Shown here: one piece after another, positions 1 through 64,000 of the stretch | Numbering within the stretch: the first letter of the stretch is position 1 | Layout of the letters: the number at the start of each line of letters is the position of its first letter | From: Bacilli bacterium | GTDB lineage: Bacteria; Bacillota_I; Bacilli_A; RFN20; UBA1709 | Length of the DNA stretch: 64,000 nt | Direction of reading: 5' to 3' | NCBI GenBank assembly: GCA_050949315.1 | Contig: JBMNFL010000001.1 | Coordinates: forward strand, 826,413 to 890,412 | Made by a program: the position numbers and the translations under genes | Notes under the pieces: generated by a model | Database searches by the model: none | Told to the model about the DNA's origin: nothing | Seen by the model: only the letters and a program-made list of their open reading frames with translations

Positions 1-2
1 AT

Positions 3-1403
3 GAAGAGTATAATGCATTTTTACTCACAAAGTTTAAAGCTGAATATGGCGAGGATTATGCTGATAATCCAACCATAAAGGCCAAATATGACCAAGCATT
101 AGGCTCAATAAATGCCGCCGTTTATAAAGACGTTGATGATATCAATAATGATTATGTCAAGCAGTTTTTGGCTGAATATAGATCCAAAAAGTATGAAATA
201 GTTTATATGCCAAGGGTTGAATATAGTGGTGGACGAGTTGCTAAAGGAGGCACGGCTCGTTTAATTGCCGTTCATCAAAAGAGCGTTTTTATTCGCTTGT
301 TTAATTTCCTTGGTCAAATGGTAACTTTTGAAACAGTTAATGATGTTAAAGATCCTAATTTAACTGATCGCTATGTTAAAGTTGTTTGGGACGATATGTC
401 CAATATGCCGGCCTTAGTCGGCTCAGGGACAACTCATAAATATCTAATTTATTTTGATGATAGTTTTCCTTATATTCACCAGAATATAGTTCATTTTGGC
501 TTAGGTGTTTCTTCCACTCAATATGAAGGTTCTCCGATTGTCGAAGGCGTTATGGGAAAAGCGACAGGTGATTACATTTATCGCGATCAAGAATATCCTG
601 CTCAAATAGGAACGGGAATTAAAAGTAATAATGCTTATGATTTCCACACAGTTACTTATTCTCCGATTTTTTCAGAGTTTGAAGAAGGAAAATATAACGA
701 TAATTATACTCAACCAAGCGCAAGGATAGGCGGACTGACAAGAATTGGCAATTCCTTTGTTATTGGTATTATTGCTACCATTGTTGCCTATATCTTTGGC
801 CTTCCAATTGGAATCTTTATGGCTCTAAAGAAAGATAAATTGGTTGATAAATTAGGGATGATGTATATTATCTTTATTATGGCCGTTCCATCGCTAGCAT
901 ATATCTTCATTTTCTCTACAATTGGCACAACCTTATTTAAATTACCTTATAAATTTGCTAACGCACAGGTGCCGATTCTGGCGTATATTTTACCGACTAT
1001 CTCTTTGGCCTTACCATCTATCGGTGGATTGATGAAGTGGATGCGTCGTTATATGATTGACCAGATGAATAGTGATTATGTTAAATTTGCTAGGGCTGAA
1101 GGCTTGAGTGAAAGAGAAATTTTCTCTAAACACATTTCTAAAAACGCGATGATTTATCTCGTGCATGGTATTCCAGCCAGTATTTTATTTTGTTTAACAG
1201 GAGCCATTATTACCGAGTCGGTTTATGGTGTGCCAGGTATTGGTCGAATATTAACCGATGCTATCACATTCCATGATAATGGCTTAATTGTCGCGGTAAC
1301 GGTGTTCTACACTTTCCTTTCAATAGTGGCCTTAATTTTAGGTGATCTTTTGTTAGCAAAATACGATCCTCGTGTTTCTTTCACCGAGAAAGGAGGTCGT
1401 TAG
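3..1403 (+). CDS. Oligopeptide-type ABC transporter permease (OppB-like), 5'-partial; the frame is open to the window start and a large extracytoplasmic domain precedes the TM bundle
   Basis: The listed ORF 168..1403 continues in-frame without a stop back to nt 3. C-terminal hydrophobic helices and an EAA-like loop (FARAEGLSEREIFSKH) are typical of BPD_transp_1 permeases. It is followed by an OppC/OppD/OppF set. Confidence 0.8.
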   Translation, partial: EEYNAFLLTKFKAEYGEDYADNPTIKAKYDQALGSINAAVYKDVDDINNDYVKQFLAEYRSKKYEIVYMPRVEYSGGRVAKGGTARLIAVHQKSVFIRLFNFLGQMVTFETVNDVKDPNLTDRYVKVVWDDMSNMPALVGSGTTHKYLIYFDDSFPYIHQNIVHFGLGVSSTQYEGSPIVEGVMGKATGDYIYRDQEYPAQIGTGIKSNNAYDFHTVTYSPIFSEFEEGKYNDNYTQPSARIGGLTRIGNSFVIGIIATIVAYIFGLPIGIFMALKKDKLVDKLGMMYIIFIMAVPSLAYIFIFSTIGTTLFKLPYKFANAQVPILAYILPTISLALPSIGGLMKWMRRYMIDQMNSDYVKFARAEGLSEREIFSKHISKNAMIYLVHGIPASILFCLTGAIITESVYGVPGIGRILTDAITFHDNGLIVAVTVFYTFLSIVALILGDLLLAKYDPRVSFTEKGGR

Positions 1404-1404
1404 T

Positions 1405-2424
1405 ATGCTAAAAGACAAAAAAACAAAGGATACACCAAAAGAAGTTAAGGTGGTAAAAAGAAGTAGAAAACCTAGGGTTGTCAAAGAAGATGATTTATTT
1501 TATTTCATTGATAGCGACACTATAAAATCAGAAAAAATTACCGCGCCGCGTTACTCTTATTGGCGCTCGGTATTTAAAGTATTCTTTAAGAAAAAAACTA
1601 ATATTGTCCTTTTATCTTCTTTGATATTAATGATTCTTGTGGCATTAATATTCCCATTGTTTTGTCCTTATAATCCAAATGAAAACGTTAATCTAACAGA
1701 TTCTTACAATCAAAGTCCAGCAGCGGCGATGAATATGTTTGGTGGTTTTTCTTTGAAATATCTTTTGGGAACAGGTTCCATAGGCAATTCGATTTTTTAT
1801 GGTATTTGGGCTTCAACACAGACATCAATTTTACTAGCTATTGTTTGTGCAACCATCAACATGACAGTGGGCATTATTTTAGGCGCTGTTTGGGGTTATT
1901 CGAAAAAATTCGATGCCGTTATGATGGTTATTTATAATATTGTCGCCAATGTTCCCTATATTTTAGTTGTTTCTGTCTTAGTTTATGTCATCGGCAGTGG
2001 CTTCTGGTCTTTTGTACTAGCCATGACAATGACAGGCTGGATGGGCATTGCCTATTTCTTTAGAACACAGGTCATTATTATTCGTGACCGAGAATATAAC
2101 CTCGCTTCTAAATGTTTAGGAACGCCAATTGTTCGGGTAGTAACCAAGAACGTTCTTCCATTCTTAACTTCGGTTATTGTCACAATATTAGCTAGTGAAC
2201 TACCATCTTACATTGGAGCTGAAGTGTTCTTATCATACATTGGTATTGGTTTAAGCGCCACGGTGCCTTCCTTAGGGCGGATGATTCAAGAAGCCCAAAC
2301 GGCCTTTATCATGTTCCCGTGGGCCTTTTGGCCGCCTGTTGCCATCGCTTCGATTGTAACGATTATCTTGTATGTCGTAGGTCAGAATCTTGCTGATGCT
2401 TCTGATCCAAGGACACATATGTAG
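1405..2424 (+). CDS. Oligopeptide-type ABC transporter permease (OppC-like)
   Basis: ATG at 1405 is preceded by GAGAAAGGAGG. Multiple TM helices. Second permease of an Opp/Dpp-type operon. Confidence 0.8.
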   Translation: MLKDKKTKDTPKEVKVVKRSRKPRVVKEDDLFYFIDSDTIKSEKITAPRYSYWRSVFKVFFKKKTNIVLLSSLILMILVALIFPLFCPYNPNENVNLTDSYNQSPAAAMNMFGGFSLKYLLGTGSIGNSIFYGIWASTQTSILLAIVCATINMTVGIILGAVWGYSKKFDAVMMVIYNIVANVPYILVVSVLVYVIGSGFWSFVLAMTMTGWMGIAYFFRTQVIIIRDREYNLASKCLGTPIVRVVTKNVLPFLTSVIVTILASELPSYIGAEVFLSYIGIGLSATVPSLGRMIQEAQTAFIMFPWAFWPPVAIASIVTIILYVVGQNLADASDPRTHM

Positions 2425-2436
2425 GGGGTGCGTAAA

Positions 2437-4248
2437 ATGGAAGAAAAGAAAGTTTTACTTAACCTCAGACACGTAGATGTCAAGTTCAATGTTCGGGGTC
2501 GTATTCTAACAGCGATTCGTGACGTGACTTTACAGGTATATGAAAATGAATCTTTAGCCATTGTTGGTGAGTCAGGTTCAGGGAAATCGGTTTTAACCAA
2601 AACCTTTGCCGGTATGCTGGATTCCAATGGCTTTATCAGCCATGGGACTATCATTTTTAAAGATGATGAAATTTCTAAAACCTCGGTAGAGATGGATAAA
2701 ATAAATACCCTTATTTATCAAAAAATATTAAAGAAAATCAATCTTTATTCAACCTATGAACGAGGAGGCGCTGAGTATAAGGCGATTGAAAAACTCAAAG
2801 AGGAAATTTTACAGGCTCAAAGTTTAAGTGCGGAAGAACTTGAAAAATATGCTGAAACCAATAAAGAAATCAGTGACGAATTGATTGATTTAAGGAATTA
2901 TATGGATACCCTATCGCGAAGGGATGAACACGATGCTTTAGAGTTAGAAGAATCGCAGGAACGTTTTAAAGAACTAATTGCTCAACAGCAGGAATTAGAA
3001 AAAGAACGCGATGAAAAAGTTGCTAAACGCAAGGCTGATTATGAGGCCAATACGCAGTTAAAGGCTGAACATCAACAAAGATTACACGAACTTGAAGAAG
3101 CCCGTCGCTTAAAAATCGCTGGCGATGACTTGGAAGATAATGGCAATCCTTATAAGTTGAGTGATACCATTATTAAACGTAATGATATTTGGGCCAAAGA
3201 GGTTGTTTTATCTATTGGCCGTTATCCTATTTATACAAAAATTCGCTTTTATTTTAAACTTTCTAAAGCCTTCAAAGAGGCTTTAACCAAGGGCACAGAT
3301 TTTAGTAAAGAAAAAAGAGTTAATCGCATTTTTGAGAACGCGACTTTTAGGGTGCAATATCAAGGTTGTAGTGAGGATGGTAAGACTCTGCATGGCTATG
3401 CCATCATTGACTGTGCCAAGATTAAATACGCCAAAGACTGGCAAAGAATCAGAGGTCGTAGGATTGCTACCATATTCCAAGACCCCATGACTTCACTAAA
3501 CCCAGTTATCCCTATTGGTAAGCAAATTATTACCATTATTCTCAAGCATCAAAAGTGTGGTTATTCAGAGGCAAAACAACGAGCTTTAGAAATTATGCAA
3601 GATGTGGGCATTCCTGATCCAAAAGGCCGCTTCAATGATTATCCTTTCCAATATTCAGGCGGTATGCGTCAGAGAATAGTTATTGCGATTGCACTATCTT
3701 GTCAACCGAAGATTTTGATTTGTGACGAACCAACGACCGCACTTGATGTCACCATTCAAGCACAAATTATTCGCTTGATTAAGGACTTGCAGAAAAAGTT
3801 TGGCTTTACAACTGTTTATATTACCCATGACTTGGGCGTTGTAGCTAACGTAGCGGAAAGAGTCGCGGTTTTATATGCGGGACAAATTGTAGAAATTGGT
3901 TCAGTAGAAGACATTTTCTATAATCCTAAACACCCCTATACCTGGGCGCTTCTTTCCTCGCTTCCCCAATTATCGGAACGCGGTAAAGAACTTTATTCAA
4001 TTCCTGGAACCCCACCATCACTTTATAACAAAATTGTTGGTGATGCTTTTGCCTTGAGAAGTCAATATGCGCTGGCCATAGATTTAGTTAAAGAAGCTCC
4101 GATGATGGAAGTTAGTGAGGGGCACTTTGCTAAAACTTGGCTTTTAGATCCACGGGCTCCGAAAGTTGAAGCACCCGAAAATATTCAAAATCTCCATGAA
4201 AAAATGCTCAAAGTTCACGCCGGTTTTGAAGATGAGGAGGCCTTATAA
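2437..4248 (+). CDS. Oligopeptide ABC transporter ATP-binding protein (OppD-like) with a ~250-aa charged coiled-coil insertion
   Basis: Walker [10 protein letters not shown]-loop [10 protein letters not shown], signature LSGGMRQR, Walker [13 protein letters not shown], and an oligopeptide-ABC C-terminal motif [12 protein letters not shown] long E/K/Q-rich insert sits between Walker A and the Q-loop. A GGGGG RBS lies 8 nt upstream of ATG 2437. Confidence 0.85.
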
Positions 4249-5201
4249 TGGAACAAGAAAAAAGAGAAATAGTTTTACAGGTTAAAAACATTGATATTGT
4301 TTTTGGCAGTGGGAAAAATGCCTTTAAGGCCATTGATAATGTTTCTTTTGATATTTATAAAGGGGAAACCTTAGCGTTAGTTGGAGAATCAGGTTCGGGT
4401 AAGACCACCATTGGACGAGCCATCGTCCGAATCAATCCATTAGCCGCGGGCGAAATTCTTTATAAAGGTGAACGCATTTCGGGTAGATTATCTAAAGGAA
4501 AAGACCGTGAAGTAATTCGTAAATTACAGATGATTTTCCAAGATCCTGCCGCCTCTTTAAATGAGCGGGCGACAATTGAATACATTATTTCTGAAGGTCT
4601 TTATAACTTCCGCCTTTTTAAGGATGAAAAAGAAAGAATTGAAAAAATTGAAAACATTATTAGAGAAGTTGGCTTGTTGCCTGAGCATTTAACAAGATAT
4701 CCTCACGAATTTTCGGGTGGTCAAAGACAAAGAATTGGTATTGCTAGATCTATTGTTATGGAACCCGAGTTTATCGTGGCTGATGAACCGATATCCGCTT
4801 TGGATGTTTCTATTAGAGCCCAAGTTTTAAATTTATTAAGGAAATTCCAAATTGAAAGAGATTTAACCTATTTATTTATCGCCCACGATCTTTCTATCGT
4901 TCGTTTTATCAGTGATCGTATTATCGTTATCTATAAGGGTAAATTAATGGAAATTGCCGAAACCGAAGAACTTTTCAAATATCCTTTGCACCCCTATACT
5001 AGATCTTTAATCTCTGCGATTCCGGTTCCTGATCCCATCATTGAAAAGAGCAAAAAACTCTTTGTCTATGATCCCAGTCTTCATGATTATAGTTCTTCTA
5101 AACCGGAACTAGTTGATATTGGTGGCGGACACTTTGTCTATGGTAATGAAGAAGAAATTGCTAGATACAAAGCTTGGCGTTTTAGAAAAGAGGCTAAATA
5201 A
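4248..5201 (+). CDS. Oligopeptide ABC transporter ATP-binding protein (OppF-like)
   Basis: [32 protein letters not shown]-terminal motif. The start overlaps the oppD stop (TAATG). RBS GAGGAGG. Confidence 0.85.
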
Positions 5202-5226
5202 CTAATCTCGTGATTAGTTATTTTTA
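5197..5226 (+). terminator. Intrinsic terminator after the opp operon
   Basis: Perfect inverted repeat AATAACTAATC/GATTAGTTATT with loop tcgt, followed by TTTT. Confidence 0.7.
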
Positions 5227-5240
5227 CGGAGTGAGCAGAA

Positions 5241-6518
5241 ATGCCGATTAATGATGAGCATCAAGAAATAGAGGTTCAAAAGTATTCACGAAAAGGATTA
5301 ATTATTCGTGCTATCTTTTTTGTGATTGCCTTAACGGTTGCTGTTGTAAGTTTTGCTCGCGCTATTAATTCCTGCTCCGAAAAGAAGCCGGGTTATTATA
5401 AAATAGAATTAAAAGAAGATGAAGAAGCACCCTTTTATGGGGCCGGAGTTAAGTTTGAATATTATTTAGATGGTGAGAGTAGTGAAATTAAAATAGCTTT
5501 AAAAAATTTAAAAAATGTTTATTCATTAGCCTTAAAACAAGCCTATATTTTAGTTGATGCGGAAAATACTTATGAAGTTTATAAAAACTTAGCTCTAGTT
5601 AATCAAAACATCGGACAAGAGGTGGAATTACACCCCTTGTTATATCCGTTGTTGAAGGAAGCGTATGAATTAACTCTATTAAGAGAAAATTATAACCTTT
5701 TTGCCAATATTCTAATTGATCGTTGGGAAGGGATTCTTTTAGCCGCTGACGATGAAAGAGACCCGCTAATCAATCTAGAAGAAGCGGCGTTTTTAGAGGA
5801 AATAGCAAGTTATGTTGATGATTTAACAAATTTTTCCTTGCTTTTTGATGATGAAAATAAAAGCGTGACTTTTAATACTTCATTAGCCTTCAAGAATTTT
5901 TATGAAACCGAAGGCCTAGATTGTGCTATTTTGGATTTTAATAGTTTAAATGAAGCGTTCAAAATAAAATTGCTGTGCAATAATCTTAAAGAGCAAGGCT
6001 ATACTAAGGGCTTTGTTGAAACCGCAGATGGATTAGTTATCAATTTAGGGACGGATTCAACTTGTTTCTATGCCATTTCCAATAAATTGGATAGTCAAAC
6101 TTATGAAAGCCCAGTAATGTCTGTTAGTAGTGAAAAGTACAAACTTTTATCACGGAGCAGAGTTTATAGTGTTAAGCAAGAAGATTATTATCGAGTAATT
6201 AATCACGAGGAGAAGAACTATTATCGACACTTAAAAATTGATGTTAAAAGTGGGAAGATTAACAATATTATAAATACTGTCAATCTTTTTGCTACCGATT
6301 TTGATATTGTACAGTTACGTTTTTTTAACTTAACAATTTATGGGTTTAATACAATTGATGGTATAAATAATCAGGTTAAAAAAATTGAGGACGAAAATCC
6401 TCAATTGTCTTTAGCTTATACTTTACAGGGGGATGATAAAGATATTTATATTTATAAAGGTGAGTTTACCGTTTTAGAAGATTCTGGTTATAATCCTAAA
6501 TATCTTCTGGCTGACTAG
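5241..6518 (+). CDS. Hypothetical membrane-anchored protein (N-terminal TM helix, large extracytoplasmic domain)
   Basis: RBS GGAGTGA, ATG 5241. One N-terminal hydrophobic helix. No recognisable catalytic motif. Confidence 0.55.
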   Translation: MPINDEHQEIEVQKYSRKGLIIRAIFFVIALTVAVVSFARAINSCSEKKPGYYKIELKEDEEAPFYGAGVKFEYYLDGESSEIKIALKNLKNVYSLALKQAYILVDAENTYEVYKNLALVNQNIGQEVELHPLLYPLLKEAYELTLLRENYNLFANILIDRWEGILLAADDERDPLINLEEAAFLEEIASYVDDLTNFSLLFDDENKSVTFNTSLAFKNFYETEGLDCAILDFNSLNEAFKIKLLCNNLKEQGYTKGFVETADGLVINLGTDSTCFYAISNKLDSQTYESPVMSVSSEKYKLLSRSRVYSVKQEDYYRVINHEEKNYYRHLKIDVKSGKINNIINTVNLFATDFDIVQLRFFNLTIYGFNTIDGINNQVKKIEDENPQLSLAYTLQGDDKDIYIYKGEFTVLEDSGYNPKYLLAD

Positions 6519-6753
6519 TTAAAAGAATAGCACGAATAATAAAAAAGTTTATGATTAAACAAACGATAGGAAAGGCAATTAAAAAGGTGTTTCCGGCTTG
6601 CCAGGTCCCTTTGGCTACGATAATTAAAGCAAAGATTAGATCAAGAATAGTAAGAAATGCAAAAATACAAAACCAGACAAATCTTCTCGTGTTTGGTTTT
6701 TTCTTTAAATCAATTTTCCAAACAAATGGTTTTCTCTGCCTTTCTTTGTTCAT
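6496..6753 (-). CDS. Small two-TM membrane protein (hypothetical)
   Basis: The internal ATG (MNKERQRKPF...) is preceded on the minus strand by a GGGGGGGA RBS with 6-nt spacing. A CTGATA-18-TATACT promoter-like element lies upstream. The longer listed ORF start (6807) lacks an RBS. Confidence 0.4.
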   Translation of the reverse strand: MNKERQRKPFVWKIDLKKKPNTRRFVWFCIFAFLTILDLIFALIIVAKGTWQAGNTFLIAFPIVCLIINFFIIRAILLTSQPEDI

Positions 6754-6825
6754 AAGTATTCCCCCCCAGTATAGATTCATTTTAATGCTTTTATCAGTAT
6801 TTATCAACTTTTTTTAAAAAAAGTT

Positions 6826-6833
6826 GTATAATA
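6826..6833 (+). promoter_or_regulatory. Extended -10 promoter (TGtTATAAT) for the rimK-like gene
   Basis: TGTATAAT lies 18 nt upstream of ATG 6851. GAGG RBS in the short leader. Confidence 0.55.
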
Positions 6834-6850
6834 CTTTTTGAGGTTATGTT

Positions 6851-7744
6851 ATGCAAGTAGTTATTATTCGTAATCCCTACTCTCGTTTAGCTGCTCAAAA
6901 GGGTCAAATTGAGCGTTTGCAAGCGGAGTTTAAGAAGAAAAAAATCGAATGTCGACTAATAAGTAGTCAGGGCTTTTTGGCGTGGATAGAAAATGGTGTA
7001 GCTTATTCTAGTTTGCAAAACGTGGCAATTATTTATTTGGATAAGGACAAATATTTGGTTTCGTTACTGAACAAATTGGGTTTTAGAATTTTTAATCCAG
7101 CCGAGGCGATTATAACTTGTGATGATAAGATGTTGACTCATATTGCACTTAGCAACCAAGGAATTCAAATGCCGAAGACTATACCAGGACTTCTTTGTTA
7201 TACCAAAGGTGCTAAGCTTAGGGAGGAATATTTAGAAACTTTGGTTAAAGAACTTGGTTTACCCTTTGTTATTAAAGAATCCTATGGGTCCTTAGGGAAA
7301 CAAGTTTATCTAGTAGAAAATAAAGAAGAGGCTAGAAAGGTATTAAATAAGGTTAAGTATGTCCCCCATCTTTGTCAAGAATTAGTGAAAAGTAGTTATG
7401 GCAAGGATATTCGTGTAATTGTTATTGGTGGTAAAGCTTTTGCTTGGATGAAACGGCAATCAAGTACCGATTTTCGTTCTAATATTGGTCTTGGCGGTGT
7501 TGGTTATGCAATTCAACTACCTAAAGCATATAAGGAAGTTAGTGAAAGGGTGGCTAGCCTTTTAAAGTTAGATTATTGTGGTATTGATCTTCTAATTGGT
7601 AAAGATGGTAAGCCCCTTGTTTGTGAAGTTAATTCCAATGCCTTCTTTAATGAAATTGAAAGGATTACGAAGAAAAATGTAGCGAGAACTTATGTAGAAT
7701 ATATTATAAAAGAAATGACGAGGATGGGAGCATATGACGATTGA
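6851..7744 (+). CDS. RimK-family ATP-grasp ligase (alpha-L-glutamate ligase-like)
   Basis: ATP-grasp motifs (VIKESYGSLGKQVYLVENKEEA; DIRVIVIGGKAFAWMKR; GIDLLIGKDGKPLVCEVNSNA). Confidence 0.75.
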   Translation: MQVVIIRNPYSRLAAQKGQIERLQAEFKKKKIECRLISSQGFLAWIENGVAYSSLQNVAIIYLDKDKYLVSLLNKLGFRIFNPAEAIITCDDKMLTHIALSNQGIQMPKTIPGLLCYTKGAKLREEYLETLVKELGLPFVIKESYGSLGKQVYLVENKEEARKVLNKVKYVPHLCQELVKSSYGKDIRVIVIGGKAFAWMKRQSSTDFRSNIGLGGVGYAIQLPKAYKEVSERVASLLKLDYCGIDLLIGKDGKPLVCEVNSNAFFNEIERITKKNVARTYVEYIIKEMTRMGAYDD

Positions 7745-9443
7745 AAAGCTCAACGAGAAGTTAATCAAACGTTTTAAAGGCCAAGTTAGTGCCCATGAAG
7801 AAAAGGGTTGTGTGGTTTTGACTGGTGCTCTTTTAACGTGGAAAGAAGTTATAGAAGCTTGTTACATGGCAGTTGATAAAAAACGCTACATAGGTGTTTT
7901 AAATGATATCGTCTGTATTGAGTGTAAAGAGGTTAAAACGCGTAGTTCTAGCTTAAATGATAAGCTTTTAGATGGCGAAGAAGTTGATGTTCTTGTCATC
8001 GGGGGTGGAATTTCTGGTGCCAGTATTTTGCGTGAGTTAAGTAAATATAAATTAAAACTTTTACTGATCGAAAAAGAAGCTGACGTAGCGATGCAGAGCA
8101 GTGGCCGCAACGATGGAGAAGTACACCCTGGAGTAGACTTAAAACCAGGAAGTAAGAAGCAACATTACGTCCTTTTAGGTAACGCCATGTACGATAACAT
8201 CTGTAAACAATTAGATGTTCCCTTTAGAAGATGCGGTCAATTCGCCCTTTTTACAAAAACGACAACTTTTCCTCTAATTTGGGCATATTCGCATCAAAAA
8301 TGTCGACAAAATTGTCCAACAGGGGTCATTTTGCGTCATCAACTAGCAAAAATGGAGCCAAATTTGACTTCAAGAGCCAAATTTGCTCTCTATAATCCGA
8401 CGGCTGGCGTGGTGTCTCCTTACGTTTTAACCATCGCGTATGCTGAAAATGCCATTCAAAACGGGGCTAGAGTTGTACTTAATTGTCAAGCGCTGAGCAT
8501 GGAATTAGCTGAGGGAAAAATAAAAAGTGTTTTAACTAATCGTGGTCGTATTTATCCTAGGCTTGTTATTAATTGTGCGGGTGTTTTTACTGAGGAAATT
8601 GCCAAGATGGCTAATGATCGTTATTTTTCAATTCACCCAAGAAAAGGTACAATTGCCATCTTAGATAAGAAAGCCAATTTTCAAATTAGAGGAATTTCTT
8701 CTATCCGCCACCTAAATGAACCCAAAAACACTAAAGGTGGGGGTATAATAAGAACAATAGATGATAATGTTCTTGTGGGACCAACGGCTACAGAGACTTA
8801 TTTAAAAGAAGATTTCACAACTGATCAAGAAGCGATTGATAAAATCTTCAAAAAACAAATTCAAACTTCGCCACAACTTAAAAAAAGCGATATTATAACT
8901 TATTTTAGTGGTATTAGAGCCGCTACCTTCGAAGAAGACTTTTATATTGAAAAAGGGCGTAATACAATGAATATTATCCATGTTGCGGGTATTCAATCAC
9001 CAGGTTTAACAACAGCTCCTGCCGTGGCTATTGATGTTGAAAGAATGGCAATAGAACTATTAAGTGAAACTAAAAAAGTATCTAAAAACAAGGACTTTAA
9101 TCCAATTAGACATGGAATACCACGTTTAAAAGAAATGACCGATTTAGATCGTAAAGAGATGATTAGAAAGAATCCGGATTATGGAATTATTGTTTGTCGT
9201 TGTGAAGAAATTAGTAAGGGCGAGATTATTGATGCTCTCAACTCGCCATTATGTGTTCCAACCTTAGATGCCATTAAACGTCGCGTAAGACCGGGGATGG
9301 GAAGATGCCAAGGTAGCTTTTGCTCGCCACTTGTTGCTCAGATTATCGCCGAGCACCAAGGAATTAGTTTAGATCAGGTAAAAAAGAGTGGTTTAGATTC
9401 CAATATTAGCTATGGTCATATCGGAGGAAAGTCCAATGGATAG
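7734..9443 (+). CDS. FAD-dependent oxidoreductase (GlpA/LhgO-like) with C-terminal BFD-like [2Fe-2S] domain
   Basis: Dinucleotide fold VLVIGGGISGASILRELS. The C-terminal CRCEE...C..C cysteine cluster is typical of BFD-like domains. First gene of a conserved three-gene cluster. Confidence 0.75.
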   Translation: MTIEKLNEKLIKRFKGQVSAHEEKGCVVLTGALLTWKEVIEACYMAVDKKRYIGVLNDIVCIECKEVKTRSSSLNDKLLDGEEVDVLVIGGGISGASILRELSKYKLKLLLIEKEADVAMQSSGRNDGEVHPGVDLKPGSKKQHYVLLGNAMYDNICKQLDVPFRRCGQFALFTKTTTFPLIWAYSHQKCRQNCPTGVILRHQLAKMEPNLTSRAKFALYNPTAGVVSPYVLTIAYAENAIQNGARVVLNCQALSMELAEGKIKSVLTNRGRIYPRLVINCAGVFTEEIAKMANDRYFSIHPRKGTIAILDKKANFQIRGISSIRHLNEPKNTKGGGIIRTIDDNVLVGPTATETYLKEDFTTDQEAIDKIFKKQIQTSPQLKKSDIITYFSGIRAATFEEDFYIEKGRNTMNIIHVAGIQSPGLTTAPAVAIDVERMAIELLSETKKVSKNKDFNPIRHGIPRLKEMTDLDRKEMIRKNPDYGIIVCRCEEISKGEIIDALNSPLCVPTLDAIKRRVRPGMGRCQGSFCSPLVAQIIAEHQGISLDQVKKSGLDSNISYGHIGGKSNG

Positions 9444-10695
9444 TTATCAGGTAATTGTTATCGGCGGTGGACCGGCGGGGTTAGCCGCTGCTATAGCTGC
9501 TAAGAAGGAAGCGGCTCGTGTTCTTCTTATTGAGCGAGAAGGAAGATTAGGTGGAATTTTAAAACAATGTATCCATGATGGTTTTGGGCTGATTCGTTTT
9601 AAGGAAAAACTCAGTGGACCCGAATATGTTGAACATTTTATTGATGAATTTGAAAATTTAGGTATTGAAAAATTATTGCTAACTTTTGTAACCAAAATCA
9701 CCAAAATGGAGGATGGTTATGTTGTAAAGTTCGTTAATAAACGGGGGCTTAGTGAGGTGTTTACTAAAACTATTGTTTTAGCCTGTGGTTGTCGAGAAAG
9801 AACTTCTAAACAGGTTATGATTCATGGAACAAGACCAGCTGGTATTTTTTCAGCGGGCACCGCTCAATACTTAACCAACATACTTGGTCAAAAAATTACC
9901 AAAAAATGTGTAATTTTAGGTAGTGGTGATGTTGGTTTAATTATGGCGCGTCGTTTAACCTTAGAAGGCGCCAAAGTAATTGGTGTTTATGAAATTAAAG
10001 ATAGTCCCACAGGTCTAACCCGCAACGTTCAACAATGTCTTGAGGATTATAATATTCCTCTTTACTTATCGCGAACGGTAGTTCGTATATTTGGTGAAGA
10101 AAGATTAAGTGGCGTTGAAGTGGCTAAAGTTGATAAGGAAATGAAAGTGATTCCCGGCACTGAAATTGTTATTGAGTGCGATGCTCTTATCTTATCGGTA
10201 GGTTTAATACCCGAGAATGAACTAGCAGAAGCAATTAATGTGGAAATTGATAACAATACTAAAGGCCCCAAGGTCAATGCCCAGGGTTTAACAAGCATGA
10301 AAGGGATTTATTCTTGTGGTAATGCTTTACATGTTAATGATTTAGTGGATTATGTGAGTGAAAGTGGAGAAATAGCAGGTAAAAATGCGGCAGGCTATAA
10401 TTATGCTGATGAAGAAAATGTTCCTATCCATTATTCAAATAACATAGCCTACTTAATACCTCAACGTTTAGATTTAAAGAGTGATAATTCTAAAACAACC
10501 ATTTACTTTAGAAGTCGCAAGGTTGAAAAACAGATTGAATTAGTACTTAAAATTGATGGACTTAGGGTTTGGCATAAACATTATTTAAAGATTAATCCAC
10601 CGGAAATGGAGCGACTAAGCTTAGACTTTAATAGTTTCAAGTTAAACAAAAACTCTAGAATTGAGTTTAGTTTGGAGACGCATAAAAATGGTTAA
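9436..10695 (+). CDS. Pyridine nucleotide-disulfide (NAD(P)/FAD-dependent) oxidoreductase
   Basis: VIVIGGGPAGLAAA and a second GSGDVG Rossmann motif. ATG 9436 follows the GGAGGAAAG RBS and overlaps the upstream stop. Confidence 0.75.
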   Translation: MDSYQVIVIGGGPAGLAAAIAAKKEAARVLLIEREGRLGGILKQCIHDGFGLIRFKEKLSGPEYVEHFIDEFENLGIEKLLLTFVTKITKMEDGYVVKFVNKRGLSEVFTKTIVLACGCRERTSKQVMIHGTRPAGIFSAGTAQYLTNILGQKITKKCVILGSGDVGLIMARRLTLEGAKVIGVYEIKDSPTGLTRNVQQCLEDYNIPLYLSRTVVRIFGEERLSGVEVAKVDKEMKVIPGTEIVIECDALILSVGLIPENELAEAINVEIDNNTKGPKVNAQGLTSMKGIYSCGNALHVNDLVDYVSESGEIAGKNAAGYNYADEENVPIHYSNNIAYLIPQRLDLKSDNSKTTIYFRSRKVEKQIELVLKIDGLRVWHKHYLKINPPEMERLSLDFNSFKLNKNSRIEFSLETHKNG

Positions 10696-11068
10696 TTATA
10701 AGGAAATGACCTGTATTGTTTGTCCTCTAGGGTGTCGATTAAAAGTTGAATTAGTAGATGGGGACTATAAAGTTAGTGGAAATAGTTGTCTTAGGGGCCA
10801 AACCTTCGCCATTAATGAGATTAAAAATCCTCTTAGGACTATTTCTTCTACTGTTCGAACCATCTACCCCGATGTCCCAGTTCTACCAGTGCGAGTAAGT
10901 GCGGATATTCCCATGAAGAAGATTTTCCCAGTAATGCAGGAAATCAATAAAGTTTTGGTTAAACAACCATTCAAACGAGGGGATGTTATTATTAAAGATG
11001 TTTTAGGCTTAGGGGTAGATGTTATTTGTACCAGTGATATTTTAAGCAGAAAGGGTGGTAAAAAATGA
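10688..11068 (+). CDS. DUF1667-domain protein (Cys-rich partner of the GlpA-like/oxidoreductase pair)
   Basis: CIVCPLGC...SGNSC motif. Conserved third gene of this cluster type. Confidence 0.65.
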   Translation: MVNYKEMTCIVCPLGCRLKVELVDGDYKVSGNSCLRGQTFAINEIKNPLRTISSTVRTIYPDVPVLPVRVSADIPMKKIFPVMQEINKVLVKQPFKRGDVIIKDVLGLGVDVICTSDILSRKGGKK

Positions 11069-12804
11069 GTAAGAAACCATACAAAGGATTTAAGCCAAAA
11101 TGGGTTGAAGAAACAGCCGCGGCTGATAGTTATCGTTCAATTTTCCGCTGGGGGGATCCTTCTTTTGTCAGGTATCCAAAAGAAGCTCTCTATAAGTTAA
11201 TGAAGCAAAGATTTAAATTAAGCGATGAAGATTTTAAACATTATCATGGGGATATTGGCTTTGATAAAGTTAGTTTAAATATTCCTTCAAAACTTTCAGT
11301 AGATGACTTTAAAAGCCTAGAAAGCATTGTTGGCAAAGGTTTTGTAAGTATAAGTGATTATGATCGCTTAGCCGTTGCTTATGGCAAAACCGCTTATGAT
11401 GCTATGCGTTTGAGAGAAAAGATATATGAGAATCTACCGGATGCTGTTGTCTATCCCGATGATAGCGAACAAATTCAAAAAGTAGTCGATTTTTGCATAC
11501 AAAAAGACATTCCATTATATGTTTATGGTGGTGGTAGTAGCGTTACTAGAGGGGTAGAACCAGTAAAGGGTGGTATAAGCCTTGATTTACGGAGACGCTT
11601 TAATAAAGTTTTGGCTTTTAACGAGATTGATCAAACAATTACCGTTCAAGCCGGAATGTCAGGGCCCATTTTAGAAAAAGCTTTAAATGAAGCTGTTAAG
11701 AATTTTAAGGCCAAGCGAGCCTATACTTGTGGTCACTTCCCGCAATCCTTTGAATATAGTGCAGTTGGTGGCTGGGTGGTAACCAGAGGGGCTGGGCAAA
11801 ATTCCACTTATTATGGCAAGATTGAAGATATCGTTCTTTCTCAAAAATATGCGACACCAATTGGAACTATTCAGACTTCACATTATCCAAGGGAGGCCAC
11901 AGGACCTTCTATTAATCAAATTATGATGGGTAGTGAAGGGACTTTTGGTGTTCTTACCGAAGTAACTTTACGCGTTTTCCGCTTCATGCCCCAAAACCGT
12001 GTCCGCTTTTCTTATATCTTCCACGATTGGGAAAGTGCTCAAGAAGCGGCTAGGGAAATGATGCAAGCCGAAGCTGGCTTTGCCTCAGTTTTCCGCTTAT
12101 CAGATCCAGAAGAAACTAATCTAATGTTATCTTTATATAACGTCGATGAAACACCTTTAAGGCATCTTTTCAAATTAAGATCTTATAAAGACATGGAGAG
12201 ATGTTTATTCCTTGGTTTCACCGATGGTGAGAAAGGCTTCGCAAAAAATGTGGCGCGGAAAATTCGCAAGATCGCTCATCAATATGGTGGCATGAGTTTA
12301 ACAGGCTTTGTTTGTTCGGCTTGGGAAAAGGGCCGCTTCACGGATCCTTATTTACGAGATACGATGTTGGATTTTGGTATTGTTACAGATACCTTAGAAT
12401 GCTCAGTTAATTGGTCAAATATGCATCGAGTTTGGCGTGATGTGCGAGAGGTTTGTCATGCCTTGCCTAACACGGTTGTAACCACACACATGTCTCACTG
12501 TTATCCACAGGGGGCCAATCTTTATTTCATCTTTATCACCAAAATGGATAAAGCTGAAGAATTTAAACGTTATCACACAACTATTCTTGATGCTATTCAA
12601 AGATCAGGGGCCGCTATTAGTCATCACCATGGAGTTGGTAAGATGTTTGGACCATGGTTAGAAGGATATCTAGGAACTAAAGAATTCAATATGATTAAGG
12701 TTCTAAAAGAATATTTTGATCCTAAGTATCTCTTGAATCCTGGCGGAACATTAGGTCTAGATTTACCTGAAAAAGAGAAGAAATTTTTAAAAGAACACGA
12801 CTGA
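11065..12804 (+). CDS. FAD-linked oxidase (GlcD/alkyl-DHAP-synthase family)
   Basis: PCMH-type FAD-binding segment VVYPDDSEQIQKVVDFCIQKDIPLYVYGGGSSVTRG. RBS AAGGGTGG. Start overlaps the upstream stop. Confidence 0.75.
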   Translation: MSKKPYKGFKPKWVEETAAADSYRSIFRWGDPSFVRYPKEALYKLMKQRFKLSDEDFKHYHGDIGFDKVSLNIPSKLSVDDFKSLESIVGKGFVSISDYDRLAVAYGKTAYDAMRLREKIYENLPDAVVYPDDSEQIQKVVDFCIQKDIPLYVYGGGSSVTRGVEPVKGGISLDLRRRFNKVLAFNEIDQTITVQAGMSGPILEKALNEAVKNFKAKRAYTCGHFPQSFEYSAVGGWVVTRGAGQNSTYYGKIEDIVLSQKYATPIGTIQTSHYPREATGPSINQIMMGSEGTFGVLTEVTLRVFRFMPQNRVRFSYIFHDWESAQEAAREMMQAEAGFASVFRLSDPEETNLMLSLYNVDETPLRHLFKLRSYKDMERCLFLGFTDGEKGFAKNVARKIRKIAHQYGGMSLTGFVCSAWEKGRFTDPYLRDTMLDFGIVTDTLECSVNWSNMHRVWRDVREVCHALPNTVVTTHMSHCYPQGANLYFIFITKMDKAEEFKRYHTTILDAIQRSGAAISHHHGVGKMFGPWLEGYLGTKEFNMIKVLKEYFDPKYLLNPGGTLGLDLPEKEKKFLKEHD

Positions 12805-12824
12805 TAGATAATATTTAAAAACAG

Positions 12825-12856
12825 TTGCAGAAACCAAATTAATATGTTAGTATAAT
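12825..12856 (+). promoter_or_regulatory. Putative sigma70 promoter upstream of rpmE (TTGCAG-20-TATAAT)
   Basis: Good -10 hexamer; the spacer is long, so the call is tentative. Confidence 0.35.
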
Positions 12857-12912
12857 CCAGCAACTTACTTTGGACACAATAGCTGTTCAAGGCGGAAGGA
12901 GGACCAAGGTTT

Positions 12913-13134
12913 ATGAAAGAGAAAATCCATCCCAAGTATACAAAAGTGAAGGTTGTTTGTACTTCTTGTGGTACGGAGTTTGAGACAGGCTCAACCCTTA
13001 ATAGGGATATTCGAGTTGATACTTGTTCAAATTGCCATCCTTTTTATACAGGCAAGCAACGTTTTGGCCATATTGCTGGTCGGGCCGAGACCTTTATGAA
13101 GAAGTACGGTATTAAACAAGAAGAAGAAAAATAA
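12913..13134 (+). CDS. rpmE: 50S ribosomal protein L31 (Zn-ribbon type)
   Basis: MKEKIHPKY... with CxxC...CxxC. RBS GGAAGGAGG. Confidence 0.9.
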
Positions 13135-13140
13135 GAAATT

Positions 13141-13169
13141 AACGTCCAGTTTAGTGGGCGTTTTTCTTT
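13141..13169 (+). terminator. Intrinsic terminator after rpmE
   Basis: AACGTCCA/TGGGCGTT stem (one G-U) with a 6-nt loop, followed by TTTTTCTTT. Confidence 0.55.
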
Positions 13170-13171
13170 AA

Positions 13172-13200
13172 TTGAAGAAGCCTAAATGACATGTTATAAT
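13172..13200 (+). promoter_or_regulatory. sigma70 promoter with extended -10 (TTGAAG-17-TGtTATAAT)
   Basis: Near-consensus hexamers with a 17-bp spacer, 21 nt upstream of ATG 13222. Confidence 0.7.
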
Positions 13201-13221
13201 AAGACCGACCGGAGGTAGTTT

Positions 13222-14175
13222 ATGCGCGATAAAATCCTTTTAGCACTCGTTGTTCCCTGTTATAACGAAGAAGATGTTTTGAAAGAAACCAACTATCGTT
13301 TAACCAGTTTACTCGTAGAAATGATCCAAGAGCAACTTATCCAAGCAAGCTCTTATATTTTGTACGTGGATGATGGTAGTAAAGATAAAACCTGGGAAAT
13401 GATAAAAGATTTCTATAAGCAAAGCGAAATGGTACAAGGGGTTAAATTATCGCGAAACAGAGGACATCAAAATGCCCTTCTAGCTGGTCTATTTACCGCC
13501 TTAAATAACTGCGACGCGGCTATTTCCATTGATGCTGATTTACAAGATGATATTAGAGTCATAAAAGAAATGGTATCTCGTTATCGCCAAGGTGATGAAA
13601 TTGTTCTTGGGGTTCGCGATAATCGTGATAATGATAGCATCATTAAAAGAGGTACCGCTGAAGCTTTCTACAAGGTCATGAAGAAGCTAGGTACAAATAC
13701 AATCAAAGATCATGCAGATTTTCGTTTGTTAAGCAACCGTGCTTTACAAGAACTTAAAAACTATAACGAAGTTAACCTTTTCCTTCGGGGTTTAATTTTA
13801 GAACTAGGATTCCCTACTAGTTGCGTGTACTATCAACGGCAGTCACGTATGGCAGGAGTAACTAAATATTCATTATTTAGAATGCTTAATCTTGCTTTGG
13901 CAGGGATCACGTCTTTTACTATCCGACCAATTCGTTTAATTTTCATTTTTGGTTTTATTTTTTCAATACTTAGCCTAGGTTTTGCCGTGGGTATTGCCAT
14001 TGCCGCCATTTGTGGCGCATTTATTGGTTGGTTACCAATTATTTATATTACGCTTTGGTTTCTTACTGGCCTAATTTTAATGGCTATTGGTATTATTGGC
14101 GAATATATTGGTCGTAATTATTTCGAGACAAAGAGAAGACCACGTTATATAATCGAAGAGAGATTAATTCATTAG
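13222..14175 (+). CDS. Family-2 glycosyltransferase (GtrB/CsbB-like polyprenyl-phosphate sugar transferase) with C-terminal TM helices
   Basis: VVPCYNEE...YVDDGSKDKT and a DxD region. Two C-terminal hydrophobic segments. RBS GGAGG. Confidence 0.8.
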   Translation: MRDKILLALVVPCYNEEDVLKETNYRLTSLLVEMIQEQLIQASSYILYVDDGSKDKTWEMIKDFYKQSEMVQGVKLSRNRGHQNALLAGLFTALNNCDAAISIDADLQDDIRVIKEMVSRYRQGDEIVLGVRDNRDNDSIIKRGTAEAFYKVMKKLGTNTIKDHADFRLLSNRALQELKNYNEVNLFLRGLILELGFPTSCVYYQRQSRMAGVTKYSLFRMLNLALAGITSFTIRPIRLIFIFGFIFSILSLGFAVGIAIAAICGAFIGWLPIIYITLWFLTGLILMAIGIIGEYIGRNYFETKRRPRYIIEERLIH

Positions 14176-14177
14176 AT

Positions 14178-14254
14178 CGGGACGTAGCGCAGCTTGGTAG
14201 CGCACTTCCTTGGGGTGGAAGGGGTCGCGAGTTCAAATCCCGCCGTTCCGACCA
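14178..14254 (+). tRNA. tRNA-Pro (anticodon GGG)
   Basis: Manual cloverleaf fold:
- 7-bp acceptor CGGGACG/CGTTCCG (one G-U);
- D-stem GCGC;
- anticodon stem CTTCC/GGAAG with loop TTGGGGT and G37;
- T-arm GCGAG-TTCAAAT-CCCGC (one A-C mismatch);
- discriminator A and encoded CCA.
Starts 3 nt after the GT2 stop. Confidence 0.75.
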
Positions 14255-14262
14255 TTGTAATG

Positions 14263-14296
14263 AAAAGTCCAGTTTATCTGGGCTTTTTGTTTTTTG
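14263..14296 (+). terminator. Intrinsic terminator after tRNA-Pro(GGG)
   Basis: AAAGTCCAG/CTGGGCTTT stem (one mismatch) followed by a T-run. Confidence 0.65.
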
Positions 14297-14314
14297 GCGG
14301 CATATTTTTTCTTT

Positions 14315-14343
14315 ATTGGCACTAAAGAGGTAAAAGTTTATAA
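14315..14343 (+). promoter_or_regulatory. sigma70 promoter (TTGGCA-17-TATAAT)
   Basis: Near-consensus promoter 26 nt upstream of the AGGAAGG RBS / ATG 14369. Confidence 0.7.
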
Positions 14344-14368
14344 TTAACTAGGAAGGATTTTATGGTTT

Positions 14369-15958
14369 ATGAAGTTTAGAAAAATTTTATGTATTTTAAC
14401 ATTTCTCATATTATTAACTGGTTGTGGCCCGATTTTTAGTAGTTATAGTAGTAGTTCAACAAGTAGTGTTTCCACTACTTCTAGTTCTTTATCTTCTACC
14501 AGTTCCAGCGTCAATAATAAAACCTTAACAATTTATGCTATTAACGATTTTCATGGAGCCGTTAAAGAAGCGAATATTGTTAGATTAGGCTCCTATTTGA
14601 AAGAAAAGAAGCAGAGTGAAGATGCCTTACTAATAAACTCTGGTGATTATTGGCAAGGTTCTATCGAATCTAATCATAATCGTGGGAAACTATTGACCGA
14701 TGTTTCTAATTATGTCCAATTTGATTGTTTAACTTTAGGCAATCATGAGTTTGATTGGGGTCAAAAATATATTCGCGAAAATAGATTGCGCAAGGATGAG
14801 GAAAGTTTTTATCAAACACCATTTTTAGCAGCCAATATTTATCGTTATGATTTAGCAACTAAGACCATAGGCGAATATGCTGATCTAGGAGAAAAATATG
14901 TAATAAGGGAACTAAATAATGGTTTAAAAGTAGGGATTATTGGTGTAATTGGTTCTAATCTAACAGCTTCGATAACTTCAACCCATGTTGATGATTTAAT
15001 CTTTGTTGATCCAGTAAATACTATCAAAGAACTATCCGATGAGTTAAGAGTCCAAAAGAGTTGTGATGTTGTTATTGCCAGTTGTCACTGTGATGAAGAT
15101 GATATCAGTGAAGAGTTAACCTTGAAGAGTTCAGTTAGTAATAGACGTTATGTGGATGCTGTATTTTGTGGACATAGTCATCAGGATGAATACAAAGTTG
15201 TTAATGATGTTCCTTATATCCAAACCAATGGTTATGGCAGTTCAATCAGTTATATTAAATTAGAAGAGAAAAGTGATAATAGTTTCCAAACTATTAATTG
15301 TTATAACATCGTTCCCGAAGATTTAATAGTTAATGAAGACGTTAAACTAAAAACACTAGTAAAAAATTATACAGATGTAAGCGATAGTTTAGCTAGTGAA
15401 GTATTATGTACGTTCAGTGGCGGTTTTCACTATTTAGAACAACTACCAAATCTTGTTTGCACAGCTTTGGCTTACTATGCGGTTAAGAATGATATAAGTG
15501 TTGATTATACTATGGTTAATCGTTCGCGTTGTAGTTTGGCTAATCGAAGTATTACGTATGGTGATTTATATCGAGCCCTACCTTTTGATAATGAGGTTCA
15601 GATAGTTGAGGTCTTAGGTCAAGATTTACTTAATTGTGCTAGAAGTAATAATATCTATCGTTTCAATCCCGAGGCTATTAATAAGAGTCAAGTTTATAAA
15701 ATAGCGGTTATTGATTATTTATCTACTCATCGTAATTCAAATCGCGAATATGATAATTTTCCTAATTTAAAAATTATTGGTAGTTTCACTAAAGAAGGAG
15801 AAGATCTTTATAATTATCGCGATATAACAGCCGATTTCTTAAGAAACTTTAGAGAGGAAACTTTAGACAGCAGCTCCTTCAATTCAGATTCAGATTATTA
15901 TAATGTCAACAATTTAGAAAAAAGTGTTGTTTTACCATCCAATCCCTACCTTAGTTAA
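14369..15958 (+). CDS. Lipoprotein 5'-nucleotidase/metallophosphoesterase family protein
   Basis: Signal peptide with lipobox LLTGC followed by a Ser/Thr-rich linker. Calcineurin-like motifs (INDFHG, NSGDYWQGS, GNHEFDWG, CGHSH) and a 5'-nucleotidase C-terminal domain. Confidence 0.8.
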   Translation: MKFRKILCILTFLILLTGCGPIFSSYSSSSTSSVSTTSSSLSSTSSSVNNKTLTIYAINDFHGAVKEANIVRLGSYLKEKKQSEDALLINSGDYWQGSIESNHNRGKLLTDVSNYVQFDCLTLGNHEFDWGQKYIRENRLRKDEESFYQTPFLAANIYRYDLATKTIGEYADLGEKYVIRELNNGLKVGIIGVIGSNLTASITSTHVDDLIFVDPVNTIKELSDELRVQKSCDVVIASCHCDEDDISEELTLKSSVSNRRYVDAVFCGHSHQDEYKVVNDVPYIQTNGYGSSISYIKLEEKSDNSFQTINCYNIVPEDLIVNEDVKLKTLVKNYTDVSDSLASEVLCTFSGGFHYLEQLPNLVCTALAYYAVKNDISVDYTMVNRSRCSLANRSITYGDLYRALPFDNEVQIVEVLGQDLLNCARSNNIYRFNPEAINKSQVYKIAVIDYLSTHRNSNREYDNFPNLKIIGSFTKEGEDLYNYRDITADFLRNFREETLDSSSFNSDSDYYNVNNLEKSVVLPSNPYLS

Positions 15959-16018
15959 ATATTGATTAAATTTTAAAAGATGATAAAATGATTAAGAATA
16001 GTTAAAGGAGAAGAAAAA

Positions 16019-16270
16019 ATGCTTGAATATAAATTTGATACCCAGTTATTAATTGCCGGGGATAATTTGTCGGAAGACGAAATCTTTGATTGGATTACCG
16101 CCAATATTGAGGGCGATTGCCTTTTAGCAGTTGGTGATGAAGAATTGATTAAAATTCATTTTCACACCAATACTCCTTGGCGCGTCTTAGAATATGCGGC
16201 ATCGTTAGGCGAAATCTACGATATTGTTGTTGAAAACATGGAAAGACAAGCCAGCGGATTAAAGGGGTAA
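16019..16270 (+). CDS. Small protein resembling the C-terminal segment of DAK2-fusion (YloV-like) proteins; possible gene remnant
   Basis: RBS AAAGGAG. The ...IHFHTNTPWRVLEYAASLGEIYDIVVENM... segment recalls YloV-family C-termini. Only 83 aa. Confidence 0.4.
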   Translation: MLEYKFDTQLLIAGDNLSEDEIFDWITANIEGDCLLAVGDEELIKIHFHTNTPWRVLEYAASLGEIYDIVVENMERQASGLKG

Positions 16271-16285
16271 TAACAAGTAGAAAAT

Positions 16286-16315
16286 AAAAGTCCATCTGGA
16301 CTTTTTCTTTTTAAA
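16286..16315 (+). terminator. Intrinsic terminator
   Basis: AAAGTCC-atct-GGACTTT followed by TTTCTTTTT. Confidence 0.65.
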
Positions 16316-16400
16316 AAAGTATGGAAAAAGGCTAGGAATAATTAAATCGACCCTTTATTTAAAAATCAAAATTAAGATATATCAGAAGCTTTCTCAAAGT

Positions 16401-16462
16401 GTAACATATGTCTTGATAGTTGAGGTCAAAAAAATGTAATAATTTTCAACATATGTTGAAAA
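16401..16462. promoter_or_regulatory. Paired palindromic operator-like sites (GTAACATATGTCTTG and the perfect 20-bp palindrome TTTTCAACATATGTTGAAAA)
   Basis: Two ACATATGT-core palindromes 45 bp apart. They overlap the 5' end and start region of the DUF523-fusion gene. Confidence 0.45.
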
Positions 16463-17571
16463 AACCAAGCCTTCTTAATATAATAAAAAGTATGATAAAA
16501 GCGAAATATTTAGTCAGTGCCTGCTTAGCAGGAAGCAAATGCCGTTACGATGGCAAAAGCAATTATAACAAACGAGTAGCCACCCTTGTTAAAGAGGGCT
16601 TCGGTCTTTTAATTTGCCCTGAAGTTATGGGAGGTTTAAGCATCCCGCGGGTTTGTTGTGAACAACAAGGGAAACGCGTTATTAATAAAGATGGTCTTGA
16701 TAAGACTCTTGAGTTTGAAAAAGGTGCCAAGAAAGTCCTTAAATATGCTAGGCAAAAAGGCATAAAGAAAGCCATTTTAAAAACTAATAGCCCTTCTTGT
16801 GGTATTGAGCAAGTTTATGATGGCAGTTTTAGTCGTAAATTAATCGCTGGGCAAGGTGTTTGTGCCAAACTTTTGGCAGCCAATGGTTTTGAACTCTACA
16901 GTGAAAAAACCAAACCCTATTATGATGTCGTAATTGTGGCGGCTGGTAGTGGAAGGCGAGCGGAATTAGGTTATAACAAAATGTTCTATCACAGTGGTTA
17001 TATGACGGTTATTGAAAGTGCTGTTGAACCTTTTGTCAGTGACTATTTATGCAATCAAGTCATTGTTGTTTGTCAACCCGAAGAACGCGTTTTCTTTACT
17101 TCTTTACTACCCTTTGAAAAGGTTAAATATGCCGATGGTGGGGCTTCGCGAGAGGAAAGTGTATATAATGGGGTCAAATTAGTAAAAAGCCCCAATGTTT
17201 TAATTCATGATGGCGCGCGGGCTTATTTAACAGAAAAGCTTGTTGGGCGCTTATTGAAGGAACTTCAAAAAGGACGTTCTTGTATCGTTCCTTACTTAAT
17301 AAAAACTGATGATCAAAAAGATTATATAAGCGAAGGTAAAGCCATTCAAACACCACAAGCTTTTAAAACGGGGAAACTCTTAAAAGTTTTAGAAAAAGCC
17401 AAGGATAATTTGGCCGATTATCGTGATGAAAGCAGTATTGTTAAGGCGTATAGTCGCATGAAAGTAAATTATATTATCGGCGAGGAAAGCAATTTGAAAT
17501 TGACCGATAAAGAAGATTTAGTAAAATGGGCGGAATGGCAACGCGAAGAGGAAAGAAAAAGTGAAGATTAG
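16420..17571 (+). CDS. Fusion protein: DUF523 (TudS-like [4Fe-4S] thiouracil desulfidase family) + IspD/MobA-like nucleotidyltransferase (cytidylyltransferase) domain
   Basis: N-terminal KYLVSACLAGSKCRYDG, CPEVMGG and PSCG cysteine motifs of DUF523. C-terminal VVIVAAGSGRRAELGYNKMFY... glycosyltransferase-A/IspD-like fold. The true start is uncertain (TTG 16420, ATG 16453 or ATG 16492) and none has a strong RBS. Confidence 0.65.
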   Translation: MRSKKCNNFQHMLKKPSLLNIIKSMIKAKYLVSACLAGSKCRYDGKSNYNKRVATLVKEGFGLLICPEVMGGLSIPRVCCEQQGKRVINKDGLDKTLEFEKGAKKVLKYARQKGIKKAILKTNSPSCGIEQVYDGSFSRKLIAGQGVCAKLLAANGFELYSEKTKPYYDVVIVAAGSGRRAELGYNKMFYHSGYMTVIESAVEPFVSDYLCNQVIVVCQPEERVFFTSLLPFEKVKYADGGASREESVYNGVKLVKSPNVLIHDGARAYLTEKLVGRLLKELQKGRSCIVPYLIKTDDQKDYISEGKAIQTPQAFKTGKLLKVLEKAKDNLADYRDESSIVKAYSRMKVNYIIGEESNLKLTDKEDLVKWAEWQREEERKSED

Positions 17572-18490
17572 AGTTAGTAAAGAAGTTCAAAAGGCTTTAG
17601 ATACTAAGAGTCCCATCGTTGCTTTAGAATCAACGATTATTTCGCATGGTATGCCTTATCCCGAAAATATTAAAACGGCCCTAAAGGTGGAAGAAGAAAT
17701 TAGAAAAAATGGCGCAATTCCAGCAACTATTGCTGTTTTAGATGGCGAATGCGTAATTGGTCTTAGTTCTAAAGAAATAAAAGCCTTTGGTCAAAGAAAG
17801 GATCTTTTAAAGGTTAGCCGTCGAGATTTAGCCTATGTCGTAGCCAAAAAATTAAGTGGGGGAACAACGGTAGCTGCCACTTTATTTTTAGCCGAAAAAG
17901 TGGGCATTAAAGTGTTTGTAACGGGAGGCATTGGCGGAGTTCATCGTGGTGCCCAAACAAGTTTTGATATCTCAGCCGATTTAGATGAATTGGCTAACAG
18001 TTCACTGACTCTTATTTGTGCGGGAGCTAAAGCCATTTTAGATTTACCCTTAACTTTGGAATATTTAGAGACAAAAGGTGTCGCGGTTTATGGTTATAAA
18101 ACAACTAAACTTCCGGCTTTTTATAGTTCAGATAGTCCTTACAAGGTTGATTATAAACTGGATAGTCCTGAAGAAATCGCCTTGGTAATGGCAAGTAAAG
18201 AAGCTTTAAAGATTAAGGGCGGACTTTTAATTGCTAATCCTTTACCAGATGCTTATTCCTGTGACTATGAAGAGATGGAAAGATATATTAAAAAGGCTTT
18301 GGTGAGTTTAGAAAAAGAAGGGATTTATGGTAAAGAAACAACACCCTATCTTTTAACTAAAATAGCCGAGTTAAGTGGTGGTAAGAGTTTAGAAAGCAAT
18401 ATTGCTTTAATTATCAATAATGCCCAGTTAGGCGCCAAGATTGCTTGTGCCTACTTTAAATTACAGAAAGAAGGTGACCACGATGGTTAG
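17561..18490 (+). CDS. psuG: Pseudouridine-5'-phosphate glycosidase
   Basis: Strong similarity to the indigoidine-synthase-A-like PsuG family (ALESTIISHGMPYP..., GGIGGVHRG). GTG start after RBS GAGGAAAG. Confidence 0.85.
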   Translation: MKIRVSKEVQKALDTKSPIVALESTIISHGMPYPENIKTALKVEEEIRKNGAIPATIAVLDGECVIGLSSKEIKAFGQRKDLLKVSRRDLAYVVAKKLSGGTTVAATLFLAEKVGIKVFVTGGIGGVHRGAQTSFDISADLDELANSSLTLICAGAKAILDLPLTLEYLETKGVAVYGYKTTKLPAFYSSDSPYKVDYKLDSPEEIALVMASKEALKIKGGLLIANPLPDAYSCDYEEMERYIKKALVSLEKEGIYGKETTPYLLTKIAELSGGKSLESNIALIINNAQLGAKIACAYFKLQKEGDHDG

Positions 18491-19007
18491 AGTTCGTTCT
18501 AATATCCTTTTTAAGGATTATGTGAATTACGTTTTTATGGCTTTAAAAAAGAAAAAAATCATTTTAGTTGCGATGATTGTTTGCGCTGCTGCCATAGTTT
18601 TTTTGGCCATCAATTTAATTATTAATGCGACAAAAGGCAATTTGCAATTTATTAATTATTTACCTTTATTTGTTATTGTGGCCTTATTAATCTTTTATTT
18701 TGGTTTATTTTACGGAATGACATCAAAACAATATCGTAGAGGCAAACTTTCTTTCCAAGAAGAGAGCGATTATATCTTTTTGAACAATAAATTCGTAATT
18801 GCTAGAGCGGGAACCGATAGTGGTTATGATATTTTTTATAATTCAATTATTGAAATTATTGAAACTAAGAAACGCCTTTATTTTTTCGTTGCTGACAATA
18901 AATCTTTTATGATAAAAAAAGAAAATTTCATCAGTGGAGACATTGTCAAATTAAGATCCTTGCTTACTGAACAGTGTAAAACAGCTAAGAAACGGTTGAA
19001 AAAGTAG
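18483..19007 (+). CDS. YcxB-like small membrane protein (hypothetical)
   Basis: Two N-terminal TM helices. ATG 18483 follows a GAAGGTGA RBS. Confidence 0.5.
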   Translation: MVRVRSNILFKDYVNYVFMALKKKKIILVAMIVCAAAIVFLAINLIINATKGNLQFINYLPLFVIVALLIFYFGLFYGMTSKQYRRGKLSFQEESDYIFLNNKFVIARAGTDSGYDIFYNSIIEIIETKKRLYFFVADNKSFMIKKENFISGDIVKLRSLLTEQCKTAKKRLKK

Positions 19008-19016
19008 GTGAACTTT

Positions 19017-20096
19017 ATGATTGGGGAAAAGGAAAAAATCTTTTTAGCAGAAATCTTTGTTAAGGACATCAACAATCATTTTCTATTTGATGTTTTAGAA
19101 AACTACATTTTAGCTAAACCCGAAAATGTAGCGCTTATTTCGCAACTTTTTTCCTGTCCAATCGATAAAATTGGAACAAGTCAAGTAATCTACTTACTCA
19201 GTAAAGTCGTAGTTGCCATCCACCGTGCCAATAAGTTAATGATGAGTGCAAATGAAGAAAAGAACGCCTTAAAATCTGAAACATATAAAGAAGAATTAGC
19301 CAGTGAAACAATGGAACAAGCCCGCATTGCCCCTTTAAATTTACAGGGCTTAGAAAACACCAACACTTTCTTAAATGAGCCCTATGTGGCACCCGCCTTT
19401 ATTTATTCTAATATTATTGTTCATGCTATCGTGGACAATCGTGATTTATCTTTAAAGGAAATAAAGAAAAATAAAGTGACCATCAATCTTATTTATGAAG
19501 CTTGTAAATCGGTAATTTCCATTATGGTTTTGTTCCAACTAGGTGCCCATTCCCAAGCGATTACAGTCTATCGCAATCTCTTAGAGCAGATGGTCAAATT
19601 GAAGATCATAGAGTTATATCCTGAAACCCGAGCATCCTATTGCCGTTTTTGTGATTATAATGTCGCCTATCAAAATGGCCGGCCCTCAAAACAGTTTTTA
19701 AAAGAGCTTGAAGAAAAGAAAATTCGTAAAGCCTGGACTCAAAACTTTTTGATGTATGGTTGGTTAGATGCTATCGACACTTACAATCACAACTATAGTT
19801 TTAAGTCAGCGACTGACTTATTTAGCGACGGCCCCAACATTTATAAACTCTATGAATACGCTAGTCGTTTCACTCATTCCATTCACATTGGTTTAGAGTA
19901 TAATTGGGAAAATTTAAAATATTATTTTTTGATCAATACTTTAAGTCTCTTCCGCTTTGTGGCGGACACTTATCGAAAATATACGAAAAATAAAGAAGAA
20001 ATCGTCAATGGTATCAATATTTATGATTTAATGGTTAAAAATGGCGATCGCTTACAAAAAATAGTTTCTTATTTAAGTACAACACAATTCGCTTAA
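19017..20096 (+). CDS. Hypothetical protein
   Basis: ATG 19017 lies 7 nt after an AGGTGA RBS. No recognisable domain. Confidence 0.5.
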   Translation: MIGEKEKIFLAEIFVKDINNHFLFDVLENYILAKPENVALISQLFSCPIDKIGTSQVIYLLSKVVVAIHRANKLMMSANEEKNALKSETYKEELASETMEQARIAPLNLQGLENTNTFLNEPYVAPAFIYSNIIVHAIVDNRDLSLKEIKKNKVTINLIYEACKSVISIMVLFQLGAHSQAITVYRNLLEQMVKLKIIELYPETRASYCRFCDYNVAYQNGRPSKQFLKELEEKKIRKAWTQNFLMYGWLDAIDTYNHNYSFKSATDLFSDGPNIYKLYEYASRFTHSIHIGLEYNWENLKYYFLINTLSLFRFVADTYRKYTKNKEEIVNGINIYDLMVKNGDRLQKIVSYLSTTQFA

Positions 20097-20134
20097 GATA
20101 TGGTACAATGTAAAACGTTGAGGGGTTGAAAGAA

Positions 20135-20533
20135 ATGCGCGACGAAAAAGTTATAGCCATGCAAAAAGTTGATAACGCAAATTTTGAGATGAAAATTTAT
20201 GTCATCAATTTTGGAGCCCCGGTTTACAAAAGAAAATATCGTTATTTACCAACGACAATTGAAGTGGATTATACGCCTTTAAAAGAAGGAAAACGCTTGA
20301 GTTTTTCTATTAGAGGTTGGAGTGAAGACTGTTTTAAAAAGAGAATGCACTTAGGTGGTTATGCGACAGGGACAACATCTTTTCCCTTAAAAAAGCGCTT
20401 TGTCATCAAAGTGCCTTGTGATTTAGTTCATGAAGTTCAGAAAATCATTTTTTTGGTTGAGGTTTATAGCAATTTGATAACACATAAAGGCATCAAAAGA
20501 GAGTTTACAATTCGGCATAAAATAGAAGACTAG
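20135..20533 (+). CDS. Hypothetical protein
   Basis: GAGGGG RBS 9 nt upstream of ATG 20135. TGgTACAAT extended -10 upstream. Confidence 0.45.
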   Translation: MRDEKVIAMQKVDNANFEMKIYVINFGAPVYKRKYRYLPTTIEVDYTPLKEGKRLSFSIRGWSEDCFKKRMHLGGYATGTTSFPLKKRFVIKVPCDLVHEVQKIIFLVEVYSNLITHKGIKREFTIRHKIED

Positions 20534-20555
20534 CTAAAAGCCAGGCGTTTTCTAA

Positions 20556-22193
<1,638 letters not shown>

Positions 22194-22195
22194 AA

Positions 22196-22540
22196 ATGGA
22201 AAAGAAGAAACACTTGTATATCCTTTGGACTAATCCAGATCCTTTGACAGCGAAGTTAATGGTAATGATGTATGCGACCAATAGTCTTCTAAGAGAATGG
22301 TGGGAAGAGGTTACCGTTTGTATTTGGGGTGCGACCACTAAATTGGTTGCGGAGAATTTAGAAATCCAAGCCGAAGTTTTAAAAGCCCAGAAAGCTGGTG
22401 TTAAGTTTGAGGCTTGTATTGCCTGTGCTAGAGAACTTGGCGTGATTGAGGATTTAGAAAAATTAGGTGTTAAGGTCTTTTCTTGGGGCCCAGAATTAAC
22501 AGAACGTTTAAAAAATGATGACAAACTAATCACCGTTTAG
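22196..22540 (+). CDS. DsrE/DsrF-like family protein
   Basis: Small peroxiredoxin/DsrE-like fold with a conserved Cys (ACIACA). RBS AAAGGAG. Confidence 0.55.
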   Translation: MEKKKHLYILWTNPDPLTAKLMVMMYATNSLLREWWEEVTVCIWGATTKLVAENLEIQAEVLKAQKAGVKFEACIACARELGVIEDLEKLGVKVFSWGPELTERLKNDDKLITV

Positions 22541-22586
22541 TTATAATAATCATTGTTTAGTTGCAAGTTATTTAAGAGGAGGAAAA

Positions 22587-23105
22587 ATGGAAAAGAAATT
22601 AGAAGACTATGTATTAACCATTCCTGATTTTCCCGAGCCGGGCACGATGTTTAGGGACATCACTTCGGTACTCCAAAGCTCCGAAGGTCTAAATTTAGCC
22701 ATTAAGGAATTGGAGAAAGTTGTTAAGAACTTAGATTTTGATCTAGTTGCTGGAACGGAGTCGCGCGGCTTTATTTTTGGTATGCCTATCGCCTACAATC
22801 TGCGCAAGCCTTTTATTCCCGTTCGCAAAAAGGGAAAATTACCTCGCGAAACTTTAGCCATTGATTATAATTTAGAATATGGTAAAGCCACTTTAGAGAT
22901 TCATAAAGATGCGATTCTTAAGGGACAAAGAGTTGTTTTAATTGATGATCTTATCGCTACAGGAGGCACCTTAGCGGCGGCCATTAAACTGATTGAAAAA
23001 TTAGGAGGCCTCGTCGTTGCGGTAGTGGTTTTAATGGAATTAGAAAGCATGCATGGTCGCAGAGCCCTTAAAAATTATCCTTTATATTCTATTCTTAAAT
23101 ATTAA
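22587..23105 (+). CDS. apt: Adenine phosphoribosyltransferase
   Basis: PRPP-binding motif VLIDDLIATGGT. RBS GAGGAGG. Confidence 0.9.
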   Translation: MEKKLEDYVLTIPDFPEPGTMFRDITSVLQSSEGLNLAIKELEKVVKNLDFDLVAGTESRGFIFGMPIAYNLRKPFIPVRKKGKLPRETLAIDYNLEYGKATLEIHKDAILKGQRVVLIDDLIATGGTLAAAIKLIEKLGGLVVAVVVLMELESMHGRRALKNYPLYSILKY

Positions 23106-23118
23106 ATAACTGACAAAT

Positions 23119-23146
23119 AAAACTCTCCTGCAAGAGTTTTTTTGTT
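23119..23146. terminator. Bidirectional intrinsic terminator between convergent apt and the ligase-like gene
   Basis: AAAACTCT-cctgca-AGAGTTTT with T-runs on both sides. Confidence 0.7.
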
Positions 23147-23150
23147 TATT

Positions 23151-24503
23151 CTAAAAGGGTAACATTAAATCTTCACGAGGACTTCTTTCCGCCTGTCCTA
23201 GAATTAAAACCAAGATAAAAAGATAAACAAAATTAAAATAAGAAACATCAATCAATCCGTAAAGTCCGCTGCCTACCATCCCAAAAAGAACTAGAGTTTT
23301 AAATGTATTACGCCTAAATAATAAGATGAAATACTTTTGAATAAAGTGAAGGCCATAAGCCGCGCAGCCCACTAAACCTAGCTTAGCCATAATATCAAGA
23401 ACAGTTGAGTGATAAAAACCAATTACTGCATCGGTACTAGCGCTGTAATTAGTACCTTCTCCCAAAAGTCGGTTATTTTTAAAGGTTTCTATAGCTTTAG
23501 GATATAAAGGATCAGGTCCATCCCAACGCCCCGAACTATCAAAAATGCCCTCTTCAATAAGGGTATCTAAAAAGTGTTGAGCATGGATTTTAACGATGTC
23601 CCAACTATGGACACATAAACCTGTTATCAAAACTAAAGAGAGTAGACAATAAAGTACCAAAAGCTTTTTTTGTTTCTTCTTGGTTTTTTTGAAAACATAG
23701 ATAAGAGTGATGATAAAAGTTGGGATTAAAACCCCAATACCCCCTCGTGAAAGGGTGGCAAGACAAGCTAGGAATTGTAAGAAGAGTAACAAGACATGGA
23801 TGGGGTTAATTCTGTCTTGTAAAAGAGAGTAGGCACTAACAGGTATAATCATTACTAAAATTAGGGCGATGGTATTAGTATTGGCCCATTTGACTGAAAG
23901 GCTATCAAAGGGACTATGGGCGTCGAAATAGTTAGAAAACACTTGAAAAGCAATTACTGTTCCCATATAAAGCAAGGTTTTAGCAAAATACCGATTATCC
24001 ACTCTGTTATTCGTAAAAGAGAGAATAAGATACATAAAAAGAATAACGGCGTAGGCTAAAACATCGCTATGTCGATAGACGAAAATCACATCAACACCAT
24101 TGGTATTAGTGCCACTTAGGAACATGGAAACGCCAATGGCTATAAAACCAAGTAGTAGCCAGCAGGAATTAAATTTAAAATTACGAAGCAAAAAATAAAC
24201 ACTTTCAACAATGATTAGAACTGCTAAAAGTGCAAGATAAGCTAAGGGTAGTTCGGCTAAGATCTCTGCGTTATTTAAGCCATGGATATCTGTCCTAGCG
24301 ATATTCATTATTAAGGCGGCTATGGTTAAAGCCAGTAGTGGTGAAGAATCATCTTGAGTGAAGACAATGGCTGAATAAACAACAAAAATAAAGGTTCCGC
24401 TTATAATTGGTGAGAAACCCAGGGTCCAATTTAAAATGGTAAATAGAGCGATAAATAAAAGATAATATTCACTGCGGAAAAAAGCATTAAAAACCTTTTT
24501 CAT
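23151..24503 (-). CDS. O-antigen ligase/polymerase-like (Wzy_C-family) polytopic membrane protein
   Basis: About 12 TM helices with a central LATLSRGGIG-type loop. Minus-strand RBS AGGTGA. Confidence 0.55.
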   Translation of the reverse strand: MKKVFNAFFRSEYYLLFIALFTILNWTLGFSPIISGTFIFVVYSAIVFTQDDSSPLLALTIAALIMNIARTDIHGLNNAEILAELPLAYLALLAVLIIVESVYFLLRNFKFNSCWLLLGFIAIGVSMFLSGTNTNGVDVIFVYRHSDVLAYAVILFMYLILSFTNNRVDNRYFAKTLLYMGTVIAFQVFSNYFDAHSPFDSLSVKWANTNTIALILVMIIPVSAYSLLQDRINPIHVLLLFLQFLACLATLSRGGIGVLIPTFIITLIYVFKKTKKKQKKLLVLYCLLSLVLITGLCVHSWDIVKIHAQHFLDTLIEEGIFDSSGRWDGPDPLYPKAIETFKNNRLLGEGTNYSASTDAVIGFYHSTVLDIMAKLGLVGCAAYGLHFIQKYFILLFRRNTFKTLVLFGMVGSGLYGLIDVSYFNFVYLFILVLILGQAERSPREDLMLPF

Positions 24504-24521
24504 CCAAGCATCACCTTATTG

Positions 24522-24550
24522 ATTATAATAAACTTAAATAAAAGTAGCAA
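24522..24550 (-). promoter_or_regulatory. sigma70 promoter on the minus strand (TTGCTA-17-TATAAT) for the ligase-like gene
   Basis: Reverse complement of 24545-24550 is TTGCTA and of 24522-24527 is TATAAT, with a 17-bp spacer. Confidence 0.55.
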
Positions 24551-24585
24551 TTAAAAGAAAAAGTTCTTATCTTGAATAAAGGGTG

Positions 24586-24594
24586 TGCTATAAT
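24586..24594 (+). promoter_or_regulatory. Extended -10 promoter (TGcTATAAT) placing the TSS a few nt upstream of the tRNA-Pro(CGG) 5' end
   Basis: TGCTATAAT ends 11 nt before the tRNA 5' end. Confidence 0.55.
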
Positions 24595-24605
24595 TAACTA
24601 GCAAT

Positions 24606-24682
24606 CGGGGTGTAGCGCAGCTTGGTAGCGCGTTTGGTTCGGGACCAAAAGGCCGCGAGTTCGAATCTCGCCACTCCGACCA
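24606..24682 (+). tRNA. tRNA-Pro (anticodon CGG)
   Basis: Manual fold:
- acceptor CGGGGTG/CACTCCG (one G-U);
- D-arm GCGC-AGCTTGGTA-GCGC;
- anticodon arm TTTGG-TTCGGGA-CCAAA;
- T-arm GCGAG-TTCGAAT-CTCGC;
- encoded CCA.
Paralog of the tRNA at 14178. Confidence 0.8.
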
Positions 24683-24692
24683 ATTAAGAAAA

Positions 24693-24720
24693 GAAGTCTA
24701 GAAAAAACTAGACTTTTTTG
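24693..24720 (+). terminator. Intrinsic terminator after tRNA-Pro(CGG)
   Basis: Perfect AAGTCTAG-aaaaaa-CTAGACTT stem followed by TTTTTT. Confidence 0.75.
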
Positions 24721-24852
24721 AATAATTTTAAAGAAAGAAAGCGAAATAAAAACAAGGCTAACGCAGAAAAATGCGGAATCCGCAAAAATATTAAATAGAG
24801 AAACTAGACTTTTATCTATTTTAAAAGGTAAAATTAAAAGGAGGTTTAAAAG

Positions 24853-25710
24853 ATGAAATTTATCAACGCAATCACAACGATTAATAAAGTGTTTCCTAAC
24901 GGAGTTTTTAATTTAGAGAAATGGAAAGAATATATCCATTTTTATTTACCAGATAAGAGCCACCTTTTCTTAGAAGACATGCAAGAAGTCTTATCTAAGG
25001 GTTTTAGTTATGATAAAGACTATCTTCCCTTATTTCAAAGGGTTTATGAGGATAGCAAAACGCGTTTAGAAATTGTAAAGAATTTTGAATCAATCACTAC
25101 GGGTTTAAATGAAAAGATTCAACAAACATTTAAACGAAGCATTGAGGCCACCATCATGCTTTATCTAGGTCTTGGTAATGGGGCGGGGTGGGCCTTAGAA
25201 ATTGACGACAAGGCTTATGTTCTTTTAGGGATTGAAAAAATTATGGAATTAAACTGGGGTGATAAAAAAACTTTAACTAGTTTAATTAATCATGAATTAG
25301 GACATCTTTATCAAGCACAGTATGGTGTTTTAGCAAGAACTTTTAAAAAGCCTAGTTCGCACTTCCTTTGGCAACTATTTACTGAGGGGGTGGCCATGTA
25401 TTTTGAACAGACATTGCTTAATGATTATGATTATTTTCATCAGGATAAAGATGGCTGGTTAAGTTGGTGTGAACAAAATCAAAAAAGCATCAAAGAAGAC
25501 TTTGCTAAAGATTTAGAAAGTATGAGTTTTTCTAATCAACGTTATTTTGGTGATTGGGTTTATTATCAGGGTAAAAGTGATGTGGGTTACTATCTAGGTG
25601 CGCGCTTTGTTCAGTTCATCTGTCGCAAATTTTTATTTGCGGATATTTTAAGATTTTCTCTAAAACAGGTGCAAAAAGAGTTCAATTGTTTCATAAAAGC
25701 CGATGAATAA
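24853..25710 (+). CDS. DUF2268-like putative Zn-dependent protease (HExxH)
   Basis: HELGH zinc-binding motif (INHELGHLYQ). RBS AAAGGAGG. Confidence 0.55.
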   Translation: MKFINAITTINKVFPNGVFNLEKWKEYIHFYLPDKSHLFLEDMQEVLSKGFSYDKDYLPLFQRVYEDSKTRLEIVKNFESITTGLNEKIQQTFKRSIEATIMLYLGLGNGAGWALEIDDKAYVLLGIEKIMELNWGDKKTLTSLINHELGHLYQAQYGVLARTFKKPSSHFLWQLFTEGVAMYFEQTLLNDYDYFHQDKDGWLSWCEQNQKSIKEDFAKDLESMSFSNQRYFGDWVYYQGKSDVGYYLGARFVQFICRKFLFADILRFSLKQVQKEFNCFIKADE

Positions 25711-25795
25711 TAATCAAAAAAGGTGCTAAAAATCAAGGAATTTAGTAAAAAAAGCAAAAAAAATAAAAAAAAGTGAAAAATTTTTAAAAAAAGGT

Positions 25796-25824
25796 TTGCA
25801 ATCTCTAAAAATATATGTTTTAAT
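25796..25824 (+). promoter_or_regulatory. sigma70 promoter (TTGCAA-17-TGtTTTAAT) in a poly(A)-rich region
   Basis: Good -35, 17-bp spacer and extended -10. Drives a ~160-nt structured leader upstream of gene 25988. Confidence 0.55.
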
Positions 25825-25867
25825 ATGCTCGGCAAAGCTATGGAAACATAGTGACGCAAAGCTATAG

Positions 25868-25930
25868 GGCCTCAAATGGTAGCCAGTTGCACGAAAGGTC
25901 GACAATTGGTTAATATTTGAGGCCTTTTAG
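25868..25930 (+). terminator. Leader (attenuator-like) intrinsic terminator upstream of gene 25988
   Basis: 10-bp perfect stem GGCCTCAAAT/ATTTGAGGCC around an inner imperfect hairpin (CCAGTTG...CAATTGG), followed by TTTTAGTTT. Preceded by a direct repeat GCAAAGCTAT(G/A)G x2 and a GNRA-capped mini-hairpin CTATGgaaaCATAG. Confidence 0.5.
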
Positions 25931-25987
25931 TTTCTAAGGAGGGAAGAAGTTTAACAACAAAACACCAAAACCTTAGAAAAAGCCAGA

Positions 25988-26755
25988 ATGGCAAGACAAC
26001 TTGGTCTTTCCAAAATAAGTGAGGTGATAGGTATTAAAACAAGTATTATAGCTAAGTTCCAAGCACTGATCTTACGTAGAGTGTTTGTAACTAGAGCACT
26101 AGCAATAGTCTCTGGCATACTTGGTTTAACAATCGCCCTAACTTACTATGGAATAAACGTTGGAAACTTTGTCATCAGTGTTGAAGGGAATTATGTTGCT
26201 TCAATTGCTCTAACGGTCGATGAGAATAAAGAAGATCTCAGATCGACTCTGATTGCGGATAATCAAAGAGACATACTCGACGCCGATTATTCCTTTATCC
26301 CAAGTACCGTAACCGAGGGATTAGGCAACAAATACTCCGAAAGCGCTCGCTACTACGCCTATTCGTTCTATCTAGTGAACGTAGGGACAGTAGCCGTTAA
26401 CTACACGATGGAATTCAATCTAGTAAGAGCTAATAAGCAACTAGACTCCATCCTAAGAGTGATGATAGTTAAAGATGAACAAGAAACAATTTACGCCAAG
26501 GCCAGAGAAACCGAAAGCCATTATGGCGAACCGGAACCCGTAATTGTTGGACGGGCCGACAACATCATCGGTTATACAACCCCCTTCATTGAAGATCAAA
26601 CTAAAGCAATTATTCGCGAAACCTACTATGATTTTCAAGAAAATGAATCCCATCGTTATACAGTGGTCATGTGGTTGGATGGCTGGGATGCTGAACAAGT
26701 AGACGAGATGAAAGGTGCCGCCTTACAAACGGAAATCAAATTCACAATTTTGTAA
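25988..26755 (+). CDS. Hypothetical membrane-anchored (signal-anchor) secreted protein, co-transcribed with a TasA-like gene
   Basis: N-terminal hydrophobic helix (ALAIVSGILGLTIALTYYGIN), then a soluble domain. The nearest GGAGGG is 45 nt upstream, so the start is uncertain. Confidence 0.5.
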   Translation: MARQLGLSKISEVIGIKTSIIAKFQALILRRVFVTRALAIVSGILGLTIALTYYGINVGNFVISVEGNYVASIALTVDENKEDLRSTLIADNQRDILDADYSFIPSTVTEGLGNKYSESARYYAYSFYLVNVGTVAVNYTMEFNLVRANKQLDSILRVMIVKDEQETIYAKARETESHYGEPEPVIVGRADNIIGYTTPFIEDQTKAIIRETYYDFQENESHRYTVVMWLDGWDAEQVDEMKGAALQTEIKFTIL

Positions 26756-26777
26756 ATGAAAGGAAAAGGAAAAAATT

Positions 26778-27557
26778 ATGAAACTATCTAAAAAATTATT
26801 TGCAGCCGCTGCCACATTAGGCTTAGCTGTCGCTGCCACTGTCGGGTCGACTTATGCTTGGTTCTCTATGAACACAACTGTTACTGCTACAGGTATGCAG
26901 GTAACTGCAAAGTCCGATAACACATTCTTGCTCATCAGTGCAACTAATACAACAGCAGCTAATATTCAAACTGAAGGTGCAATAACTGTTGCATTGACCG
27001 TAACCGATGAAGAATCTAAAGTATACCCATCAAAACCGATGGAAGAGAGTGAAGTTGGCGCAGGCAATTTGTTTGAAACCGGTACTGCTGTAACCGATAC
27101 AGCAACCGCTGCTGTTCCTGCAAACTGGTACACTGCAAATAGTTCTGATCCTGCATCAAGTACAATGGATACAAACAGTGCAAATCCTTTGGGATCATTT
27201 GCAGGTTATGTTATCACAAAAACAGTATATCTTACTGTAGCAGAGGGAGCAAATGATGTTAATAATCTCAAAGTTACTCCCACTATTACAGCAAAGGACA
27301 GCAAAACAATCGATGCAGCTAAAATCCTTGTTATAACAAGCGATGGTGGTTTCGCAACGTTGACATCCACAATGAGTGGTACTAGCATAGATATTAAAGG
27401 TGTTAATACAAACCTGTCTGATGAAACCGTTCTTACTGTAAACATTTACATATACTATGACGGAAGCGATGCATCTGTTAATACAAACAATGTGGCAAAT
27501 CTTGACGGTGCAACCATAGACCTCGCATTTAATGTTGATGCTGTTCCTGCTACTTGA
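26778..27557 (+). CDS. TasA/camelysin (peptidase M73)-like secreted protein with a SipW-cognate-type signal peptide
   Basis: N-terminus MKLSKKLFAAAATLGLAVAATVGSTYAWFS matches the ...vGGgTyAyFsD SipW-type motif of the TasA/CalY family. Ser/Thr/Asn/Ala-rich beta-rich body. Confidence 0.6.
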   Translation: MKLSKKLFAAAATLGLAVAATVGSTYAWFSMNTTVTATGMQVTAKSDNTFLLISATNTTAANIQTEGAITVALTVTDEESKVYPSKPMEESEVGAGNLFETGTAVTDTATAAVPANWYTANSSDPASSTMDTNSANPLGSFAGYVITKTVYLTVAEGANDVNNLKVTPTITAKDSKTIDAAKILVITSDGGFATLTSTMSGTSIDIKGVNTNLSDETVLTVNIYIYYDGSDASVNTNNVANLDGATIDLAFNVDAVPAT

Positions 27558-27628
27558 TTTAGAAAAACAAAATATTACATCATACTAAGTTGTTGACATA
27601 AATCTCAAAACCACATATCTTAACTCCA

Positions 27629-27666
27629 CCCCGTGCTTGTAGTAACAGGCACGGGGTAATTTTTAT
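27629..27666 (+). terminator. Strong intrinsic terminator at the end of the low-GC block
   Basis: CCCCGTGC-12 nt loop-GCACGGGG followed by TAATTTTTA. Confidence 0.7.
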
Positions 27667-27756
27667 GCAAACGATAGATCCAAACTGGGCCACGGAAAAC
27701 GATGGGTGCATGACATACAACAAAGTGACACCGACACCAACGGATAGAGTACAATA

Positions 27757-29065
27757 AAGTTCGCAATTTCGAGAAGGTATAGAAAAGCCATTGGGACTCC
27801 TTTAAAATGAATGGTGTCAAGACATTCAAAAAGGAGTTGGTCCCAATGACTCAAGGAAAGAATAACACAGATCTTACGGAATTGCTACTGAAATGTATGG
27901 CGGAGCCCGACCCGATGCTCAGTATGCTGGAATGGCTCTGCGCTCAACTGATGGAGGCGGAGGTTTCCGGCCTTGTGGGGGCGGAAAAGAATGCGCACAA
28001 TCCGTCTCGAAGTGACTACCGCTGCGGATATCGTCCCCGGAGGCTGGATACTCGCGTAGGGACGATGTATCTCATGGTGCCAAAGCTGCGCAGCCATGGA
28101 TATATCCCGTTCTTTGTCACTGAACGCAAACGCAGCGAGGCGGCGCTGGTACAGGTTATTCAGGAGGCATTCGTGCAGGGCGTGTCCACACGGAAGATGG
28201 AAAAGTTGGCTCACAGTCTGGGGATAGAGAACCTCTCCCGCAGTCAGGTCAGTGAGATGACAAAAGGGCTCAATGAACAGGTACAGGAATTTCGCAACCG
28301 TTCTCTGACGGATACTCGTTATCCTGTCATTTGGACGGATGCCCTGTACGAAAAAGTCCGTATGGATGGCCGTGTCGTCAGCATGGCGGTGATGGTTGTC
28401 TGCGGCGTCAACGAGCAAGGGCACAGGGACATTCTCGCCGTGGAGCCGATGCTGGACGAATCCAAAGAGAGCTATTCCCAGTTGTTTCAAAGTCTTTTGG
28501 ATCGCGGCTTGAAAACACCGCTGCTGGTGGTTTCCGATGCGAACAAAGGGCTGATTGCCGCCATCCGAGAAAGTTTTCCCGGCGCATCCTGGCAACGCTG
28601 CAAAGTGCATTTCATGCGAAATATTCTGGCCCATATACCGCAGAAAGAAAAAGAATCCTTTGCGGTCCAACTGAAAGAAATCTGGCTGGCGCCTTCCGTC
28701 CAATTAGCGCGACAGCGCGCAAAACAGTTGTCGGAGCAATATGGGAAGCGGTTTCCCAAAGCAATCGAGCTTCTGGAAGACGGGCTGGAGGACTCACTGG
28801 CTTTCTATGCATTCCCCGAGCTTGATGCCCGTAAAATCTCATCGACCAATATGCTGGAACGGCTGAACAAGGAAATCCGGCGCAGAACCAACGTCGTCGG
28901 GATATTCCCAAACAAAGATTCCTATCTGCGGTTGGTTACAACATATCTCATGGAATACGCTGAAGACTGGTCCGTTTCCAGAGCATATTTGAATCCCAAA
29001 TCGATTCAGACACTTCTGCTAAGCGCAGCTTAATTCATTTCGTGGAGTCCCCAAATTGCGAACTT
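27757..29065 (+). mobile_element. IS256-family insertion sequence (~1.3 kb)
   Basis: 13-bp terminal inverted repeats AAGTTCGCAATTT (27757-27769) / AAATTGCGAACTT (29053-29065). Each end also has a GGGACTCC / GGAGTCCC sub-terminal repeat. A single transposase ORF lies inside. Confidence 0.7.
27846..29033 (+). CDS. IS256-family (mutator-type) transposase
   Basis: Typical IS256 transposase sequence (MTQGKNNTDLTELL...DANKGLIAAI...WQRCKVHFMRN...). ATG 27846 after an AAGGAG RBS. Confidence 0.85.
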   Translation: MTQGKNNTDLTELLLKCMAEPDPMLSMLEWLCAQLMEAEVSGLVGAEKNAHNPSRSDYRCGYRPRRLDTRVGTMYLMVPKLRSHGYIPFFVTERKRSEAALVQVIQEAFVQGVSTRKMEKLAHSLGIENLSRSQVSEMTKGLNEQVQEFRNRSLTDTRYPVIWTDALYEKVRMDGRVVSMAVMVVCGVNEQGHRDILAVEPMLDESKESYSQLFQSLLDRGLKTPLLVVSDANKGLIAAIRESFPGASWQRCKVHFMRNILAHIPQKEKESFAVQLKEIWLAPSVQLARQRAKQLSEQYGKRFPKAIELLEDGLEDSLAFYAFPELDARKISSTNMLERLNKEIRRRTNVVGIFPNKDSYLRLVTTYLMEYAEDWSVSRAYLNPKSIQTLLLSAA

Positions 29066-29097
29066 CTCTTGACATAGCCCACCAACGTTTGCCCATA

Positions 29098-29147
29098 AAT
29101 CGTTTTCTTGATACAGGAATCGTTTTCACATAGGCATAATCGTTTTC
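29098..29147. repeat. Three direct 10-bp repeats AATCGTTTTC at exact 20-bp periodicity, just outside the IS right end
   Basis: Copies at 29098, 29118 and 29138. Confidence 0.6.
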
Positions 29148-29158
29148 TTATACAAAAA

Positions 29159-29215
29159 CCGCTTAAGATCATAGGTGCAGTAACATGCATTCTAATAGTC
29201 TTAAGCGGCTTTTTT
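29159..29215. terminator. Bidirectional terminator-like hairpin (CCGCTTAAG...CTTAAGCGG, 32-nt loop) with T-runs on both strands
   Basis: 9-bp perfect stem followed by CTTTTTTATT. Confidence 0.5.
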
Positions 29216-29319
29216 ATTTATTTTAACCCTGAGCTCATCAGGCAGATTTGAAATACCTTGGAACAAAGTTGTATAATTTCAAACGTTCGTTGAATAAAAC
29301 AACAGTAAGGGTTAGGACA

Positions 29320-29413
29320 CCATCGCCTCCGTTGGCACGATAGCATCAGCTTGATGTCGGGTATGTATTTTTCATTTTTTCCGTTCTCGGGAACAGGTCA
29401 ATAATAGGGTTTG
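29320..29413. repeat. ~90-bp direct repeat, copy A (ends with the iteron CCGTTCTCGGGAACAGGTCAAT)
   Basis: About 88% identical to 30208-30307. It contains one copy of the 22-bp iteron unit. Confidence 0.6.
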
Positions 29414-29594
29414 AGTCTCGCCGCCTCCGTTGTGTTTCCTGCACTACTTTGATACAATGCACCATTTTCTTCTGTCGGCGAGCTTTCGTTAACGAGCAGG
29501 GTATCGTTAACGAGCACGTAGGATGAAAGAGCTGTCGTATCAGAGCACTCCATGTCTGTCCGAAAATTTTAGTTTTTTTCCCATGTTGAGTAAA

Positions 29595-29897
29595 TCACGC
29601 ATCATTATTTATGATTGCCTCTAGCTGAGGTAAGCTCCCACAAAGATCTGGGTCATAGTGTTGGTAAATCAATCTCGTAATCTGGGAAGGTTCTATTCCC
29701 GTTCTTAAAATTTTCAGCATGACAGTGCTGAAATCATCACGGTTCCCACCGTCAATTAAAGCAGCTTCATCTCCCTCAATAATTAGATAGGGATTGCAGT
29801 GAAGACCTCTGTTTTCATCAGAGTAACCGACCCAGTAAACACCCTCGGCAATATCTACCGGTTCTTTTTCTAAAGATTCCATTTTAATTTTCACGGT
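29595..29897 (-). pseudogene. N-terminal fragment (99 codons) of a flavodiiron protein (metallo-beta-lactamase-fold FprA/ROO-like)
   Basis: GTG start with an AGGAGG RBS. VYWVGYSDENRGLHCNPYLIIEGDEAALIDGG is the FDP N-terminal MBL motif. The ORF stops after 99 aa, whereas full-length FDPs are ~400 aa. Confidence 0.55.
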
Positions 29898-29950
29898 TTA
29901 TTCCTCCTTGTTGGCAATATAACTTTTCATATCTTCTATAACTAAAGCAT

Positions 29951-30079
29951 CCAACCTGACCACACAACCTCAACTTTTTCAAAAAACATCTAAATCGACC
30001 ACTCGCGAACCCATGTTATCCAAACTGACCACTCGTCAAACACCGACATCTAAATCGCTCTGTCACGTTCAAAATCATG
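29951..30079. repeat. Two degenerate tandem ~65-bp units (CCAAmCTGACCAC...ACATCTAAATCG...)
   Basis: Unit 1 at 29951-30019 and unit 2 at 30020-30079 share CCAA(C/A)CTGACCAC and ACATCTAAATCG cores. Confidence 0.5.
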
Positions 30080-30207
30080 CCTTTGGACTTGTTCCCACGA
30101 ACCGATATTTTCACAAATTTTACACATTGTATTTTAACTCTCAAACCTCGAAAAGCCCAATATTACTGGACTTTTGACACACTCACTTCTCAACCCTTGA
30201 CATCAAT

Positions 30208-30307
30208 ACCACCGTCTCAACGTGGAACGAGAGCATCAGGTTGATGTCTGGTATGTATTCTTCGTTTTGTCCGTTCTCGGGAACAGGTCAATAGTGGTTT
30301 TTATGGG
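30208..30307. repeat. ~90-bp direct repeat, copy B
   Basis: Aligns with 29320-29413 at an 888-890 bp offset. Confidence 0.6.
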
Positions 30308-30366
30308 TACTCTCTGTTCAAGGGAACAGGTCAATGGTTTTTATCCGTTCGGGGGAACAAGTCGAT
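30271..30366. repeat. Three 22-bp iteron-like direct repeats (CCGTTCTCGGGAACAGGTCAAT / CTGTTCAAGGGAACAGGTCAAT / CCGTTCGGGGGAACAAGTCGAT)
   Basis: Starts at 30271, 30314 and 30345. A fourth copy sits in repeat A at 29381. Confidence 0.6.
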
Positions 30367-30757
30367 ACATGGGGTTTAATTCCTGTCATCTCCGGTGGCA
30401 AAGGTACTATCTATTAATAAAATGCACCGCTCAAATCAAATCGTTATAAGATGCACCCCTTTTGCACACCCTATTTTCAGCCGCCCTGATGTTTGTTATC
30501 CGTTATTCGCAGAATACCTCAATGGTACGCAGTTGAAAATCAATATTTTATAAACTTAGCTCCTGGAACGCCACAAATGCTGCATTTTTCCGGGACTAAT
30601 TTTTCTATATTTCCGCAGACAGGGCAGAGGAAGTAGAAAACTTCTTCTGTATGTCAAAGACTCTCTAATGCATCCTGATAAAGTCCGGCATGAACCTCTT
30701 CCGCTTTCAAAGCAAAGGTAAAGGAGAAAATTCCTACAATAGACTATAACACTTCAG

Positions 30758-33700
30758 TCAAACCTCCTCGCTTTTTTCTATTATTTGAACAAACAGTTCG
30801 GCGATTTGCGGGTCGAACTGTGTTCCTGATCCATTCTTAATAACATCAAGAGCAGCCTGTTTGCGATCCTTTAAGGGAAAATCGCCTCTGTTAAGTACGC
30901 GGTCGTAGGTTTCAGTAACAGCAATGATCCTTGACAACAGAGGAATTTGCTCTCCCTTAAGCCCTCTCGGATATCCCTTTCCATCCCATCTTTCATGATG
31001 GCCATAAACGTATTCTGCCAGGTCGAGTGTGTCATCAAAAAGATTCAAAATTCGGTATCCAACCACAGAATGCTGCTGCATTTTTTCACGCTCATCAGCC
31101 GATAAAGTCTCCTTATTTAGGACAGCTTCATCCAGCACAATTTTACCGATATCGTGTAGATAACCCGCCCTGCTTAATTTGCTGACTTCAGTATCAGGGA
31201 GATGCAGAGCCGTGCCTAATTTTGAGCACAACTCACTTACATCAACCGAGTGCTGTTTTTCTTTTGGATTCCTCGTGTATAAAGTCTCAATAATCGTGCC
31301 AATAATTTCTTTATTGATGGACTTACGATTCATCGTTTTATCCATATACATGGCGTTTTCTGCGTTTGCCATGATCTCATCAAGCAGCTGGTCTGGGCTT
31401 CGTTTCGTATCAAGACCAAGAGCAATACTGCTCTTGATGGCCTTAACGCGGGCGTCGGCAAACCCGGATTTAATCCTGGCAAGAATTTTCTCAGCATTTT
31501 CTTTGGTTGTGTTGGGTAGAAGAATGATGAATTCGTCACCTCCGACGCGAGCGACTACATCATTCTGCCTGCAAACCTGCAGCAGTATTTCAGACGATTT
31601 TTTAATTAGCTCGTCGCCAGCTCTATGTCCAAATATATCATTGGTCATCTTCAAACCATTGATATCAGCAAAGATGACAGATAGCGGAAGATTGTCCGGA
31701 TTGTCAATTTTTGCTCGGTTGTCCTCAAAGCATTTTCTGTTGTGCAGCCCGGCCAAGGTATCGTAACAGTTCAGATACTGGATCTCAGCTTCTTTCTGTT
31801 TTCGTTCGCTTATATCCATAAAAGTTACAACAGCGCCGGTTATTTCACCGTTTTTATTCTGGGGATATGAATAATATTCCACGTCAAAAGAAGTACCGTC
31901 AGCACGCCAGAATACTTCATCCTCTACGTGGGAACCTTCCCCTTTGATAAATGCTTTGAAAATACTGCAGTCATCAATGGGGAAGGGGTTACCATCTCTG
32001 CGGGTGTGATGAATCTGCCGGTGCATATTCTTTCCTAGTAATTCTTCCTGATCACGATATCCCAGCATTTCAATACAGCTTTTATTACAGAAAGTGCAGT
32101 TGCCATTCAAGTCAATGCCGTAAATGGCCTCTGCGGCTGTATCCAATATCAACTGAAGTTCGTCTTTACTCTCCTCCAATTGAAAATTCGCAATATGAAG
32201 CTCCTGGGTACGTTTCTGCACGTTAAACTCCAGGTTTTCTATAAACGATTGCATTTTGTCGGCAACCTTATTAAAGCTGTTTGATATCTGGCCAATTTCG
32301 TCATTTCGGATAATATCAACTCTTTTAGACAGGTTGCCGGAAGATAATTCATCAGATACCTGCAACAGGTTTTTCATTGGCCTTTTGCTTTTCAAAAACT
32401 CGAGCGCGTCTTCTTCATTAAGCGGCTTGCTGAACAGATATCCCTGTATCCTATCACAGTTGTGTTCTTGCAAATACTGTAACTGGCATTCGTGTTCGAC
32501 CCCTTCAGCAATTGTGCAGTGCCCAAGCTTATGTGACATCGAAATAATATCGCTTGTTATTGCTTTACTCAGGTCTGCATCTAACAACTTATCAATAAAA
32601 TACTTGTCAATTTTTAAGCAGTCGACGCTCAGCTCTTTTTCTCTGGCTAGGGAGGAATAACCAGTTCCAAAGTCATCTATAGCTATGTGAAGTCCGGTTT
32701 CCCTCAGTTTCTCGATAATGCTATTAACGGCTTCATAATCGGAGGCAAAGACCGATTCGGTAATCTCAATGCCAATATTCCGGGGATTAACCTGCATCTC
32801 GCTCATTAATTCAAACAGCCTGCTTGTAAAATCAGGTTTTAATAGCTGAATAGCAGAAATATTGATTGAAACGCCGACTTCATCATATCCACTCGCATTA
32901 AGCTTATTAAGGAAATGAAACGCGTTGACAATCACTTTTTCACCAATCGGTATAATGAGCTTTGTCTCTTCGGCAATCGGTATAAATTCAACCGGTGACA
33001 CCAGTCCGTGTTTTTCTGTTTTTAACCGTGCTAGCGCTTCAAACCCACAAACAGCATTTGTCTGTAGCTCAACAATCGGTTGGTATTGCAAAAACAACTC
33101 ATCATTAGTGCTTTCAAGAACTACGCCCGTAAGTGCTTCCCGGATGTCTCTTTCGCGGTTTATCTCAGCCTCCAGTTCCTCATTATAAAAACAAGCCTCA
33201 AAGTCTTTTTGTGAAACAGCAATAGATCTTTCTGACGCAATCAAGAGCTTTCTTAAGAGTAAATCCACATCGATTTCATCAACGTCCTGCTCAATTTCGA
33301 ATATCCCAATCCCGCCGCCTATTCGTTCAGTTGCAAATAAGGCTTCTAATGCTTCTGCTATGATATCGCTAAATTCAACCAGGTCGTTCTTGTCTTTGTA
33401 ATCAACAAGATAGAAGACAAACCGATTTTCATAGGTTTGGAACAGTAAGCGGGTATCGGAGCAATGCTGACTCAGTGTTTCAGCAGCCATTTTTATAAGG
33501 TTCTGTGTATAGTGAAACCCATAATTAGCGGTTAATAACTCAACTGTACTCAAATTGATACTGATGACTGCTCTTTTTAATCCATCCTTTTTCTTGATAT
33601 CATTATTCAGAAGCGCATCCAAATAATCACGATTATACAAGCCTGTCCATTTGTCATGCTCATTTATGTATCTGAGATGGTTCTCCATCTCTTTTCTGTC

Positions 33701-35263
33701 TGAGATATCGAGGATTATTCCTTCCAGCGCTTCAACTTCACCCTCATCATTATATATTCCTTGTCCCATCTCAAGAACCCATTTTCTTTTGCCGCTTGCA
33801 GTGATAATCTCATACTCATATCTAAACGGCTGCCCTTTTTCAAGGATTCGCTTCAATTCGTTCCACAATGCTTCGCGGTATTCAGGGGAAATGAGATCAT
33901 TATACGATAGGTCTCTATTGTTTAACAAGCTTTCGGATTTGTATCCAGTCAGATCATAGCAACCTTTTGAAACGTACTGCATCGTCCAGTCATGATCATA
34001 TTTGCACTTGTAAGCCAAGCCCGGTAGGTGAGACATTAGAATAGATTCTCTCCGTTCGTTCTCCCTCAATGCAAACTCAAAAAGTTTGCGTGGCGTAATG
34101 TCACGGGAGGAGCCTTGAAATCCCACCGCATTACCATTATCATCGCGGATGAAAGAAATACTCAACTCCAGCCAGATAACGGTGCCGTCTGCTTTATAAT
34201 GTTCAACTTCGATCGTCCGCGACCTGTTTTTATCAATTTCGGGATCTTTTTCTTTTTCTAACTCTTCATAAAAAATCGATTGGATTTTATGCAACGTTTG
34301 TGCTGGAAATTTCTCTTCCATCTTCCTATTCATATGCTCTTCGATGGATTCTCCAAGGAGTTTTTCAACAGAGGGACTTACATACGTCGTTTTCAGGGTT
34401 AAATCCATCTGCCAGACAACGTCTGACATATTTTCTGTGATGCTTCGATATTTCTTTTCGCTTTCAATCAGCGCAGCCATAGCGGCTTTTTGGTTGGTAA
34501 TGTCCTGAATAAGACACATATGATTAAGCTTGTTTTCCGCTAAAGGAGCAATAGACGCAACGACCATATATACCCATGCAACCGATCCATCGGGTTTAAC
34601 ATATCGCTTCTCCATTGAATAGCTTTTAATTTCACCGGCCTGCAGTTTATTAAAATTTTCTATATCTTCATCCAGGTCGTCCGGATATGTAATCTTTGCC
34701 CAGCCTAAATTAATGAGCTCTTCTTTTGTTCTGCCTGTAATTTGTTCATATGCAGAGTTTATTTTTATAATATCCTTGTCAGAGTGTTTAGGATCACGGC
34801 TGTGAGAAATTGCTATGCCAATAGGGGCCTCTTCAAAAAGCCTATCAAAGGCAAGAGTGTGTTCGTCAATTTTCTGCGATAGTGCTTGCTGAGCTCGCAT
34901 CAGTGCTACATGAACATTGATCCTGGCTTTCAATGAATCCATATGAAGTGGCTTTCGGATATAGTCTACGGCACCAAGCTTTAAGCCCTTGATTTCATTA
35001 TCCAATTCATCATAATTAGTCAATATTATGGTGCGCAGCTTCCGAAACCGCTCATCCCGATTCAATGATTCGAGAACCTGAAAACCATTCATATTAGGCA
35101 TATTGAGATCGAGTATGAGCAAGTTGATTTCATCATTCTCCGCAAGTACACGCAAAGCCTCTATACCGTCGCAAACAGTCAACACGGTATACTCACTGAG
35201 CATGTTTTTGATGATCAATCTGTCCGACGCCGAGTCGTCAGCTACTAAAATTTTAATTAGCAT
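30758..35263 (-). CDS. Giant multidomain c-di-GMP signalling protein: REC - 3xPAS - degenerate GGDEF - EAL - HAMP-like - PAS - GGDEF - HD-GYP
   Basis: Domain-by-domain:
- N-terminal receiver (ILVADDSASDRLI...LILDLNMPNMNG);
- three PAS segments;
- a GGDEF fold with YENRF in place of GGDEF;
- EAL (QPIVEL...GFEALAR...DDFGTGYSS...QGYLFSKP);
- a linker, then a fourth PAS;
- an intact GGDEF (ARVGGDEFIILL);
- HD-GYP (HDIGKI...HHERWDGKGYP).
ATG 35263 has an AAGGAGG RBS. The listed ORF start 35290 adds 9 unsupported codons. Confidence 0.8.
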   Translation of the reverse strand: MLIKILVADDSASDRLIIKNMLSEYTVLTVCDGIEALRVLAENDEINLLILDLNMPNMNGFQVLESLNRDERFRKLRTIILTNYDELDNEIKGLKLGAVDYIRKPLHMDSLKARINVHVALMRAQQALSQKIDEHTLAFDRLFEEAPIGIAISHSRDPKHSDKDIIKINSAYEQITGRTKEELINLGWAKITYPDDLDEDIENFNKLQAGEIKSYSMEKRYVKPDGSVAWVYMVVASIAPLAENKLNHMCLIQDITNQKAAMAALIESEKKYRSITENMSDVVWQMDLTLKTTYVSPSVEKLLGESIEEHMNRKMEEKFPAQTLHKIQSIFYEELEKEKDPEIDKNRSRTIEVEHYKADGTVIWLELSISFIRDDNGNAVGFQGSSRDITPRKLFEFALRENERRESILMSHLPGLAYKCKYDHDWTMQYVSKGCYDLTGYKSESLLNNRDLSYNDLISPEYREALWNELKRILEKGQPFRYEYEIITASGKRKWVLEMGQGIYNDEGEVEALEGIILDISDRKEMENHLRYINEHDKWTGLYNRDYLDALLNNDIKKKDGLKRAVISINLSTVELLTANYGFHYTQNLIKMAAETLSQHCSDTRLLFQTYENRFVFYLVDYKDKNDLVEFSDIIAEALEALFATERIGGGIGIFEIEQDVDEIDVDLLLRKLLIASERSIAVSQKDFEACFYNEELEAEINRERDIREALTGVVLESTNDELFLQYQPIVELQTNAVCGFEALARLKTEKHGLVSPVEFIPIAEETKLIIPIGEKVIVNAFHFLNKLNASGYDEVGVSINISAIQLLKPDFTSRLFELMSEMQVNPRNIGIEITESVFASDYEAVNSIIEKLRETGLHIAIDDFGTGYSSLAREKELSVDCLKIDKYFIDKLLDADLSKAITSDIISMSHKLGHCTIAEGVEHECQLQYLQEHNCDRIQGYLFSKPLNEEDALEFLKSKRPMKNLLQVSDELSSGNLSKRVDIIRNDEIGQISNSFNKVADKMQSFIENLEFNVQKRTQELHIANFQLEESKDELQLILDTAAEAIYGIDLNGNCTFCNKSCIEMLGYRDQEELLGKNMHRQIHHTRRDGNPFPIDDCSIFKAFIKGEGSHVEDEVFWRADGTSFDVEYYSYPQNKNGEITGAVVTFMDISERKQKEAEIQYLNCYDTLAGLHNRKCFEDNRAKIDNPDNLPLSVIFADINGLKMTNDIFGHRAGDELIKKSSEILLQVCRQNDVVARVGGDEFIILLPNTTKENAEKILARIKSGFADARVKAIKSSIALGLDTKRSPDQLLDEIMANAENAMYMDKTMNRKSINKEIIGTIIETLYTRNPKEKQHSVDVSELCSKLGTALHLPDTEVSKLSRAGYLHDIGKIVLDEAVLNKETLSADEREKMQQHSVVGYRILNLFDDTLDLAEYVYGHHERWDGKGYPRGLKGEQIPLLSRIIAVTETYDRVLNRGDFPLKDRKQAALDVIKNGSGTQFDPQIAELFVQIIEKSEEV

Positions 35264-35312
35264 TATGAATCCTCCTTCTTTAACCCACACCCACTCCAGG
35301 CTTTTTTTGACT

Positions 35313-35876
35313 TTATTTTAGTTCCTCAAGCAGTTTCCCAAGTAATTTAGAAAACCTGTCTTGTAATGGCACTATTTCATCTTCCTTTTCTTCATTAAAA
35401 GCTTTCTGTAATAACGCAGCTACAGCCTGCAGTGATTTAGCACCGATACTTCCGGAACTGCTCTTAACCTTATGTACGATTTGTGTAGCTTCAGTGTATC
35501 TTTTTTCACGTACTGCCGCTTCAAGCTTTTCCAAAGTATCTTGATTCTCGTTGCGGTATTCAATTAGCACCTGATTATACAATTCTTCGTTGCCGCCCAT
35601 ATTTTTAAAGCCTAGCTGCCGGTCAAGGACAGCTGTATCCGGTTCTATATTAGGTTCATTTTCAAGGATAATATCTTTTATGGTTTGAATAAAGTGATCG
35701 GGATTAATGGGCTTACTGATGTAATGAAATATTCCGCTTTGCTCGCACTTGTCCCGAACACCTAAAATCACATCCGCTGTCATTGCTATAATAGGGACTT
35801 GGCTTGAAATCGATCGGATATTCTCCGCCGCTTCATAGCCGTTCATGACAGGCATGTGCAAATCCATCAATATCAA
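35313..35876 (-). CDS. Truncated receiver (REC) domain fused to an Hpt phosphotransfer domain; likely N-terminally disrupted
   Basis: MILMDLHMPVMNG...IIAMTADV is the middle and C-terminal part of a receiver; it lacks the beta1 DD pocket. C-terminal Hpt motif HKVKSSSGSIGA. The REC reading frame is closed by a TGA upstream. Confidence 0.5.
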   Translation of the reverse strand: MILMDLHMPVMNGYEAAENIRSISSQVPIIAMTADVILGVRDKCEQSGIFHYISKPINPDHFIQTIKDIILENEPNIEPDTAVLDRQLGFKNMGGNEELYNQVLIEYRNENQDTLEKLEAAVREKRYTEATQIVHKVKSSSGSIGAKSLQAVAALLQKAFNEEKEDEIVPLQDRFSKLLGKLLEELK

Positions 35877-36061
35877 ATCGATGATGTCACGATGCTTCTG
35901 ATATAGCTCAACAGCTTCCTTTCCGTCGTTGGCAATATGAACCTGTTGACCTCATCGCGCTTCATTCGCATGATACGGTAGATGCCGAAATCAAGGTCAG
36001 ACTGGTCAAACTGAAACATCTCGCGGAGGATGCTCATTAATTTTTTCTGGTTATCAGTCAT
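35873..36061 (-). CDS. Short ORF (62 aa), apparently the N-terminal remnant of a disrupted gene; start overlaps the XRE gene stop (ATGA)
   Basis: MTDNQKKLMSILREMFQFDQSDLDFGIYRIM... runs 40 codons and then into the out-of-frame REC fragment. Confidence 0.35.
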   Translation of the reverse strand: MTDNQKKLMSILREMFQFDQSDLDFGIYRIMRMKRDEVNRFILPTTERKLLSYIRSIVTSSI

Positions 36062-36303
36062 TTTGTGGTACCTTCTTTCCCGCTGCCCGTGGCAGCGGCA
36101 TCATCGGGAATTGTTTCCATGATGTCTGTTATATCGCACTGAAGAACATCGCATATCTTTAACAGAACAGCGGTTGTAACATTCTCGTCTTTTCCGAGCT
36201 TCGCAAGTGAGGACGAGCTGATACCCGCTGCTTGTCGTAGCTCAGTTTTCTTCATGTTTCTGTCAATTAACAACTTCCACAGCTTCTTATAACTCATCTT
36301 CAT
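36058..36303 (-). CDS. XRE-family helix-turn-helix transcriptional regulator
   Basis: HTH_XRE signature (KTELRQAAGISSSSLAKLGKDENVTTAVLLKICDVLQC). Confidence 0.75.
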   Translation of the reverse strand: MKMSYKKLWKLLIDRNMKKTELRQAAGISSSSLAKLGKDENVTTAVLLKICDVLQCDITDIMETIPDDAAATGSGKEGTTK

Positions 36304-37945
36304 TGTCTGTCACCTCTTTATTCCATGATTCGCCGTACAGTTCGCAATTACCATCCGACAATTTCAAAACAGTATTACCCGTCAGAATGCGCTGCGTGTC
36401 TGGTTTATACGCAGCCTGTTTATCAAAGGCGATAAACACCTGTTTTGTACTTTGAACGTATATTTTCATAATGCCGTCGACAGCACCATCGCCGATGTTT
36501 TTCAAAATTAACGAATCGTGCGCTATGGCCGGTAGTGCAGTCAGGTTGAGTATTGCCAAGTCATAGATGACCATGCCTTTGTAATTCGAGCCTGTGCCGG
36601 TATCATCCGGCGTTTCAAACCTGTAACTGTTGTACTCGTTGAATGTGAGGCGCGGCGCTTTCCGCACGTCTGCAAAGAGCGAATCGTTATATTCCTTCAT
36701 TCTATCATTGATAGCACGTTCAATCTCATCAAGGATGCTTTCTATCGCGTGTTTCAACATTTCGTCAGCTTTTTTCTTTGCATCCTGCAGCTCGGTCAAT
36801 GTAAGGTACGCTTCATTCTGTGCTTTCAGCGCATCAATATGACCTTTAATTTCCGAATGCATATCCAAAAATTCTTTGGACAGGTTGCCGACAAAACCGA
36901 GCTGGTTGATTTCTGTCTGCACTGACTGGATTTGTTCCAGCAAAGCAGCAATCTCCAACTCGACCGATTGGCGCTCGCTTTTGAACTGTTCATCGAGTAT
37001 GGTCGCCAGCTTCTGATGGTATTTTTCTACTTCATACAGCTTCCGAATGTTCACATCAGGGAAAAACTCCTGTAAAGCAGATAAATCTGCTTCTGTCGGA
37101 TATAGACCATACGCGAGGCTAATATCCAGGAGGCTTACTCGGCGGCGTTTTGCCTGCAAATCGGTTTCGAGACGCAGCTTACTGCCCTGAAGCTGTGATT
37201 TTAAACGACTCTTTTCAATGTCTGCTTCGTTATGGCCTTCCACCTGTTCATCAGTCAGATTATCAAGCTGAACCTGCAGGCTGTGTATTTGCGCCAGATT
37301 TTCGTCATATTTTGTTTTGCCTCCAACGAGGTCAGGGACAAAGCGATACTTTCGGGCTTCTCGGAAAATCGACAGCCGCTTTTTCTGCTCCTCAAGATTG
37401 CCGTTGAAGGCTTCAATGTCCTTATATCTGTCAAACAGGCGGACAAGAATTTCGATGGATTTTTGCATTCCTTCTCCGGGCAAGCCCTTGAGAGGTTTGC
37501 GCTCATCGGTATTTTCTTTTCCGTATATCCTGAAGAAGCTGCTCATTGTCTCGCGGAAGGATAGCCCTGCGAAATCAATATGGTATTTTTCTTTCAACCA
37601 GTCGGCAAACTGCTGCTTCGTCCATACAACTCCTGTCAGCACATATCCCTCTGAGCATACATGAATATCGGTGGGCGATTCGGTACTGCGGGCAAAGTAG
37701 TACGGCGTTCCATCAAATTCAAATGTAAAGAAGATAGTGTGATTGCCAATGTGCTTCACACCATCACTGACAAGGTACGAGTTGCCACCAAAAGCAAAAT
37801 CAATGGCAAGCATGGCAGAGGATTTTCCGATTGAGTTTTCGCCATCCTCTTTTCCGAGAACGACGTTCAATCCCTCTTTGAAGCGGATTGGAGGTCGTTC
37901 TTTTCCTTTTTCCTTAAAGACCGGCGAGGTGATTTCTATAAGCAT
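36287..37945 (-). CDS. P-loop ATPase with long central coiled coil (ABC/SMC-like; LmuB/ABC-three-component ATPase-like)
   Basis: N-terminal Walker A (GKEDGENSIGKSS) in an SMC/RecF-type head. About 250 aa of heptad-rich coiled coil. C-terminal segment with acidic Walker-B-like hhhhD (MVIYDLAIL) and AHDS. RBS GAAAGGAGAGG. Confidence 0.65.
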   Translation of the reverse strand: MLIEITSPVFKEKGKERPPIRFKEGLNVVLGKEDGENSIGKSSAMLAIDFAFGGNSYLVSDGVKHIGNHTIFFTFEFDGTPYYFARSTESPTDIHVCSEGYVLTGVVWTKQQFADWLKEKYHIDFAGLSFRETMSSFFRIYGKENTDERKPLKGLPGEGMQKSIEILVRLFDRYKDIEAFNGNLEEQKKRLSIFREARKYRFVPDLVGGKTKYDENLAQIHSLQVQLDNLTDEQVEGHNEADIEKSRLKSQLQGSKLRLETDLQAKRRRVSLLDISLAYGLYPTEADLSALQEFFPDVNIRKLYEVEKYHQKLATILDEQFKSERQSVELEIAALLEQIQSVQTEINQLGFVGNLSKEFLDMHSEIKGHIDALKAQNEAYLTLTELQDAKKKADEMLKHAIESILDEIERAINDRMKEYNDSLFADVRKAPRLTFNEYNSYRFETPDDTGTGSNYKGMVIYDLAILNLTALPAIAHDSLILKNIGDGAVDGIMKIYVQSTKQVFIAFDKQAAYKPDTQRILTGNTVLKLSDGNCELYGESWNKEVTDNEDEL

Positions 37946-38112
37946 GAATATACCTCTCCTTTCTCATTGATGTCTATTGCGTTAAGCGCATATAGGCAGT
38001 CCATAACCGACAAAAAATCCGTTGCGTCGGAAAGCGAAGGCTTTATCCGAAGATAAAGGTCTTTCACTGCGATTGGATTATCTTGTACCTCTTTGAGCAC
38101 CGTTGGAATCAT
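37936..38112 (-). CDS. Small protein (58 aa) between the HNH-like and ATPase genes (possible middle component)
   Basis: ATG at 38112 (minus). The stop overlaps the ATPase start. No clear RBS, so the call is tentative. The longer listed 106-aa ORF overlaps the upstream gene. Confidence 0.3.
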   Translation of the reverse strand: MIPTVLKEVQDNPIAVKDLYLRIKPSLSDATDFLSVMDCLYALNAIDINEKGEVYSCL

Positions 38113-38143
38113 CGCCAAGGTGCTGTTTTTATATGAATACAGC

Positions 38144-39313
38144 TTATTCGGTAATTGCATCGAACACCTCACAGCTCTGCACGAAGTACGAAACCACAAT
38201 CTGGCAGAAAATTGCGTCCTGTAGCGTAACACGATGTATTTTATCTGCGATTTCATTGAAGATTTCGAGATGCGGTTTGTTTGCCTTTTTTAGTTTCTTA
38301 TACAATGCGTGAATCTGGTCTTGGATTTCATCGTAGTCAATTTCGCCGCTTTTATCCAGATTTATCATTATTTCTTTTATGCGTATGAAGTATGTGGTGA
38401 CGTAGTTGGTTACCGCATTGTAAAGCACCATGTCCTGAGACGGGCTAAGTTTCTGCTTGACTTCCTTTGGTTCAAAGGAAGCATCAGACAATTCCTTTTC
38501 CCCGAGTTTCCGTATTCTTTTGATTACGCCGACAATGCCCTTTTCCAAAGGCAGGTCATCAAGAAGACGGATGCTTTGTTTATGCGTAGACAACACCGTT
38601 TTTATTTCCTTTAGTTCAGCCATCAACTTCTTGCTGTCATCAAGGAGATATGTGGCATAGCACTGCGGGCACATTGCCATGAGGTTTTCGGGCGTAGTCG
38701 CTTTAGATTTATCTATCAAGCTAACTTCAAATGTATGAATGGCTTTTCCGTTTTTTGAAATAGTTAGCTGCCTCCCGCACCCCGGGAATGGACAGCACCC
38801 ATCTGTTTCTGCAAGTAAATAATCGCCGTACTTTTTCTTCAAATCGGATGCAAGAATCTGTTGCTGCTGTTTCTGGAGTTCATCCTGCGGAATCAGCCCA
38901 GCAGACTCCTGAATAATTTGTTCCAGCCATTCGGTGACTTTTTCTGCAACATTATCTGCATTTATGGTCGGTTCATAACCGACTAAATCCTCTGCAAATA
39001 AAGCCCTTGAAGCGGGGCTTCGCTTGCTTATGCTCCGTGTAAGTATTTTAGGTGTTAGATGATACACGATATTTCCCGCTAAATTCTTGGATAAACCTCG
39101 TTTTACATAGCTGCGAATGGTGTTATCGCTGAGTTTTGCGGAAGGGTCTTTACCCTTTGCCCAGTCAGCCTCAGATACAGTCGTAATCTTTGCCATTAAT
39201 TCGCGGAAAAAATACGGCACATCATCACCGTCGGCTAAATGCTTTTTCATAATTGGGAAAAGTGTTTTGAATTCCACGTCGGCTCGACACTCCTTTACTG
39301 AGATTTGCACCAC
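38144..39313 (-). CDS. HNH-nuclease-motif protein (putative effector of the ATPase-linked system)
   Basis: CCPFPGCGRQL...IHTFEV...ENLMAMCPQCY matches the CxxC...H...N...CxxC(H/Y) HNH zinc-finger layout. The rest is alpha-helical. GTG start is uncertain. Confidence 0.55.
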   Translation of the reverse strand: MVQISVKECRADVEFKTLFPIMKKHLADGDDVPYFFRELMAKITTVSEADWAKGKDPSAKLSDNTIRSYVKRGLSKNLAGNIVYHLTPKILTRSISKRSPASRALFAEDLVGYEPTINADNVAEKVTEWLEQIIQESAGLIPQDELQKQQQQILASDLKKKYGDYLLAETDGCCPFPGCGRQLTISKNGKAIHTFEVSLIDKSKATTPENLMAMCPQCYATYLLDDSKKLMAELKEIKTVLSTHKQSIRLLDDLPLEKGIVGVIKRIRKLGEKELSDASFEPKEVKQKLSPSQDMVLYNAVTNYVTTYFIRIKEIMINLDKSGEIDYDEIQDQIHALYKKLKKANKPHLEIFNEIADKIHRVTLQDAIFCQIVVSYFVQSCEVFDAITE

Positions 39314-39331
39314 GGTGCACTATGGTGCACC
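39314..39331. promoter_or_regulatory. Tandem GGTGCAC palindromes (GGTGCAC-tat-GGTGCAC) immediately upstream of the minus-strand operon start
   Basis: Two palindromic GTGCAC cores 10 bp apart. A related CACCATcaaATGGTG inverted repeat lies at 39500-39514. Confidence 0.4.
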
Positions 39332-39416
39332 AAACCATCCCCAGATTTCGAAGCCCCATTTTATATAATGAGAGCAGGTTAGGAACGGAAGGCGCTCCTG
39401 AGGAAACCCCAAATAT

Positions 39417-39445
39417 AGTATATCACACTTTTGTCCAAAAGTCAA
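39417..39445 (-). promoter_or_regulatory. sigma70 promoter on the minus strand (TTGACT-17-TATACT) for the HNH/ATPase/XRE operon
   Basis: Reverse complement of 39440-39445 is TTGACT and of 39417-39422 is TATACT. Exact 17-bp spacer. Confidence 0.6.
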
Positions 39446-39705
39446 ATATTATGTTTGAAAAAAGGATTAAATATTTCCTTGCGCATTCATTCCATAGCCC
39501 ACCATCAAATGGTGCGTTCCCTGATCTGGAACGGCTCAACGCTATGCGACGGTAGAACTTAATACACTCAGCTGACTATTGAGCAGGAAGCTGCATTCCG
39601 AAACGGAGCAATCTGTGAAGGACTGCGGTATGGTATCTTATTGCCATTTTTCAGCCAGCTGCTGCAGACCTCCGTTTCGAGACAACGAAAACGGAGGTCA
39701 TTTTA

Positions 39706-40092
39706 ATGAAAATTCAATGGAACTTTGCAGACGGCACGAAATCCGAGGTCGAGGTCAATGAGGAGCTTGGGGAATTTATCACCGCATCGCGGCGCGAGGA
39801 GGACAACCTTAGTCGCAAAGAACGGTATCACTGTTATTCGTTGGATGCCATTCTCTTTGAAGGGAAGGAATACGGGGACAACCACACTCCCGAAACAGAA
39901 GTGGAGACAGCGGAAAGAAACAAGCGCCTTTATGCTGCAATGAAAACGCTGACGGCGGTACAGCAAAAGCGTTTGCTTATGCTGGCGGACGGGCTTTCCT
40001 TGCGGGAAATCGCACGAGTCGAGGGCGTAGATCATCGTGCTGTCCGCGAGTCTATCGACAGCGCGAAGAAAAAAATCAAAAAAGTGTTCTGA
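39706..40092 (+). CDS. Sigma-70 region-4-like HTH regulatory protein (phage/ICE-type small sigma-like factor)
   Basis: C-terminal LTAVQQKRLLMLADGLSLREIARVEGVDHRAVRESIDSAKKKIKK is a sigma70_r4/LuxR-type HTH. RBS GGAGGT. A hairpin overlaps the RBS. Confidence 0.65.
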   Translation: MKIQWNFADGTKSEVEVNEELGEFITASRREEDNLSRKERYHCYSLDAILFEGKEYGDNHTPETEVETAERNKRLYAAMKTLTAVQQKRLLMLADGLSLREIARVEGVDHRAVRESIDSAKKKIKKVF

Positions 40093-40171
40093 GTACCTCC
40101 CCAAAACACCCTGCATTTCTCCGTATGCCGAGGGACACACAAAAACGTCCCTCGGAAAGGACGGATGAAAG

Positions 40172-40369
40172 ATGAAGCACGATTTAAAGATCAGCGTTTC
40201 CAAAAAGCCCGCCGAAGACGGCGTCGTCAGATGCCAGCGTGTCACCATGCGGGAACGATTGCTCCGTTACCTGTTCGGCGAGAAGCGCCGGGTGATGGTC
40301 ATAGTTCCCGGTGACACCGTAGAGAGCGTTTCCATCACGGAATTGCCCGGAGGTGACGAGCACCGATGA
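40172..40369 (+). CDS. Hypothetical small phage protein
   Basis: Intact ORF in the co-directional phage module. Confidence 0.4.
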   Translation: MKHDLKISVSKKPAEDGVVRCQRVTMRERLLRYLFGEKRRVMVIVPGDTVESVSITELPGGDEHR

Positions 40370-40489
40370 AAAAAGACACTGCTCCGCTGCTTCCAATGCC
40401 GATCAAGGCAAAGCCCTACGCGCATCAGGTCGCCGCTTTCAATTTTGTTTGCGAGCTGTTTGGTCTGGTTTCGACGGGAGGTGATTCCG

Positions 40490-40912
40490 ATGACGAAGGT
40501 CACGGTGAAATGCGCCCTGTGCGGGAAAGCATTCCAACGGTCGGAAAACCAAATCCGTGAAAACAACTTCTGCTGCCGAGAGCATTTTTACGAATGGAAC
40601 TCACAGCGCATGACCGAGTACAACCGCACGGATAACCCCATGAACAAGCCCGGCGGCGTATTAGAGTCGCGTGTGAAGCGGAGTCGCAAGCTCCGTGGCA
40701 CCGGCGAGGGCAAGGCGTATCCCAAGCTGCTCGGCAAACACGCGCACCGCAGAATCGCAGAAGCCATACTTGGCAGACCGCTCAAAAAGGGTGAAGTCGT
40801 CCACCACATCGACGGCAACAAGCTCAACAATGACCCCGCAAACCTCGAGGTGCTCCCGTCACAGTCGGAGCATTGCAAAATCCACGGTTTCGGGAAGAAA
40901 AAAGGCAGGTGA
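40490..40912 (+). CDS. Phage HNH endonuclease
   Basis: Zn-finger CALCGK...CCREH plus HHIDGNKLNNDPANLEVL...H. ATG 40490 follows a GGGAGGTGA RBS. Confidence 0.8.
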   Translation: MTKVTVKCALCGKAFQRSENQIRENNFCCREHFYEWNSQRMTEYNRTDNPMNKPGGVLESRVKRSRKLRGTGEGKAYPKLLGKHAHRRIAEAILGRPLKKGEVVHHIDGNKLNNDPANLEVLPSQSEHCKIHGFGKKKGR

Positions 40913-40984
40913 TGTAAATGAATATTTCCAGAAGTCAGGGCGTCGCTCTCTTAATGGAAATGGGTTAGCACCGGGAAAACGCTG

Positions 40985-42262
40985 GTGTCCATCGCCGCAG
41001 CAGGTGCGCTGTATAACGCCGGACGCATCAAACGAGCACTGGTCGTAGCACCGTTGTCGGTCGTCGGCGTATGGGACGAGGAGTTCGGTAAGTTTGCCGC
41101 CTTTGATTATACCCTCGCCGTGCTCAAGGGCAGCGGCGAGAAGAAGGCAGATACGCTCCGGCACATGACCGGCGACGCGCTGCAGGTGGCTGTCGTCAAC
41201 TACGAATCGGCGTGGCGCTTGGAGAAGGAGCTCGCAGCATGGCGTCCCGACCTGATCATCGCCGACGAGGGGCACAAAATCAAGACACACAACATCTCGG
41301 TGTCCAAGGCGATGCACCGGCTGGGCGCAGCGGCAAAATATCGGCTGCTTTTGACAGGAACGCCGGTCACGAATAAGGCAATCGACGTCTTCTCCCAGTA
41401 CAAGTTCCTCGACCCGCGCATCTTCGGACAGTCGTTTTACAGCTTCCGCAACACCTATTTTTACATGACCGGCTACGGCAATCATACGCCGGTGCTTAAA
41501 AAGTCGATGGAGCCGGAACTGACACGCCGTATGCACAGCATCGCGTTTCGGGCGACAAAGAAGGACTGCCTTGACCTGCCGGAAACGACCGACATCATCC
41601 GCAAGGTTGAGCTGGAGCCGAGGGCGGTGAAGCTCTACCAAAGTCTCGTGCAGGAGAGCTACGTCGAGCTATCCGAGGGCGAGGTCACCATCACCAACGT
41701 GCTCACCAAGCTGCTGCGACTATCGCAGCTCACGGGCGGCTTCATCGGAAGCGACGAGAGCAGTGCCGCCGAACAGGTATCAACGGCGAAGCTCGACGTG
41801 CTGGAGGACATCCTCGACGCGGCAATCGAGGAGAACCGCAAGCTCGTCGTAATCGCCCGCTTCGTACCGGAGCTTGACGCGATCTGTGCCATGCTCGAAA
41901 AGAAGCGCGTTAACTATTCGCTCATCAAGGGCGGCGTAAAAGACCGCGACGAGCAGGTCGCCCGATTCCAGAATGACCCCGATGTCCCCATTTTTGTCGG
42001 GCAGATCGCAACCGCAGGTCTTGGGCTGACGCTCACGGCGGCAAGCACGATGGTCTTTTACTCGCTGGACTACAGCATGAGCAACTTCGAGCAATGCAAA
42101 GCCCGTATTCACCGCGCCGGTCAGCGGATGCCATGTACCTACATCTATCTCACCGCGCAGGGCACGGTCGATGAGAAGGTACTCAAAGCCCTGAAGAACA
42201 AGGCGAACCTTGCCAAAACGCTGGTCGATGACTACCGCTACGGCAACAACCCATTTATGTAA
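40985..42262 (+). CDS. SNF2-family (DEAD/DEAH-box) helicase, N-terminally disrupted by an apparent frameshift (a 16-codon ORF at 40918-40968 carries the start and the beginning of motif I)
   Basis: Motifs STGKTL (I), IIADEGHKIK (II), LLLTGTPVTN (III) and a C-terminal helicase domain (QNDPDVPIFVGQIATAGLGLTLTAAS...HRAGQ). Upstream, MNISRSQGVALLMEMG* in the -1 frame follows an AGGTGA RBS. Confidence 0.7.
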   Translation: MSIAAAGALYNAGRIKRALVVAPLSVVGVWDEEFGKFAAFDYTLAVLKGSGEKKADTLRHMTGDALQVAVVNYESAWRLEKELAAWRPDLIIADEGHKIKTHNISVSKAMHRLGAAAKYRLLLTGTPVTNKAIDVFSQYKFLDPRIFGQSFYSFRNTYFYMTGYGNHTPVLKKSMEPELTRRMHSIAFRATKKDCLDLPETTDIIRKVELEPRAVKLYQSLVQESYVELSEGEVTITNVLTKLLRLSQLTGGFIGSDESSAAEQVSTAKLDVLEDILDAAIEENRKLVVIARFVPELDAICAMLEKKRVNYSLIKGGVKDRDEQVARFQNDPDVPIFVGQIATAGLGLTLTAASTMVFYSLDYSMSNFEQCKARIHRAGQRMPCTYIYLTAQGTVDEKVLKALKNKANLAKTLVDDYRYGNNPFM

Positions 42263-42276
42263 AGGAGCATATCACA

Positions 42277-42699
42277 ATGGACAATTCAGAAAAAATGTTT
42301 GAACTCGCAGACCGGCTTAAGGCACTGCGGGACGAGAAAAAGGATGCCGAGCAGCGCGTCAAGAAGTTAAACGCCGCGCTCGACGAAACCGATGCTGCGC
42401 TGGCGCAGCTCATGACTGATACCGAAACGCAGAACTTCACTCGCTCCGGCACGATGTTCTGCCTCACCAACACAACCCGCGCATCGGCGACTGCCGACCG
42501 CAAGGACGAGCTATTTGAAGCACTTCGCGCAGAGGGCTACGGCGGACTGGTTTACGAGACCGTCAATGCCAACTCTCTCTCGGCTTTCGTGCGGGAGCAG
42601 ATATCCGAGAATGACGATGTGTTACCCGACTGGCTTGAAGGGCTGGTCAGCGTATTCGAAAAAACCACTGTGGGCGTTCGTAAAGCGCCCAGCAAATAA
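42277..42699 (+). CDS. Hypothetical phage protein (N-terminal coiled coil)
   Basis: RBS AAAGGAG, ATG 42277. Confidence 0.5.
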   Translation: MDNSEKMFELADRLKALRDEKKDAEQRVKKLNAALDETDAALAQLMTDTETQNFTRSGTMFCLTNTTRASATADRKDELFEALRAEGYGGLVYETVNANSLSAFVREQISENDDVLPDWLEGLVSVFEKTTVGVRKAPSK

Positions 42700-42720
42700 T
42701 GAAAAGGAAGGTATTTCACA

Positions 42721-43497
42721 ATGAAAAACAATGAAAACACGGCACTTACCACTACGAACAGCGCGTTTATGGCACTGAAGGACTTCAACCTGAACGACGC
42801 GCTCTCCGAGGAGCTTTCCGGCTTGTCCGGCAGCTTCGAGAGAATCAAAATCCCTGCCGGAGGCATGACGTTGTTCGAGATACCCGGTGAAAACCCCGAC
42901 AGCCCTGAAACGGTCAAGGAGTTTTCCGCAGTTATCCTGCACCATCATCCGCTGTATGCCTACTACACGGACAAGTATACCGGCGGCTCCAACCCGCCCG
43001 ATTGCGGCAGCTTCGACGGCGTTACCGGCGAAGGCAACCCCGGTGGCGACTGTGCCAATTGTCCGTATAACAAATTCGGCTCCGGCGAGAACGGTGCAAA
43101 AGCGTGTAAAAACCGCCGCCGCATCTACTTGCTGCGAGAGGGCGAGATTTTCCCGATGATTCTTTCACTTCCGACCGGCTCTCTCAAAGATTTTACTCGT
43201 TACATCATGCGATTGCTCTCAAAGGGCAAGAAGTCTAACGCCGTTGTCACGAAATTCACACTGAGGAAGGCGACCAATAACAATGGCATCGCTTACTCGC
43301 AGGCGCAGTTTACAGTCGACCGCGACCTGACCGATGATGAGTACGCGCTCATCGCAGGGCTAACCGAGCAGGTCAAGACCTTCTCCACACGCGTTGGCTA
43401 CGATACCGAACCGGCAACGGATGTTCCCCCCGCAGGGATTGCGCCCGCTGTCAATGTTGACCCCGAAACCGGCGAGGTTGTTGAACCTCTCGCCTAA
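42721..43497 (+). CDS. Hypothetical phage replication-module protein with a Cys-rich (Zn-ribbon-like) segment
   Basis: CGSFDG...CANCPYNKFG...ACKNRRR. RBS AAAGGAAGG. Confidence 0.5.
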   Translation: MKNNENTALTTTNSAFMALKDFNLNDALSEELSGLSGSFERIKIPAGGMTLFEIPGENPDSPETVKEFSAVILHHHPLYAYYTDKYTGGSNPPDCGSFDGVTGEGNPGGDCANCPYNKFGSGENGAKACKNRRRIYLLREGEIFPMILSLPTGSLKDFTRYIMRLLSKGKKSNAVVTKFTLRKATNNNGIAYSQAQFTVDRDLTDDEYALIAGLTEQVKTFSTRVGYDTEPATDVPPAGIAPAVNVDPETGEVVEPLA

Positions 43498-43562
43498 ATA
43501 CACCGCCGCAAGGTCGGGTGGCAGCTGCTGCCCGACCTGTAGCGGCAGACAGGAGCATGAAC

Positions 43563-45482
43563 ATGGATTATAACCTCATATATACATCCGACGAGCTGCG
43601 CAAGTACATCAAGGGCGCGGGCGTTATTGCATTCGACTTTGAGACCGCGCCGGACGATGCTTGGCGGGATGAGCCGAAGGCGGCGCTGGACGCGCATAAG
43701 GCGCACATCGCCGGTATCAGCTTTTCGGTTTCGGAAGGTAGCGCGGTATATTTGCCTATTGCCCATAAGGTCGGAAAAAATGTGCAGAGCCGCGATGAGC
43801 TTATGCAGTATCTCACGACCGCTGTGTTTGAAAACCCCGATGTCGTTAAGGTGGCGCACAACCTGTCCTTTGAGGCGATGTTCCTCTATGCGCTGGGCAT
43901 TGTTGTATGCGAGCCCTGCTACGACACCATCGCGGCGGCGCAGCTCACGCTTAAGAGCAAGTTTGAGTTTCGCGGGCTATCGGACAGCGGCTTGAAGCTG
44001 CTCTCCACCTCGCTATTCGGCGCAAATATGCCGGATTTCAATACGGTGACGGCGGGACGGCATTTCGATGAGATGAACCCTGCCGAGCAGGAAACGTTGC
44101 GCTACGCCTGTGCCGACAGTGATTACACCTTGCGGTTCTACCATAAATTCAATGGCTGGTTTAAAAAGAATCTCCCGCAGCATCGGGATATTGTTGAACG
44201 GGTGGAATCGCCAACAGCGGTCTATGTCGGTATGATGAAGTACAACGGCGTTCCGATGGATACGGATGCGATGATGTCGAAAAATGTCGAAGCAGACCGA
44301 AAACTGACGGAGTTACGCTCGGCAATTGATGAGATGACCGGCGGCGTGGACATCGGCGCAAACGCCTCGACCTCGGCGTTCAAGCAGTATCTGTATACCG
44401 ACCTTGGATTGCCGGTGCTGAAGACGACGGAAAAGCATCAGGAGGCGGCAGACGACGCAACGATGATACTGCTCACGGAGTATTGCCGCGAGAATCGCCC
44501 GGAGCTGGTGCATCTGTTTGAGCTGGTGCAGGAATACCGCAAGTGGGGCAAGCTCAAAAGCACCTACATCGACGGGTATCTTCACTGTGTCAACAGCGCC
44601 ACAGGACGCATTCACCCTGACCTTATACCGCTCGGCACAGAAACAGGGCGCTTCGCCTCCCGCAGTCCCAACCTGCAAAACTGCCCGCGCAAAGATAACG
44701 ACCCGATTGGAGTGAGGAATTTCATCGCCGCGCCGGAGGGCAAGCTGCTCATCTCACTGGATTTCTCCCAGATCGAACTCCGCGTGGGTGCGTTTTACTG
44801 CCGCGACGAAAAGATGCTCGAAACCTATCGCGCCGGTGGCGATATCCATGCGGCAACGACCTCGGTTATCTTTCATGTGCCGTTTAGCGAGGCAGCGGAC
44901 AAGAATGCACCGCATTACAAGGAGCGCCGCACCATCGCCAAGAACTGCAATTTTGGTGTGTTTTACGGGCTTTTCCCTAGCGGGCTGCAGAAGACGCTGA
45001 AGTTCAAGGCGGGTCTGGATATGTCGAAGGAAGCTTGTGCTGTCATCATCGATAATTTGAAAAATGGTTATCCGCGCTTGTCCGATTGGCAGGACGAAAC
45101 CAAGCGTCGCGCTGCCAACACCTGCTATGCGGAAACATGGCTCGGTCGCCGCAGATACATTATAGGAATACTCTCGACCGATTGGGGCAAGCGCTCCTTC
45201 GCCGAGCGCTGCGCCATGAATACGCCGATTCAAGGTACGGCGGCGGATATTCTGAAGCTGGCGATGGGACGCATCGTCGCGGGTATCAAGGAGCGTCCGT
45301 GGCTTAAGCCGTTCCTGCAGATTCACGACGAGCTGGTATTCGAGATACCGGCGGATAAGCTCGACGAGGCGGTCGGCTTCGTGAAGGCTTGCATGGAGGT
45401 ACAGCCGTTTACGGAGTTTGATGTGCCGATTATTGCCGAAGCCGCCTACGGGACGAATTTCGGAGAAATGGAGGAATTGTAA
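43563..45482 (+). CDS. Family-A DNA polymerase (3'-5' exonuclease + polymerase; no 5'-nuclease domain)
   Basis: Exo I IAFDFETAPDD. Polymerase motifs DFSQIELRV (A), RRTIAKNCNFGVFYG (B), QIHDELVFE (C). ATG 43563 lies 7 nt after AGGAG. Confidence 0.85.
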   Translation: MDYNLIYTSDELRKYIKGAGVIAFDFETAPDDAWRDEPKAALDAHKAHIAGISFSVSEGSAVYLPIAHKVGKNVQSRDELMQYLTTAVFENPDVVKVAHNLSFEAMFLYALGIVVCEPCYDTIAAAQLTLKSKFEFRGLSDSGLKLLSTSLFGANMPDFNTVTAGRHFDEMNPAEQETLRYACADSDYTLRFYHKFNGWFKKNLPQHRDIVERVESPTAVYVGMMKYNGVPMDTDAMMSKNVEADRKLTELRSAIDEMTGGVDIGANASTSAFKQYLYTDLGLPVLKTTEKHQEAADDATMILLTEYCRENRPELVHLFELVQEYRKWGKLKSTYIDGYLHCVNSATGRIHPDLIPLGTETGRFASRSPNLQNCPRKDNDPIGVRNFIAAPEGKLLISLDFSQIELRVGAFYCRDEKMLETYRAGGDIHAATTSVIFHVPFSEAADKNAPHYKERRTIAKNCNFGVFYGLFPSGLQKTLKFKAGLDMSKEACAVIIDNLKNGYPRLSDWQDETKRRAANTCYAETWLGRRRYIIGILSTDWGKRSFAERCAMNTPIQGTAADILKLAMGRIVAGIKERPWLKPFLQIHDELVFEIPADKLDEAVGFVKACMEVQPFTEFDVPIIAEAAYGTNFGEMEEL

Positions 45483-45916
45483 TGTGGATAGATAAATACA
45501 ACGCCGAAGGTTATTATGACCCGACGAATTATGAAGCAATGCGTGAGCTTATACGCGAAGAGTTAAAACGCCGATACGGAACTGAATATCGTCCGCTCGT
45601 ATTCATCTGTTCTCCGTTCGCCGGTGACATGGAAGGTAACGCGGAACGAACACGGAAATATTGTCGTTTCGCTGTTGAGCAATATGCCATTCCCGTTGCG
45701 CCGCATCTGCTGTACCCGCAGTTTATGGATGAGCATGACCCCGACAGCCGCAAGCTCGGTCTTTTCTTCGGACGTGTCCTGCTCGGAAAATGTCAGGAAC
45801 TGTGGGTGTTCGGGGATACGATTTCCGACGGTATGAGTTATGAAATCCGTAAGGCGCAGAATCACAATATGCCTATCAAATACTTTACCGAGGAATGTGA
45901 GGTGAAAACATTATGA
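45482..45916 (+). CDS. DUF4406-like (nucleoside 2-deoxyribosyltransferase-fold) phage protein
   Basis: LVFICSPFAGD...VLLGKCQELWVFGD pattern. Start overlaps the polA stop. Confidence 0.5.
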   Translation: MWIDKYNAEGYYDPTNYEAMRELIREELKRRYGTEYRPLVFICSPFAGDMEGNAERTRKYCRFAVEQYAIPVAPHLLYPQFMDEHDPDSRKLGLFFGRVLLGKCQELWVFGDTISDGMSYEIRKAQNHNMPIKYFTEECEVKTL

Positions 45917-48915
45917 GTTATCCGAAAGAACTGCTTGACAGAAAGCAATGGGTCAACTGGCGGCTTATTCCCGATAAGGACGGCGGTAAGGACAAAAAGA
46001 TGCCGTACAACCCCATCACCGGCAAGGGCGCACAATCCAATAATCCTGCGACATGGACGGACTACGCCACTGCCGCCGATGCGCTGGAGCGCTATGGCTT
46101 TACAGGGCTGGGCTTCATGTTCTCAAAGGAAGATGATATTGTGGGTGTGGATGTCGACCATTGCTACGACCCTGAAACAAAGACATTTAACGAAACGGCG
46201 AAGGCAATCATCGCAAGGCAGCCCACATATATGGAGTTTTCGCCCTCCGGCACCGGCATTCATCTCTTTTTCAAGGGTGCGATGCCCGGCACCGGCAACA
46301 AGAATACCAAGACCGGCGTTGAGATGTACGAGCATACCAGATACTTTACGATGACGGGTAAAAGGCTCGACGGAGCGACGGATATCATCGCCGAGGATAA
46401 CGGTACGCTTAAATGGATTCACGAAACCTACATTCGCACCCCGAAAAAGCAGCAGCAAAGGAAGTCGAAAAAGAGTGCATCCGTGCAGCTGTCCGACGAC
46501 GACCTTTTGGAGCTTGCTCGTGGTGCCGATAACGGCGAAGCGTTCTCAAAGCTCTGGGGCGGTGACTGGCAGGACGCCTATTCGAGTCAATCGGAGGCGG
46601 ATATGGCGCTCTGCTGTCGGCTGGCGTTCTGGTCGGGCAAGGACAAAGCGCAGATGGACAGGCTCTTTCGCCAGAGCGGGCTGTTTCGTGACAAGTGGGA
46701 CACGAAGCATCATGCCAGCGGCGCGACCTACGGTGAGGAAACGCTGGACAAGGCTTGCGAACTGACCGAGGATACCTATGCTCCCGGCAACGATGCGCCG
46801 GTGTTTGAGTACAAGGGTATGTATTTCCGCAGCAAGGGCGACAACATTTATCCCATCACCAACTTTGTATTCGTGCCGGTGGAGATGATTGTCGCCGAGG
46901 AGGAAACGCAGCTCACCGCCGACCTTGTGACCGTGCGTGGTGAAACCTACCGCCTGACCTTTATGACGACGGATTTCGCCAATCAGCAGAAATTCAAGAA
47001 CGCTCTCAACAAGCGCACCATTGCTCTGAGCTATACCGGCTCGGACGGCGATTTGGAGCTGCTTAAGGCATACATCTCGGAGCTGGAATGGAAAACGAAG
47101 CTCGGCGTCAAGGCGATGGGCATTTATGAGCATGGCAGCGGGATGGCTTTCGTATCAGTTGATGGCGCAGTTGATGAAAACGGCGCGTCGGTCGAGGACA
47201 TTATTCAGCTGGACAAATACAGCAGCATTTGCAGCGACATTCTTGATGCAAAGCTCATCACCGCGACCCAGCTTCAAAGGCTCGGCGAGGTGCTTATGTC
47301 CTACAATGAACCCGCAAAGGCTGTGTCAATTCTGGCGTGGATCGGCGGCTGCTTCGTCAAGGAGCACCTGCGGAAAAAGAACGTAAAATACCCGCATCTT
47401 ATGCTCATCGGCGAAGCCGGAAGCGGCAAGAGCAATACGCTGGAGCGGGTTATTATGCCGGTGTTTTCTCGGTCTAAAATCGTGGCGGCGGGACAAACGA
47501 CCGCCTTTACGCTGATGAAGGACTCGGCATCCTCGAACACCATTCCGATGGCACTGGACGAGTTCAAGCCCTCAAAAATCGACAGTTATCGCCTTGCGCC
47601 GCTGCTGAACCATTTCCGTAACAGCTATGACGGTCAAGAAGGCATCCGTGGTCGCGCCGATCAGACGACCGTGAGCTATGAGTTGCTGGCTCCGCTCGTG
47701 GTTGCCGGTGAGGAATCGCCGGACGAGGCGGCAATCCGTGAACGTAGCATCGAGCTGTTGTTCTCCAAGAAAGACCTGAAAACGGTCGAATATCGTGCGG
47801 CGTTCCAGAGACTGTGCGCCAGCGCCGATTTACTCGGCTGTCTTGGGCATAGCTTACTGAACATCGCGCTGAAAACAAAGCCCGCAGAGTGCTATTCATG
47901 GTACGATGAGGCGCTGGGCGGCTTCAACAAGGAGCTGCCGTCGCGTGTCGTCAATAACCTTGCTTGTATGGTCGCAGGACTTCGGCTTATGGAGAAGCTG
48001 TGTTCCTCGCTCGGACTTTTATGGCATGAGACATTTCCGTATGCCCTCGCTCCCTGCACGAAATACATCGAGTATGCGGCGAAGGAATACCTGTTGGACG
48101 GCGGCACCAGCAATAAAAGCGTGGTCGAGCAGACGCTCGAGGTCACTAAGCTCGGCGACCTCTGGACACTTGGTCGGCATCGGCTGGTCTGCGGAGACAG
48201 CACCAAAGCAGAAACCTTCGCTGTTCTTATGGATGACCGCAAGGCGAATCTGGTCATCACAGACCCGCCTTATAATGTAAACTACGAAGGCAGCGCCGGG
48301 AAAATCAAGAACGACAATATGGGCAACGACGCCTTCTACCACTTTCTGCTCGATGCCTTTACAAACACCGAAGCGGTCATGGCGGAGGATGCCAGCATCT
48401 ATGTTTTCCACGCTGACACCGAAGGGCTTAATTTCAGGAGAGCCTTTTCGGATGCCGGTTTTTATTTATCCGGTTGCTGTATCTGGAAGAAGCAGTCGCT
48501 GGTGCTGGGGCGCTCCCCATATCAGTGGCAGCACGAGCCTGTGCTATATGGCTGGAAGAAAACCGGGAAGCACCAGTGGTACAGTGGGCGCAAGGAAACG
48601 ACCATCTGGGAGTTCGACAAACCAAAGAAGAATGGCGACCACCCGACGATGAAGCCAATTCCGCTGCTGGCCTATCCTATTATGAACAGCAGCATGACAA
48701 ACACGCTGGTGCTCGACCCCTTCGGTGGCTCTGGCTCCACGCTCATCGCCTGTGAACAGGCCGACCGCTCCTGCGCCACCATTGAGCTTGACGAGAAGTT
48801 TTGCGATGTTATCGTCAAGCGGTATATCGAGCAGGTCGGTGCGGCGGATAAGGTATCCGTCCAGCGTGACGGACTGACCTATTCCTACACTGAAGTGGCT
48901 GTAAAATCGGACTGA
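45913..48915 (+). CDS. Multidomain replication protein: bifunctional primase-polymerase (prim-pol) N-domain + PriCT-2 + SF3/D5-like NTPase + C-terminal beta-class N6/N4 DNA methyltransferase
   Basis: Four regions:
- prim-pol N-term (KQWVNWR...GVDVDHCYD...GTGIHLFF);
- PriCT-2 (ADMALCCRLAFWSGKD...MDRLFRQSGLFRDKW);
- Walker A (LIGEAGSGKSNT);
- MTase motif IV (LVITDPPYNV) followed by motif I (LDPFGGSGSTLIA). Confidence 0.75.
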   Translation: MSYPKELLDRKQWVNWRLIPDKDGGKDKKMPYNPITGKGAQSNNPATWTDYATAADALERYGFTGLGFMFSKEDDIVGVDVDHCYDPETKTFNETAKAIIARQPTYMEFSPSGTGIHLFFKGAMPGTGNKNTKTGVEMYEHTRYFTMTGKRLDGATDIIAEDNGTLKWIHETYIRTPKKQQQRKSKKSASVQLSDDDLLELARGADNGEAFSKLWGGDWQDAYSSQSEADMALCCRLAFWSGKDKAQMDRLFRQSGLFRDKWDTKHHASGATYGEETLDKACELTEDTYAPGNDAPVFEYKGMYFRSKGDNIYPITNFVFVPVEMIVAEEETQLTADLVTVRGETYRLTFMTTDFANQQKFKNALNKRTIALSYTGSDGDLELLKAYISELEWKTKLGVKAMGIYEHGSGMAFVSVDGAVDENGASVEDIIQLDKYSSICSDILDAKLITATQLQRLGEVLMSYNEPAKAVSILAWIGGCFVKEHLRKKNVKYPHLMLIGEAGSGKSNTLERVIMPVFSRSKIVAAGQTTAFTLMKDSASSNTIPMALDEFKPSKIDSYRLAPLLNHFRNSYDGQEGIRGRADQTTVSYELLAPLVVAGEESPDEAAIRERSIELLFSKKDLKTVEYRAAFQRLCASADLLGCLGHSLLNIALKTKPAECYSWYDEALGGFNKELPSRVVNNLACMVAGLRLMEKLCSSLGLLWHETFPYALAPCTKYIEYAAKEYLLDGGTSNKSVVEQTLEVTKLGDLWTLGRHRLVCGDSTKAETFAVLMDDRKANLVITDPPYNVNYEGSAGKIKNDNMGNDAFYHFLLDAFTNTEAVMAEDASIYVFHADTEGLNFRRAFSDAGFYLSGCCIWKKQSLVLGRSPYQWQHEPVLYGWKKTGKHQWYSGRKETTIWEFDKPKKNGDHPTMKPIPLLAYPIMNSSMTNTLVLDPFGGSGSTLIACEQADRSCATIELDEKFCDVIVKRYIEQVGAADKVSVQRDGLTYSYTEVAVKSD

Positions 48916-48942
48916 ATCACACAAGCACCGTCGCTTCTATTT

Positions 48943-49010
48943 GGTACATATATATCCCGGAATTGTCTTGCTATTTACAGGCTTTAGAGTGATATATGTA
49001 TGTACAAAAG
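48943..49010 (+). promoter_or_regulatory. Repeated phage promoter-like element, copy 1 (TTGCTA-17-GATATA)
   Basis: About 70 bp similar to 50339-50410. Lies upstream of gene 49046. Confidence 0.45.
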
Positions 49011-49045
49011 CCGAAGCATCGGCTAAAAGAAAGGCGGCAGATACT

Positions 49046-49906
49046 ATGGAAAACAAGGATTTTGAACTCAGGTACAACCTGACCGGCAACGACCGCAAGC
49101 AGCTCGTAACAGTGATGGCGGAGATTTTGAACTGCCCTGCAAAGTACAAAGGCGCTCCTTCCTTCACCTATGAGGTGGACTACTTCACCATCGACAAGAA
49201 TGGCACGATCAGCTTCGACGACCGCGCTGACAGCGAGGAAATCGAAAAGCTCATCGAGAGGCTGCACGAGCAGGGCTTTGAAGCGGAAACGCGCTTCGAG
49301 GATTTGAGAATGACCGAGGCAGAAGAACTGGGGCTTGGCAGACAGCACCGCGACCCGGTTGGCGAAGATGGCATGCAAGCAAGCGACGTACCGGACGAGA
49401 GCATCGGGCTGGTGATTGAGATGCCCCGTTCCTCCTTTACCGACACTGCGCTCGAAAATCTCAAGCGGTTGGTTGAAAGCAAGAAAAGCCTCATCAGCAA
49501 GGCTCTCGGATGTCAAGACATCGACCTTGATATTACCGATGAGAGGGTACGGTTCCCGTGGTTTGAGGACGGCACCGAGCCGGACGCGGTCAAGGCATAC
49601 ACACATTTCGTCACAGCGCTTTGCGAGATGGCAAAGACTCAAAAGCGCGTTACCGCAAAGGAAAAAGATACGGACAATGACAAGTACGCATTCCGCTGCT
49701 TTCTGCTCCGTCTGGGCTTCATTGGTGATGGGTACAAGGCGGCGCGAAAGATACTGCTCCGCAACCTTTCCGGAAGCGGCGCCTTCAAGAGCGGCAACCC
49801 GAAGGTGCAGGAACTTGTTGAGCGCATCAATGCAGACGCCGGTCTCTATGATGACATGATGAGCCTGCAGGACAAGGAGGTGTCTGACGATGAGGTTTCC
49901 AAGTAA
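49046..49906 (+). CDS. Hypothetical phage protein
   Basis: ATG 49046 after a GAAAGG RBS. The antisense 319-aa ORF on the minus strand was rejected. Confidence 0.55.
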   Translation: MENKDFELRYNLTGNDRKQLVTVMAEILNCPAKYKGAPSFTYEVDYFTIDKNGTISFDDRADSEEIEKLIERLHEQGFEAETRFEDLRMTEAEELGLGRQHRDPVGEDGMQASDVPDESIGLVIEMPRSSFTDTALENLKRLVESKKSLISKALGCQDIDLDITDERVRFPWFEDGTEPDAVKAYTHFVTALCEMAKTQKRVTAKEKDTDNDKYAFRCFLLRLGFIGDGYKAARKILLRNLSGSGAFKSGNPKVQELVERINADAGLYDDMMSLQDKEVSDDEVSK

Positions 49907-50120
49907 GGAGCTGGTAGAGAGCCTCCGCAAGCGTTACCCGGTTGGGTGCCGTGTGGAGCTTGTTCGCATGGATGACCCGCAAGCGCCACCAGTTGGCACC
50001 AAAGGCACCGTGCGCGGCGTGGACGACATCGGCTCGGTCATGGTGGCATGGGACAATGGCTGCGGCCTGTCCGTGGCTTACGGTGAGGACGCCTGCAAGG
50101 TGGTGAACGTCGATGAGTGA
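49890..50120 (+). CDS. DUF4314-like small phage protein
   Basis: VGCRVELVRMDDPQAPPVGTKGTVRGVDDIGSVMVAWDNGCGL pattern. Confidence 0.55.
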   Translation: MRFPSKELVESLRKRYPVGCRVELVRMDDPQAPPVGTKGTVRGVDDIGSVMVAWDNGCGLSVAYGEDACKVVNVDE

Positions 50121-50289
50121 AACGGTCAAGAAGCAGATTCTCGCCATCCGCGACACTGGGCTGACGAATATGTTAGATATCCGCACGGTGCAGCGCATCG
50201 CAAACGACAGGGCCTTCCACGAGCTGGTGGTGTATCTGGAGGAGCATCGACGCGAATACGCGCATTTCATTCTCACCGGCAAAACGTAA
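50113..50289 (+). CDS. Small hypothetical phage protein (58 aa; absent from the ORF track)
   Basis: ATG 50113 overlaps the upstream stop (ATGAGTGA). MSETVKKQILAIRDTGLTNMLDIRTVQRIANDRAFHELVVYLEEHRREYAHFILTGKT. Confidence 0.4.
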   Translation: MSETVKKQILAIRDTGLTNMLDIRTVQRIANDRAFHELVVYLEEHRREYAHFILTGKT

Positions 50290-50338
50290 ACTACACAATT
50301 CTGGCGGCGAAATTCGCTGTAAAGATCGTATAGTTTAT

Positions 50339-50410
50339 GCCGGTATATATCGCATAATTGCCTTGCTATAGTGTGCTTTTAGAGCGATCATGTGTATAAC
50401 AAAACAAAGG
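50339..50410 (+). promoter_or_regulatory. Repeated phage promoter-like element, copy 2 (TTGCTA-17-GATCAT)
   Basis: Similar to 48943-49010. Lies upstream of gene 50425. Confidence 0.45.
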
Positions 50411-50424
50411 AGGCACACCCCACC

Positions 50425-50604
50425 ATGACAGACAAACAGTTGAAACAATCAAAAAGCCAGCTCCCGCAGGGCGAGCGCTTCGACCGAGCCTACAGCGCCT
50501 TTGAAGGCGGCATAAGGCTGATTTCCAAGAAAGCCGACGGCATGGAAACCCGCTACAAAGTACACTTCGAAGCTGACGACAATGTTCGCATCGAGCGGTT
50601 TTAA
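50425..50604 (+). CDS. Small hypothetical phage protein
   Basis: AAGGAGG RBS, ATG 50425. Confidence 0.45.
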   Translation: MTDKQLKQSKSQLPQGERFDRAYSAFEGGIRLISKKADGMETRYKVHFEADDNVRIERF

Positions 50605-50617
50605 GGAGGGAGCGACC

Positions 50618-50845
50618 ATGTGGAGAGAAGGAAGCCTGAAGGTTCACGATAGCATTTTTCACTATTGGATGAAGCAGTACGACGAGGGTTCGCAGTTCGG
50701 CATCGAAGGCGGCAGAATCAGCAAGCTGACGCTCAAACGGAACAGCACCATCGTATGCAACTATGACAGAGGTTGGGATATCGAGCCCGCCGACCCGGAC
50801 ACGCAGCTTGCGGTCGAGATTCTCCTGCACAGCGAAAACTACTGA
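50618..50845 (+). CDS. Hypothetical phage protein
   Basis: AAGGAGGG RBS, ATG 50618. Confidence 0.5.
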   Translation: MWREGSLKVHDSIFHYWMKQYDEGSQFGIEGGRISKLTLKRNSTIVCNYDRGWDIEPADPDTQLAVEILLHSENY

Positions 50846-50865
50846 GTCCAGAGTAAAAGCCGGGA

Positions 50866-50892
50866 GCAGCCCCCAGCGGGGCTGTATCTTGT
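50866..50892 (+). terminator. Hairpin/terminator (CAGCCCC-cagc-GGGGCTG) before the packaging module
   Basis: 7-bp GC-rich stem, weak U-tract. Confidence 0.4.
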
Positions 50893-50907
50893 ACAGATAG
50901 ATTTTGA

Positions 50908-50932
50908 AGACACCGATGGGTGTCTATTTTTA
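50908..50932 (+). terminator. Hairpin (AGACACC-gatg-GGTGTCT) + ATTTTTA immediately upstream of the terminase RBS
   Basis: 7-bp stem followed by a T-run. Possible regulatory or pac-proximal structure. Confidence 0.4.
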
Positions 50933-50953
50933 TGTCCGAAAGGAGGCGGCAAC

Positions 50954-52555
50954 TTGCGCAAACTAAAAAAATATAAACAGACGCGCTTCATAGCGCATGA
51001 TTCGACCTATGACAAAGAAGCCGCCGACTACGCTGTGGCGTTCATTGAATCGCTCTGTCACACCAAAGGCACATGGGCCGGAAAGCCATTCGAGCTTATT
51101 GACTGGCAGGAACAAATTATCCGTGACATCTTTGGAACACTGAAACCCAACGGTTACCGGCAGTTCAATACGGCCTATGTAGAGATACCAAAGAAGATGG
51201 GCAAGAGTGAACTTGCTGCCGCCATAGCTCTGCTACTGACCTGTGGCGACAACGAAGAACGCGCCGAGGTTTATGGCTGTGCTGCTGACCGGAATCAGGC
51301 GTCTATCGTTTTCAACGTAGCAGCGGATATGGTGCGGATGTGTCCAGCTTTGTCGAAACGTGTCAAAATTCTCGACGCTACCAAGCGTCTCATCTTCCAG
51401 CCGACCGGCAGTATCTATCAGGTGCTTTCGGCCGATGTTGGCAACAAGCACGGCTTCAATACTCACGGCGTGGTGTTCGACGAGCTGCATACGCAACCGA
51501 ATCGCAAGCTCTACGACGTAATGACCAAAGGCAGCGGCGATGCGAGAATGCAGCCGCTGTATTTTTTGATCACTACCGCCGGAGATAACCAGAACAGCAT
51601 CTGCTGGGAGGTTCATCAAAAGGCGCTGGATATTATTGATGGAAGAAAGCATGACCCCACCTTCTACCCAGTAATTTACGGCGCAGCGCAAGAAGATGAT
51701 TGGACTGACCCCAAGGTGTGGAAGAAGGCAAATCCCTCTCTCGGCATCACAGTCGGCATGGATAAGGTTAAGGCGGCGTTTGAATCAGCTCGGCAGAATC
51801 CCGCCGAGGAGAACAGTTTCCGGCAGCTTCGCCTCAACCAGTGGGTAAAACAAGCGGTTCGCTGGATGCCGATGGACAAATGGGATAAATGCGCTTTTGC
51901 CGTCGACGCGGAAGCTCTCGAAGGTCGTGTCTGTTACGGCGGACTTGACCTTTCCAGCAGCACCGACATCACGGCTTTTGTGCTTGTATTTCCACCCGGT
52001 GACGAGGATGACAAGTACTGCGTTCTGCCGTACTTCTGGATACCAGAGGATAATATCGACCTGCGTGTTCGGCGCGACCATGTAAATTATGATGTTTGGA
52101 AAAAGCAGGGCTTTCTGCAAACTACCGAGGGCAATGTGGTGCATTACGGCTATATCGAGCAGTTCATTGAATCCCTCGGTGAGAAATACAACATCCGCGA
52201 GATTGCTTTCGACCGCTGGGGCGCTGTGCAAATGACGCAGAATCTTGAAACGCTCGGCTTCTCGGTCGTGCCGTTCGGTCAGGGCTTTAAGGATATGTCT
52301 CCACCGACCAAGGAACTCATGAAGCTAACACTGGAGGAGAAAATCGCTCACGGCGGACACCCCGTCCTACGCTGGATGATGGACAACATATATATCCGCA
52401 CCGACCCTGCAGGAAATATCAAGGCTGACAAGGAGAAATCCACAGAAAAGATAGACGGCGCGGTTGCCACCATAATGGCACTGGACAGGGCAATTAGGTG
52501 CGGAAACGATACGGGCGAGAGTGTTTATGACAAACGCGGCTTGCTCATTTGGTAA
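50954..52555 (+). CDS. Phage terminase large subunit (Terminase_1 family)
   Basis: Walker A KKMGKSELAAAIAL, Walker B VVFDELH, C-terminal nuclease domain. TTG start 7 nt after AGGAGG. Confidence 0.85.
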   Translation: MRKLKKYKQTRFIAHDSTYDKEAADYAVAFIESLCHTKGTWAGKPFELIDWQEQIIRDIFGTLKPNGYRQFNTAYVEIPKKMGKSELAAAIALLLTCGDNEERAEVYGCAADRNQASIVFNVAADMVRMCPALSKRVKILDATKRLIFQPTGSIYQVLSADVGNKHGFNTHGVVFDELHTQPNRKLYDVMTKGSGDARMQPLYFLITTAGDNQNSICWEVHQKALDIIDGRKHDPTFYPVIYGAAQEDDWTDPKVWKKANPSLGITVGMDKVKAAFESARQNPAEENSFRQLRLNQWVKQAVRWMPMDKWDKCAFAVDAEALEGRVCYGGLDLSSSTDITAFVLVFPPGDEDDKYCVLPYFWIPEDNIDLRVRRDHVNYDVWKKQGFLQTTEGNVVHYGYIEQFIESLGEKYNIREIAFDRWGAVQMTQNLETLGFSVVPFGQGFKDMSPPTKELMKLTLEEKIAHGGHPVLRWMMDNIYIRTDPAGNIKADKEKSTEKIDGAVATIMALDRAIRCGNDTGESVYDKRGLLIW

Positions 52556-52569
52556 GGAGGTAAAAGCCT

Positions 52570-53865
52570 ATGGGCATATTACAAGGTATATTCAAACCCC
52601 GCGACAAGCCTAAAAACCTCGGCAGCGGCAACAGATTTTTATGGGGAGGCTCGACCTCCGGCAAGGTGGTAAATGAAAAGACCGCCATGCAGATGACAGC
52701 GGTATACTCCTGCGTCCGTATTCTTTCGGAGGCAATCGCAGGACTCCCGCTGTTCGTTTATAAGTACGGCGATGACGGCAGTAAGGAAAAGTGCCTCGAA
52801 CATCCGCTATGGCGGGTCCTGCATGATGAGCCAAATCCTGAAATGACGAGTTTCGTATTCAGAGAAACTATGATGAACCACCTGCTTCTCACCGGCAACG
52901 CCTATGCTCAGATTATCCGCAACGCCCGTGGCGAGGTTATAGCACTCTATCCGCTCATGCCAGACCGCATGGCCGTGGACAGGGATTCGCAGGGACGACT
53001 GTATTACCGTTATCGGAAAAATAGCGATGACGCACCGGAAGTCGGCAAAAACAAGCAAAGCGACATTATCTTCGCTCCCTCTGACATTCTTCATGTGCTG
53101 GGGCTTGGCTACGACGGTCTGGTCGGCTATTCACCAATAGCGATGGCAAAAAACGCTGTGGGCTTGGCGATTGCAGCCGAGGAATATGGCGCTAAGTTTT
53201 TCGCCAATGGTGCGGCACCAAGCGGCGTTCTCGAACATCCCGGCACGATTAAGGACCCGGAGCGCATACGGGAAAGCTGGCAGTCCACCTTCGGCGGCAG
53301 TGCTAATAGCAACAAAATTGCCGTGCTGGAGGAAGGACTCAAGTACACGCCGATCGCCATCTCTCCGGAACAGGCGCAGTTCCTCGAAACGCGCAAGTTC
53401 CAGATCAATGAAATCGCTCGAATTTTCAGAGTGCCGCCACATATGCTGGCTGACCTTGAAAAGTCGAGCTTTTCTAATATTGAGCAGCAGTCACTGGAGT
53501 TCGTGAAATATACGCTTGACCCGTGGGTGATCCGCTGGGAACAAGCAATGAACAAGGCGCTACTGCTCGACAGCGAAAAACGCTCGGTGTTCACAAAATT
53601 CAACGTGGACGGACTGCTTCGCGGCGACTATGCATCGCGCATGACAGGCTACGCGACCGCTCGTCAAAACGGCTGGATGTCGGCAAATGACATACGAGAG
53701 CTTGAAAACCTCGACCGAATCCCTGCCGACCTCGGCGGCGACCTTTATCTCATAAATGGCGCGATGACCAAACTGCAGGACGCAGGTGCGTTCGCAAATA
53801 CAACAACAGAAACGGAGGGAACCTCAGATGGACAAAACAAAACGAAGTCCCGCAAAGGCACGTGA
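52570..53865 (+). CDS. Phage portal protein (HK97 family)
   Basis: Typical HK97-type portal sequence. RBS AAGGAGG. Confidence 0.85.
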   Translation: MGILQGIFKPRDKPKNLGSGNRFLWGGSTSGKVVNEKTAMQMTAVYSCVRILSEAIAGLPLFVYKYGDDGSKEKCLEHPLWRVLHDEPNPEMTSFVFRETMMNHLLLTGNAYAQIIRNARGEVIALYPLMPDRMAVDRDSQGRLYYRYRKNSDDAPEVGKNKQSDIIFAPSDILHVLGLGYDGLVGYSPIAMAKNAVGLAIAAEEYGAKFFANGAAPSGVLEHPGTIKDPERIRESWQSTFGGSANSNKIAVLEEGLKYTPIAISPEQAQFLETRKFQINEIARIFRVPPHMLADLEKSSFSNIEQQSLEFVKYTLDPWVIRWEQAMNKALLLDSEKRSVFTKFNVDGLLRGDYASRMTGYATARQNGWMSANDIRELENLDRIPADLGGDLYLINGAMTKLQDAGAFANTTTETEGTSDGQNKTKSRKGT

Positions 53866-54589
53866 AAAAACGCACTTCTGGAATTGGGACAGTGATGAGG
53901 ATACAGGCGTCCGCACCTTGTACCTCGACGGCACCATTGCGGACGAAAGCTGGTGGGATGATGAAATTACGCCTCGAATGTTCAAGGACGAGCTGATGTC
54001 CGGCGACAGCGATATTGTCGTGTGGATTAATTCACCCGGCGGCGACTGTGTAGCAGCAAGTCAAATCTACACTATGCTCATGGATTACCCGCATGACGTG
54101 ACCATCAAGATTGACGGCATCGCTGCTTCGGCGGCATCAGTCATCGCAATGGCGGGTACGCAGGTGCTCATGGCACCTACGGCGCTTATGATGATTCACA
54201 ATCCACTCACAGTAGCAATCGGTGATACCGAGGAAATGCAAAAAGCCATTGCCATGCTGGACGAAGTCAAGGAGTCCATTATCAACGCCTATGAAATCAA
54301 GACCGGTCAGTCCCGAGCAAAAATTTCTCATCTCATGGACGGCGAAACCTATATGAACGCAAACAAGGCAGTGGAGCTTGGCTTTGCGGACGGCATCTTG
54401 GAAGACGCCAAGCGCGACCATAGCGACGATGTGGTCTTTGCTTTCAGCCGCAGAGCAGTTACCAACGCACTATTCAACAAGCTCATCACGAAATCAGCTC
54501 CGAAGGCGGAGCAAAAGAAGCCGGATGCGCCGACTGGCGTTTCCATCACCGAGGCTATGCAGAAACTGCAAGCCCGTAAATACATTTAA
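53828..54589 (+). CDS. ClpP-family (S14) prohead maturation protease
   Basis: VVWINSPGGDCVAASQIYTMLMDYPHDV...GIAASAASVIAMAG (Ser nucleophile). ATG 53828 after GGAGGG. Overlaps the portal 3' end. Confidence 0.8.
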   Translation: MDKTKRSPAKAREKTHFWNWDSDEDTGVRTLYLDGTIADESWWDDEITPRMFKDELMSGDSDIVVWINSPGGDCVAASQIYTMLMDYPHDVTIKIDGIAASAASVIAMAGTQVLMAPTALMMIHNPLTVAIGDTEEMQKAIAMLDEVKESIINAYEIKTGQSRAKISHLMDGETYMNANKAVELGFADGILEDAKRDHSDDVVFAFSRRAVTNALFNKLITKSAPKAEQKKPDAPTGVSITEAMQKLQARKYI

Positions 54590-54604
54590 CGGAGGTATTT
54601 GATT

Positions 54605-55786
54605 ATGAAAAAGGTACTCGAACTGCGTGAAAAACGCGCAAAGGCGTGGGACGCTGCAAAGGCGTTCCTCGACACTCGCGCCAAGGACGGCGTCCTGTCT
54701 GCAGAAGACAATGCTACCTATGACAAAATGCTCACGGACGTTGACGCAATGGCTCGTCAGATTGCCATTGAGGAAGACCGCGTGGCAAGGGATGCCGCAA
54801 TGGCGCAGCCGACCAGTTCACCCATCACCGAAAAGCCTGTGGCACAGAACGGCAAGCCTCTCATTCCCAGAGCGACCGCCGAATACCGTGAGGATTTCTA
54901 TAATCTCATTCGCGGCAAGCGCCCTGTCCACAATGTCATGGAGGAAGGCACTTCTTCCACCGGTGGTTATCTTGTTCCGCTGGAATTCGACAACACTCTC
55001 GTTAAGGCACTTGCCCGCGAGAACGTAATCCGTTCTCTGGCAAAGGTCATCACAACTGCCGCACCTCACAGAATTAATGTGGCGCTTACTGATGTTTCTG
55101 CCGATTGGGTAGCTGAGTCCGGCGTGTTTACGCCCTCCACTCCTACCTTCAACCAGCTCTCTCTCGATGCATTCACGCTTCGTGCGGCAGCACTGGTCTC
55201 CGAGGAACTGCTTGAGGACTCCATGTTCGACCTTCAGGCCTACCTCATCGACAACTTTGCCCGCGCTTTTGCGGCGAAAGAGGAACAGGCTTTCTGCATC
55301 GGCACCGGCAGCGGTCAACCTACCGGCATCTTCACCGCAAACGGCGGCGATCTCGGCGTGACTACCGCTACTGCCGGAGACATTAAGGCGGACGAGCTTA
55401 TCGACCTGACCTACGCGCTCAAGGACGGCTATAAGAAAAATGCCGTGTTTGTGCTTGGCAGTGGCACTCTCGCAAGCGTCCGCAAGCTCAAGGACGGTAA
55501 CGGTGCATATATGTGGCAACCCTCTCTGCAGGCTGGTCAGCCTGACCGTCTGCTCGGTTTCCCTGTATATGTATCTCAGTATGCTCCGACCATCGCGGCA
55601 AGTGCCTACACAGTCGCTTTCGGCGATTTCCAGAACTACTGGATTGCGGACCGTACAGGCAGAACTGTTCGCCGTGCAGACGAGCTCCACATCGCCAACC
55701 TTCAGACCGGCTTCTACGCTTTCCAGCGTGTTGACGCTAAGACCGTACTGCCGGAAGGCATCAAGCTGCTTAAGCAGCACGCTTAA
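54605..55786 (+). CDS. Major capsid protein (HK97 family)
   Basis: N-terminal delta-domain coiled coil, then the HK97 MCP fold. ATG 54605 lies 8 nt after GGAGGT. Confidence 0.85.
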   Translation: MKKVLELREKRAKAWDAAKAFLDTRAKDGVLSAEDNATYDKMLTDVDAMARQIAIEEDRVARDAAMAQPTSSPITEKPVAQNGKPLIPRATAEYREDFYNLIRGKRPVHNVMEEGTSSTGGYLVPLEFDNTLVKALARENVIRSLAKVITTAAPHRINVALTDVSADWVAESGVFTPSTPTFNQLSLDAFTLRAAALVSEELLEDSMFDLQAYLIDNFARAFAAKEEQAFCIGTGSGQPTGIFTANGGDLGVTTATAGDIKADELIDLTYALKDGYKKNAVFVLGSGTLASVRKLKDGNGAYMWQPSLQAGQPDRLLGFPVYVSQYAPTIAASAYTVAFGDFQNYWIADRTGRTVRRADELHIANLQTGFYAFQRVDAKTVLPEGIKLLKQHA

Positions 55787-55799
55787 GGAGGGTTAATTC

Positions 55800-56426
55800 A
55801 TGAGCGAATATAACGCAAAAAACTACACCGAGCAGGGCGGTGAGAAAACCGTCATCGGTGGAACGCTGGAAATCAAGGAGGGAGCCTCGGTAACGGGGCT
55901 TCCTTCCGCTCCGAATCAAGCCGCAAGCACAGCATCGAATGTCGCCGGACTCAAGGATGATTTCAATGCACTGCTTCTGAAACTTAAAGATTCGGGCTTG
56001 ATGAAGCCGGACACGTGGAATGTATCCGTATCGAATGTTGCCACTTCTCTCAGTGAAGATATGGCAGCCAATCAAGGCAAGGTCGAATCCATCACAATTG
56101 AGGACAATTTCATTACAGTCACTGTTCCGGTTGACGAACTGGTTCCTTATGAAAGTTCAAATCCGGCGCAAGGAACTCACAAATGGGTCGCTATCCTCAT
56201 CACCACAGGAATCCCCGCAATCACGGCAGTCAAGTACAACGGCAGTCAGCTGACATCAGCCGATGCTGCGGAAGCAGCTGCTGTCGGCGGGCAGGCTGGA
56301 GATATCGTTATGTGGCTCAAATGCGATGAAATCGTAAACACACCGAAGTCGTTCACTCTCTGGTCATCCGGTTACCCCGCTGCTGAATTCACTGTTGTCA
56401 TCGCAGAGCCGGAAACCGAAGAATAA
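55800..56426 (+). CDS. Hypothetical phage head-associated structural protein
   Basis: Position between MCP and connector. RBS AAGGAGGG. Confidence 0.5.
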   Translation: MSEYNAKNYTEQGGEKTVIGGTLEIKEGASVTGLPSAPNQAASTASNVAGLKDDFNALLLKLKDSGLMKPDTWNVSVSNVATSLSEDMAANQGKVESITIEDNFITVTVPVDELVPYESSNPAQGTHKWVAILITTGIPAITAVKYNGSQLTSADAAEAAAVGGQAGDIVMWLKCDEIVNTPKSFTLWSSGYPAAEFTVVIAEPETEE

Positions 56427-56444
56427 GGAAAGGACGCTGGCGGT

Positions 56445-56753
56445 ATGACGCTTCTTGAAAAAGTAAAGGCAAACCTGATTCTCGAACATACGGCAGATGA
56501 CGAACTATTGCAGATGTATATTACCGCCGCCGTAGCCTATGCCGAGAGCTATCAGCATCTTCCGGAAATTTACTACAAAGACCATCCGATGCCCCCAACC
56601 ACAGAGCAGGCCGTCATCATGCTGTCGTCCCACTTCTATGAGTCAAGAGACGGCAGCACAGGCGGCTTTTTCGCCGACAATGTTCAGGCGGGACAGCAGG
56701 TGTGGAATACGGTCAATCTGCTTCTGAAACTCGACAGAAACTGGAAGGTGTAA
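56445..56753 (+). CDS. Head-tail connector (gp6-like DNA-packaging/connector protein)
   Basis: Phage_connect_1-like sequence (LLQMYITAAVAYAESY...). Confidence 0.65.
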   Translation: MTLLEKVKANLILEHTADDELLQMYITAAVAYAESYQHLPEIYYKDHPMPPTTEQAVIMLSSHFYESRDGSTGGFFADNVQAGQQVWNTVNLLLKLDRNWKV

Positions 56754-56755
56754 TC

Positions 56756-57082
56756 ATGAGCTTCGGAAAAATTAATACATTTATTGAAATTATCTCAACC
56801 GAGCCTGCAAAGGACGCGGACGGTTTCACAAGTCACTCGGATACAGTGGTAGCATCGGTCAGGGCATATTTTGAGCAGAAAAACTCCACCGAACGATGGC
56901 GGAGCATGGCGCAGTCTAATGAGGTGAACGCACTGTTCCGCCTTCGCTTTATACCGGGAGTCGAACTGAACAACCGCCACATCATTGTCTGTGAAGGAAA
57001 GCGTTATAACATTTATTCGGTCGAAAATGTCAGAGGCCGTGATATGTATCTTGAGGTGTTGGCGGTGTGTGAAGATGGCTAA
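56756..57082 (+). CDS. Head closure / head-tail adaptor protein
   Basis: Size, position and sequence typical of SPP1 gp16/HK97 gp9-like adaptor. ATG 56756. Confidence 0.6.
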   Translation: MSFGKINTFIEIISTEPAKDADGFTSHSDTVVASVRAYFEQKNSTERWRSMAQSNEVNALFRLRFIPGVELNNRHIIVCEGKRYNIYSVENVRGRDMYLEVLAVCEDG

Positions 57083-57506
57083 AGCGACTTTTCAAATGCC
57101 GGAGGAGTTTTTGCTTAAGATTGCAAAGCTTCAGGAGAAAACCGACGAGATTGTTCCCAAAGTTCTGGCTGCCGGTGCCGAAGCGGTCGAAAAGAATGTC
57201 CGCTCGAACCTGGCATCGGTAATCGGTAAGAATACGAAGGTTGAAAGCCGTTCAACCGGAGACCTCTTGTCCTCTCTCGGAACTTCACCGGCAAAACAGG
57301 ACAGAAACGGAAACCTCGATGTTAAAATCGGTTTCAAAGAGCCCCGCTCAGACGGTGAAAGCAATGCGAAAATCGCAAACATCCTCGAATACGGAAAACA
57401 CGGCCAGCCGCCGAAACCCTTTCTGAAACCGGCAAAGACGAAATCCAAGGATGCCTGCATTCGCGCGATGGAAGAAAAACTGGAGGAGGAGATTTCAAAG
57501 ATATGA
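57075..57506 (+). CDS. HK97 gp10-family tail-component protein
   Basis: ATG 57075 overlaps the upstream stop (ATGGCTAA). About 143 aa. Confidence 0.55.
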   Translation: MAKATFQMPEEFLLKIAKLQEKTDEIVPKVLAAGAEAVEKNVRSNLASVIGKNTKVESRSTGDLLSSLGTSPAKQDRNGNLDVKIGFKEPRSDGESNAKIANILEYGKHGQPPKPFLKPAKTKSKDACIRAMEEKLEEEISKI

Positions 57507-57847
57507 GCTTGCTTGCGGAACTGAATACGATTATATATTCACTTGGAATACCGGTCGAAACGGGTATCTTTTCGGAAACACCGCCCGACAGATATGCGGT
57601 TCTGACACCGCTTTCGGATTCCTATGAACTCTTCTCGGATAATGCTCCGGGTCAGGATATCGAGGAAGTCCGCGTATCCTTGTTTGATAAAGGCAACTAC
57701 CTGGCAGTAAAGAAACGCATTGAATCCGCAATTCTCGCAGCCGGAATCACCATAACCGACCGCCGGTATATCGGACATGAAGACGATACCGGCTATCATC
57801 ACTACGCCATTGATGTGGCGAAAAATTATGAAATACAGGAGGAATAA
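57503..57847 (+). CDS. Tail terminator/completion-like protein (hypothetical)
   Basis: Position upstream of the major tail protein. RBS GGAGGAG. Confidence 0.5.
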   Translation: MSLLAELNTIIYSLGIPVETGIFSETPPDRYAVLTPLSDSYELFSDNAPGQDIEEVRVSLFDKGNYLAVKKRIESAILAAGITITDRRYIGHEDDTGYHHYAIDVAKNYEIQEE

Positions 57848-57852
57848 AACGA

Positions 57853-58716
57853 ATGGCTACAATAGGACTTGACAGTCTTTATTATTCCAAAATCACCGAA
57901 TCCGCTTCGGGCGACGAGATATACGGAACGCCCGTTAAACTTGCCAAAGCAATCGAGGCGGAGGTATCCATCGAACTCAATGAAGCGATTCTGTATGCAG
58001 ATGACGGGACAGATACCGTAATCAAGGAGTTTAAAAGCGGTACGATCACCCTCGGCATCAACGAAATCGGTCCCCAGGCGGCAAGGGATCTGACGGGGGC
58101 AGCTGTGGATGCAAACGGTGTGATTGTTTCTGCCGGAGAGGATGAACCTACACCGGTAGCAATCGGATTCCGGGCGAAAACCGCCAAGGGCAAGTACAGA
58201 TACTTTTGGCTTTACAGAGTTCTGTTCGGCATCCCCGGAACATCGCTCAAAACCAAGGGAGACAGCATTGAGTTCCAGACACCCTCCATCGAAGGAACAA
58301 TATCGAGAAGGAATAAACTCGATGCCCAGAACAAGCATCCGTGGAAAGCGGAGATTACTGACGGTGAGGAAGGTGTATCGCCGAACGTCATATCCAACTG
58401 GTTCCAAAGTGTATATGAGCCTAACTACACTACGGCCGATGCAACACTTGCGTCCCTTACCCTCGGCTCGCTTACGCTCTCTCCGACTTTCAGTTCCGTA
58501 ACAACTGAGTATACCGCATCCACCGAAAATGCCACAAATACCATTACGGCGGTCGCCACATCCAATAATGCCGCTGTCGCAATCACGGTCAACGGAAATT
58601 CCATCGCAAGCGGTCAGTCAGCGACATGGGTCACCGGCACCAATACCGTGGTGATTACCGTTACCAACGGAAATGCCACGAAAACATACACCGTGACAGT
58701 AACGAAGGGAGAATAA
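57853..58716 (+). CDS. Major tail protein with C-terminal Ig-like domain
   Basis: Siphovirus MTP-like core. C-terminal LTLSPTFSSVTTEYTA...TVTVTKGE Ig/cadherin-like repeat. Confidence 0.75.
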   Translation: MATIGLDSLYYSKITESASGDEIYGTPVKLAKAIEAEVSIELNEAILYADDGTDTVIKEFKSGTITLGINEIGPQAARDLTGAAVDANGVIVSAGEDEPTPVAIGFRAKTAKGKYRYFWLYRVLFGIPGTSLKTKGDSIEFQTPSIEGTISRRNKLDAQNKHPWKAEITDGEEGVSPNVISNWFQSVYEPNYTTADATLASLTLGSLTLSPTFSSVTTEYTASTENATNTITAVATSNNAAVAITVNGNSIASGQSATWVTGTNTVVITVTNGNATKTYTVTVTKGE

Positions 58717-58719
58717 ACA

Positions 58720-59294
58720 ATGACAGATGAAAGATGCTCAAAAATAGCAATCGGCGGTAAGGAGTATGAACTGCTCCTTACCACAAGGGCGACAAAGGAA
58801 ATCGGCAAGAAATACGGCGGTCTTTCAGACCTTGGAGACAAACTACTCAAGGCTGAAAATTTTGAGACCGCCATTGATGAACTCATCTGGCTTATCACGC
58901 TGCTCGCCAATCAGCCGATTCTGATTCACAACGCAAAGAATCCGCAGGACAAAAAAGATCTGCTCGAACCGGAAACGGTGGAGCTTTTCACCACACCCTA
59001 TGAGATAGCCGGATTCAAGGAAGCAATCATGGACTGCCTGATTAAAGGAACAAAACGAGAAGTTCAGAGCGAAGAATCAAAAAACGGATAAACGGGCCGG
59101 ATGCCTCTGACGGAGAGATATTCGCCCGTTTAATCTTTTACGGAGTCACGCTTCTGAACCGCCGTGAGGAGGAAGTGTGGCTGATGCCCATCGGTCATCT
59201 GCTTGACCAGTGGGAGGTGTATAAGCAGTGGAGCGGACTGGCAAAACCCAGACGGGAGCACTTTATCGAAGAGGCAATCCCGTACGGAATATAA
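58720..59294 (+). CDS. Tail assembly chaperone G and its -1 frameshift extension (G-T fusion); the G product ends at 59091
   Basis: The G ORF 58720-59091 ends ...ESKNG*. Slippery heptamer A_AAA_AAC at 59079-59085. The -1 frame stays open to TAA at 59292-59294. Confidence 0.65.
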
Positions 59295-59312
59295 ACGAAG
59301 GAGGTGACGTGA

Positions 59313-61895
59313 ATGGCAGACAATTTTGGCCTGCGGATAGGCATCGAAGGTGAAAAGGATTTCAAGAAAGCAATCGCGGATATCAATTCGCAGATGAAAG
59401 TGCTCGGATCCGAGATGAAACTTGTGGAGTCGCAGTTCTCATCCCAGGATAAGTCGGTTGAAGCTTTGACCGCAAGGAACGATGTCTTAAATAAAAACAT
59501 CGATACCCAAAAATCTAAGATTGAAACATTGCGTTCCGCACTTGAAAACGCGTCATCCTCCTTCGGCGAAAATGACCGCCGCACACAGGCATGGGCGGTT
59601 CGGCTGAACAACGCACAGGCAGAACTCAATAAAATGGAGCGTGAACTGGAAGATAACAGTTCCGCTCTCAAGGATACCGGCAAAGGCATGGATGACATGG
59701 GAGATGCCGCCGATGAGATGGGCGACGATGTCAAAGAAGCAGGCGATGATGCCGACGAAGCGTCATCCCGCTTTGAAGGTCTCGGCGGTGTATGTAAAGC
59801 GGTAGCCGGAACACTTGCCCTAGCTTTTGCCGCAGTATCCGCAGCAGCCATATCCGCCGGAAAAGCACTCATAGATATGTCGACCGAAGGCGCTGTGTAT
59901 GCCGACACGGTAATGACCGAATCGACCGTCACCGGTATTGCGACAGACAAGCTGCAGGAATATATGTATGCGGCTGAACTTGTGGATGTTTCGACAGAGA
60001 CTCTTACAAAGTCTATGGCAAAGCAGATTAAAAGCATGAAGGCTATCCAGGACGGCACGAAGCTTTCCGTGGACGCCTATGAAAAGCTTGGTGTACAGGT
60101 ATTGAACGCTGACGGAAGTCTTCGGGATTCGGATGCGGTGTATTGGGAAGTCATCGACGCACTCGGAAAAATGCAGAACGAGACCGAACGCGATGCGCTT
60201 GCCATGCAGATCCTCGGCAAATCCGCCCAGGAACTGAATCCGCTTATTACGGTTGGCGCGGAGAGGATGGCAGAACTCGGTGAGGAAGCAAGAAAAGCCG
60301 GATATGTGGTTTCTGATGAAATGCTGAATGCATACGGGAAGCTTGACGACCAGATTCAGTATCTGACTGTCGGAACAACCGCAGCAAAGAACGCACTCGG
60401 CACCGTGCTGCTTCCCGTGCTTACTGACCTTGCCGGTTCGGGAGTTGACCTTCTCGGAGAGTTTACCAACGGCATACTGAATGCCAACGGCGATATATCG
60501 CAAATGGGCAAGGTAATCGGGGACATTCTGCCGAAGGCAATCGATGTCATTATGGAGTATGTTCCGGTAATTCTTGACCTTATAATGTCGCTCGTCACAT
60601 CCATCGGAAAAGCAATCGTGGATAATCTGCCGATGATTGTTTCATCGGCGACGCAGATAATCCTTTCCATCCTTGAAGGGCTTGTTTCAGCTTTACCTCG
60701 AATAGCTGAAGGAGCCCTTATGCTTGTTTCGGAACTCGCAATGGGGATTATAAACAATCTTCCTATGATACTTGAAACCGCTATGCAGGTAATCGTAACC
60801 CTTGCATCAGGAATTTCGGACTCGCTGCCGACGCTCATTCCCACAATCGTTGCTGTTATCATGCAGGTATGCCGGACACTCATAGATAATTTGCCTCAGC
60901 TGCTCACGGCGGTACTTCAGATCATCATGGGGCTTGCTCAAGGCATACTTGATGCGATTCCGGTCATTATCAATGCGCTGCCGGCAATCATTAACGGAGT
61001 CATAACATTTTTAATAAATGCCATTCCCCAGATAATCGAAACCGGCATCAAGCTGATTACATCTCTTGTGGCGGCGCTTCCGACCATTATAGCCGCAATC
61101 GTAAACGCTCTGCCTCAGATTATTAACGGCATCATCAATGGTGTGCTCGGCGCGATTCCGCAGATAATCGAAGCGGGCATCAAACTGCTGGTATCTCTCA
61201 TTCAGGCACTTCCGACCATAATTCTCACCATTGTAAACGCACTGCCGCAGATCATCACGAGCATCGTAAACGCAATCACTCAGAACATTCCGATGATCGT
61301 TCAGGCAGGAATTACACTTTTGACTTCGCTCATAAAAAACCTTCCGACCATTATCAAAGAAATCGTGAAAGCGATGCCGCAGATTATTTCCGGTATTGTG
61401 TCCGCTCTCGGAAACGGTGTATCGCAGCTTGCCGATGTAGGAAAAAATCTCGTCAAAGGTTTATGGAACGGTATTCAGTCGCTTGCGTCATGGATCTGGG
61501 ACAAAGTTTCCGGCTGGGCGAAGGATTTGTGGAACGGCATCTGCAGCTTTTTCGGAATAAAATCGCCGTCAAAGAAGTTCGCCGAACTCGGTATGTATAT
61601 GTCCCAGGGGCTTGGTATCGGTTTTGTGGATGAAATGAAAAATGTTGACAAGGACATCCTGAAAGCGATTCCTTCAGACTTTGATATCAACACAAGAACC
61701 CATCTCAATAGTGTCGTCGATGACCGCTCTCTTGAGGCTGCGACTTATGCAAGGCAGACTTCTTTCAGAAACACATCCGGACAGGTTGTGGTGCAGGTTC
61801 CGCTGTACCTTGACGGCAAAGAAATCACGGCGGCAACCGGTTCAATACAAAGCGGGTTTACTTCCTCCTACCGCCGCGCATTGGGGGTGACCTGA
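59313..61895 (+). CDS. Tail tape measure protein
   Basis: 860 aa, N-terminal coiled coil, internal hydrophobic tandem repeats (LPQII.GI.N / IPQIIE.GIKLL). Follows the G/GT chaperone. RBS GGAGGTGA. Confidence 0.85.
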   Translation: MADNFGLRIGIEGEKDFKKAIADINSQMKVLGSEMKLVESQFSSQDKSVEALTARNDVLNKNIDTQKSKIETLRSALENASSSFGENDRRTQAWAVRLNNAQAELNKMERELEDNSSALKDTGKGMDDMGDAADEMGDDVKEAGDDADEASSRFEGLGGVCKAVAGTLALAFAAVSAAAISAGKALIDMSTEGAVYADTVMTESTVTGIATDKLQEYMYAAELVDVSTETLTKSMAKQIKSMKAIQDGTKLSVDAYEKLGVQVLNADGSLRDSDAVYWEVIDALGKMQNETERDALAMQILGKSAQELNPLITVGAERMAELGEEARKAGYVVSDEMLNAYGKLDDQIQYLTVGTTAAKNALGTVLLPVLTDLAGSGVDLLGEFTNGILNANGDISQMGKVIGDILPKAIDVIMEYVPVILDLIMSLVTSIGKAIVDNLPMIVSSATQIILSILEGLVSALPRIAEGALMLVSELAMGIINNLPMILETAMQVIVTLASGISDSLPTLIPTIVAVIMQVCRTLIDNLPQLLTAVLQIIMGLAQGILDAIPVIINALPAIINGVITFLINAIPQIIETGIKLITSLVAALPTIIAAIVNALPQIINGIINGVLGAIPQIIEAGIKLLVSLIQALPTIILTIVNALPQIITSIVNAITQNIPMIVQAGITLLTSLIKNLPTIIKEIVKAMPQIISGIVSALGNGVSQLADVGKNLVKGLWNGIQSLASWIWDKVSGWAKDLWNGICSFFGIKSPSKKFAELGMYMSQGLGIGFVDEMKNVDKDILKAIPSDFDINTRTHLNSVVDDRSLEAATYARQTSFRNTSGQVVVQVPLYLDGKEITAATGSIQSGFTSSYRRALGVT
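60950..61400 (+). repeat. Tandem ~130-bp repeats inside the tape measure gene
   Basis: Three superrepeats encoding LPTII..IVNA-LPQII.GI..-IPQIIE.GIKLL.SLI.A. Confidence 0.55.
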
Positions 61896-61896
61896 T

Positions 61897-63336
61897 ATGG
61901 ACATTATAGTAAGAAGAACGGACAACACGATTGTTGCCACAGTATCAAGCGTATTTTCCTGCACCATTAAAGAAAAGCTGACCACGGAGAAAACGCTGTC
62001 TTTTCAGGCACTCCTTGACGGCGGACTTGAAAACATAAATGACACAGACGGATATATCGTCCAGTACGGAAACGATTTCTATGATGTAGTAAAAGTAAAA
62101 AAGGAACTCTCCGGCGGTCTTTACAAAATAACTGCAGAATGCGAACACGTATCCTACCGCCTTACCTCATACATTAAGTCGGCTTTTTCACAGACAGGCA
62201 CTCCGCGTGAAATCCTCAATACCCTTGTCCGGCTTACCGGACTTACCGCCGGGGATGTAGAACCGATAGGTATGGTTACCTACACAATGCCGGAAGATAA
62301 AACCAAGAGAGCCGCTGTCTTAGATTTCTGCTCGGTATTCGGCTGGGAACCGGAGTTTACAGGATACGAAGTGCATATCCGAAACCACAGAGGCAGTACA
62401 GAGATAAAAGAACTCTTTGAGAAAAATGTGGTGTCTGTTTCAAAAACGGTAGATAAAACAGGCAGCCAAAGAAGCTATTCGGTCTCTGTATATAAGCCGT
62501 CAAATCTTCATCTCGGCGACGAGGTGCATATGAAATTCGACAGACTGGATATTGATGAGAACGTGCGTGTTGTCGGCATTACGAGAAATCCGTTTACAAG
62601 TGACGAGGTGCAACTTGAGGTGGACGATTACACTCCCTCGGTGGAAAGAGACCTCGTAAATATCGAACAAAGTATGATTGCAAAGGGCCGAAACTATTAC
62701 GGCCTTTCCATTACACCGGAGAGCGGTCTTGAAATTACCAGAGACGACAACAAGGCAAAGGTCGTAATGAACGCTGACGAGTTTGCCATGAAAGCAGATG
62801 ACGGGCAAGGAAACCTTATCAACCGGCTGTACTTCGACCCTGCCACAGGCGACTATAAGTTTGTAGGCACCGTCAAGATAGACGGCGGAGAAATCAATAT
62901 CGGCGACAACTTCCGGGTGGACCAGCACGGAAATGCTTACCTCGCAGGTGATGCAACCATATACGGCGGAAGGTTTTATGCCGGACAGCCGGGGGATGCG
63001 GAAGGTTTCTCGCAGATGACCTCAGGCGGTTTTGAGGTGTACAACGCCGATTATGACGTCAAGCTGCGGTTCGGCTATACCACGGATGATGAGGACTATC
63101 CCTTCATCCAGCTCGGCTCGGGTTCCGGAGCGTCAGCCGACTACGGTCTTGTAAAGAAATTCTCAGACGGTCTGTGGATCGGCAACTCCGAACCGGAAGA
63201 CGAAAGCGGAGACTTCACCGCTAAGACCGGATACAACGGCATCTTCTTCCGATTTTCTGACAACACCGCATATATCGTAAACGGTACGACAATGAAAAAC
63301 ATTTACACGGGTGCGGCAATCGCGAAGTTTGGGTAA
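61897..63336 (+). CDS. Distal tail protein (Dit-like) with C-terminal extension
   Basis: Sits immediately after the TMP. Siphovirus tail-component-like N-domain. Confidence 0.6.
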   Translation: MDIIVRRTDNTIVATVSSVFSCTIKEKLTTEKTLSFQALLDGGLENINDTDGYIVQYGNDFYDVVKVKKELSGGLYKITAECEHVSYRLTSYIKSAFSQTGTPREILNTLVRLTGLTAGDVEPIGMVTYTMPEDKTKRAAVLDFCSVFGWEPEFTGYEVHIRNHRGSTEIKELFEKNVVSVSKTVDKTGSQRSYSVSVYKPSNLHLGDEVHMKFDRLDIDENVRVVGITRNPFTSDEVQLEVDDYTPSVERDLVNIEQSMIAKGRNYYGLSITPESGLEITRDDNKAKVVMNADEFAMKADDGQGNLINRLYFDPATGDYKFVGTVKIDGGEINIGDNFRVDQHGNAYLAGDATIYGGRFYAGQPGDAEGFSQMTSGGFEVYNADYDVKLRFGYTTDDEDYPFIQLGSGSGASADYGLVKKFSDGLWIGNSEPEDESGDFTAKTGYNGIFFRFSDNTAYIVNGTTMKNIYTGAAIAKFG

Positions 63337-63350
63337 GGGAGGTGATGTCA

Positions 63351-64000
63351 GGTGGCATTAACACCATGGAGTTGGACGGCTTCAAACGGCACGGCTTCGG
63401 CGGCGCAGACAAAGTCGGCACATACGGCGCTGACTTCAAGCGGAAACACCGCCGCTTTTCACCGCTATGTCTGGAATGATCTTGTAAATAAAGTTAACCA
63501 AGTGCTCACCGCTTTGAATCTTTCATGGGCGGACACATACGGAACAATTTCAAACACCCGTATAAATTACGCCTACGAGGATCTGACCGCGGCACGATTT
63601 AACGCGGTTCGGTATAATACAAGGTACAACTCGTGGTCGTGGGAATATGATGCGTTAAATCCATGGTATACCGGCCGCACAGATTTCAGAGGTGTCGGCA
63701 GTGTGGGAGAGAGTGCCGCCGACATTGTGTACGGCAGATATTTTCTTGAACTTACCGAGCGACTGAATGTGGTCATAGGCATCATCAACGGCACGACACC
63801 GACCGAGGATATGGATTTATCGCTCATTTCAAGCCTTTTGCCGGAGGCGGATTTATTCTCGGGAGCATCGACGGCACTTGGAGCGACCAAATCGGGAATT
63901 ATTATCCCATCAGCAGCTTTGCAGTCCGAAAATCTGCCGAGTCTGACACTTCATATACTTGTACCTTCCCCCCTCGCACACGCCGCTTTGGAAACCGACG
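63351..64000 (+). CDS. Tail protein (Tal/fibre-like), 3'-partial; runs off the window
   Basis: GTG 63351 lies 5 nt after AAGGGAGGTGA. The frame is open to the window end. Absent from the ORF track because there is no in-window stop. Confidence 0.45.

What the first reader, a model, noticed from the sequence alone, without database searches (positions are those of the whole stretch)
30758..35876. 1,502-aa c-di-GMP hub protein (REC-3xPAS-GGDEF*-EAL-HAMP-PAS-GGDEF-HD-GYP) with an upstream Hpt-bearing partner
Both classes of c-di-GMP phosphodiesterase (EAL and HD-GYP) and two GGDEF domains (one degenerate, YENRF) sit in one polypeptide headed by a phospho-receiver. The gene directly upstream encodes an Hpt domain, suggesting control by a phosphorelay. 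GC content (~40%) differs from both the host block and the phage block.
Basis: partly seen in the sequence, partly recalled or inferred. Interest (0 to 1): 0.6.

Follow-up and report, generated by a model that had tools for sequence, protein, structure and literature searches.

The report
Two c-di-GMP genes fused by deletion
The 1,501-residue signalling protein is real, but it arose when a 1.1-kb deletion joined two neighbouring c-di-GMP enzyme genes, and the "Hpt partner" upstream is only the leftover tail of a destroyed sensor kinase gene.

Summary
The ORF exists (minus strand 30758-35263, 1,501 aa). EAL, the second GGDEF (with an RxxD I-site) and HD-GYP keep their catalytic motifs.

It is a recent in-frame gene fusion. 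In the closest relatives (L007, 95% nt identity; L004; L015) the same DNA holds two overlapping genes. One is a 972-aa REC-PAS3-GGDEF*-EAL regulator. The other is a ~915-aa membrane sensor, dCache-HAMP-PAS-GGDEF-HD-GYP. A 1,135-nt deletion removed the regulator's last 12 codons and the sensor's first 372 codons (TM-dCache-TM). The splice lies exactly at the start of HAMP.

It is not an assembly artefact. The same junction occurs in three diverged 1,501-aa alleles and in a 1,315-aa derivative, from NCBI, JGI and ENA assemblies.

The upstream "Hpt gene" is the last ~210 codons of a ~1,000-aa BvgS/RocS1-type unorthodox kinase. That kinase is intact in more distant relatives. Here it is cut off at a defence island and prophage boundary.

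The GC offset is trivial. EAL plus HD-GYP in one chain is rare but not unique. Interest is modest.

The parts
30758..35263 (-). Fused c-di-GMP gene, 1,501 codons plus stop; ATG at 35263 follows AGGAGG
   Evidence: The exact protein is on public contigs.
34916..35251 (-). Receiver (REC) domain, aa 5-116. D9/D10, phospho-acceptor D52, T82 and K104 are all present.
   Evidence: Pfam (76 bits); motif positions
33674..34846 (-). Three PAS domains, about aa 140-530. The printed Pfam stretches cover ~277-517; the first PAS (~145-265) is read from the sequence.
   Evidence: Pfam PAS_3, PAS_9 and PAS_4 hits
33164..33643 (-). Degenerate GGDEF domain, about aa 541-700. YENRF (aa 611-615, nt 33419-33433) replaces GG(D/E)EF. 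My reading of the sequence suggests the metal- and substrate-binding positions are also changed (no alignment was run on this domain).
   Evidence: Second GGDEF stretch; motif position; sequence
32423..33109 (-). EAL phosphodiesterase domain, aa 719-947, with all catalytic motifs: EALAR 742, N in SINIS, EITES, DDFGTGYSSL 863, KIDK, EGVE, QGY
   Evidence: Pfam (212 bits); alignment to MorA 4rnh; motif positions
32381..32383 (-). Fusion junction, the hybrid codon 961 (AGG). Gene-1 sequence ends at codon 960; gene-2 sequence resumes at its codon 372/373.
   Evidence: blastn against the L007 and L004 gene pairs; sequences
32249..32383 (-). HAMP domain, aa 961-1005. It is orphaned: the transmembrane helix that precedes it in the parent gene is deleted.
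   Evidence: Pfam; parent gene; no TM segment
31811..32161 (-). Fourth PAS domain, aa 1035-1151, with a conserved Cys/His set (C1056, H1081, H1085, C1099)
   Evidence: Pfam; conservation over 129 representatives
31325..31765 (-). Intact GGDEF diguanylate cyclase domain, aa 1167-1313. GGDEF is at 1241; the RxxD I-site (RQND, 1232) lies five residues upstream.
   Evidence: Pfam; alignment to a solved diguanylate cyclase, 4urs; motif positions
30803..31285 (-). HD-GYP domain, aa 1327-1487, with H1338, HD 1370-71, H1398, HH 1422-23, GYP and D1454
   Evidence: Pfam HD_5; alignments to 4mcw, 4r8z and 5z7c; motif positions
35313..35951 (-). 3' remnant of an unorthodox histidine kinase gene: the last ~210 codons, comprising the C-terminal part of the D1 receiver plus Hpt. 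The open frame begins after an in-frame TGA at 35952-35954. The called ORF is 35313-35876.
   Evidence: The intact ~1,000-aa homologue lies upstream of the EAL gene in L017, L019, L021, L024 and L025. Only HK residues ~770-993 are present in the window.
35873..36061 (-). 62-codon ORF. Its first ~41 codons are the N-terminus of a large type III-like methyltransferase. It then runs out of frame into the kinase remnant. It marks the breakpoint at about 35937-35951.
   Evidence: PADLOC MTase_III profile positions 6-49 of 1057

Best explanation
SHOWN: the 1,501-aa ORF is a recent in-frame fusion of two adjacent, normally separate c-di-GMP genes. Gene 1 encodes a 972-aa response regulator, REC-PAS-PAS-PAS-GGDEF(degenerate)-EAL. 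Gene 2 overlaps gene 1's end and encodes a ~915-aa membrane sensor enzyme, TM-dCache-TM-HAMP-PAS-GGDEF-HD-GYP.

A 1,135-nt deletion at a 2-nt microhomology joined codon 960 of gene 1 to codon 372 of gene 2. It removed gene 1's 12-residue tail and stop codon. It also removed gene 2's entire extracellular sensor and both membrane anchors. The frame was restored. The junction falls exactly at the first residue of HAMP.

The fused allele has a single origin. It persists in several diverged strains.

SHOWN: the ORF just upstream is the 3' scar of the kinase gene that sits in this position in relatives. That kinase is a SBP_bac_3-HisKA-HATPase-REC-Hpt unorthodox kinase. It is cut at the edge of a defence island and prophage.

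INFERRED: the product is a soluble cytoplasmic enzyme.
- Its EAL domain linearises c-di-GMP to pGpG.
- Its HD-GYP domain hydrolyses c-di-GMP and/or pGpG to GMP.
- Its C-terminal GGDEF can still make c-di-GMP under I-site feedback.
- The degenerate GGDEF is a non-catalytic scaffold.

The C-terminal module has lost extracellular control. It is probably left under the control of its own Cys/His-bearing PAS domain, and possibly of the conformational state of the upstream EAL dimer passed through the orphan HAMP.

The N-terminal REC is phosphorylatable, but it has lost its cis-encoded kinase. It must be unphosphorylated, use acetyl phosphate, or be served by a kinase encoded elsewhere.
For: Fusion:
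- blastn: window gene nt 1-2881 matches L007 gene-pair nt 1-2881 at 94.9%. Window nt 2883-4506 matches L007 4018-5641 at 92.7%. The same break appears against L004.
- Unfused pairs with called genes and Pfam domains are seen in L004, L005 and L007 and in L015.
- The parent gene 2 has dCache_1, HAMP, PAS, GGDEF and HD_5.

Not an artefact:
- The identical protein is on 4 JGI contigs from 3 samples and in an NCBI MAG on a 1.01-Mb contig.
- Two further 1,501-aa alleles from ENA differ at 92 and 136 residues and carry the same junction, KSKRPMKNLL.
- A 1,315-aa derivative with the same junction is on 7 contigs from at least 5 samples.
- L008 is ~100% identical to the window from just before the junction to the end, but only 87% upstream.

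Catalytic competence:
- EAL, GGDEF2 and HD-GYP, with motif positions.
- dN/dS against L007 is 0.17 and 0.12 for the two halves.
- There is no TM segment; the maximum 19-residue hydropathy is 1.23.

Kinase scar. Different scars of the same kinase gene occur in L004 (residues 44-115 plus 946-983) and L007 (950-976), and in L008 (last ~20 codons).

From the literature:
- HD-GYP enzymes hydrolyse c-di-GMP via pGpG, and PA4781 prefers pGpG (PMC3774798).
- A pGpG-specific HD-GYP-type enzyme, PggH, is known (PMC8861645).
Against: - No enzymatic, expression or phosphorylation data exist for this protein or any close relative. Every activity is predicted from motifs.
- The locus looks eroded. The kinase is destroyed. 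The downstream ODP gene is cut to 99 codons, with an IS256-family transposase about 0.5 kb further downstream. A sister allele has lost HAMP and PAS as well. The fusion could therefore be tolerated rather than useful.
- The low dN/dS mostly reflects history before the fusion.
- The Glu that ligates the third metal in PmGH aligns with Lys here, with a Glu one residue later. Full hydrolysis to GMP is therefore uncertain.
- No promoter-like site stands out upstream of the gene.
Confidence: 0.8

Rival explanations
1. The fusion is a neutral or mildly harmful by-product of decay in a rearranging hot spot. The chimeric protein would be misregulated or inactive and on its way to loss.
For: - The neighbouring kinase gene is reduced to a scar.
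- The downstream ODP gene is truncated, with an IS element a short distance beyond it.
- A derivative allele has a second 558-nt in-frame deletion that removes HAMP and PAS.
- HAMP has lost the transmembrane input it normally needs.
Against: - A 4.5-kb reading frame is intact and every catalytic motif is preserved.
- At least three diverged full-length alleles keep the same junction. Their post-junction half is almost invariant, at 5-12 differences in 541 residues. This fits persistence and spread rather than rapid loss.
- Related proteins elsewhere also have EAL fused to PAS-GGDEF-HD-GYP without a sensor (P0017, P0022-24, P0241).
Confidence: 0.13
2. This is the first reader's model: a working phosphorelay in which the upstream ORF is expressed as a free Hpt protein. 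It would pass phosphate from a hybrid kinase elsewhere to the REC domain of the large protein.
For: - The Hpt domain is complete and has the HKVKSSSGSIGA histidine motif.
- The same remnant is retained at 97-98% identity in other assemblies and is annotated there as a response regulator.
- The kinase-then-regulator gene order is conserved in distant relatives.
- Free Hpt proteins and Hpt scars next to REC-EAL regulators are known in the Pseudomonas Roc system (PMC12051241).
Against: - The ORF starts inside a receiver domain at a TTG or ATG with no Shine-Dalgarno sequence. An in-frame TGA and an out-of-frame methyltransferase fragment lie just upstream.
- Other strains keep only 20-38 codons of it, so it is not conserved as a unit.
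- No kinase domains are found anywhere in the 64-kb window.
Confidence: 0.08
3. The long ORF is an assembly or sequencing artefact.
For: - The window comes from metagenome-type data and lies between mobile elements with three GC regimes.
- Most close homologues stop at 972 aa.
Against: - The junction has only 2 nt of microhomology, so no repeat is available for an assembler to mis-join.
- The junction recurs in independent assemblies from JGI, ENA and NCBI with different flanking alleles.
- The 1,160 nt downstream of the gene are 99.8% identical and collinear with L007.
Confidence: 0.02
4. The polarity is reversed: the long form is ancestral, and relatives split it into two genes.
For: - Sensor-less long forms (EAL-PAS-GGDEF-HD-GYP) exist in other Clostridia.
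- The C-terminal tail of the 972-aa proteins (KNKYDCHSNDSRD) resembles the inter-domain linker of P0024.
Against: - Gene 2's TM-dCache-TM-HAMP head belongs to a large family of ~900-aa proteins. Of the best 150 cluster representatives, 102 carry GGDEF plus HD-GYP without EAL.
- The window keeps the HAMP but not the membrane helix that HAMP requires.
- The nearest relatives (95% nt) are unfused.
- All fused alleles share one junction and a near-identical 3' half.
Confidence: 0.03

Closest known systems
Composite GGDEF-EAL phosphodiesterases with an inactive GGDEF, for example P. aeruginosa MorA (PDB 4rnh); also, from my own knowledge and not tested here, PdeA/CC3396-type enzymes and FimX-type REC-PAS-GGDEF*-EAL proteins
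   Same: - The N-terminal two-thirds has the order REC-PAS-GGDEF(degenerate)-EAL.
- The EAL domain aligns best with MorA (E = 3e-46) and shares all catalytic motifs.
   Different: - The EAL here is followed by a second complete enzyme module.
- By my reading of the sequence, the degenerate GGDEF has also lost the metal- and substrate-binding positions. The GTP-sensing role known for CC3396 (my own knowledge) is therefore not implied.
dCache-HAMP-PAS-GGDEF-HD-GYP membrane sensor enzymes (uncharacterised family), and GGDEF-HD-GYP and dCache-HD-GYP combinations listed by Galperin and Chou (bioRxiv 10.1101/2021.11.05.467447)
   Same: - The C-terminal 540 residues are 92.7% identical in DNA to the corresponding part of such a gene in L007.
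- 102 of the best 150 cluster representatives carry GGDEF plus HD-GYP without EAL.
   Different: The extracellular dCache sensor and both membrane helices are deleted. HAMP is now attached to the end of an EAL domain.
Sensor-less EAL-PAS-GGDEF-HD-GYP proteins in other Clostridia (P0017, 1,195 aa with REC; P0022-P0029 and P0241, about 1,400 aa, membrane-anchored at the N-terminus)
   Same: - EAL and HD-GYP are in one chain, in the same order, with the same PAS-GGDEF-HD-GYP module at 50-61% identity.
- The survey paper mentions HD-GYP associated with a 'GGDEF-EAL pair'.
   Different: - Those proteins have a ~30-residue linker and no HAMP between EAL and PAS, with different linker sequences.
- The window's junction is its own, younger event.
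RocS1/RocR and BvgS-type phosphorelays. An unorthodox SBP_bac_3 kinase (H1-D1-H2) feeds a REC-EAL regulator. The rocS3 scar next to rocR3 is a direct precedent (PMC12051241).
   Same: - In relatives L017 and L019 the upstream gene is SBP_bac_3-HisKA-HATPase_c-REC-Hpt, immediately followed by the REC-...-EAL gene.
- In Pseudomonas, loss of the kinase left Hpt-only or H1-only scars next to the EAL regulator.
   Different: - The lineage here is Bacillota, and the regulator carries three PAS domains and a degenerate GGDEF.
- Phosphotransfer has not been shown.
- In the window the kinase is a scar.
RpfG family response regulators (REC-HD-GYP)
   Same: REC and a catalytically equipped HD-GYP sit in one polypeptide.
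   Different: The two domains are ~1,200 residues apart, separated by nine other domains that come from two genes. Direct REC-to-HD-GYP control as in RpfG or PA4781 cannot be assumed.

Membership tests
EAL c-di-GMP phosphodiesterase (PF00563) | Domain model match above the curated threshold | tested here: met
   212 bits against a cut-off of 31.3, aa 719-947
EAL c-di-GMP phosphodiesterase (PF00563) | Catalytic and metal-binding residues and loop 6: E of EAL, N, ExxE, DDFG(T/A)GYSS, K, EGVE, Q | tested here: met
   All are present and aligned with active MorA 4rnh
EAL c-di-GMP phosphodiesterase (PF00563) | Hydrolysis of c-di-GMP to pGpG | not testable with these tools
   Needs an enzyme assay
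GGDEF diguanylate cyclase (PF00990), C-terminal copy | GG(D/E)EF active site, metal- and GTP-binding residues, and optionally an RxxD I-site | tested here: met
   GGDEF at 1241, RQND at 1232, FADING, and NDxxGHxxGD at 1206-1217. Aligned to a solved diguanylate cyclase, 4urs.
GGDEF diguanylate cyclase (PF00990), central copy | GG(D/E)EF active site | tested here: not met
   YENRF at 611-615. By my reading of the sequence, INLS replaces the metal-binding DxD region. This copy is a degenerate domain, not a cyclase.
HD-GYP phosphodiesterase (HD_5, PF13487) | Domain model match, HD dyad and GYP motif | tested here: met
   113 bits against a cut-off of 27.2. HDIGK at 1370 and HHERWDGKGYP at 1422.
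HD-GYP phosphodiesterase (HD_5, PF13487) | Full set of metal ligands, as in the trinuclear PmGH site | tested here: inconclusive
   H, HD, H, HH and D align with PmGH 4mcw. The Glu ligand position is Lys, with a Glu one residue downstream.
Two-component response regulator (REC) | Acidic pocket, phospho-acceptor Asp, and conserved Thr and Lys | tested here: met
   D9, D10, D52, T82 and K104
Two-component response regulator (REC) | Cognate kinase or phosphodonor encoded alongside | tested here: not met
   Only HK residues ~770-993 survive upstream. No HisKA or HATPase_c is found in the 64-kb window.
Unorthodox (H1-D1-H2) histidine kinase, for the upstream ORF | HisKA and HATPase_c, a complete D1 receiver, and Hpt | tested here: not met
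   Only profile positions 45-110 of the receiver plus Hpt are present. The intact form is seen in L017 and L019. The upstream ORF is a remnant, not a member.
HAMP signal converter (PF00672) | Domain model match | tested here: met
   37.9 bits against a cut-off of 25, aa 961-1005
HAMP signal converter (PF00672) | Usual placement directly after a transmembrane helix, which delivers the input | tested here: not met
   No hydrophobic segment is present; the maximum 19-residue hydropathy is 1.23. In the parent gene HAMP follows ...LSLLLSALICNLFMNKYLK.
RpfG family (REC-HD-GYP) | REC directly, or through one PAS or GAF domain, upstream of HD-GYP | tested here: not met
   Nine domains from two ancestral genes lie between them

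The most novel reading that the evidence does not exclude
The conserved gene pair and its repeated fusions may be a Rosetta-stone signal. This would mean that, in these Bacillota, the EAL enzyme and the GGDEF-HD-GYP enzyme work as one physical unit. EAL would open c-di-GMP to pGpG, and the tethered HD-GYP would clear pGpG to GMP. This would avoid pGpG feedback inhibition without Orn. The resident GGDEF and the Cys/His PAS domain would set the direction of flux. The window's allele would be a natural experiment in which this unit has been cut loose from both of its external inputs: the dCache ligand and the cognate kinase.
Probability: 0.18. Interest if true: 0.55.

Novelty: new variant of a known kind. 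Interest (0 to 1): 0.35.

Why it matters
All ten domains belong to well-known families, so no new biochemistry is implied. The value lies in three points.

1. This is an unusually clean, datable gene fusion. Both the parent state (two overlapping genes) and the product are available at 95% DNA identity. The breakpoint can be resolved to the nucleotide. It shows how large multi-output c-di-GMP proteins arise and how sensor domains are lost.

2. EAL and HD-GYP in one chain is rare. Only 3 of the best 150 cluster representatives have both, and I found no report of such a protein being studied biochemically. The recurring adjacency and fusion of the two modules suggests a functional coupling that could be tested with the fused and unfused natural alleles.

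3. It is a caution for annotation. The neighbouring "response regulator" or "Hpt protein" entries in public records are kinase scars.

Tried and rejected
- Assembly chimera: rejected. The junction has no repeat, and it recurs in independent assemblies with diverged flanks.
- Foreign origin from GC content: rejected as uninformative. The gene is 41.3% GC, pyrG in the same 'host' block is 39.2%, and the orthologous pair in L004 is 40-41.6%. The 32-36% stretch is a low-GC gene cluster that includes a Wzy_C-family (O-antigen ligase) gene.
- Stand-alone REC-Hpt protein as the parent of the upstream ORF: considered because the homologue search returned only short proteins. Rejected after tblastn and Pfam showed ~1,000-aa SBP_bac_3-HisKA-HATPase-REC-Hpt genes at the same position in L017, L019, L021, L024 and L025. 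Many of the short hits are contig-end fragments or scars.
- The other half of the kinase elsewhere in the window: not found. The window ends inside the prophage, so a simple-insertion model could not be tested.
- Promoter and terminator scan around the gene: no more sites than in shuffled sequence, so it was uninformative.
- Literature search for 'GGDEF-EAL-HD-GYP': no paper found. Only a passing mention of HD-GYP with a GGDEF-EAL pair turned up.
- Structure prediction: not run. Domain assignments were unambiguous at sequence level.
Full report
**1. What is in the sequence**

On the minus strand an ORF runs from 35290 (GTG) to 30758. An ATG at 35263 lies 7 nt after AGGAGG and gives a 1,501-aa product. 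This is the product called in public assemblies.

Pfam reports the following, all above the curated cut-offs:
- Response_reg, aa 5-116
- PAS-family hits (PAS_3, PAS_9, PAS_4); the printed stretches cover ~277-517, and I read a further PAS at ~145-265 from the sequence
- GGDEF, two stretches
- EAL, aa 719-947
- HAMP, aa 961-1005
- PAS, aa 1035-1151
- GGDEF, aa 1167-1313
- HD_5/HD, aa 1327-1487

The central GGDEF has YENRF at 611-615. The C-terminal copy has GGDEF at 1241, with RQND five residues upstream.

The protein has no hydrophobic segment; the maximum 19-residue Kyte-Doolittle value is 1.23. It is predicted to be cytoplasmic.

**2. Catalytic equipment**

- The EAL segment aligns best with the active phosphodiesterase MorA (4rnh, E = 3e-46). 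It keeps EALAR, the Asn, EITES, DDFGTGYSSL, KIDK, EGVE and QGY.
- The C-terminal GGDEF aligns with a solved diguanylate cyclase (4urs). It keeps the metal, guanine-binding, I-site and GGDEF residues.
- The HD-GYP segment aligns with PmGH (4mcw), PA4781 (4r8z) and V-cGAP3 (5z7c). It keeps H, HD, H, HH, D and GYP.
- The one deviation in HD-GYP is at the position of the PmGH Glu that binds the third metal. It is Lys here, with a Glu one residue later.
- By my reading of the sequence, the central GGDEF has lost the signature motif and also the metal- and substrate-binding positions. I treat it as non-catalytic.
- The REC domain has D9, D10, D52, T82 and K104.

**3. The ORF is a fusion of two neighbouring genes**

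A homologue search showed that the closest relatives (78-95% identity, including Eubacterium aggregans) are 961-973 aa and end just after EAL. They cover only 64% of the query.

Their genomic context was examined in L004/L005, L007 and L015:
- The 972-aa gene is followed by a separate gene of 912-917 aa, overlapping it by 17-32 nt.
- This second gene has dCache_1, HAMP, PAS, GGDEF and HD_5.
- It also has N-terminal and pre-HAMP hydrophobic helices.

blastn of the window gene against the L007 pair gives two collinear blocks:
- nt 1-2881 matches 1-2881 at 94.9%
- nt 2883-4506 matches 4018-5641 at 92.7%

So 1,135 nt are missing. The three sequences at the breakpoint are:
- parent gene 1: ...TTG AAA AGT AAA | AAT AAA TAT...
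- parent gene 2: ...TAT CTT | AAG CCA ATA AAA AAC CTG...
- window: ...TTG AAA AGC AAA AGG CCA ATG AAA AAC CTG...

The join is at a 2-nt AA microhomology. Because gene 2 is in the +1 frame relative to gene 1, a deletion of 3n+1 bases restores the frame.

The deletion removed:
- the last 12 codons and the stop codon of gene 1
- codons 1-372 of gene 2, that is TM1, the dCache sensor and TM2

The join is exactly at the RP(I/M)KNLL start of HAMP. This explains why a HAMP domain sits in the middle of a soluble protein.

**4. It is real and has persisted**

- The window is 100% identical to two JGI contigs (L002, L003) and 96.8% identical to a third (L001).
- The exact protein is also NCBI MGI6378214.1, from a MAG labelled 'Bacilli bacterium', on a 1.01-Mb contig.
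- Two further 1,501-aa alleles from ENA assemblies differ at 92 and 136 residues. Nearly all the differences are in the gene-1 part (80 and 131, against 12 and 5 after the junction). Both alleles have the same junction, KSKRPMKNLL.
- A 1,315-aa derivative (P0001) is on 7 contigs from at least 5 samples. It has the same junction plus a second in-frame 558-nt deletion that removes HAMP and PAS.
- A sliding identity plot shows a mosaic pattern against L007, with blocks at 100% next to blocks at 84-90%. L008 becomes ~100% identical to the window from just before the junction onwards.

My reading is a single fusion event, followed by allelic recombination in the 5' part.

dN/dS against L007 is 0.17 and 0.12 for the two halves. 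This mainly reflects pre-fusion history.

An assembler artefact is excluded. There is no repeat at the junction, and it recurs in independent data sets.

**5. The 'Hpt partner' is a scar**

- The ORF 35313-35876 contains receiver profile positions 45-110 only, followed by Hpt.
- Reading the same frame upstream adds about 25 more receiver-like residues (VHIANDGKEAVELYQKHRDIID). It then meets a TGA at 35952-35954.
- The overlapping 62-codon ORF (35873-36061) begins as the N-terminus of a ~1,057-aa type III-like methyltransferase (PADLOC profile positions 6-49). It runs out of frame into the receiver remnant.
- So there is a breakpoint at about 35937-35951.

tblastn of the remnant against related loci finds it as the C-terminus of a ~980-1,010-aa gene. 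That gene lies immediately upstream of the REC-PAS-GGDEF-EAL gene in L017, L019, L021, L024 and L025. In L017 and L019 the gene is SBP_bac_3-HisKA-HATPase_c-REC-Hpt. This is an unorthodox BvgS/RocS1-type kinase.

The window holds only kinase residues ~770-993 and nothing else of it. Other strains carry different scars:
- L004 has residues 44-115 joined to 946-983.
- L007 has residues 950-976.
- L008 has the last ~20 codons.
- P0122 has the remnant fused to an unrelated N-terminus.

A kinase-to-regulator phosphorelay is thus the ancestral state, conserved in distant relatives. In the window's lineage the kinase is gone. A close precedent exists in Pseudomonas, where loss of a RocS1-like kinase left Hpt-only or H1-only scars next to the REC-EAL regulator RocR3 (PMC12051241).

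**6. Surroundings**

- Upstream of the scar lie HTH_26, a DUF2326/LmuB-like 552-aa protein, an MC7 middle component and a CTD11/LmuA-like protein. Together these form an ABC-3C/Lamassu-like defence set.
- Beyond that is a 52% GC prophage with a family A DNA polymerase, an SNF2 helicase, a primase-polymerase fused to a methylase, and TerL.
- Downstream, 1,160 nt are 99.8% identical to L007. There the ODP/metallo-beta-lactamase gene is cut to 99 codons. About 0.5 kb further on lies an IS256-family transposase at 52% GC.
- The 'host block' contains pyrG (39.2% GC) and a low-GC gene cluster that includes a Wzy_C-family gene.
- The 41% GC of the fused gene matches its orthologues (L004, 40-41.6%). 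It is not evidence of separate origin.

**7. How common is the architecture?**

A search of 1.84 billion cluster representatives with residues 701-1501, followed by domain tabulation of the best 150, gave:
- 102 representatives with GGDEF plus HD-GYP and no EAL (the gene-2 family), 37 of them with a recognisable HAMP
- 3 representatives with both EAL and HD-GYP: P0241 (1,388 aa), P0242 (a fragment) and P0342 (GGDEF-HD-GYP-EAL order)

None has HAMP between EAL and PAS. In the first search, P0017 (REC-bearing, 1,195 aa) and P0022-P0029 (~1,425 aa) also join EAL to PAS-GGDEF-HD-GYP. They do so through short linkers that differ from one another.

The HD-GYP survey by Galperin and Chou mentions association with a 'GGDEF-EAL pair' in passing. 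No paper uses the string GGDEF-EAL-HD-GYP.

The combination is therefore rare and, as far as I could find, uncharacterised, but it is not unique. The window's version, with a retained orphan HAMP and REC at the head, is its own variant.

**8. Mechanism**

Shown:
- the fusion origin
- the loss of the dCache and TM input
- the loss of the cis kinase
- intact catalytic motifs

Inferred:
- The protein is a soluble c-di-GMP turnover enzyme dominated by degradation.
- EAL gives pGpG. HD-GYP enzymes hydrolyse c-di-GMP through pGpG to GMP, and some prefer pGpG (PMC3774798, PMC8861645).
- The C-terminal GGDEF can synthesise c-di-GMP under I-site feedback.
- The remaining sensory elements are the four PAS domains.
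- The fourth PAS carries a Cys/His set (C1056 92%, H1081 83%, H1085 77%, C1099 80%) conserved across 129 family representatives. This suggests a metal or haem cofactor and redox or gas sensing.
- Whether the orphan HAMP transmits anything from the EAL dimer is speculation.
- The REC domain is intact. Its phosphodonor is unknown.

**9. Verdict**

The architecture is right. The partner gene and the GC inference are wrong. The key fact, a recent deletion fusion, was missed.
- It is a new variant of a known kind, of modest interest. It is a clean evolutionary example and a possible handle on EAL/HD-GYP cooperation.

Noticed in passing
window 36058-39313 (minus strand): A four-gene defence-type cassette lies directly upstream of the kinase scar. 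It comprises a CTD11 protein with a LmuA-like N-terminus (389 aa), an MC7/MC6 middle component (106 aa), a DUF2326/LmuB-like ATPase (552 aa) and an HTH_26 protein (81 aa). This is an ABC-3C/Lamassu-like system. It is at 42-45% GC, between the host DNA and the 52% GC prophage.
   Followed up: partly
window 35873-36061 (minus strand): A 62-codon ORF whose first ~41 codons match the extreme N-terminus of a ~1,057-aa type III-like methyltransferase profile. The rest of that gene is absent. It marks a second truncated gene at the same breakpoint as the kinase scar.
   Followed up: partly
window 31811-32161 (aa 1035-1151 of the fused protein): The PAS domain ahead of GGDEF-HD-GYP carries CTFCNKSC, two nearby His residues and a further Cys. 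C1056, H1081, H1085 and C1099 are 77-92% conserved across 129 cluster representatives of the GGDEF-HD-GYP family. This may be a metal-, haem- or Fe-S-binding sensor PAS. No literature match was sought.
   Followed up: partly
window 27807-29033 (+) and 29595-29894 (-): An IS256-family (Transposase_mut) gene at 52% GC lies about 0.5 kb from an ODP/metallo-beta-lactamase gene cut to 99 codons. The ODP gene is at least 241 codons long in L007. Collinearity with L007 ends about 1,160 nt downstream of the fused gene.
   Followed up: partly
window 39700-64000: A prophage-like block at 52% GC. It has a sigma-70 region 4 protein, an SNF2 helicase, a family A DNA polymerase with exonuclease, and TerL. 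It also has a 1,000-aa protein that joins an NrS-1-type primase-polymerase helix-bundle domain to an N6/N4 DNA methylase. In L001 the polymerase and helicase genes are called in pieces, and the region is only 96.8% identical to the window overall.
   Followed up: partly
L004:7557-7969, L007:2277-2357, L008:3137-3250; protein P0122: The same kinase gene has decayed differently in different strains. L004 has an internal deletion that joins the SBP_bac_3 head to the Hpt tail. L007 and L008 keep 20-30 terminal codons, next to a ResIII/YagJ-type gene. In P0122 the remnant is fused to an unrelated N-terminus. The site upstream of the regulator gene behaves as a hot spot for island turnover.
   Followed up: partly
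L008:3251-7198 (protein P0001, 1,315 aa): A sister allele of the fused gene has a second in-frame 558-nt deletion. It joins ...QVS(D/E) directly to EAEIQYLN and removes HAMP and the fourth PAS, which leaves EAL abutting GGDEF-HD-GYP. It is present on 7 contigs from at least 5 JGI samples.
   Followed up: yes
protein P0342 (1,105 aa): A different arrangement of the same enzyme set, GGDEF-HD-GYP-EAL, with EAL at the C-terminus. This shows that EAL and HD-GYP have been combined at least twice, in different orders.
   Followed up: no
L004:13644-14627; L008:8096-8989: In relatives a third c-di-GMP gene (PAS-GGDEF, about 300-330 aa) follows the gene pair. No counterpart lies downstream of the fused gene in the window; the only tblastn hits fall on the fused gene's own GGDEF domain.
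   Followed up: partly

What the first reader, a model, noticed from the sequence alone, without database searches (positions are those of the whole stretch)
36058..39445. Candidate Lamassu/ABC-three-component-like antiphage operon: HNH-motif protein + small protein + coiled-coil P-loop ATPase + XRE regulator
The minus-strand operon has its own TTGACT-17-TATACT promoter. It encodes:
- a 389-aa protein with a CxxC...H...N...CxxC HNH zinc-finger layout;
- a small 58-aa ORF;
- a 552-aa SMC/RecF-like P-loop ATPase with a ~250-aa coiled coil and an acidic C-terminal Walker-B-like segment;
- an XRE HTH.
The order effector, small middle gene, ABC ATPase is what ABC-3C / Lamassu-family defence systems show. 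The operon sits in the divergent lysogeny-switch-like position of a prophage, a common site for defence cargo. It is not a recognisable RecF/RecN/SbcC homologue.
Basis: partly seen in the sequence, partly recalled or inferred. Interest (0 to 1): 0.8.

Follow-up and report, generated by a model that had tools for sequence, protein, structure and literature searches.

The report
Phage-borne Lamassu (ABC-3C) defence operon
The flagged operon is a recognisable member of the known Lamassu/ABC-3C anti-phage family carried by a prophage; its 'HNH nuclease' lacks the catalytic histidine, and its XRE gene and leader belong to a conserved phage 'cargo slot' that holds other defence cassettes in related phages.

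Summary
Minus-strand genes 39277..36058 encode LmuA (Pfam CTD11, E 1e-38), LmuC (MC7, 2e-24), LmuB (DUF2326; PADLOC LmuB; Foldseek to solved LmuB) and an HTH_26 XRE protein. They sit behind a conserved TTGACT-17-TGnTATACT promoter, at the left end of a siphovirus-like prophage. This is a short, type II Lamassu (ABC-3C), a known kind.

Corrections:
- LmuA is 377 aa, not 389; the small gene is 74 aa, not 58.
- Walker B is LPAIAHD-S, a deviant form. The acidic tail is not Walker B.

New points:
- The XRE gene follows LmuB in almost every related locus, but it is far commoner than Lamassu.
- The XRE gene, a conserved leader (three exactly 10-nt-phased direct repeats before the SD) and the N-terminal domain of LmuA frame other defence cassettes in related phages.
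- The downstream methylase is cut to 42 codons at a junction with a truncated host response-regulator gene.

Overall: an ordinary family member in an interesting context.

The parts
39417..39445 (-). Sigma-70-type promoter: TTGACT, 17-nt spacer, TG-n-TATACT
   Evidence: Scores 10/12 with an extended -10. The -35 and -10 columns are conserved in 37 related leaders.
39432..39467 (-). Conserved blocks flanking the -35 box: ATCCTTTTTTCAAAC upstream and GGACA in the spacer. The family consensus is (G)TCCTTATCGCAAAC ... TTGACAAATGGACA, with GTCC/GGAC as inverted half-sites.
   Evidence: Alignment A4. Their function was not tested.
39356..39370 (-). Conserved leader block CATTATATAAAATGG
   Evidence: Conserved in A4. 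Also present upstream of non-Lamassu cargo in phages TPDSL_ph1 and NatCom_9287.
39303..39344 (-). Conserved block TCTGGGGATGGTTTGG, followed by three direct repeats with an exact 10-nt period (TGGTGCAcca / TAGTGCAccg / TGGTGCAaat). The array ends 6 nt before the SD.
   Evidence: TRF finds period 10 and the pattern is enriched in the window. Of 54 distinct leaders, 45 have at most 2 summed mismatches, against 0 of 5400 shuffles. RNAalifold finds no conserved RNA fold.
39290..39296 (-). Shine-Dalgarno AAAGGAG for lmuA
   Evidence: Read from the sequence; the column is conserved in A4.
38144..39277 (-). lmuA (377 aa). It has an all-helical N-terminal domain (residues 1-125; 39277..38903), an HNH-derived Cys4 zinc-finger domain (residues 158-212; 38806..38642) and ABC-3C CTD11 (residues 240-372; 38560..38162).
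37936..38160 (-). lmuC / ABC-3C middle component MC7 (74 aa). It overlaps lmuA by 17 nt and lmuB by 10 nt.
   Evidence: Pfam MC7 2e-24 and MC6 5e-7. A 74-aa gene is called in public contigs.
36287..37945 (-). lmuB (552 aa), a coiled-coil ABC ATPase of the short type. Walker A GENSIGKS lies at 37843..37820. The deviant Walker B LPAIAHD-S lies at 36535..36512. There is a GTGSN signature-like motif and no CxxC zinc hook.
   Evidence: Pfam DUF2326; PADLOC LmuB 2.7e-12; motif alignment; Foldseek to YydD and LmuB structures; PHROG 5467.
36058..36303 (-). XRE-family HTH_26 gene (81 aa). Its start overlaps the end of lmuB by 17 nt, and its stop overlaps the start of the next gene (ATGA).
   Evidence: Pfam HTH_26 1.1e-21. 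NCBIfam VanU scores 101.7 bits, below the 150 cut-off. The gene is present directly after LmuB in almost all related loci at 58-82% identity.
35936..36061 (-). Remnant (42 codons) of a 1058-aa N6_N4 DNA methyltransferase gene that follows the XRE gene in the intact relative
   Evidence: PADLOC MTase_III 3.4e-8. It is 100% identical to the first 42 codons in L001, L003 and L011, and similarity stops at 35936.
35313..35935 (-). N-terminally truncated host response-regulator/Hpt gene, fused at the junction 35936/35935
   Evidence: Pfam Response_reg matches only model positions 45-110, plus Hpt. The same junction occurs in Lactonifactor sp. BIOML-A5 (L010 aligns across window 32383-42130).
39502..39661 (+). 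DUF2800 RNA motif (Rfam RF02960). It leads the divergent phage operon that starts with a sigma-70-region-4-like gene (39706..40092).
   Evidence: cmscan gives 113.4 bits, E 1.9e-21. The same arrangement occurs in at least 24 related loci. The sigma-like gene matches phrog_11138 and phrog_1740.

Best explanation
The operon is a short, type II Lamassu (ABC-three-component) defence system, LmuA-LmuC-LmuB, carried as cargo at the left end of a temperate siphovirus-like prophage.

Shown here:
- All three proteins belong to the curated ABC-3C/Lamassu families.
- The genes overlap, so they are probably translationally coupled.
- They are transcribed from one strong, conserved promoter, divergent from the phage early operon.

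Inferred by analogy with the solved Vibrio, Salmonella and Bacillus systems:
- A LmuB dimer with LmuC holds one LmuA through its CTD in an inactive state.
- Binding of DNA ends or replication intermediates of an invading phage or plasmid to the LmuB heads and LmuC releases LmuA.
- Freed LmuA oligomerises through CTD11 and acts on DNA, aborting the infection.

The output step is the weak point. LmuA's only enzyme-like module is an HNH-derived zinc finger that has lost the general-base histidine, so it may bind DNA rather than cut it.

The co-transcribed XRE protein is best read as the regulator of the whole phage cargo operon, which ancestrally continued into a methylase/helicase module. It may repress through the three phased repeats in the leader. 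It is not a Lamassu subunit.
For: - Family membership: Pfam CTD11, MC7 and DUF2326; PADLOC LmuA and LmuB.
- Fold matches: LmuB to YydD and LmuB structures; LmuA to LmuA structures and Cap5/McrA HNH domains.
- LmuB has Walker A intact and a deviant Walker B. The literature describes LmuB in the same way (PMC10586767 and 10.1101/2025.06.23.660979).
- HNH is a listed effector type of short Lamassu (PMC12663957).
- The four-gene block is conserved in about 80 genomes and in viral contigs.
- The element is a prophage, and both large proteins match PHROG families over their full length.
- XRE and leader as a frame shared with other cargo.
Against: - The catalytic His of the HNH motif is absent in the window (F183-E184) and across about 170 homologues down to 25% identity. 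The last His after CxxC is variable.
- The N-terminal domain has no conserved polar residues. No effector chemistry is therefore evident.
- No experiment exists for this clade.
- The LmuB model has low confidence (pLDDT 60).
- A system-level DefenseFinder/PADLOC call was not run.
- XRE binding to the repeats is untested. One lineage (TTCCTCA repeats with an unchanged helix) fits the idea poorly.
Confidence: 0.8

Rival explanations
1. The system is Lamassu by descent but works without a nuclease. The His-less HNH zinc finger and the helical N-terminal domain act as a DNA-binding or adaptor module. Released, oligomerised LmuA would block replication or transcription by binding, or would recruit another effector. 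This would resemble the published 'clade O' Lamassu, which seems to lack an effector domain.
For: - Tyr-Glu replaces the His-His/Asp-His of McrA and ScoMcrA in profile alignments.
- Across 66 divergent relatives only the Cys4 ligands, N198 and E157 are conserved.
- The same N-terminal domain heads the first gene of unrelated cargo cassettes, and also forms the N-terminal half of a PADLOC LmuA model made only of NTD plus CTD.
- A clade without an effector is described in PMC12663957.
Against: - E184, D189 and N198 are common (about 90% in close relatives) and could support a non-canonical metal site.
- About 40% of close homologues keep CxxC-H.
- All tested Lamassu systems need an enzymatic LmuA.
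Confidence: 0.35
2. The XRE gene is a controller (C-protein-like) of the restriction-modification or methylase module that originally followed it. It is only incidentally adjacent to Lamassu. In this window it is a leftover of that module, which has been deleted.
For: - In 34 of about 64 related loci the gene directly after the XRE gene is a DNA methyltransferase.
- XRE homologues precede methylases or restriction enzymes in phages without Lamassu (phi1605, CWou-2020b, NatCom_9287, NatCom_11578).
- In this window the XRE stop overlaps the methylase start (ATGA).
Against: - The XRE gene stays intact and 100% identical where the methylase is truncated (this window, L010) or frameshifted (L003, L011).
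- It also precedes non-methylase genes: DruA-like, DUF4238, HATPase_c_3 and recombinase genes.
- Its helix-3 variants track the repeat unit in the leader at the head of the operon.
Confidence: 0.3
3. The 552-aa ATPase is a housekeeping SMC-like repair protein (SbcC/RecN/RecF class) and the operon is chromosomal DNA-repair machinery.
For: There are weak coiled-coil-level matches to the Rad50 and TrlF NCBIfam models (5e-5 and 7e-4, far below their cut-offs). SMC and Rad50 heads appear lower in the Foldseek list.
Against: - The best matches are LmuB and YydD.
- There is no SbcD/Mre11 partner.
- The neighbours are CTD11 and MC7 proteins, phage genes and defence genes.
- The genes are carried by phages.
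Confidence: 0.02
4. The operon is a decaying, non-functional remnant in a grounded prophage whose left end has been deleted.
For: The adjacent methylase is cut to 42 codons and fused to a truncated host gene. The methylase is frameshifted in Hespellia.
Against: All four ORFs are intact, with SD sequences and overlaps preserved. They are 99-100% identical in three different genomes (L003/L011, L010, L001), while the flanks differ by about 5-7%. The promoter and leader are intact.
Confidence: 0.05

Closest known systems
Type II / short Lamassu: Vibrio cholerae DdmABC (= LmuACB) and Salmonella enterica LmuACB (PDB 9HQU, 9HQX, 9NY5)
   Same: The gene order is effector, small middle component, coiled-coil ABC ATPase. 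LmuA carries an ABC-3C C-terminal docking domain. LmuB is about 550-630 aa with Walker A intact, a deviant Walker B and, as in the Vibrio clade, no zinc hook.
   Different: The effector module is an HNH-derived zinc finger without the catalytic His, plus a helical NTD, instead of a Cap4 nuclease. The docking domain is CTD11 and the middle component is MC7, versus CTD7 and MC3 in Vibrio. Sequence identity to solved LmuB is only about 13-16%. This system is phage-borne and co-transcribed with an XRE gene.
ABC-3C systems of Krishnan et al. 2020, as encoded in Pfam (PF20277 CTD11, PF20292 MC7, PF10088 DUF2326/YydD)
   Same: All three models match above their gathering scores. This is the family under which public records already annotate homologues, for example Streptococcus phage phiStag1.
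   Different: Nothing differs at the family level. The original paper could not be read here, so its own description of the CTD11 effector is unknown to me.
HNH (His-Me finger) nucleases: CBASS Cap5, EcoKMcrA, ScoMcrA
   Different: The general-base His is replaced (Y/F-E consensus). The terminal metal-ligand His is Y, H or A. The domain is therefore not demonstrably a nuclease.
Phage and satellite defence hotspots (P2/P4-type cargo loci between conserved flanks)
   Same: Variable defence cassettes sit at one conserved position between constant flanks in a family of temperate phages. The cassettes seen are two Lamassu clades, a PDC-S06 three-gene set and a PDC-S53 helicase, followed by methylases and restriction genes.
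   Different: The flanks here are a promoter and leader with three phased repeats, a shared N-terminal coding domain of the first cargo gene, and an XRE gene. The comparison with the P2/P4 hotspots comes from my own knowledge and was not tested.
VanU / YozG-type small HTH_26 regulators
   Same: The 81-aa protein has the same single-domain HTH_26 architecture. It scores 101.7 bits on the VanU model.
   Different: The score is below the 150-bit cut-off, and the context is a phage defence operon, not a van cluster.

Membership tests
Lamassu type II / ABC-3C | LmuB: SMC/Rad50-like ABC ATPase with the head split by a coiled coil | tested here: met
   PF10088 4e-15. PADLOC LmuB 2.7e-12 over residues 15-459. 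Walker A GENSIGKS, signature-like GTGSN and Walker B hhhhHD. Helices span residues 159-423. The top Foldseek hits are YydD 4.5e-14 and LmuB chains at about 1e-9; the model's pLDDT is only 60.
Lamassu type II / ABC-3C | Deviant Walker B (no catalytic Glu after the Asp), as reported for LmuB | tested here: met
   D477 is followed by Ser or Thr in all 12 divergent homologues aligned.
Lamassu type II / ABC-3C | Small middle component (LmuC/MC) encoded between the effector and the ATPase | tested here: met
   PF20292 MC7 2e-24. The 74-aa gene overlaps both neighbours.
Lamassu type II / ABC-3C | LmuA with a C-terminal ABC-3C docking domain (CTD) | tested here: met
Lamassu type II / ABC-3C | LmuA N-terminal enzymatic effector domain | tested here: inconclusive
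   An HNH fold is present, but the catalytic His is missing family-wide. The NTD has no conserved polar residues.
Lamassu type II / ABC-3C | Protection against phage or plasmids; abortive-infection phenotype | not testable with these tools
   This needs cloning and challenge experiments.
Lamassu type II / ABC-3C | System-level call by DefenseFinder or PADLOC | not tested
   Only the PADLOC HMMs were scanned protein by protein. LmuC had no PADLOC hit.
HNH / His-Me finger nuclease | Beta-beta-alpha-metal fold with a zinc-binding Cys pair on each side | tested here: met
HNH / His-Me finger nuclease | General-base His at the end of the first strand | tested here: not met
   The position aligns to E184 (McrA HH and ScoMcrA DH versus the family's YE). 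It is E in 93 of 104 close homologues and variable in distant ones. No alternative conserved His exists.
HNH / His-Me finger nuclease | Metal-ligand His/Asn in the helix (CxxC-H) | tested here: not met
   It is Y207 in the window. Among 104 close homologues the position is Y 43, H 39, Q 10, F 8.
HNH / His-Me finger nuclease | Structural Asn of the motif | tested here: met
   N198 is invariant in 104 close homologues and at least 80% conserved in the divergent set.
Housekeeping SbcC/RecN/RecF | Match to curated equivalog models, with repair-gene neighbours | tested here: not met
   The best NCBIfam hit is Rad50 at 21.5 bits against a cut-off of 700. The neighbours are phage and defence genes.
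XRE/HTH_26 regulator | Cro/C1-type HTH domain | tested here: met
   PF13443 1.1e-21.
XRE/HTH_26 regulator | Binds an operator in its own operon (autoregulation) | not testable with these tools
   The only evidence is indirect: helix-3 variants track the leader repeat unit.
VanU (NF000090) | Score above the equivalog cut-off | tested here: not met
   It scores 101.7 bits against a cut-off of 150.

The most novel reading that the evidence does not exclude
A widespread family of temperate Firmicute/Actinobacteria gut phages carries the DUF2800 RNA next to the locus. In these phages a fixed frame delimits an exchangeable defence-cargo slot. The frame consists of a promoter, a leader with three exactly 10-nt-phased repeats, a shared ~130-aa N-terminal domain on the first cargo gene, and a cognate XRE repressor whose recognition helix co-varies with the repeat unit. 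The slot can hold two Lamassu clades, PDC-S06, PDC-S53 and others. The Lamassu clade found here uses a catalytically dead HNH zinc finger, so its output would be non-nucleolytic.
Probability: 0.3. Interest if true: 0.6.

Novelty: new member of a known kind. Interest (0 to 1): 0.35.

Why it matters
For the finding as posed, the result is mainly tidy annotation. A prophage in a Lactonifactor/Hespellia-like gut Firmicute carries a Lamassu system that current Pfam and PADLOC models already recognise.

Two points could matter more:
- A large Lamassu clade (at least 195 clusters at 50% identity) has an effector whose only enzyme-like fold lacks the catalytic histidine. This bears on whether Lamassu always kills through an enzymatic LmuA. 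It also gives a concrete test case for the 'effector-less' clade noted in the literature.
- The conserved leader, N-terminal domain and XRE frame around different defence cassettes suggest how gut temperate phages regulate and swap defence cargo. The frame also offers a simple sequence handle for finding new cargo systems: three phased repeats upstream plus an XRE gene downstream.

Tried and rejected
- Sequence searches of LmuB and LmuA against PDB chains gave nothing useful for LmuB and only a weak McrA hit for single-sequence LmuA. A family profile of the HNH region was needed.
- Rfam has no family for the lmuA leader. RNAalifold on 37 leaders predicted 0 pairs, so I dropped the riboswitch or structured-RNA reading.
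- I considered an upstream ORF in the leader, using the ATG in AAAATGGGG or GGGGATGG. I rejected it because neither ATG is conserved in A4 and the 10-nt period is not a multiple of three.
- I checked by eye whether the repeats form a catabolite-responsive (cre) site or a palindrome. They do not. Only the window's first unit happens to be palindromic.
- A scan of viral contigs for TGGTNCA x3 returned mostly unrelated iteron-like arrays. It says nothing about the binder. Only about 8 hits were the Lamassu leader.
- XRE as a strict Lamassu subunit is rejected. At least 529 XRE hits in IMG/VR compare with 7 for LmuB, and 42 INPHARED phages compare with 5.
- P0260 (the N-terminal domain fused to NRPS domains) looks like a chimeric or truncated metagenomic call and was ignored.
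- A literature search with CTD11/MC7/DUF2326 as words returned only noise. Krishnan et al. 2020 is not held.
- I considered a chimeric assembly as the explanation for the junction at 35936. I rejected it because an independent Lactonifactor assembly spans the junction.

Full report
**1. What is there**

Four overlapping minus-strand ORFs lie between 39313 and 36058. It is the best promoter-like site in the region at 10/12. Promoter-like matches as a class are not enriched there (7 found, 9.2 expected). The real support is that the -35 and -10 columns are conserved in 37 aligned leaders from related loci.

Curated models identify all four products:
- The first protein carries PF20277, 'C-terminal domain 11 of ABC-3C systems' (9.7e-39).
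- The small protein is PF20292, 'ABC-3C middle component 7' (2e-24).
- The 552-aa protein is PF10088 DUF2326 (4e-15).
- The last is PF13443 HTH_26 (1.1e-21).

PADLOC models call the first protein LmuA (3.8e-12, N-terminal 140 residues only) and the ATPase LmuB (2.7e-12). No NCBIfam repair-protein model comes near its cut-off.

**2. Corrections to the observation**

- The first gene most likely starts at GTG 39277, giving 377 aa. Homologues and public gene calls begin at MEFKTLF, and the 12 extra codons of the maximal ORF lie on conserved non-coding repeats.
- The small gene is 74 aa (38160..37936). It has its own GAGGTG SD, Pfam coverage from residue 3, and a 74-aa gene is called in public contigs.
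- All gene junctions overlap: 17, 10 and 17 nt, then ATGA into the next gene.
- LmuB has Walker A G35-ENSIGKS, a signature-like D-x-GTG(S/T)N, Walker B L471-PAIAHD477 followed by Ser (no catalytic Glu), and no CxxC zinc hook.

**3. Membership**

The literature equates ABC-3C with type II Lamassu. It describes LmuB as a Rad50-like ATPase with a deviant Walker B, LmuC as the 'middle component', and LmuA as an effector domain plus a docking CTD.

An AF2 model of LmuB has low confidence (pLDDT 60). Even so, it finds Bacillus YydD (9a6c, 4.5e-14) and solved LmuB chains (9ux7, 9hqx, 9hqu, about 1e-9) ahead of cohesin, condensin and Rad50 heads.

The LmuA model (pLDDT 77) matches the following:
- EcoKMcrA (7.2).
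- IscB/Cas9 HNH domains.

At 552 aa and without a zinc hook, LmuB is of the 'short' type. HNH is a listed effector class of short Lamassu. The operon is therefore a member of a known family.

**4. The HNH problem**

Pfam does not see an HNH domain in the window protein. A profile of the middle region from 36 divergent homologues does match HNH nucleases: EcoKMcrA 1.2e-6, ScoMcrA 1e-3, an 'HNH endonuclease' 5e-4 and Cap5 0.03. Half of the members also touch PF01844 weakly. Homology to HNH is therefore real.

In those alignments the McrA 'HH' and ScoMcrA 'DH' dipeptides, whose second His is the general base, align to the family's Y/F-E (F183-E184 in the window). The CxxC-H histidine aligns to Y207.

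- In 104 close homologues, position 184 is E 93, D 4, C 4. Position 207 is Y 43, H 39. H181 is not conserved.
- In 66 representatives down to about 25% identity, no His is conserved anywhere in the domain. Only the four Cys, N198, E157 and hydrophobic positions persist.
- The ~125-residue helical N-terminal domain has no conserved polar residue at all.

By the defining features of His-Me finger nucleases, the fold test is met and the catalytic test is not. Whether E184, D189 and N198 support some non-canonical activity cannot be decided here.

**5. Context**

- Window 39.7-64 kb is a siphovirus-like prophage. It encodes a sigma-region-4-like protein, an HNH endonuclease, an SNF2 helicase, PolA, a primase-methylase fusion, terminase, portal, protease, major capsid, major tail and tape-measure proteins.
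- LmuA and LmuB match PHROG families 6948 and 5467 over their full length.
- On the opposite strand, between the Lamassu promoter and the sigma-like gene, lies a strong match to the Rfam DUF2800 RNA motif (39502..39661, 113 bits). The same divergent arrangement occurs in at least 24 related loci, including Peptoniphilus and Gardnerella.
- Near-identical copies of the operon occur in Lactonifactor sp. BIOML-A5, Hespellia stercorisuis DSM 15480 and a Clostridia MAG.
- In the MAG the operon runs on into a 1058-aa N6_N4 methylase, a 1060-aa ResIII helicase and an AAA_13 protein.
- In the window only 42 methylase codons remain. Similarity to the relatives stops at 35936, where the sequence continues into a response-regulator/Hpt gene that lacks its first ~44 receiver residues.
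- The Lactonifactor assembly spans the same junction, so this is a real deletion or fusion, not an assembly artefact.

**6. The XRE gene is part of a frame, not of Lamassu**

An XRE homologue directly follows LmuB in nearly every one of about 80 related loci. It is 58-82% identical even where LmuB is 33% and LmuA 25% identical. But the XRE family is far commoner than this Lamassu:
- At least 529 hits in IMG/VR against 7 for LmuB.
- 42 INPHARED phages against 5.
- Only 23 of the 80 best XRE loci have LmuB upstream.

The gene after the XRE gene is a DNA methyltransferase in 34 of about 64 loci. Otherwise it is DruA-like, DUF4238, HATPase_c_3, AAA_21, HNH or a recombinase.

In phages without Lamassu, the XRE gene either heads a methylase or restriction module (phi1605, CWou-2020b, NatCom_11578) or closes a different cargo cassette (TPDSL_ph1, NatCom_9287).

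**7. The leader**

Between the -10 box and the SD, 37 aligned leaders share three features:
- A block CATTATAnAAAAtGG.
- A block TcTGGGGATgGTTTGG.
- Three direct repeats with an exact 10-nt period. In the window these are TGGTGCA, TAGTGCA and TGGTGCA at 39332..39306.

Of 54 distinct leaders, 45 have at most 2 summed mismatches between the three 7-mers. None of 5400 shuffles reaches that. There is no Rfam match and no conserved RNA fold. Together with the helical-turn spacing, this points to a DNA-level protein-binding site.

The same architecture (ATTATA block, three phased repeats, SD) precedes the non-Lamassu cargo of TPDSL_ph1 and NatCom_9287-like phages, with a different repeat unit (GGTAGGC or CAGGCTT).

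The XRE recognition helix tracks the unit:
- ISSSSLAKL...NVTT goes with TGGTNCA.
- ISSAS[LI]AKL, VSAASIAKL and ISAASIAKL...NITT go with ATAGG-type units.
- ISTASMAKL goes with TGTACAT.

These observations are not phylogenetically independent, and one lineage (TTCCTCA) fits poorly. I therefore treat 'XRE binds the repeats and autoregulates the cargo operon' as a hypothesis at about 0.45.

**8. The N-terminal domain is shared by other cargo**

The first gene of each alternative cassette in this frame begins with a homologue of LmuA's N-terminal domain. hhalign of the LmuA family against TPDSL gene 1 gives 94.7% probability, E 6e-8. PADLOC LmuA model PDLC03857, positions 1-142, matches at 1e-13 to 2e-18.

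The cassettes are:
- NTD protein plus a PDC-S53 helicase.
- NTD protein, a 221-aa protein and a PDC-S06 AAA_13-like ATPase.
- A second Lamassu clade in which the NTD protein and the LmuA-CTD protein are separate genes, followed by LmuC and LmuB.

No second copy of the domain exists in the window. The domain may be an adaptor, or simply the 5' homology arm for cassette exchange. This is unresolved.

**9. Mechanism, with status**

Shown:
- Family membership of the three proteins.
- An intact Walker A and a deviant Walker B.
- Operon structure, promoter and leader conservation.
- Phage carriage.

Inferred from solved homologues:
- A LmuB dimer with LmuC sequesters monomeric LmuA through its CTD.
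- DNA ends or replication intermediates trigger release.
- LmuA then oligomerises through its CTD.

Uncertain:
- What LmuA then does, given the His-less HNH.
- Whether XRE represses through the repeats.

**10. Verdict**

The catalytically suspect effector and the conserved leader/NTD/XRE cargo frame are the parts worth a second look. Interest 0.35.

Noticed in passing
window 39502..39661 (+): There is a strong match to the Rfam DUF2800 RNA motif (RF02960, 113 bits). It lies upstream of the sigma-region-4-like gene and is divergent from the Lamassu promoter. The same arrangement occurs in at least 24 related loci from Clostridia, Peptoniphilus and Gardnerella.
   Followed up: partly
window 35873..36061 and junction 35936/35935: The 1058-aa N6_N4 methylase that follows the XRE gene in relatives is cut to 42 codons here. 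It is fused to a host response-regulator/Hpt gene that lacks about 44 N-terminal receiver residues. The same junction occurs in Lactonifactor sp. BIOML-A5. In Hespellia the methylase is instead broken into fragments.
   Followed up: partly
window 39303..39370 (-); loci L183 1250..1340, L187 3390..3470: The conserved leader has an ATTATA block and three direct repeats with an exact 10-nt period just before the SD. The repeat unit differs by lineage and tracks XRE helix-3 variants. The leader is also present ahead of non-Lamassu cargo.
   Followed up: partly
window 38903..39277 (-); L183 1337..1735; L257 6446..6850; L225 6295..6700: The ~130-aa helical N-terminal domain of LmuA is shared by the first gene of unrelated defence cassettes (PDC-S53 helicase, PDC-S06 ATPase set, another Lamassu clade) that occupy the same leader-to-XRE frame.
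   Followed up: partly
L225 6950..7100; L230 6980..7110; L233 3880..4010: In the alternative cassettes, the C-terminus of gene 1 and the N-terminus of gene 2 carry the same peptide motif (VNQYG-D/E-x-x-VHIDHV-E/D-N-L). I have no explanation for this.
   Followed up: no
window 45913..48915 (+): A 1000-aa phage protein combines an N-terminal DNA primase (phrog_1829) with a C-terminal DNA methyltransferase (phrog_498).
   Followed up: no
window 1..64000: G+C content changes in steps: 0.31-0.39 up to 27 kb, a 0.52 spike at 28-29 kb, 0.40-0.46 for 29-39 kb (host signalling genes plus the Lamassu operon), then 0.47-0.59 for the prophage. The Lamassu operon (about 0.44) is less G+C-rich than the rest of the prophage.
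   Followed up: no
locus L182 (Streptococcus phage phiStag1, PP091924) 4138..4362: In this public record the MC7 homologue is annotated as 'MafI family immunity protein', while its neighbours are annotated as CTD11 and DUF2326. This is likely a naming artefact for the Lamassu middle component.
   Followed up: no
window 36058..36303 (-): The XRE protein scores 101.7 bits on the NCBIfam VanU equivalog model (cut-off 150). It is therefore a relative of the small VanU/YozG-type regulators but not VanU itself.
   Followed up: no
window 30758..35290 (-): A 1510-aa host protein lies directly downstream. From reading the translation it looks like a multi-domain signalling protein (receiver, PAS, GGDEF/EAL and HD-GYP-like motifs). 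No terminator-like site was found on the minus strand between the XRE gene and this gene, so read-through from the Lamassu promoter is possible. The domains were not checked with a tool.
   Followed up: no
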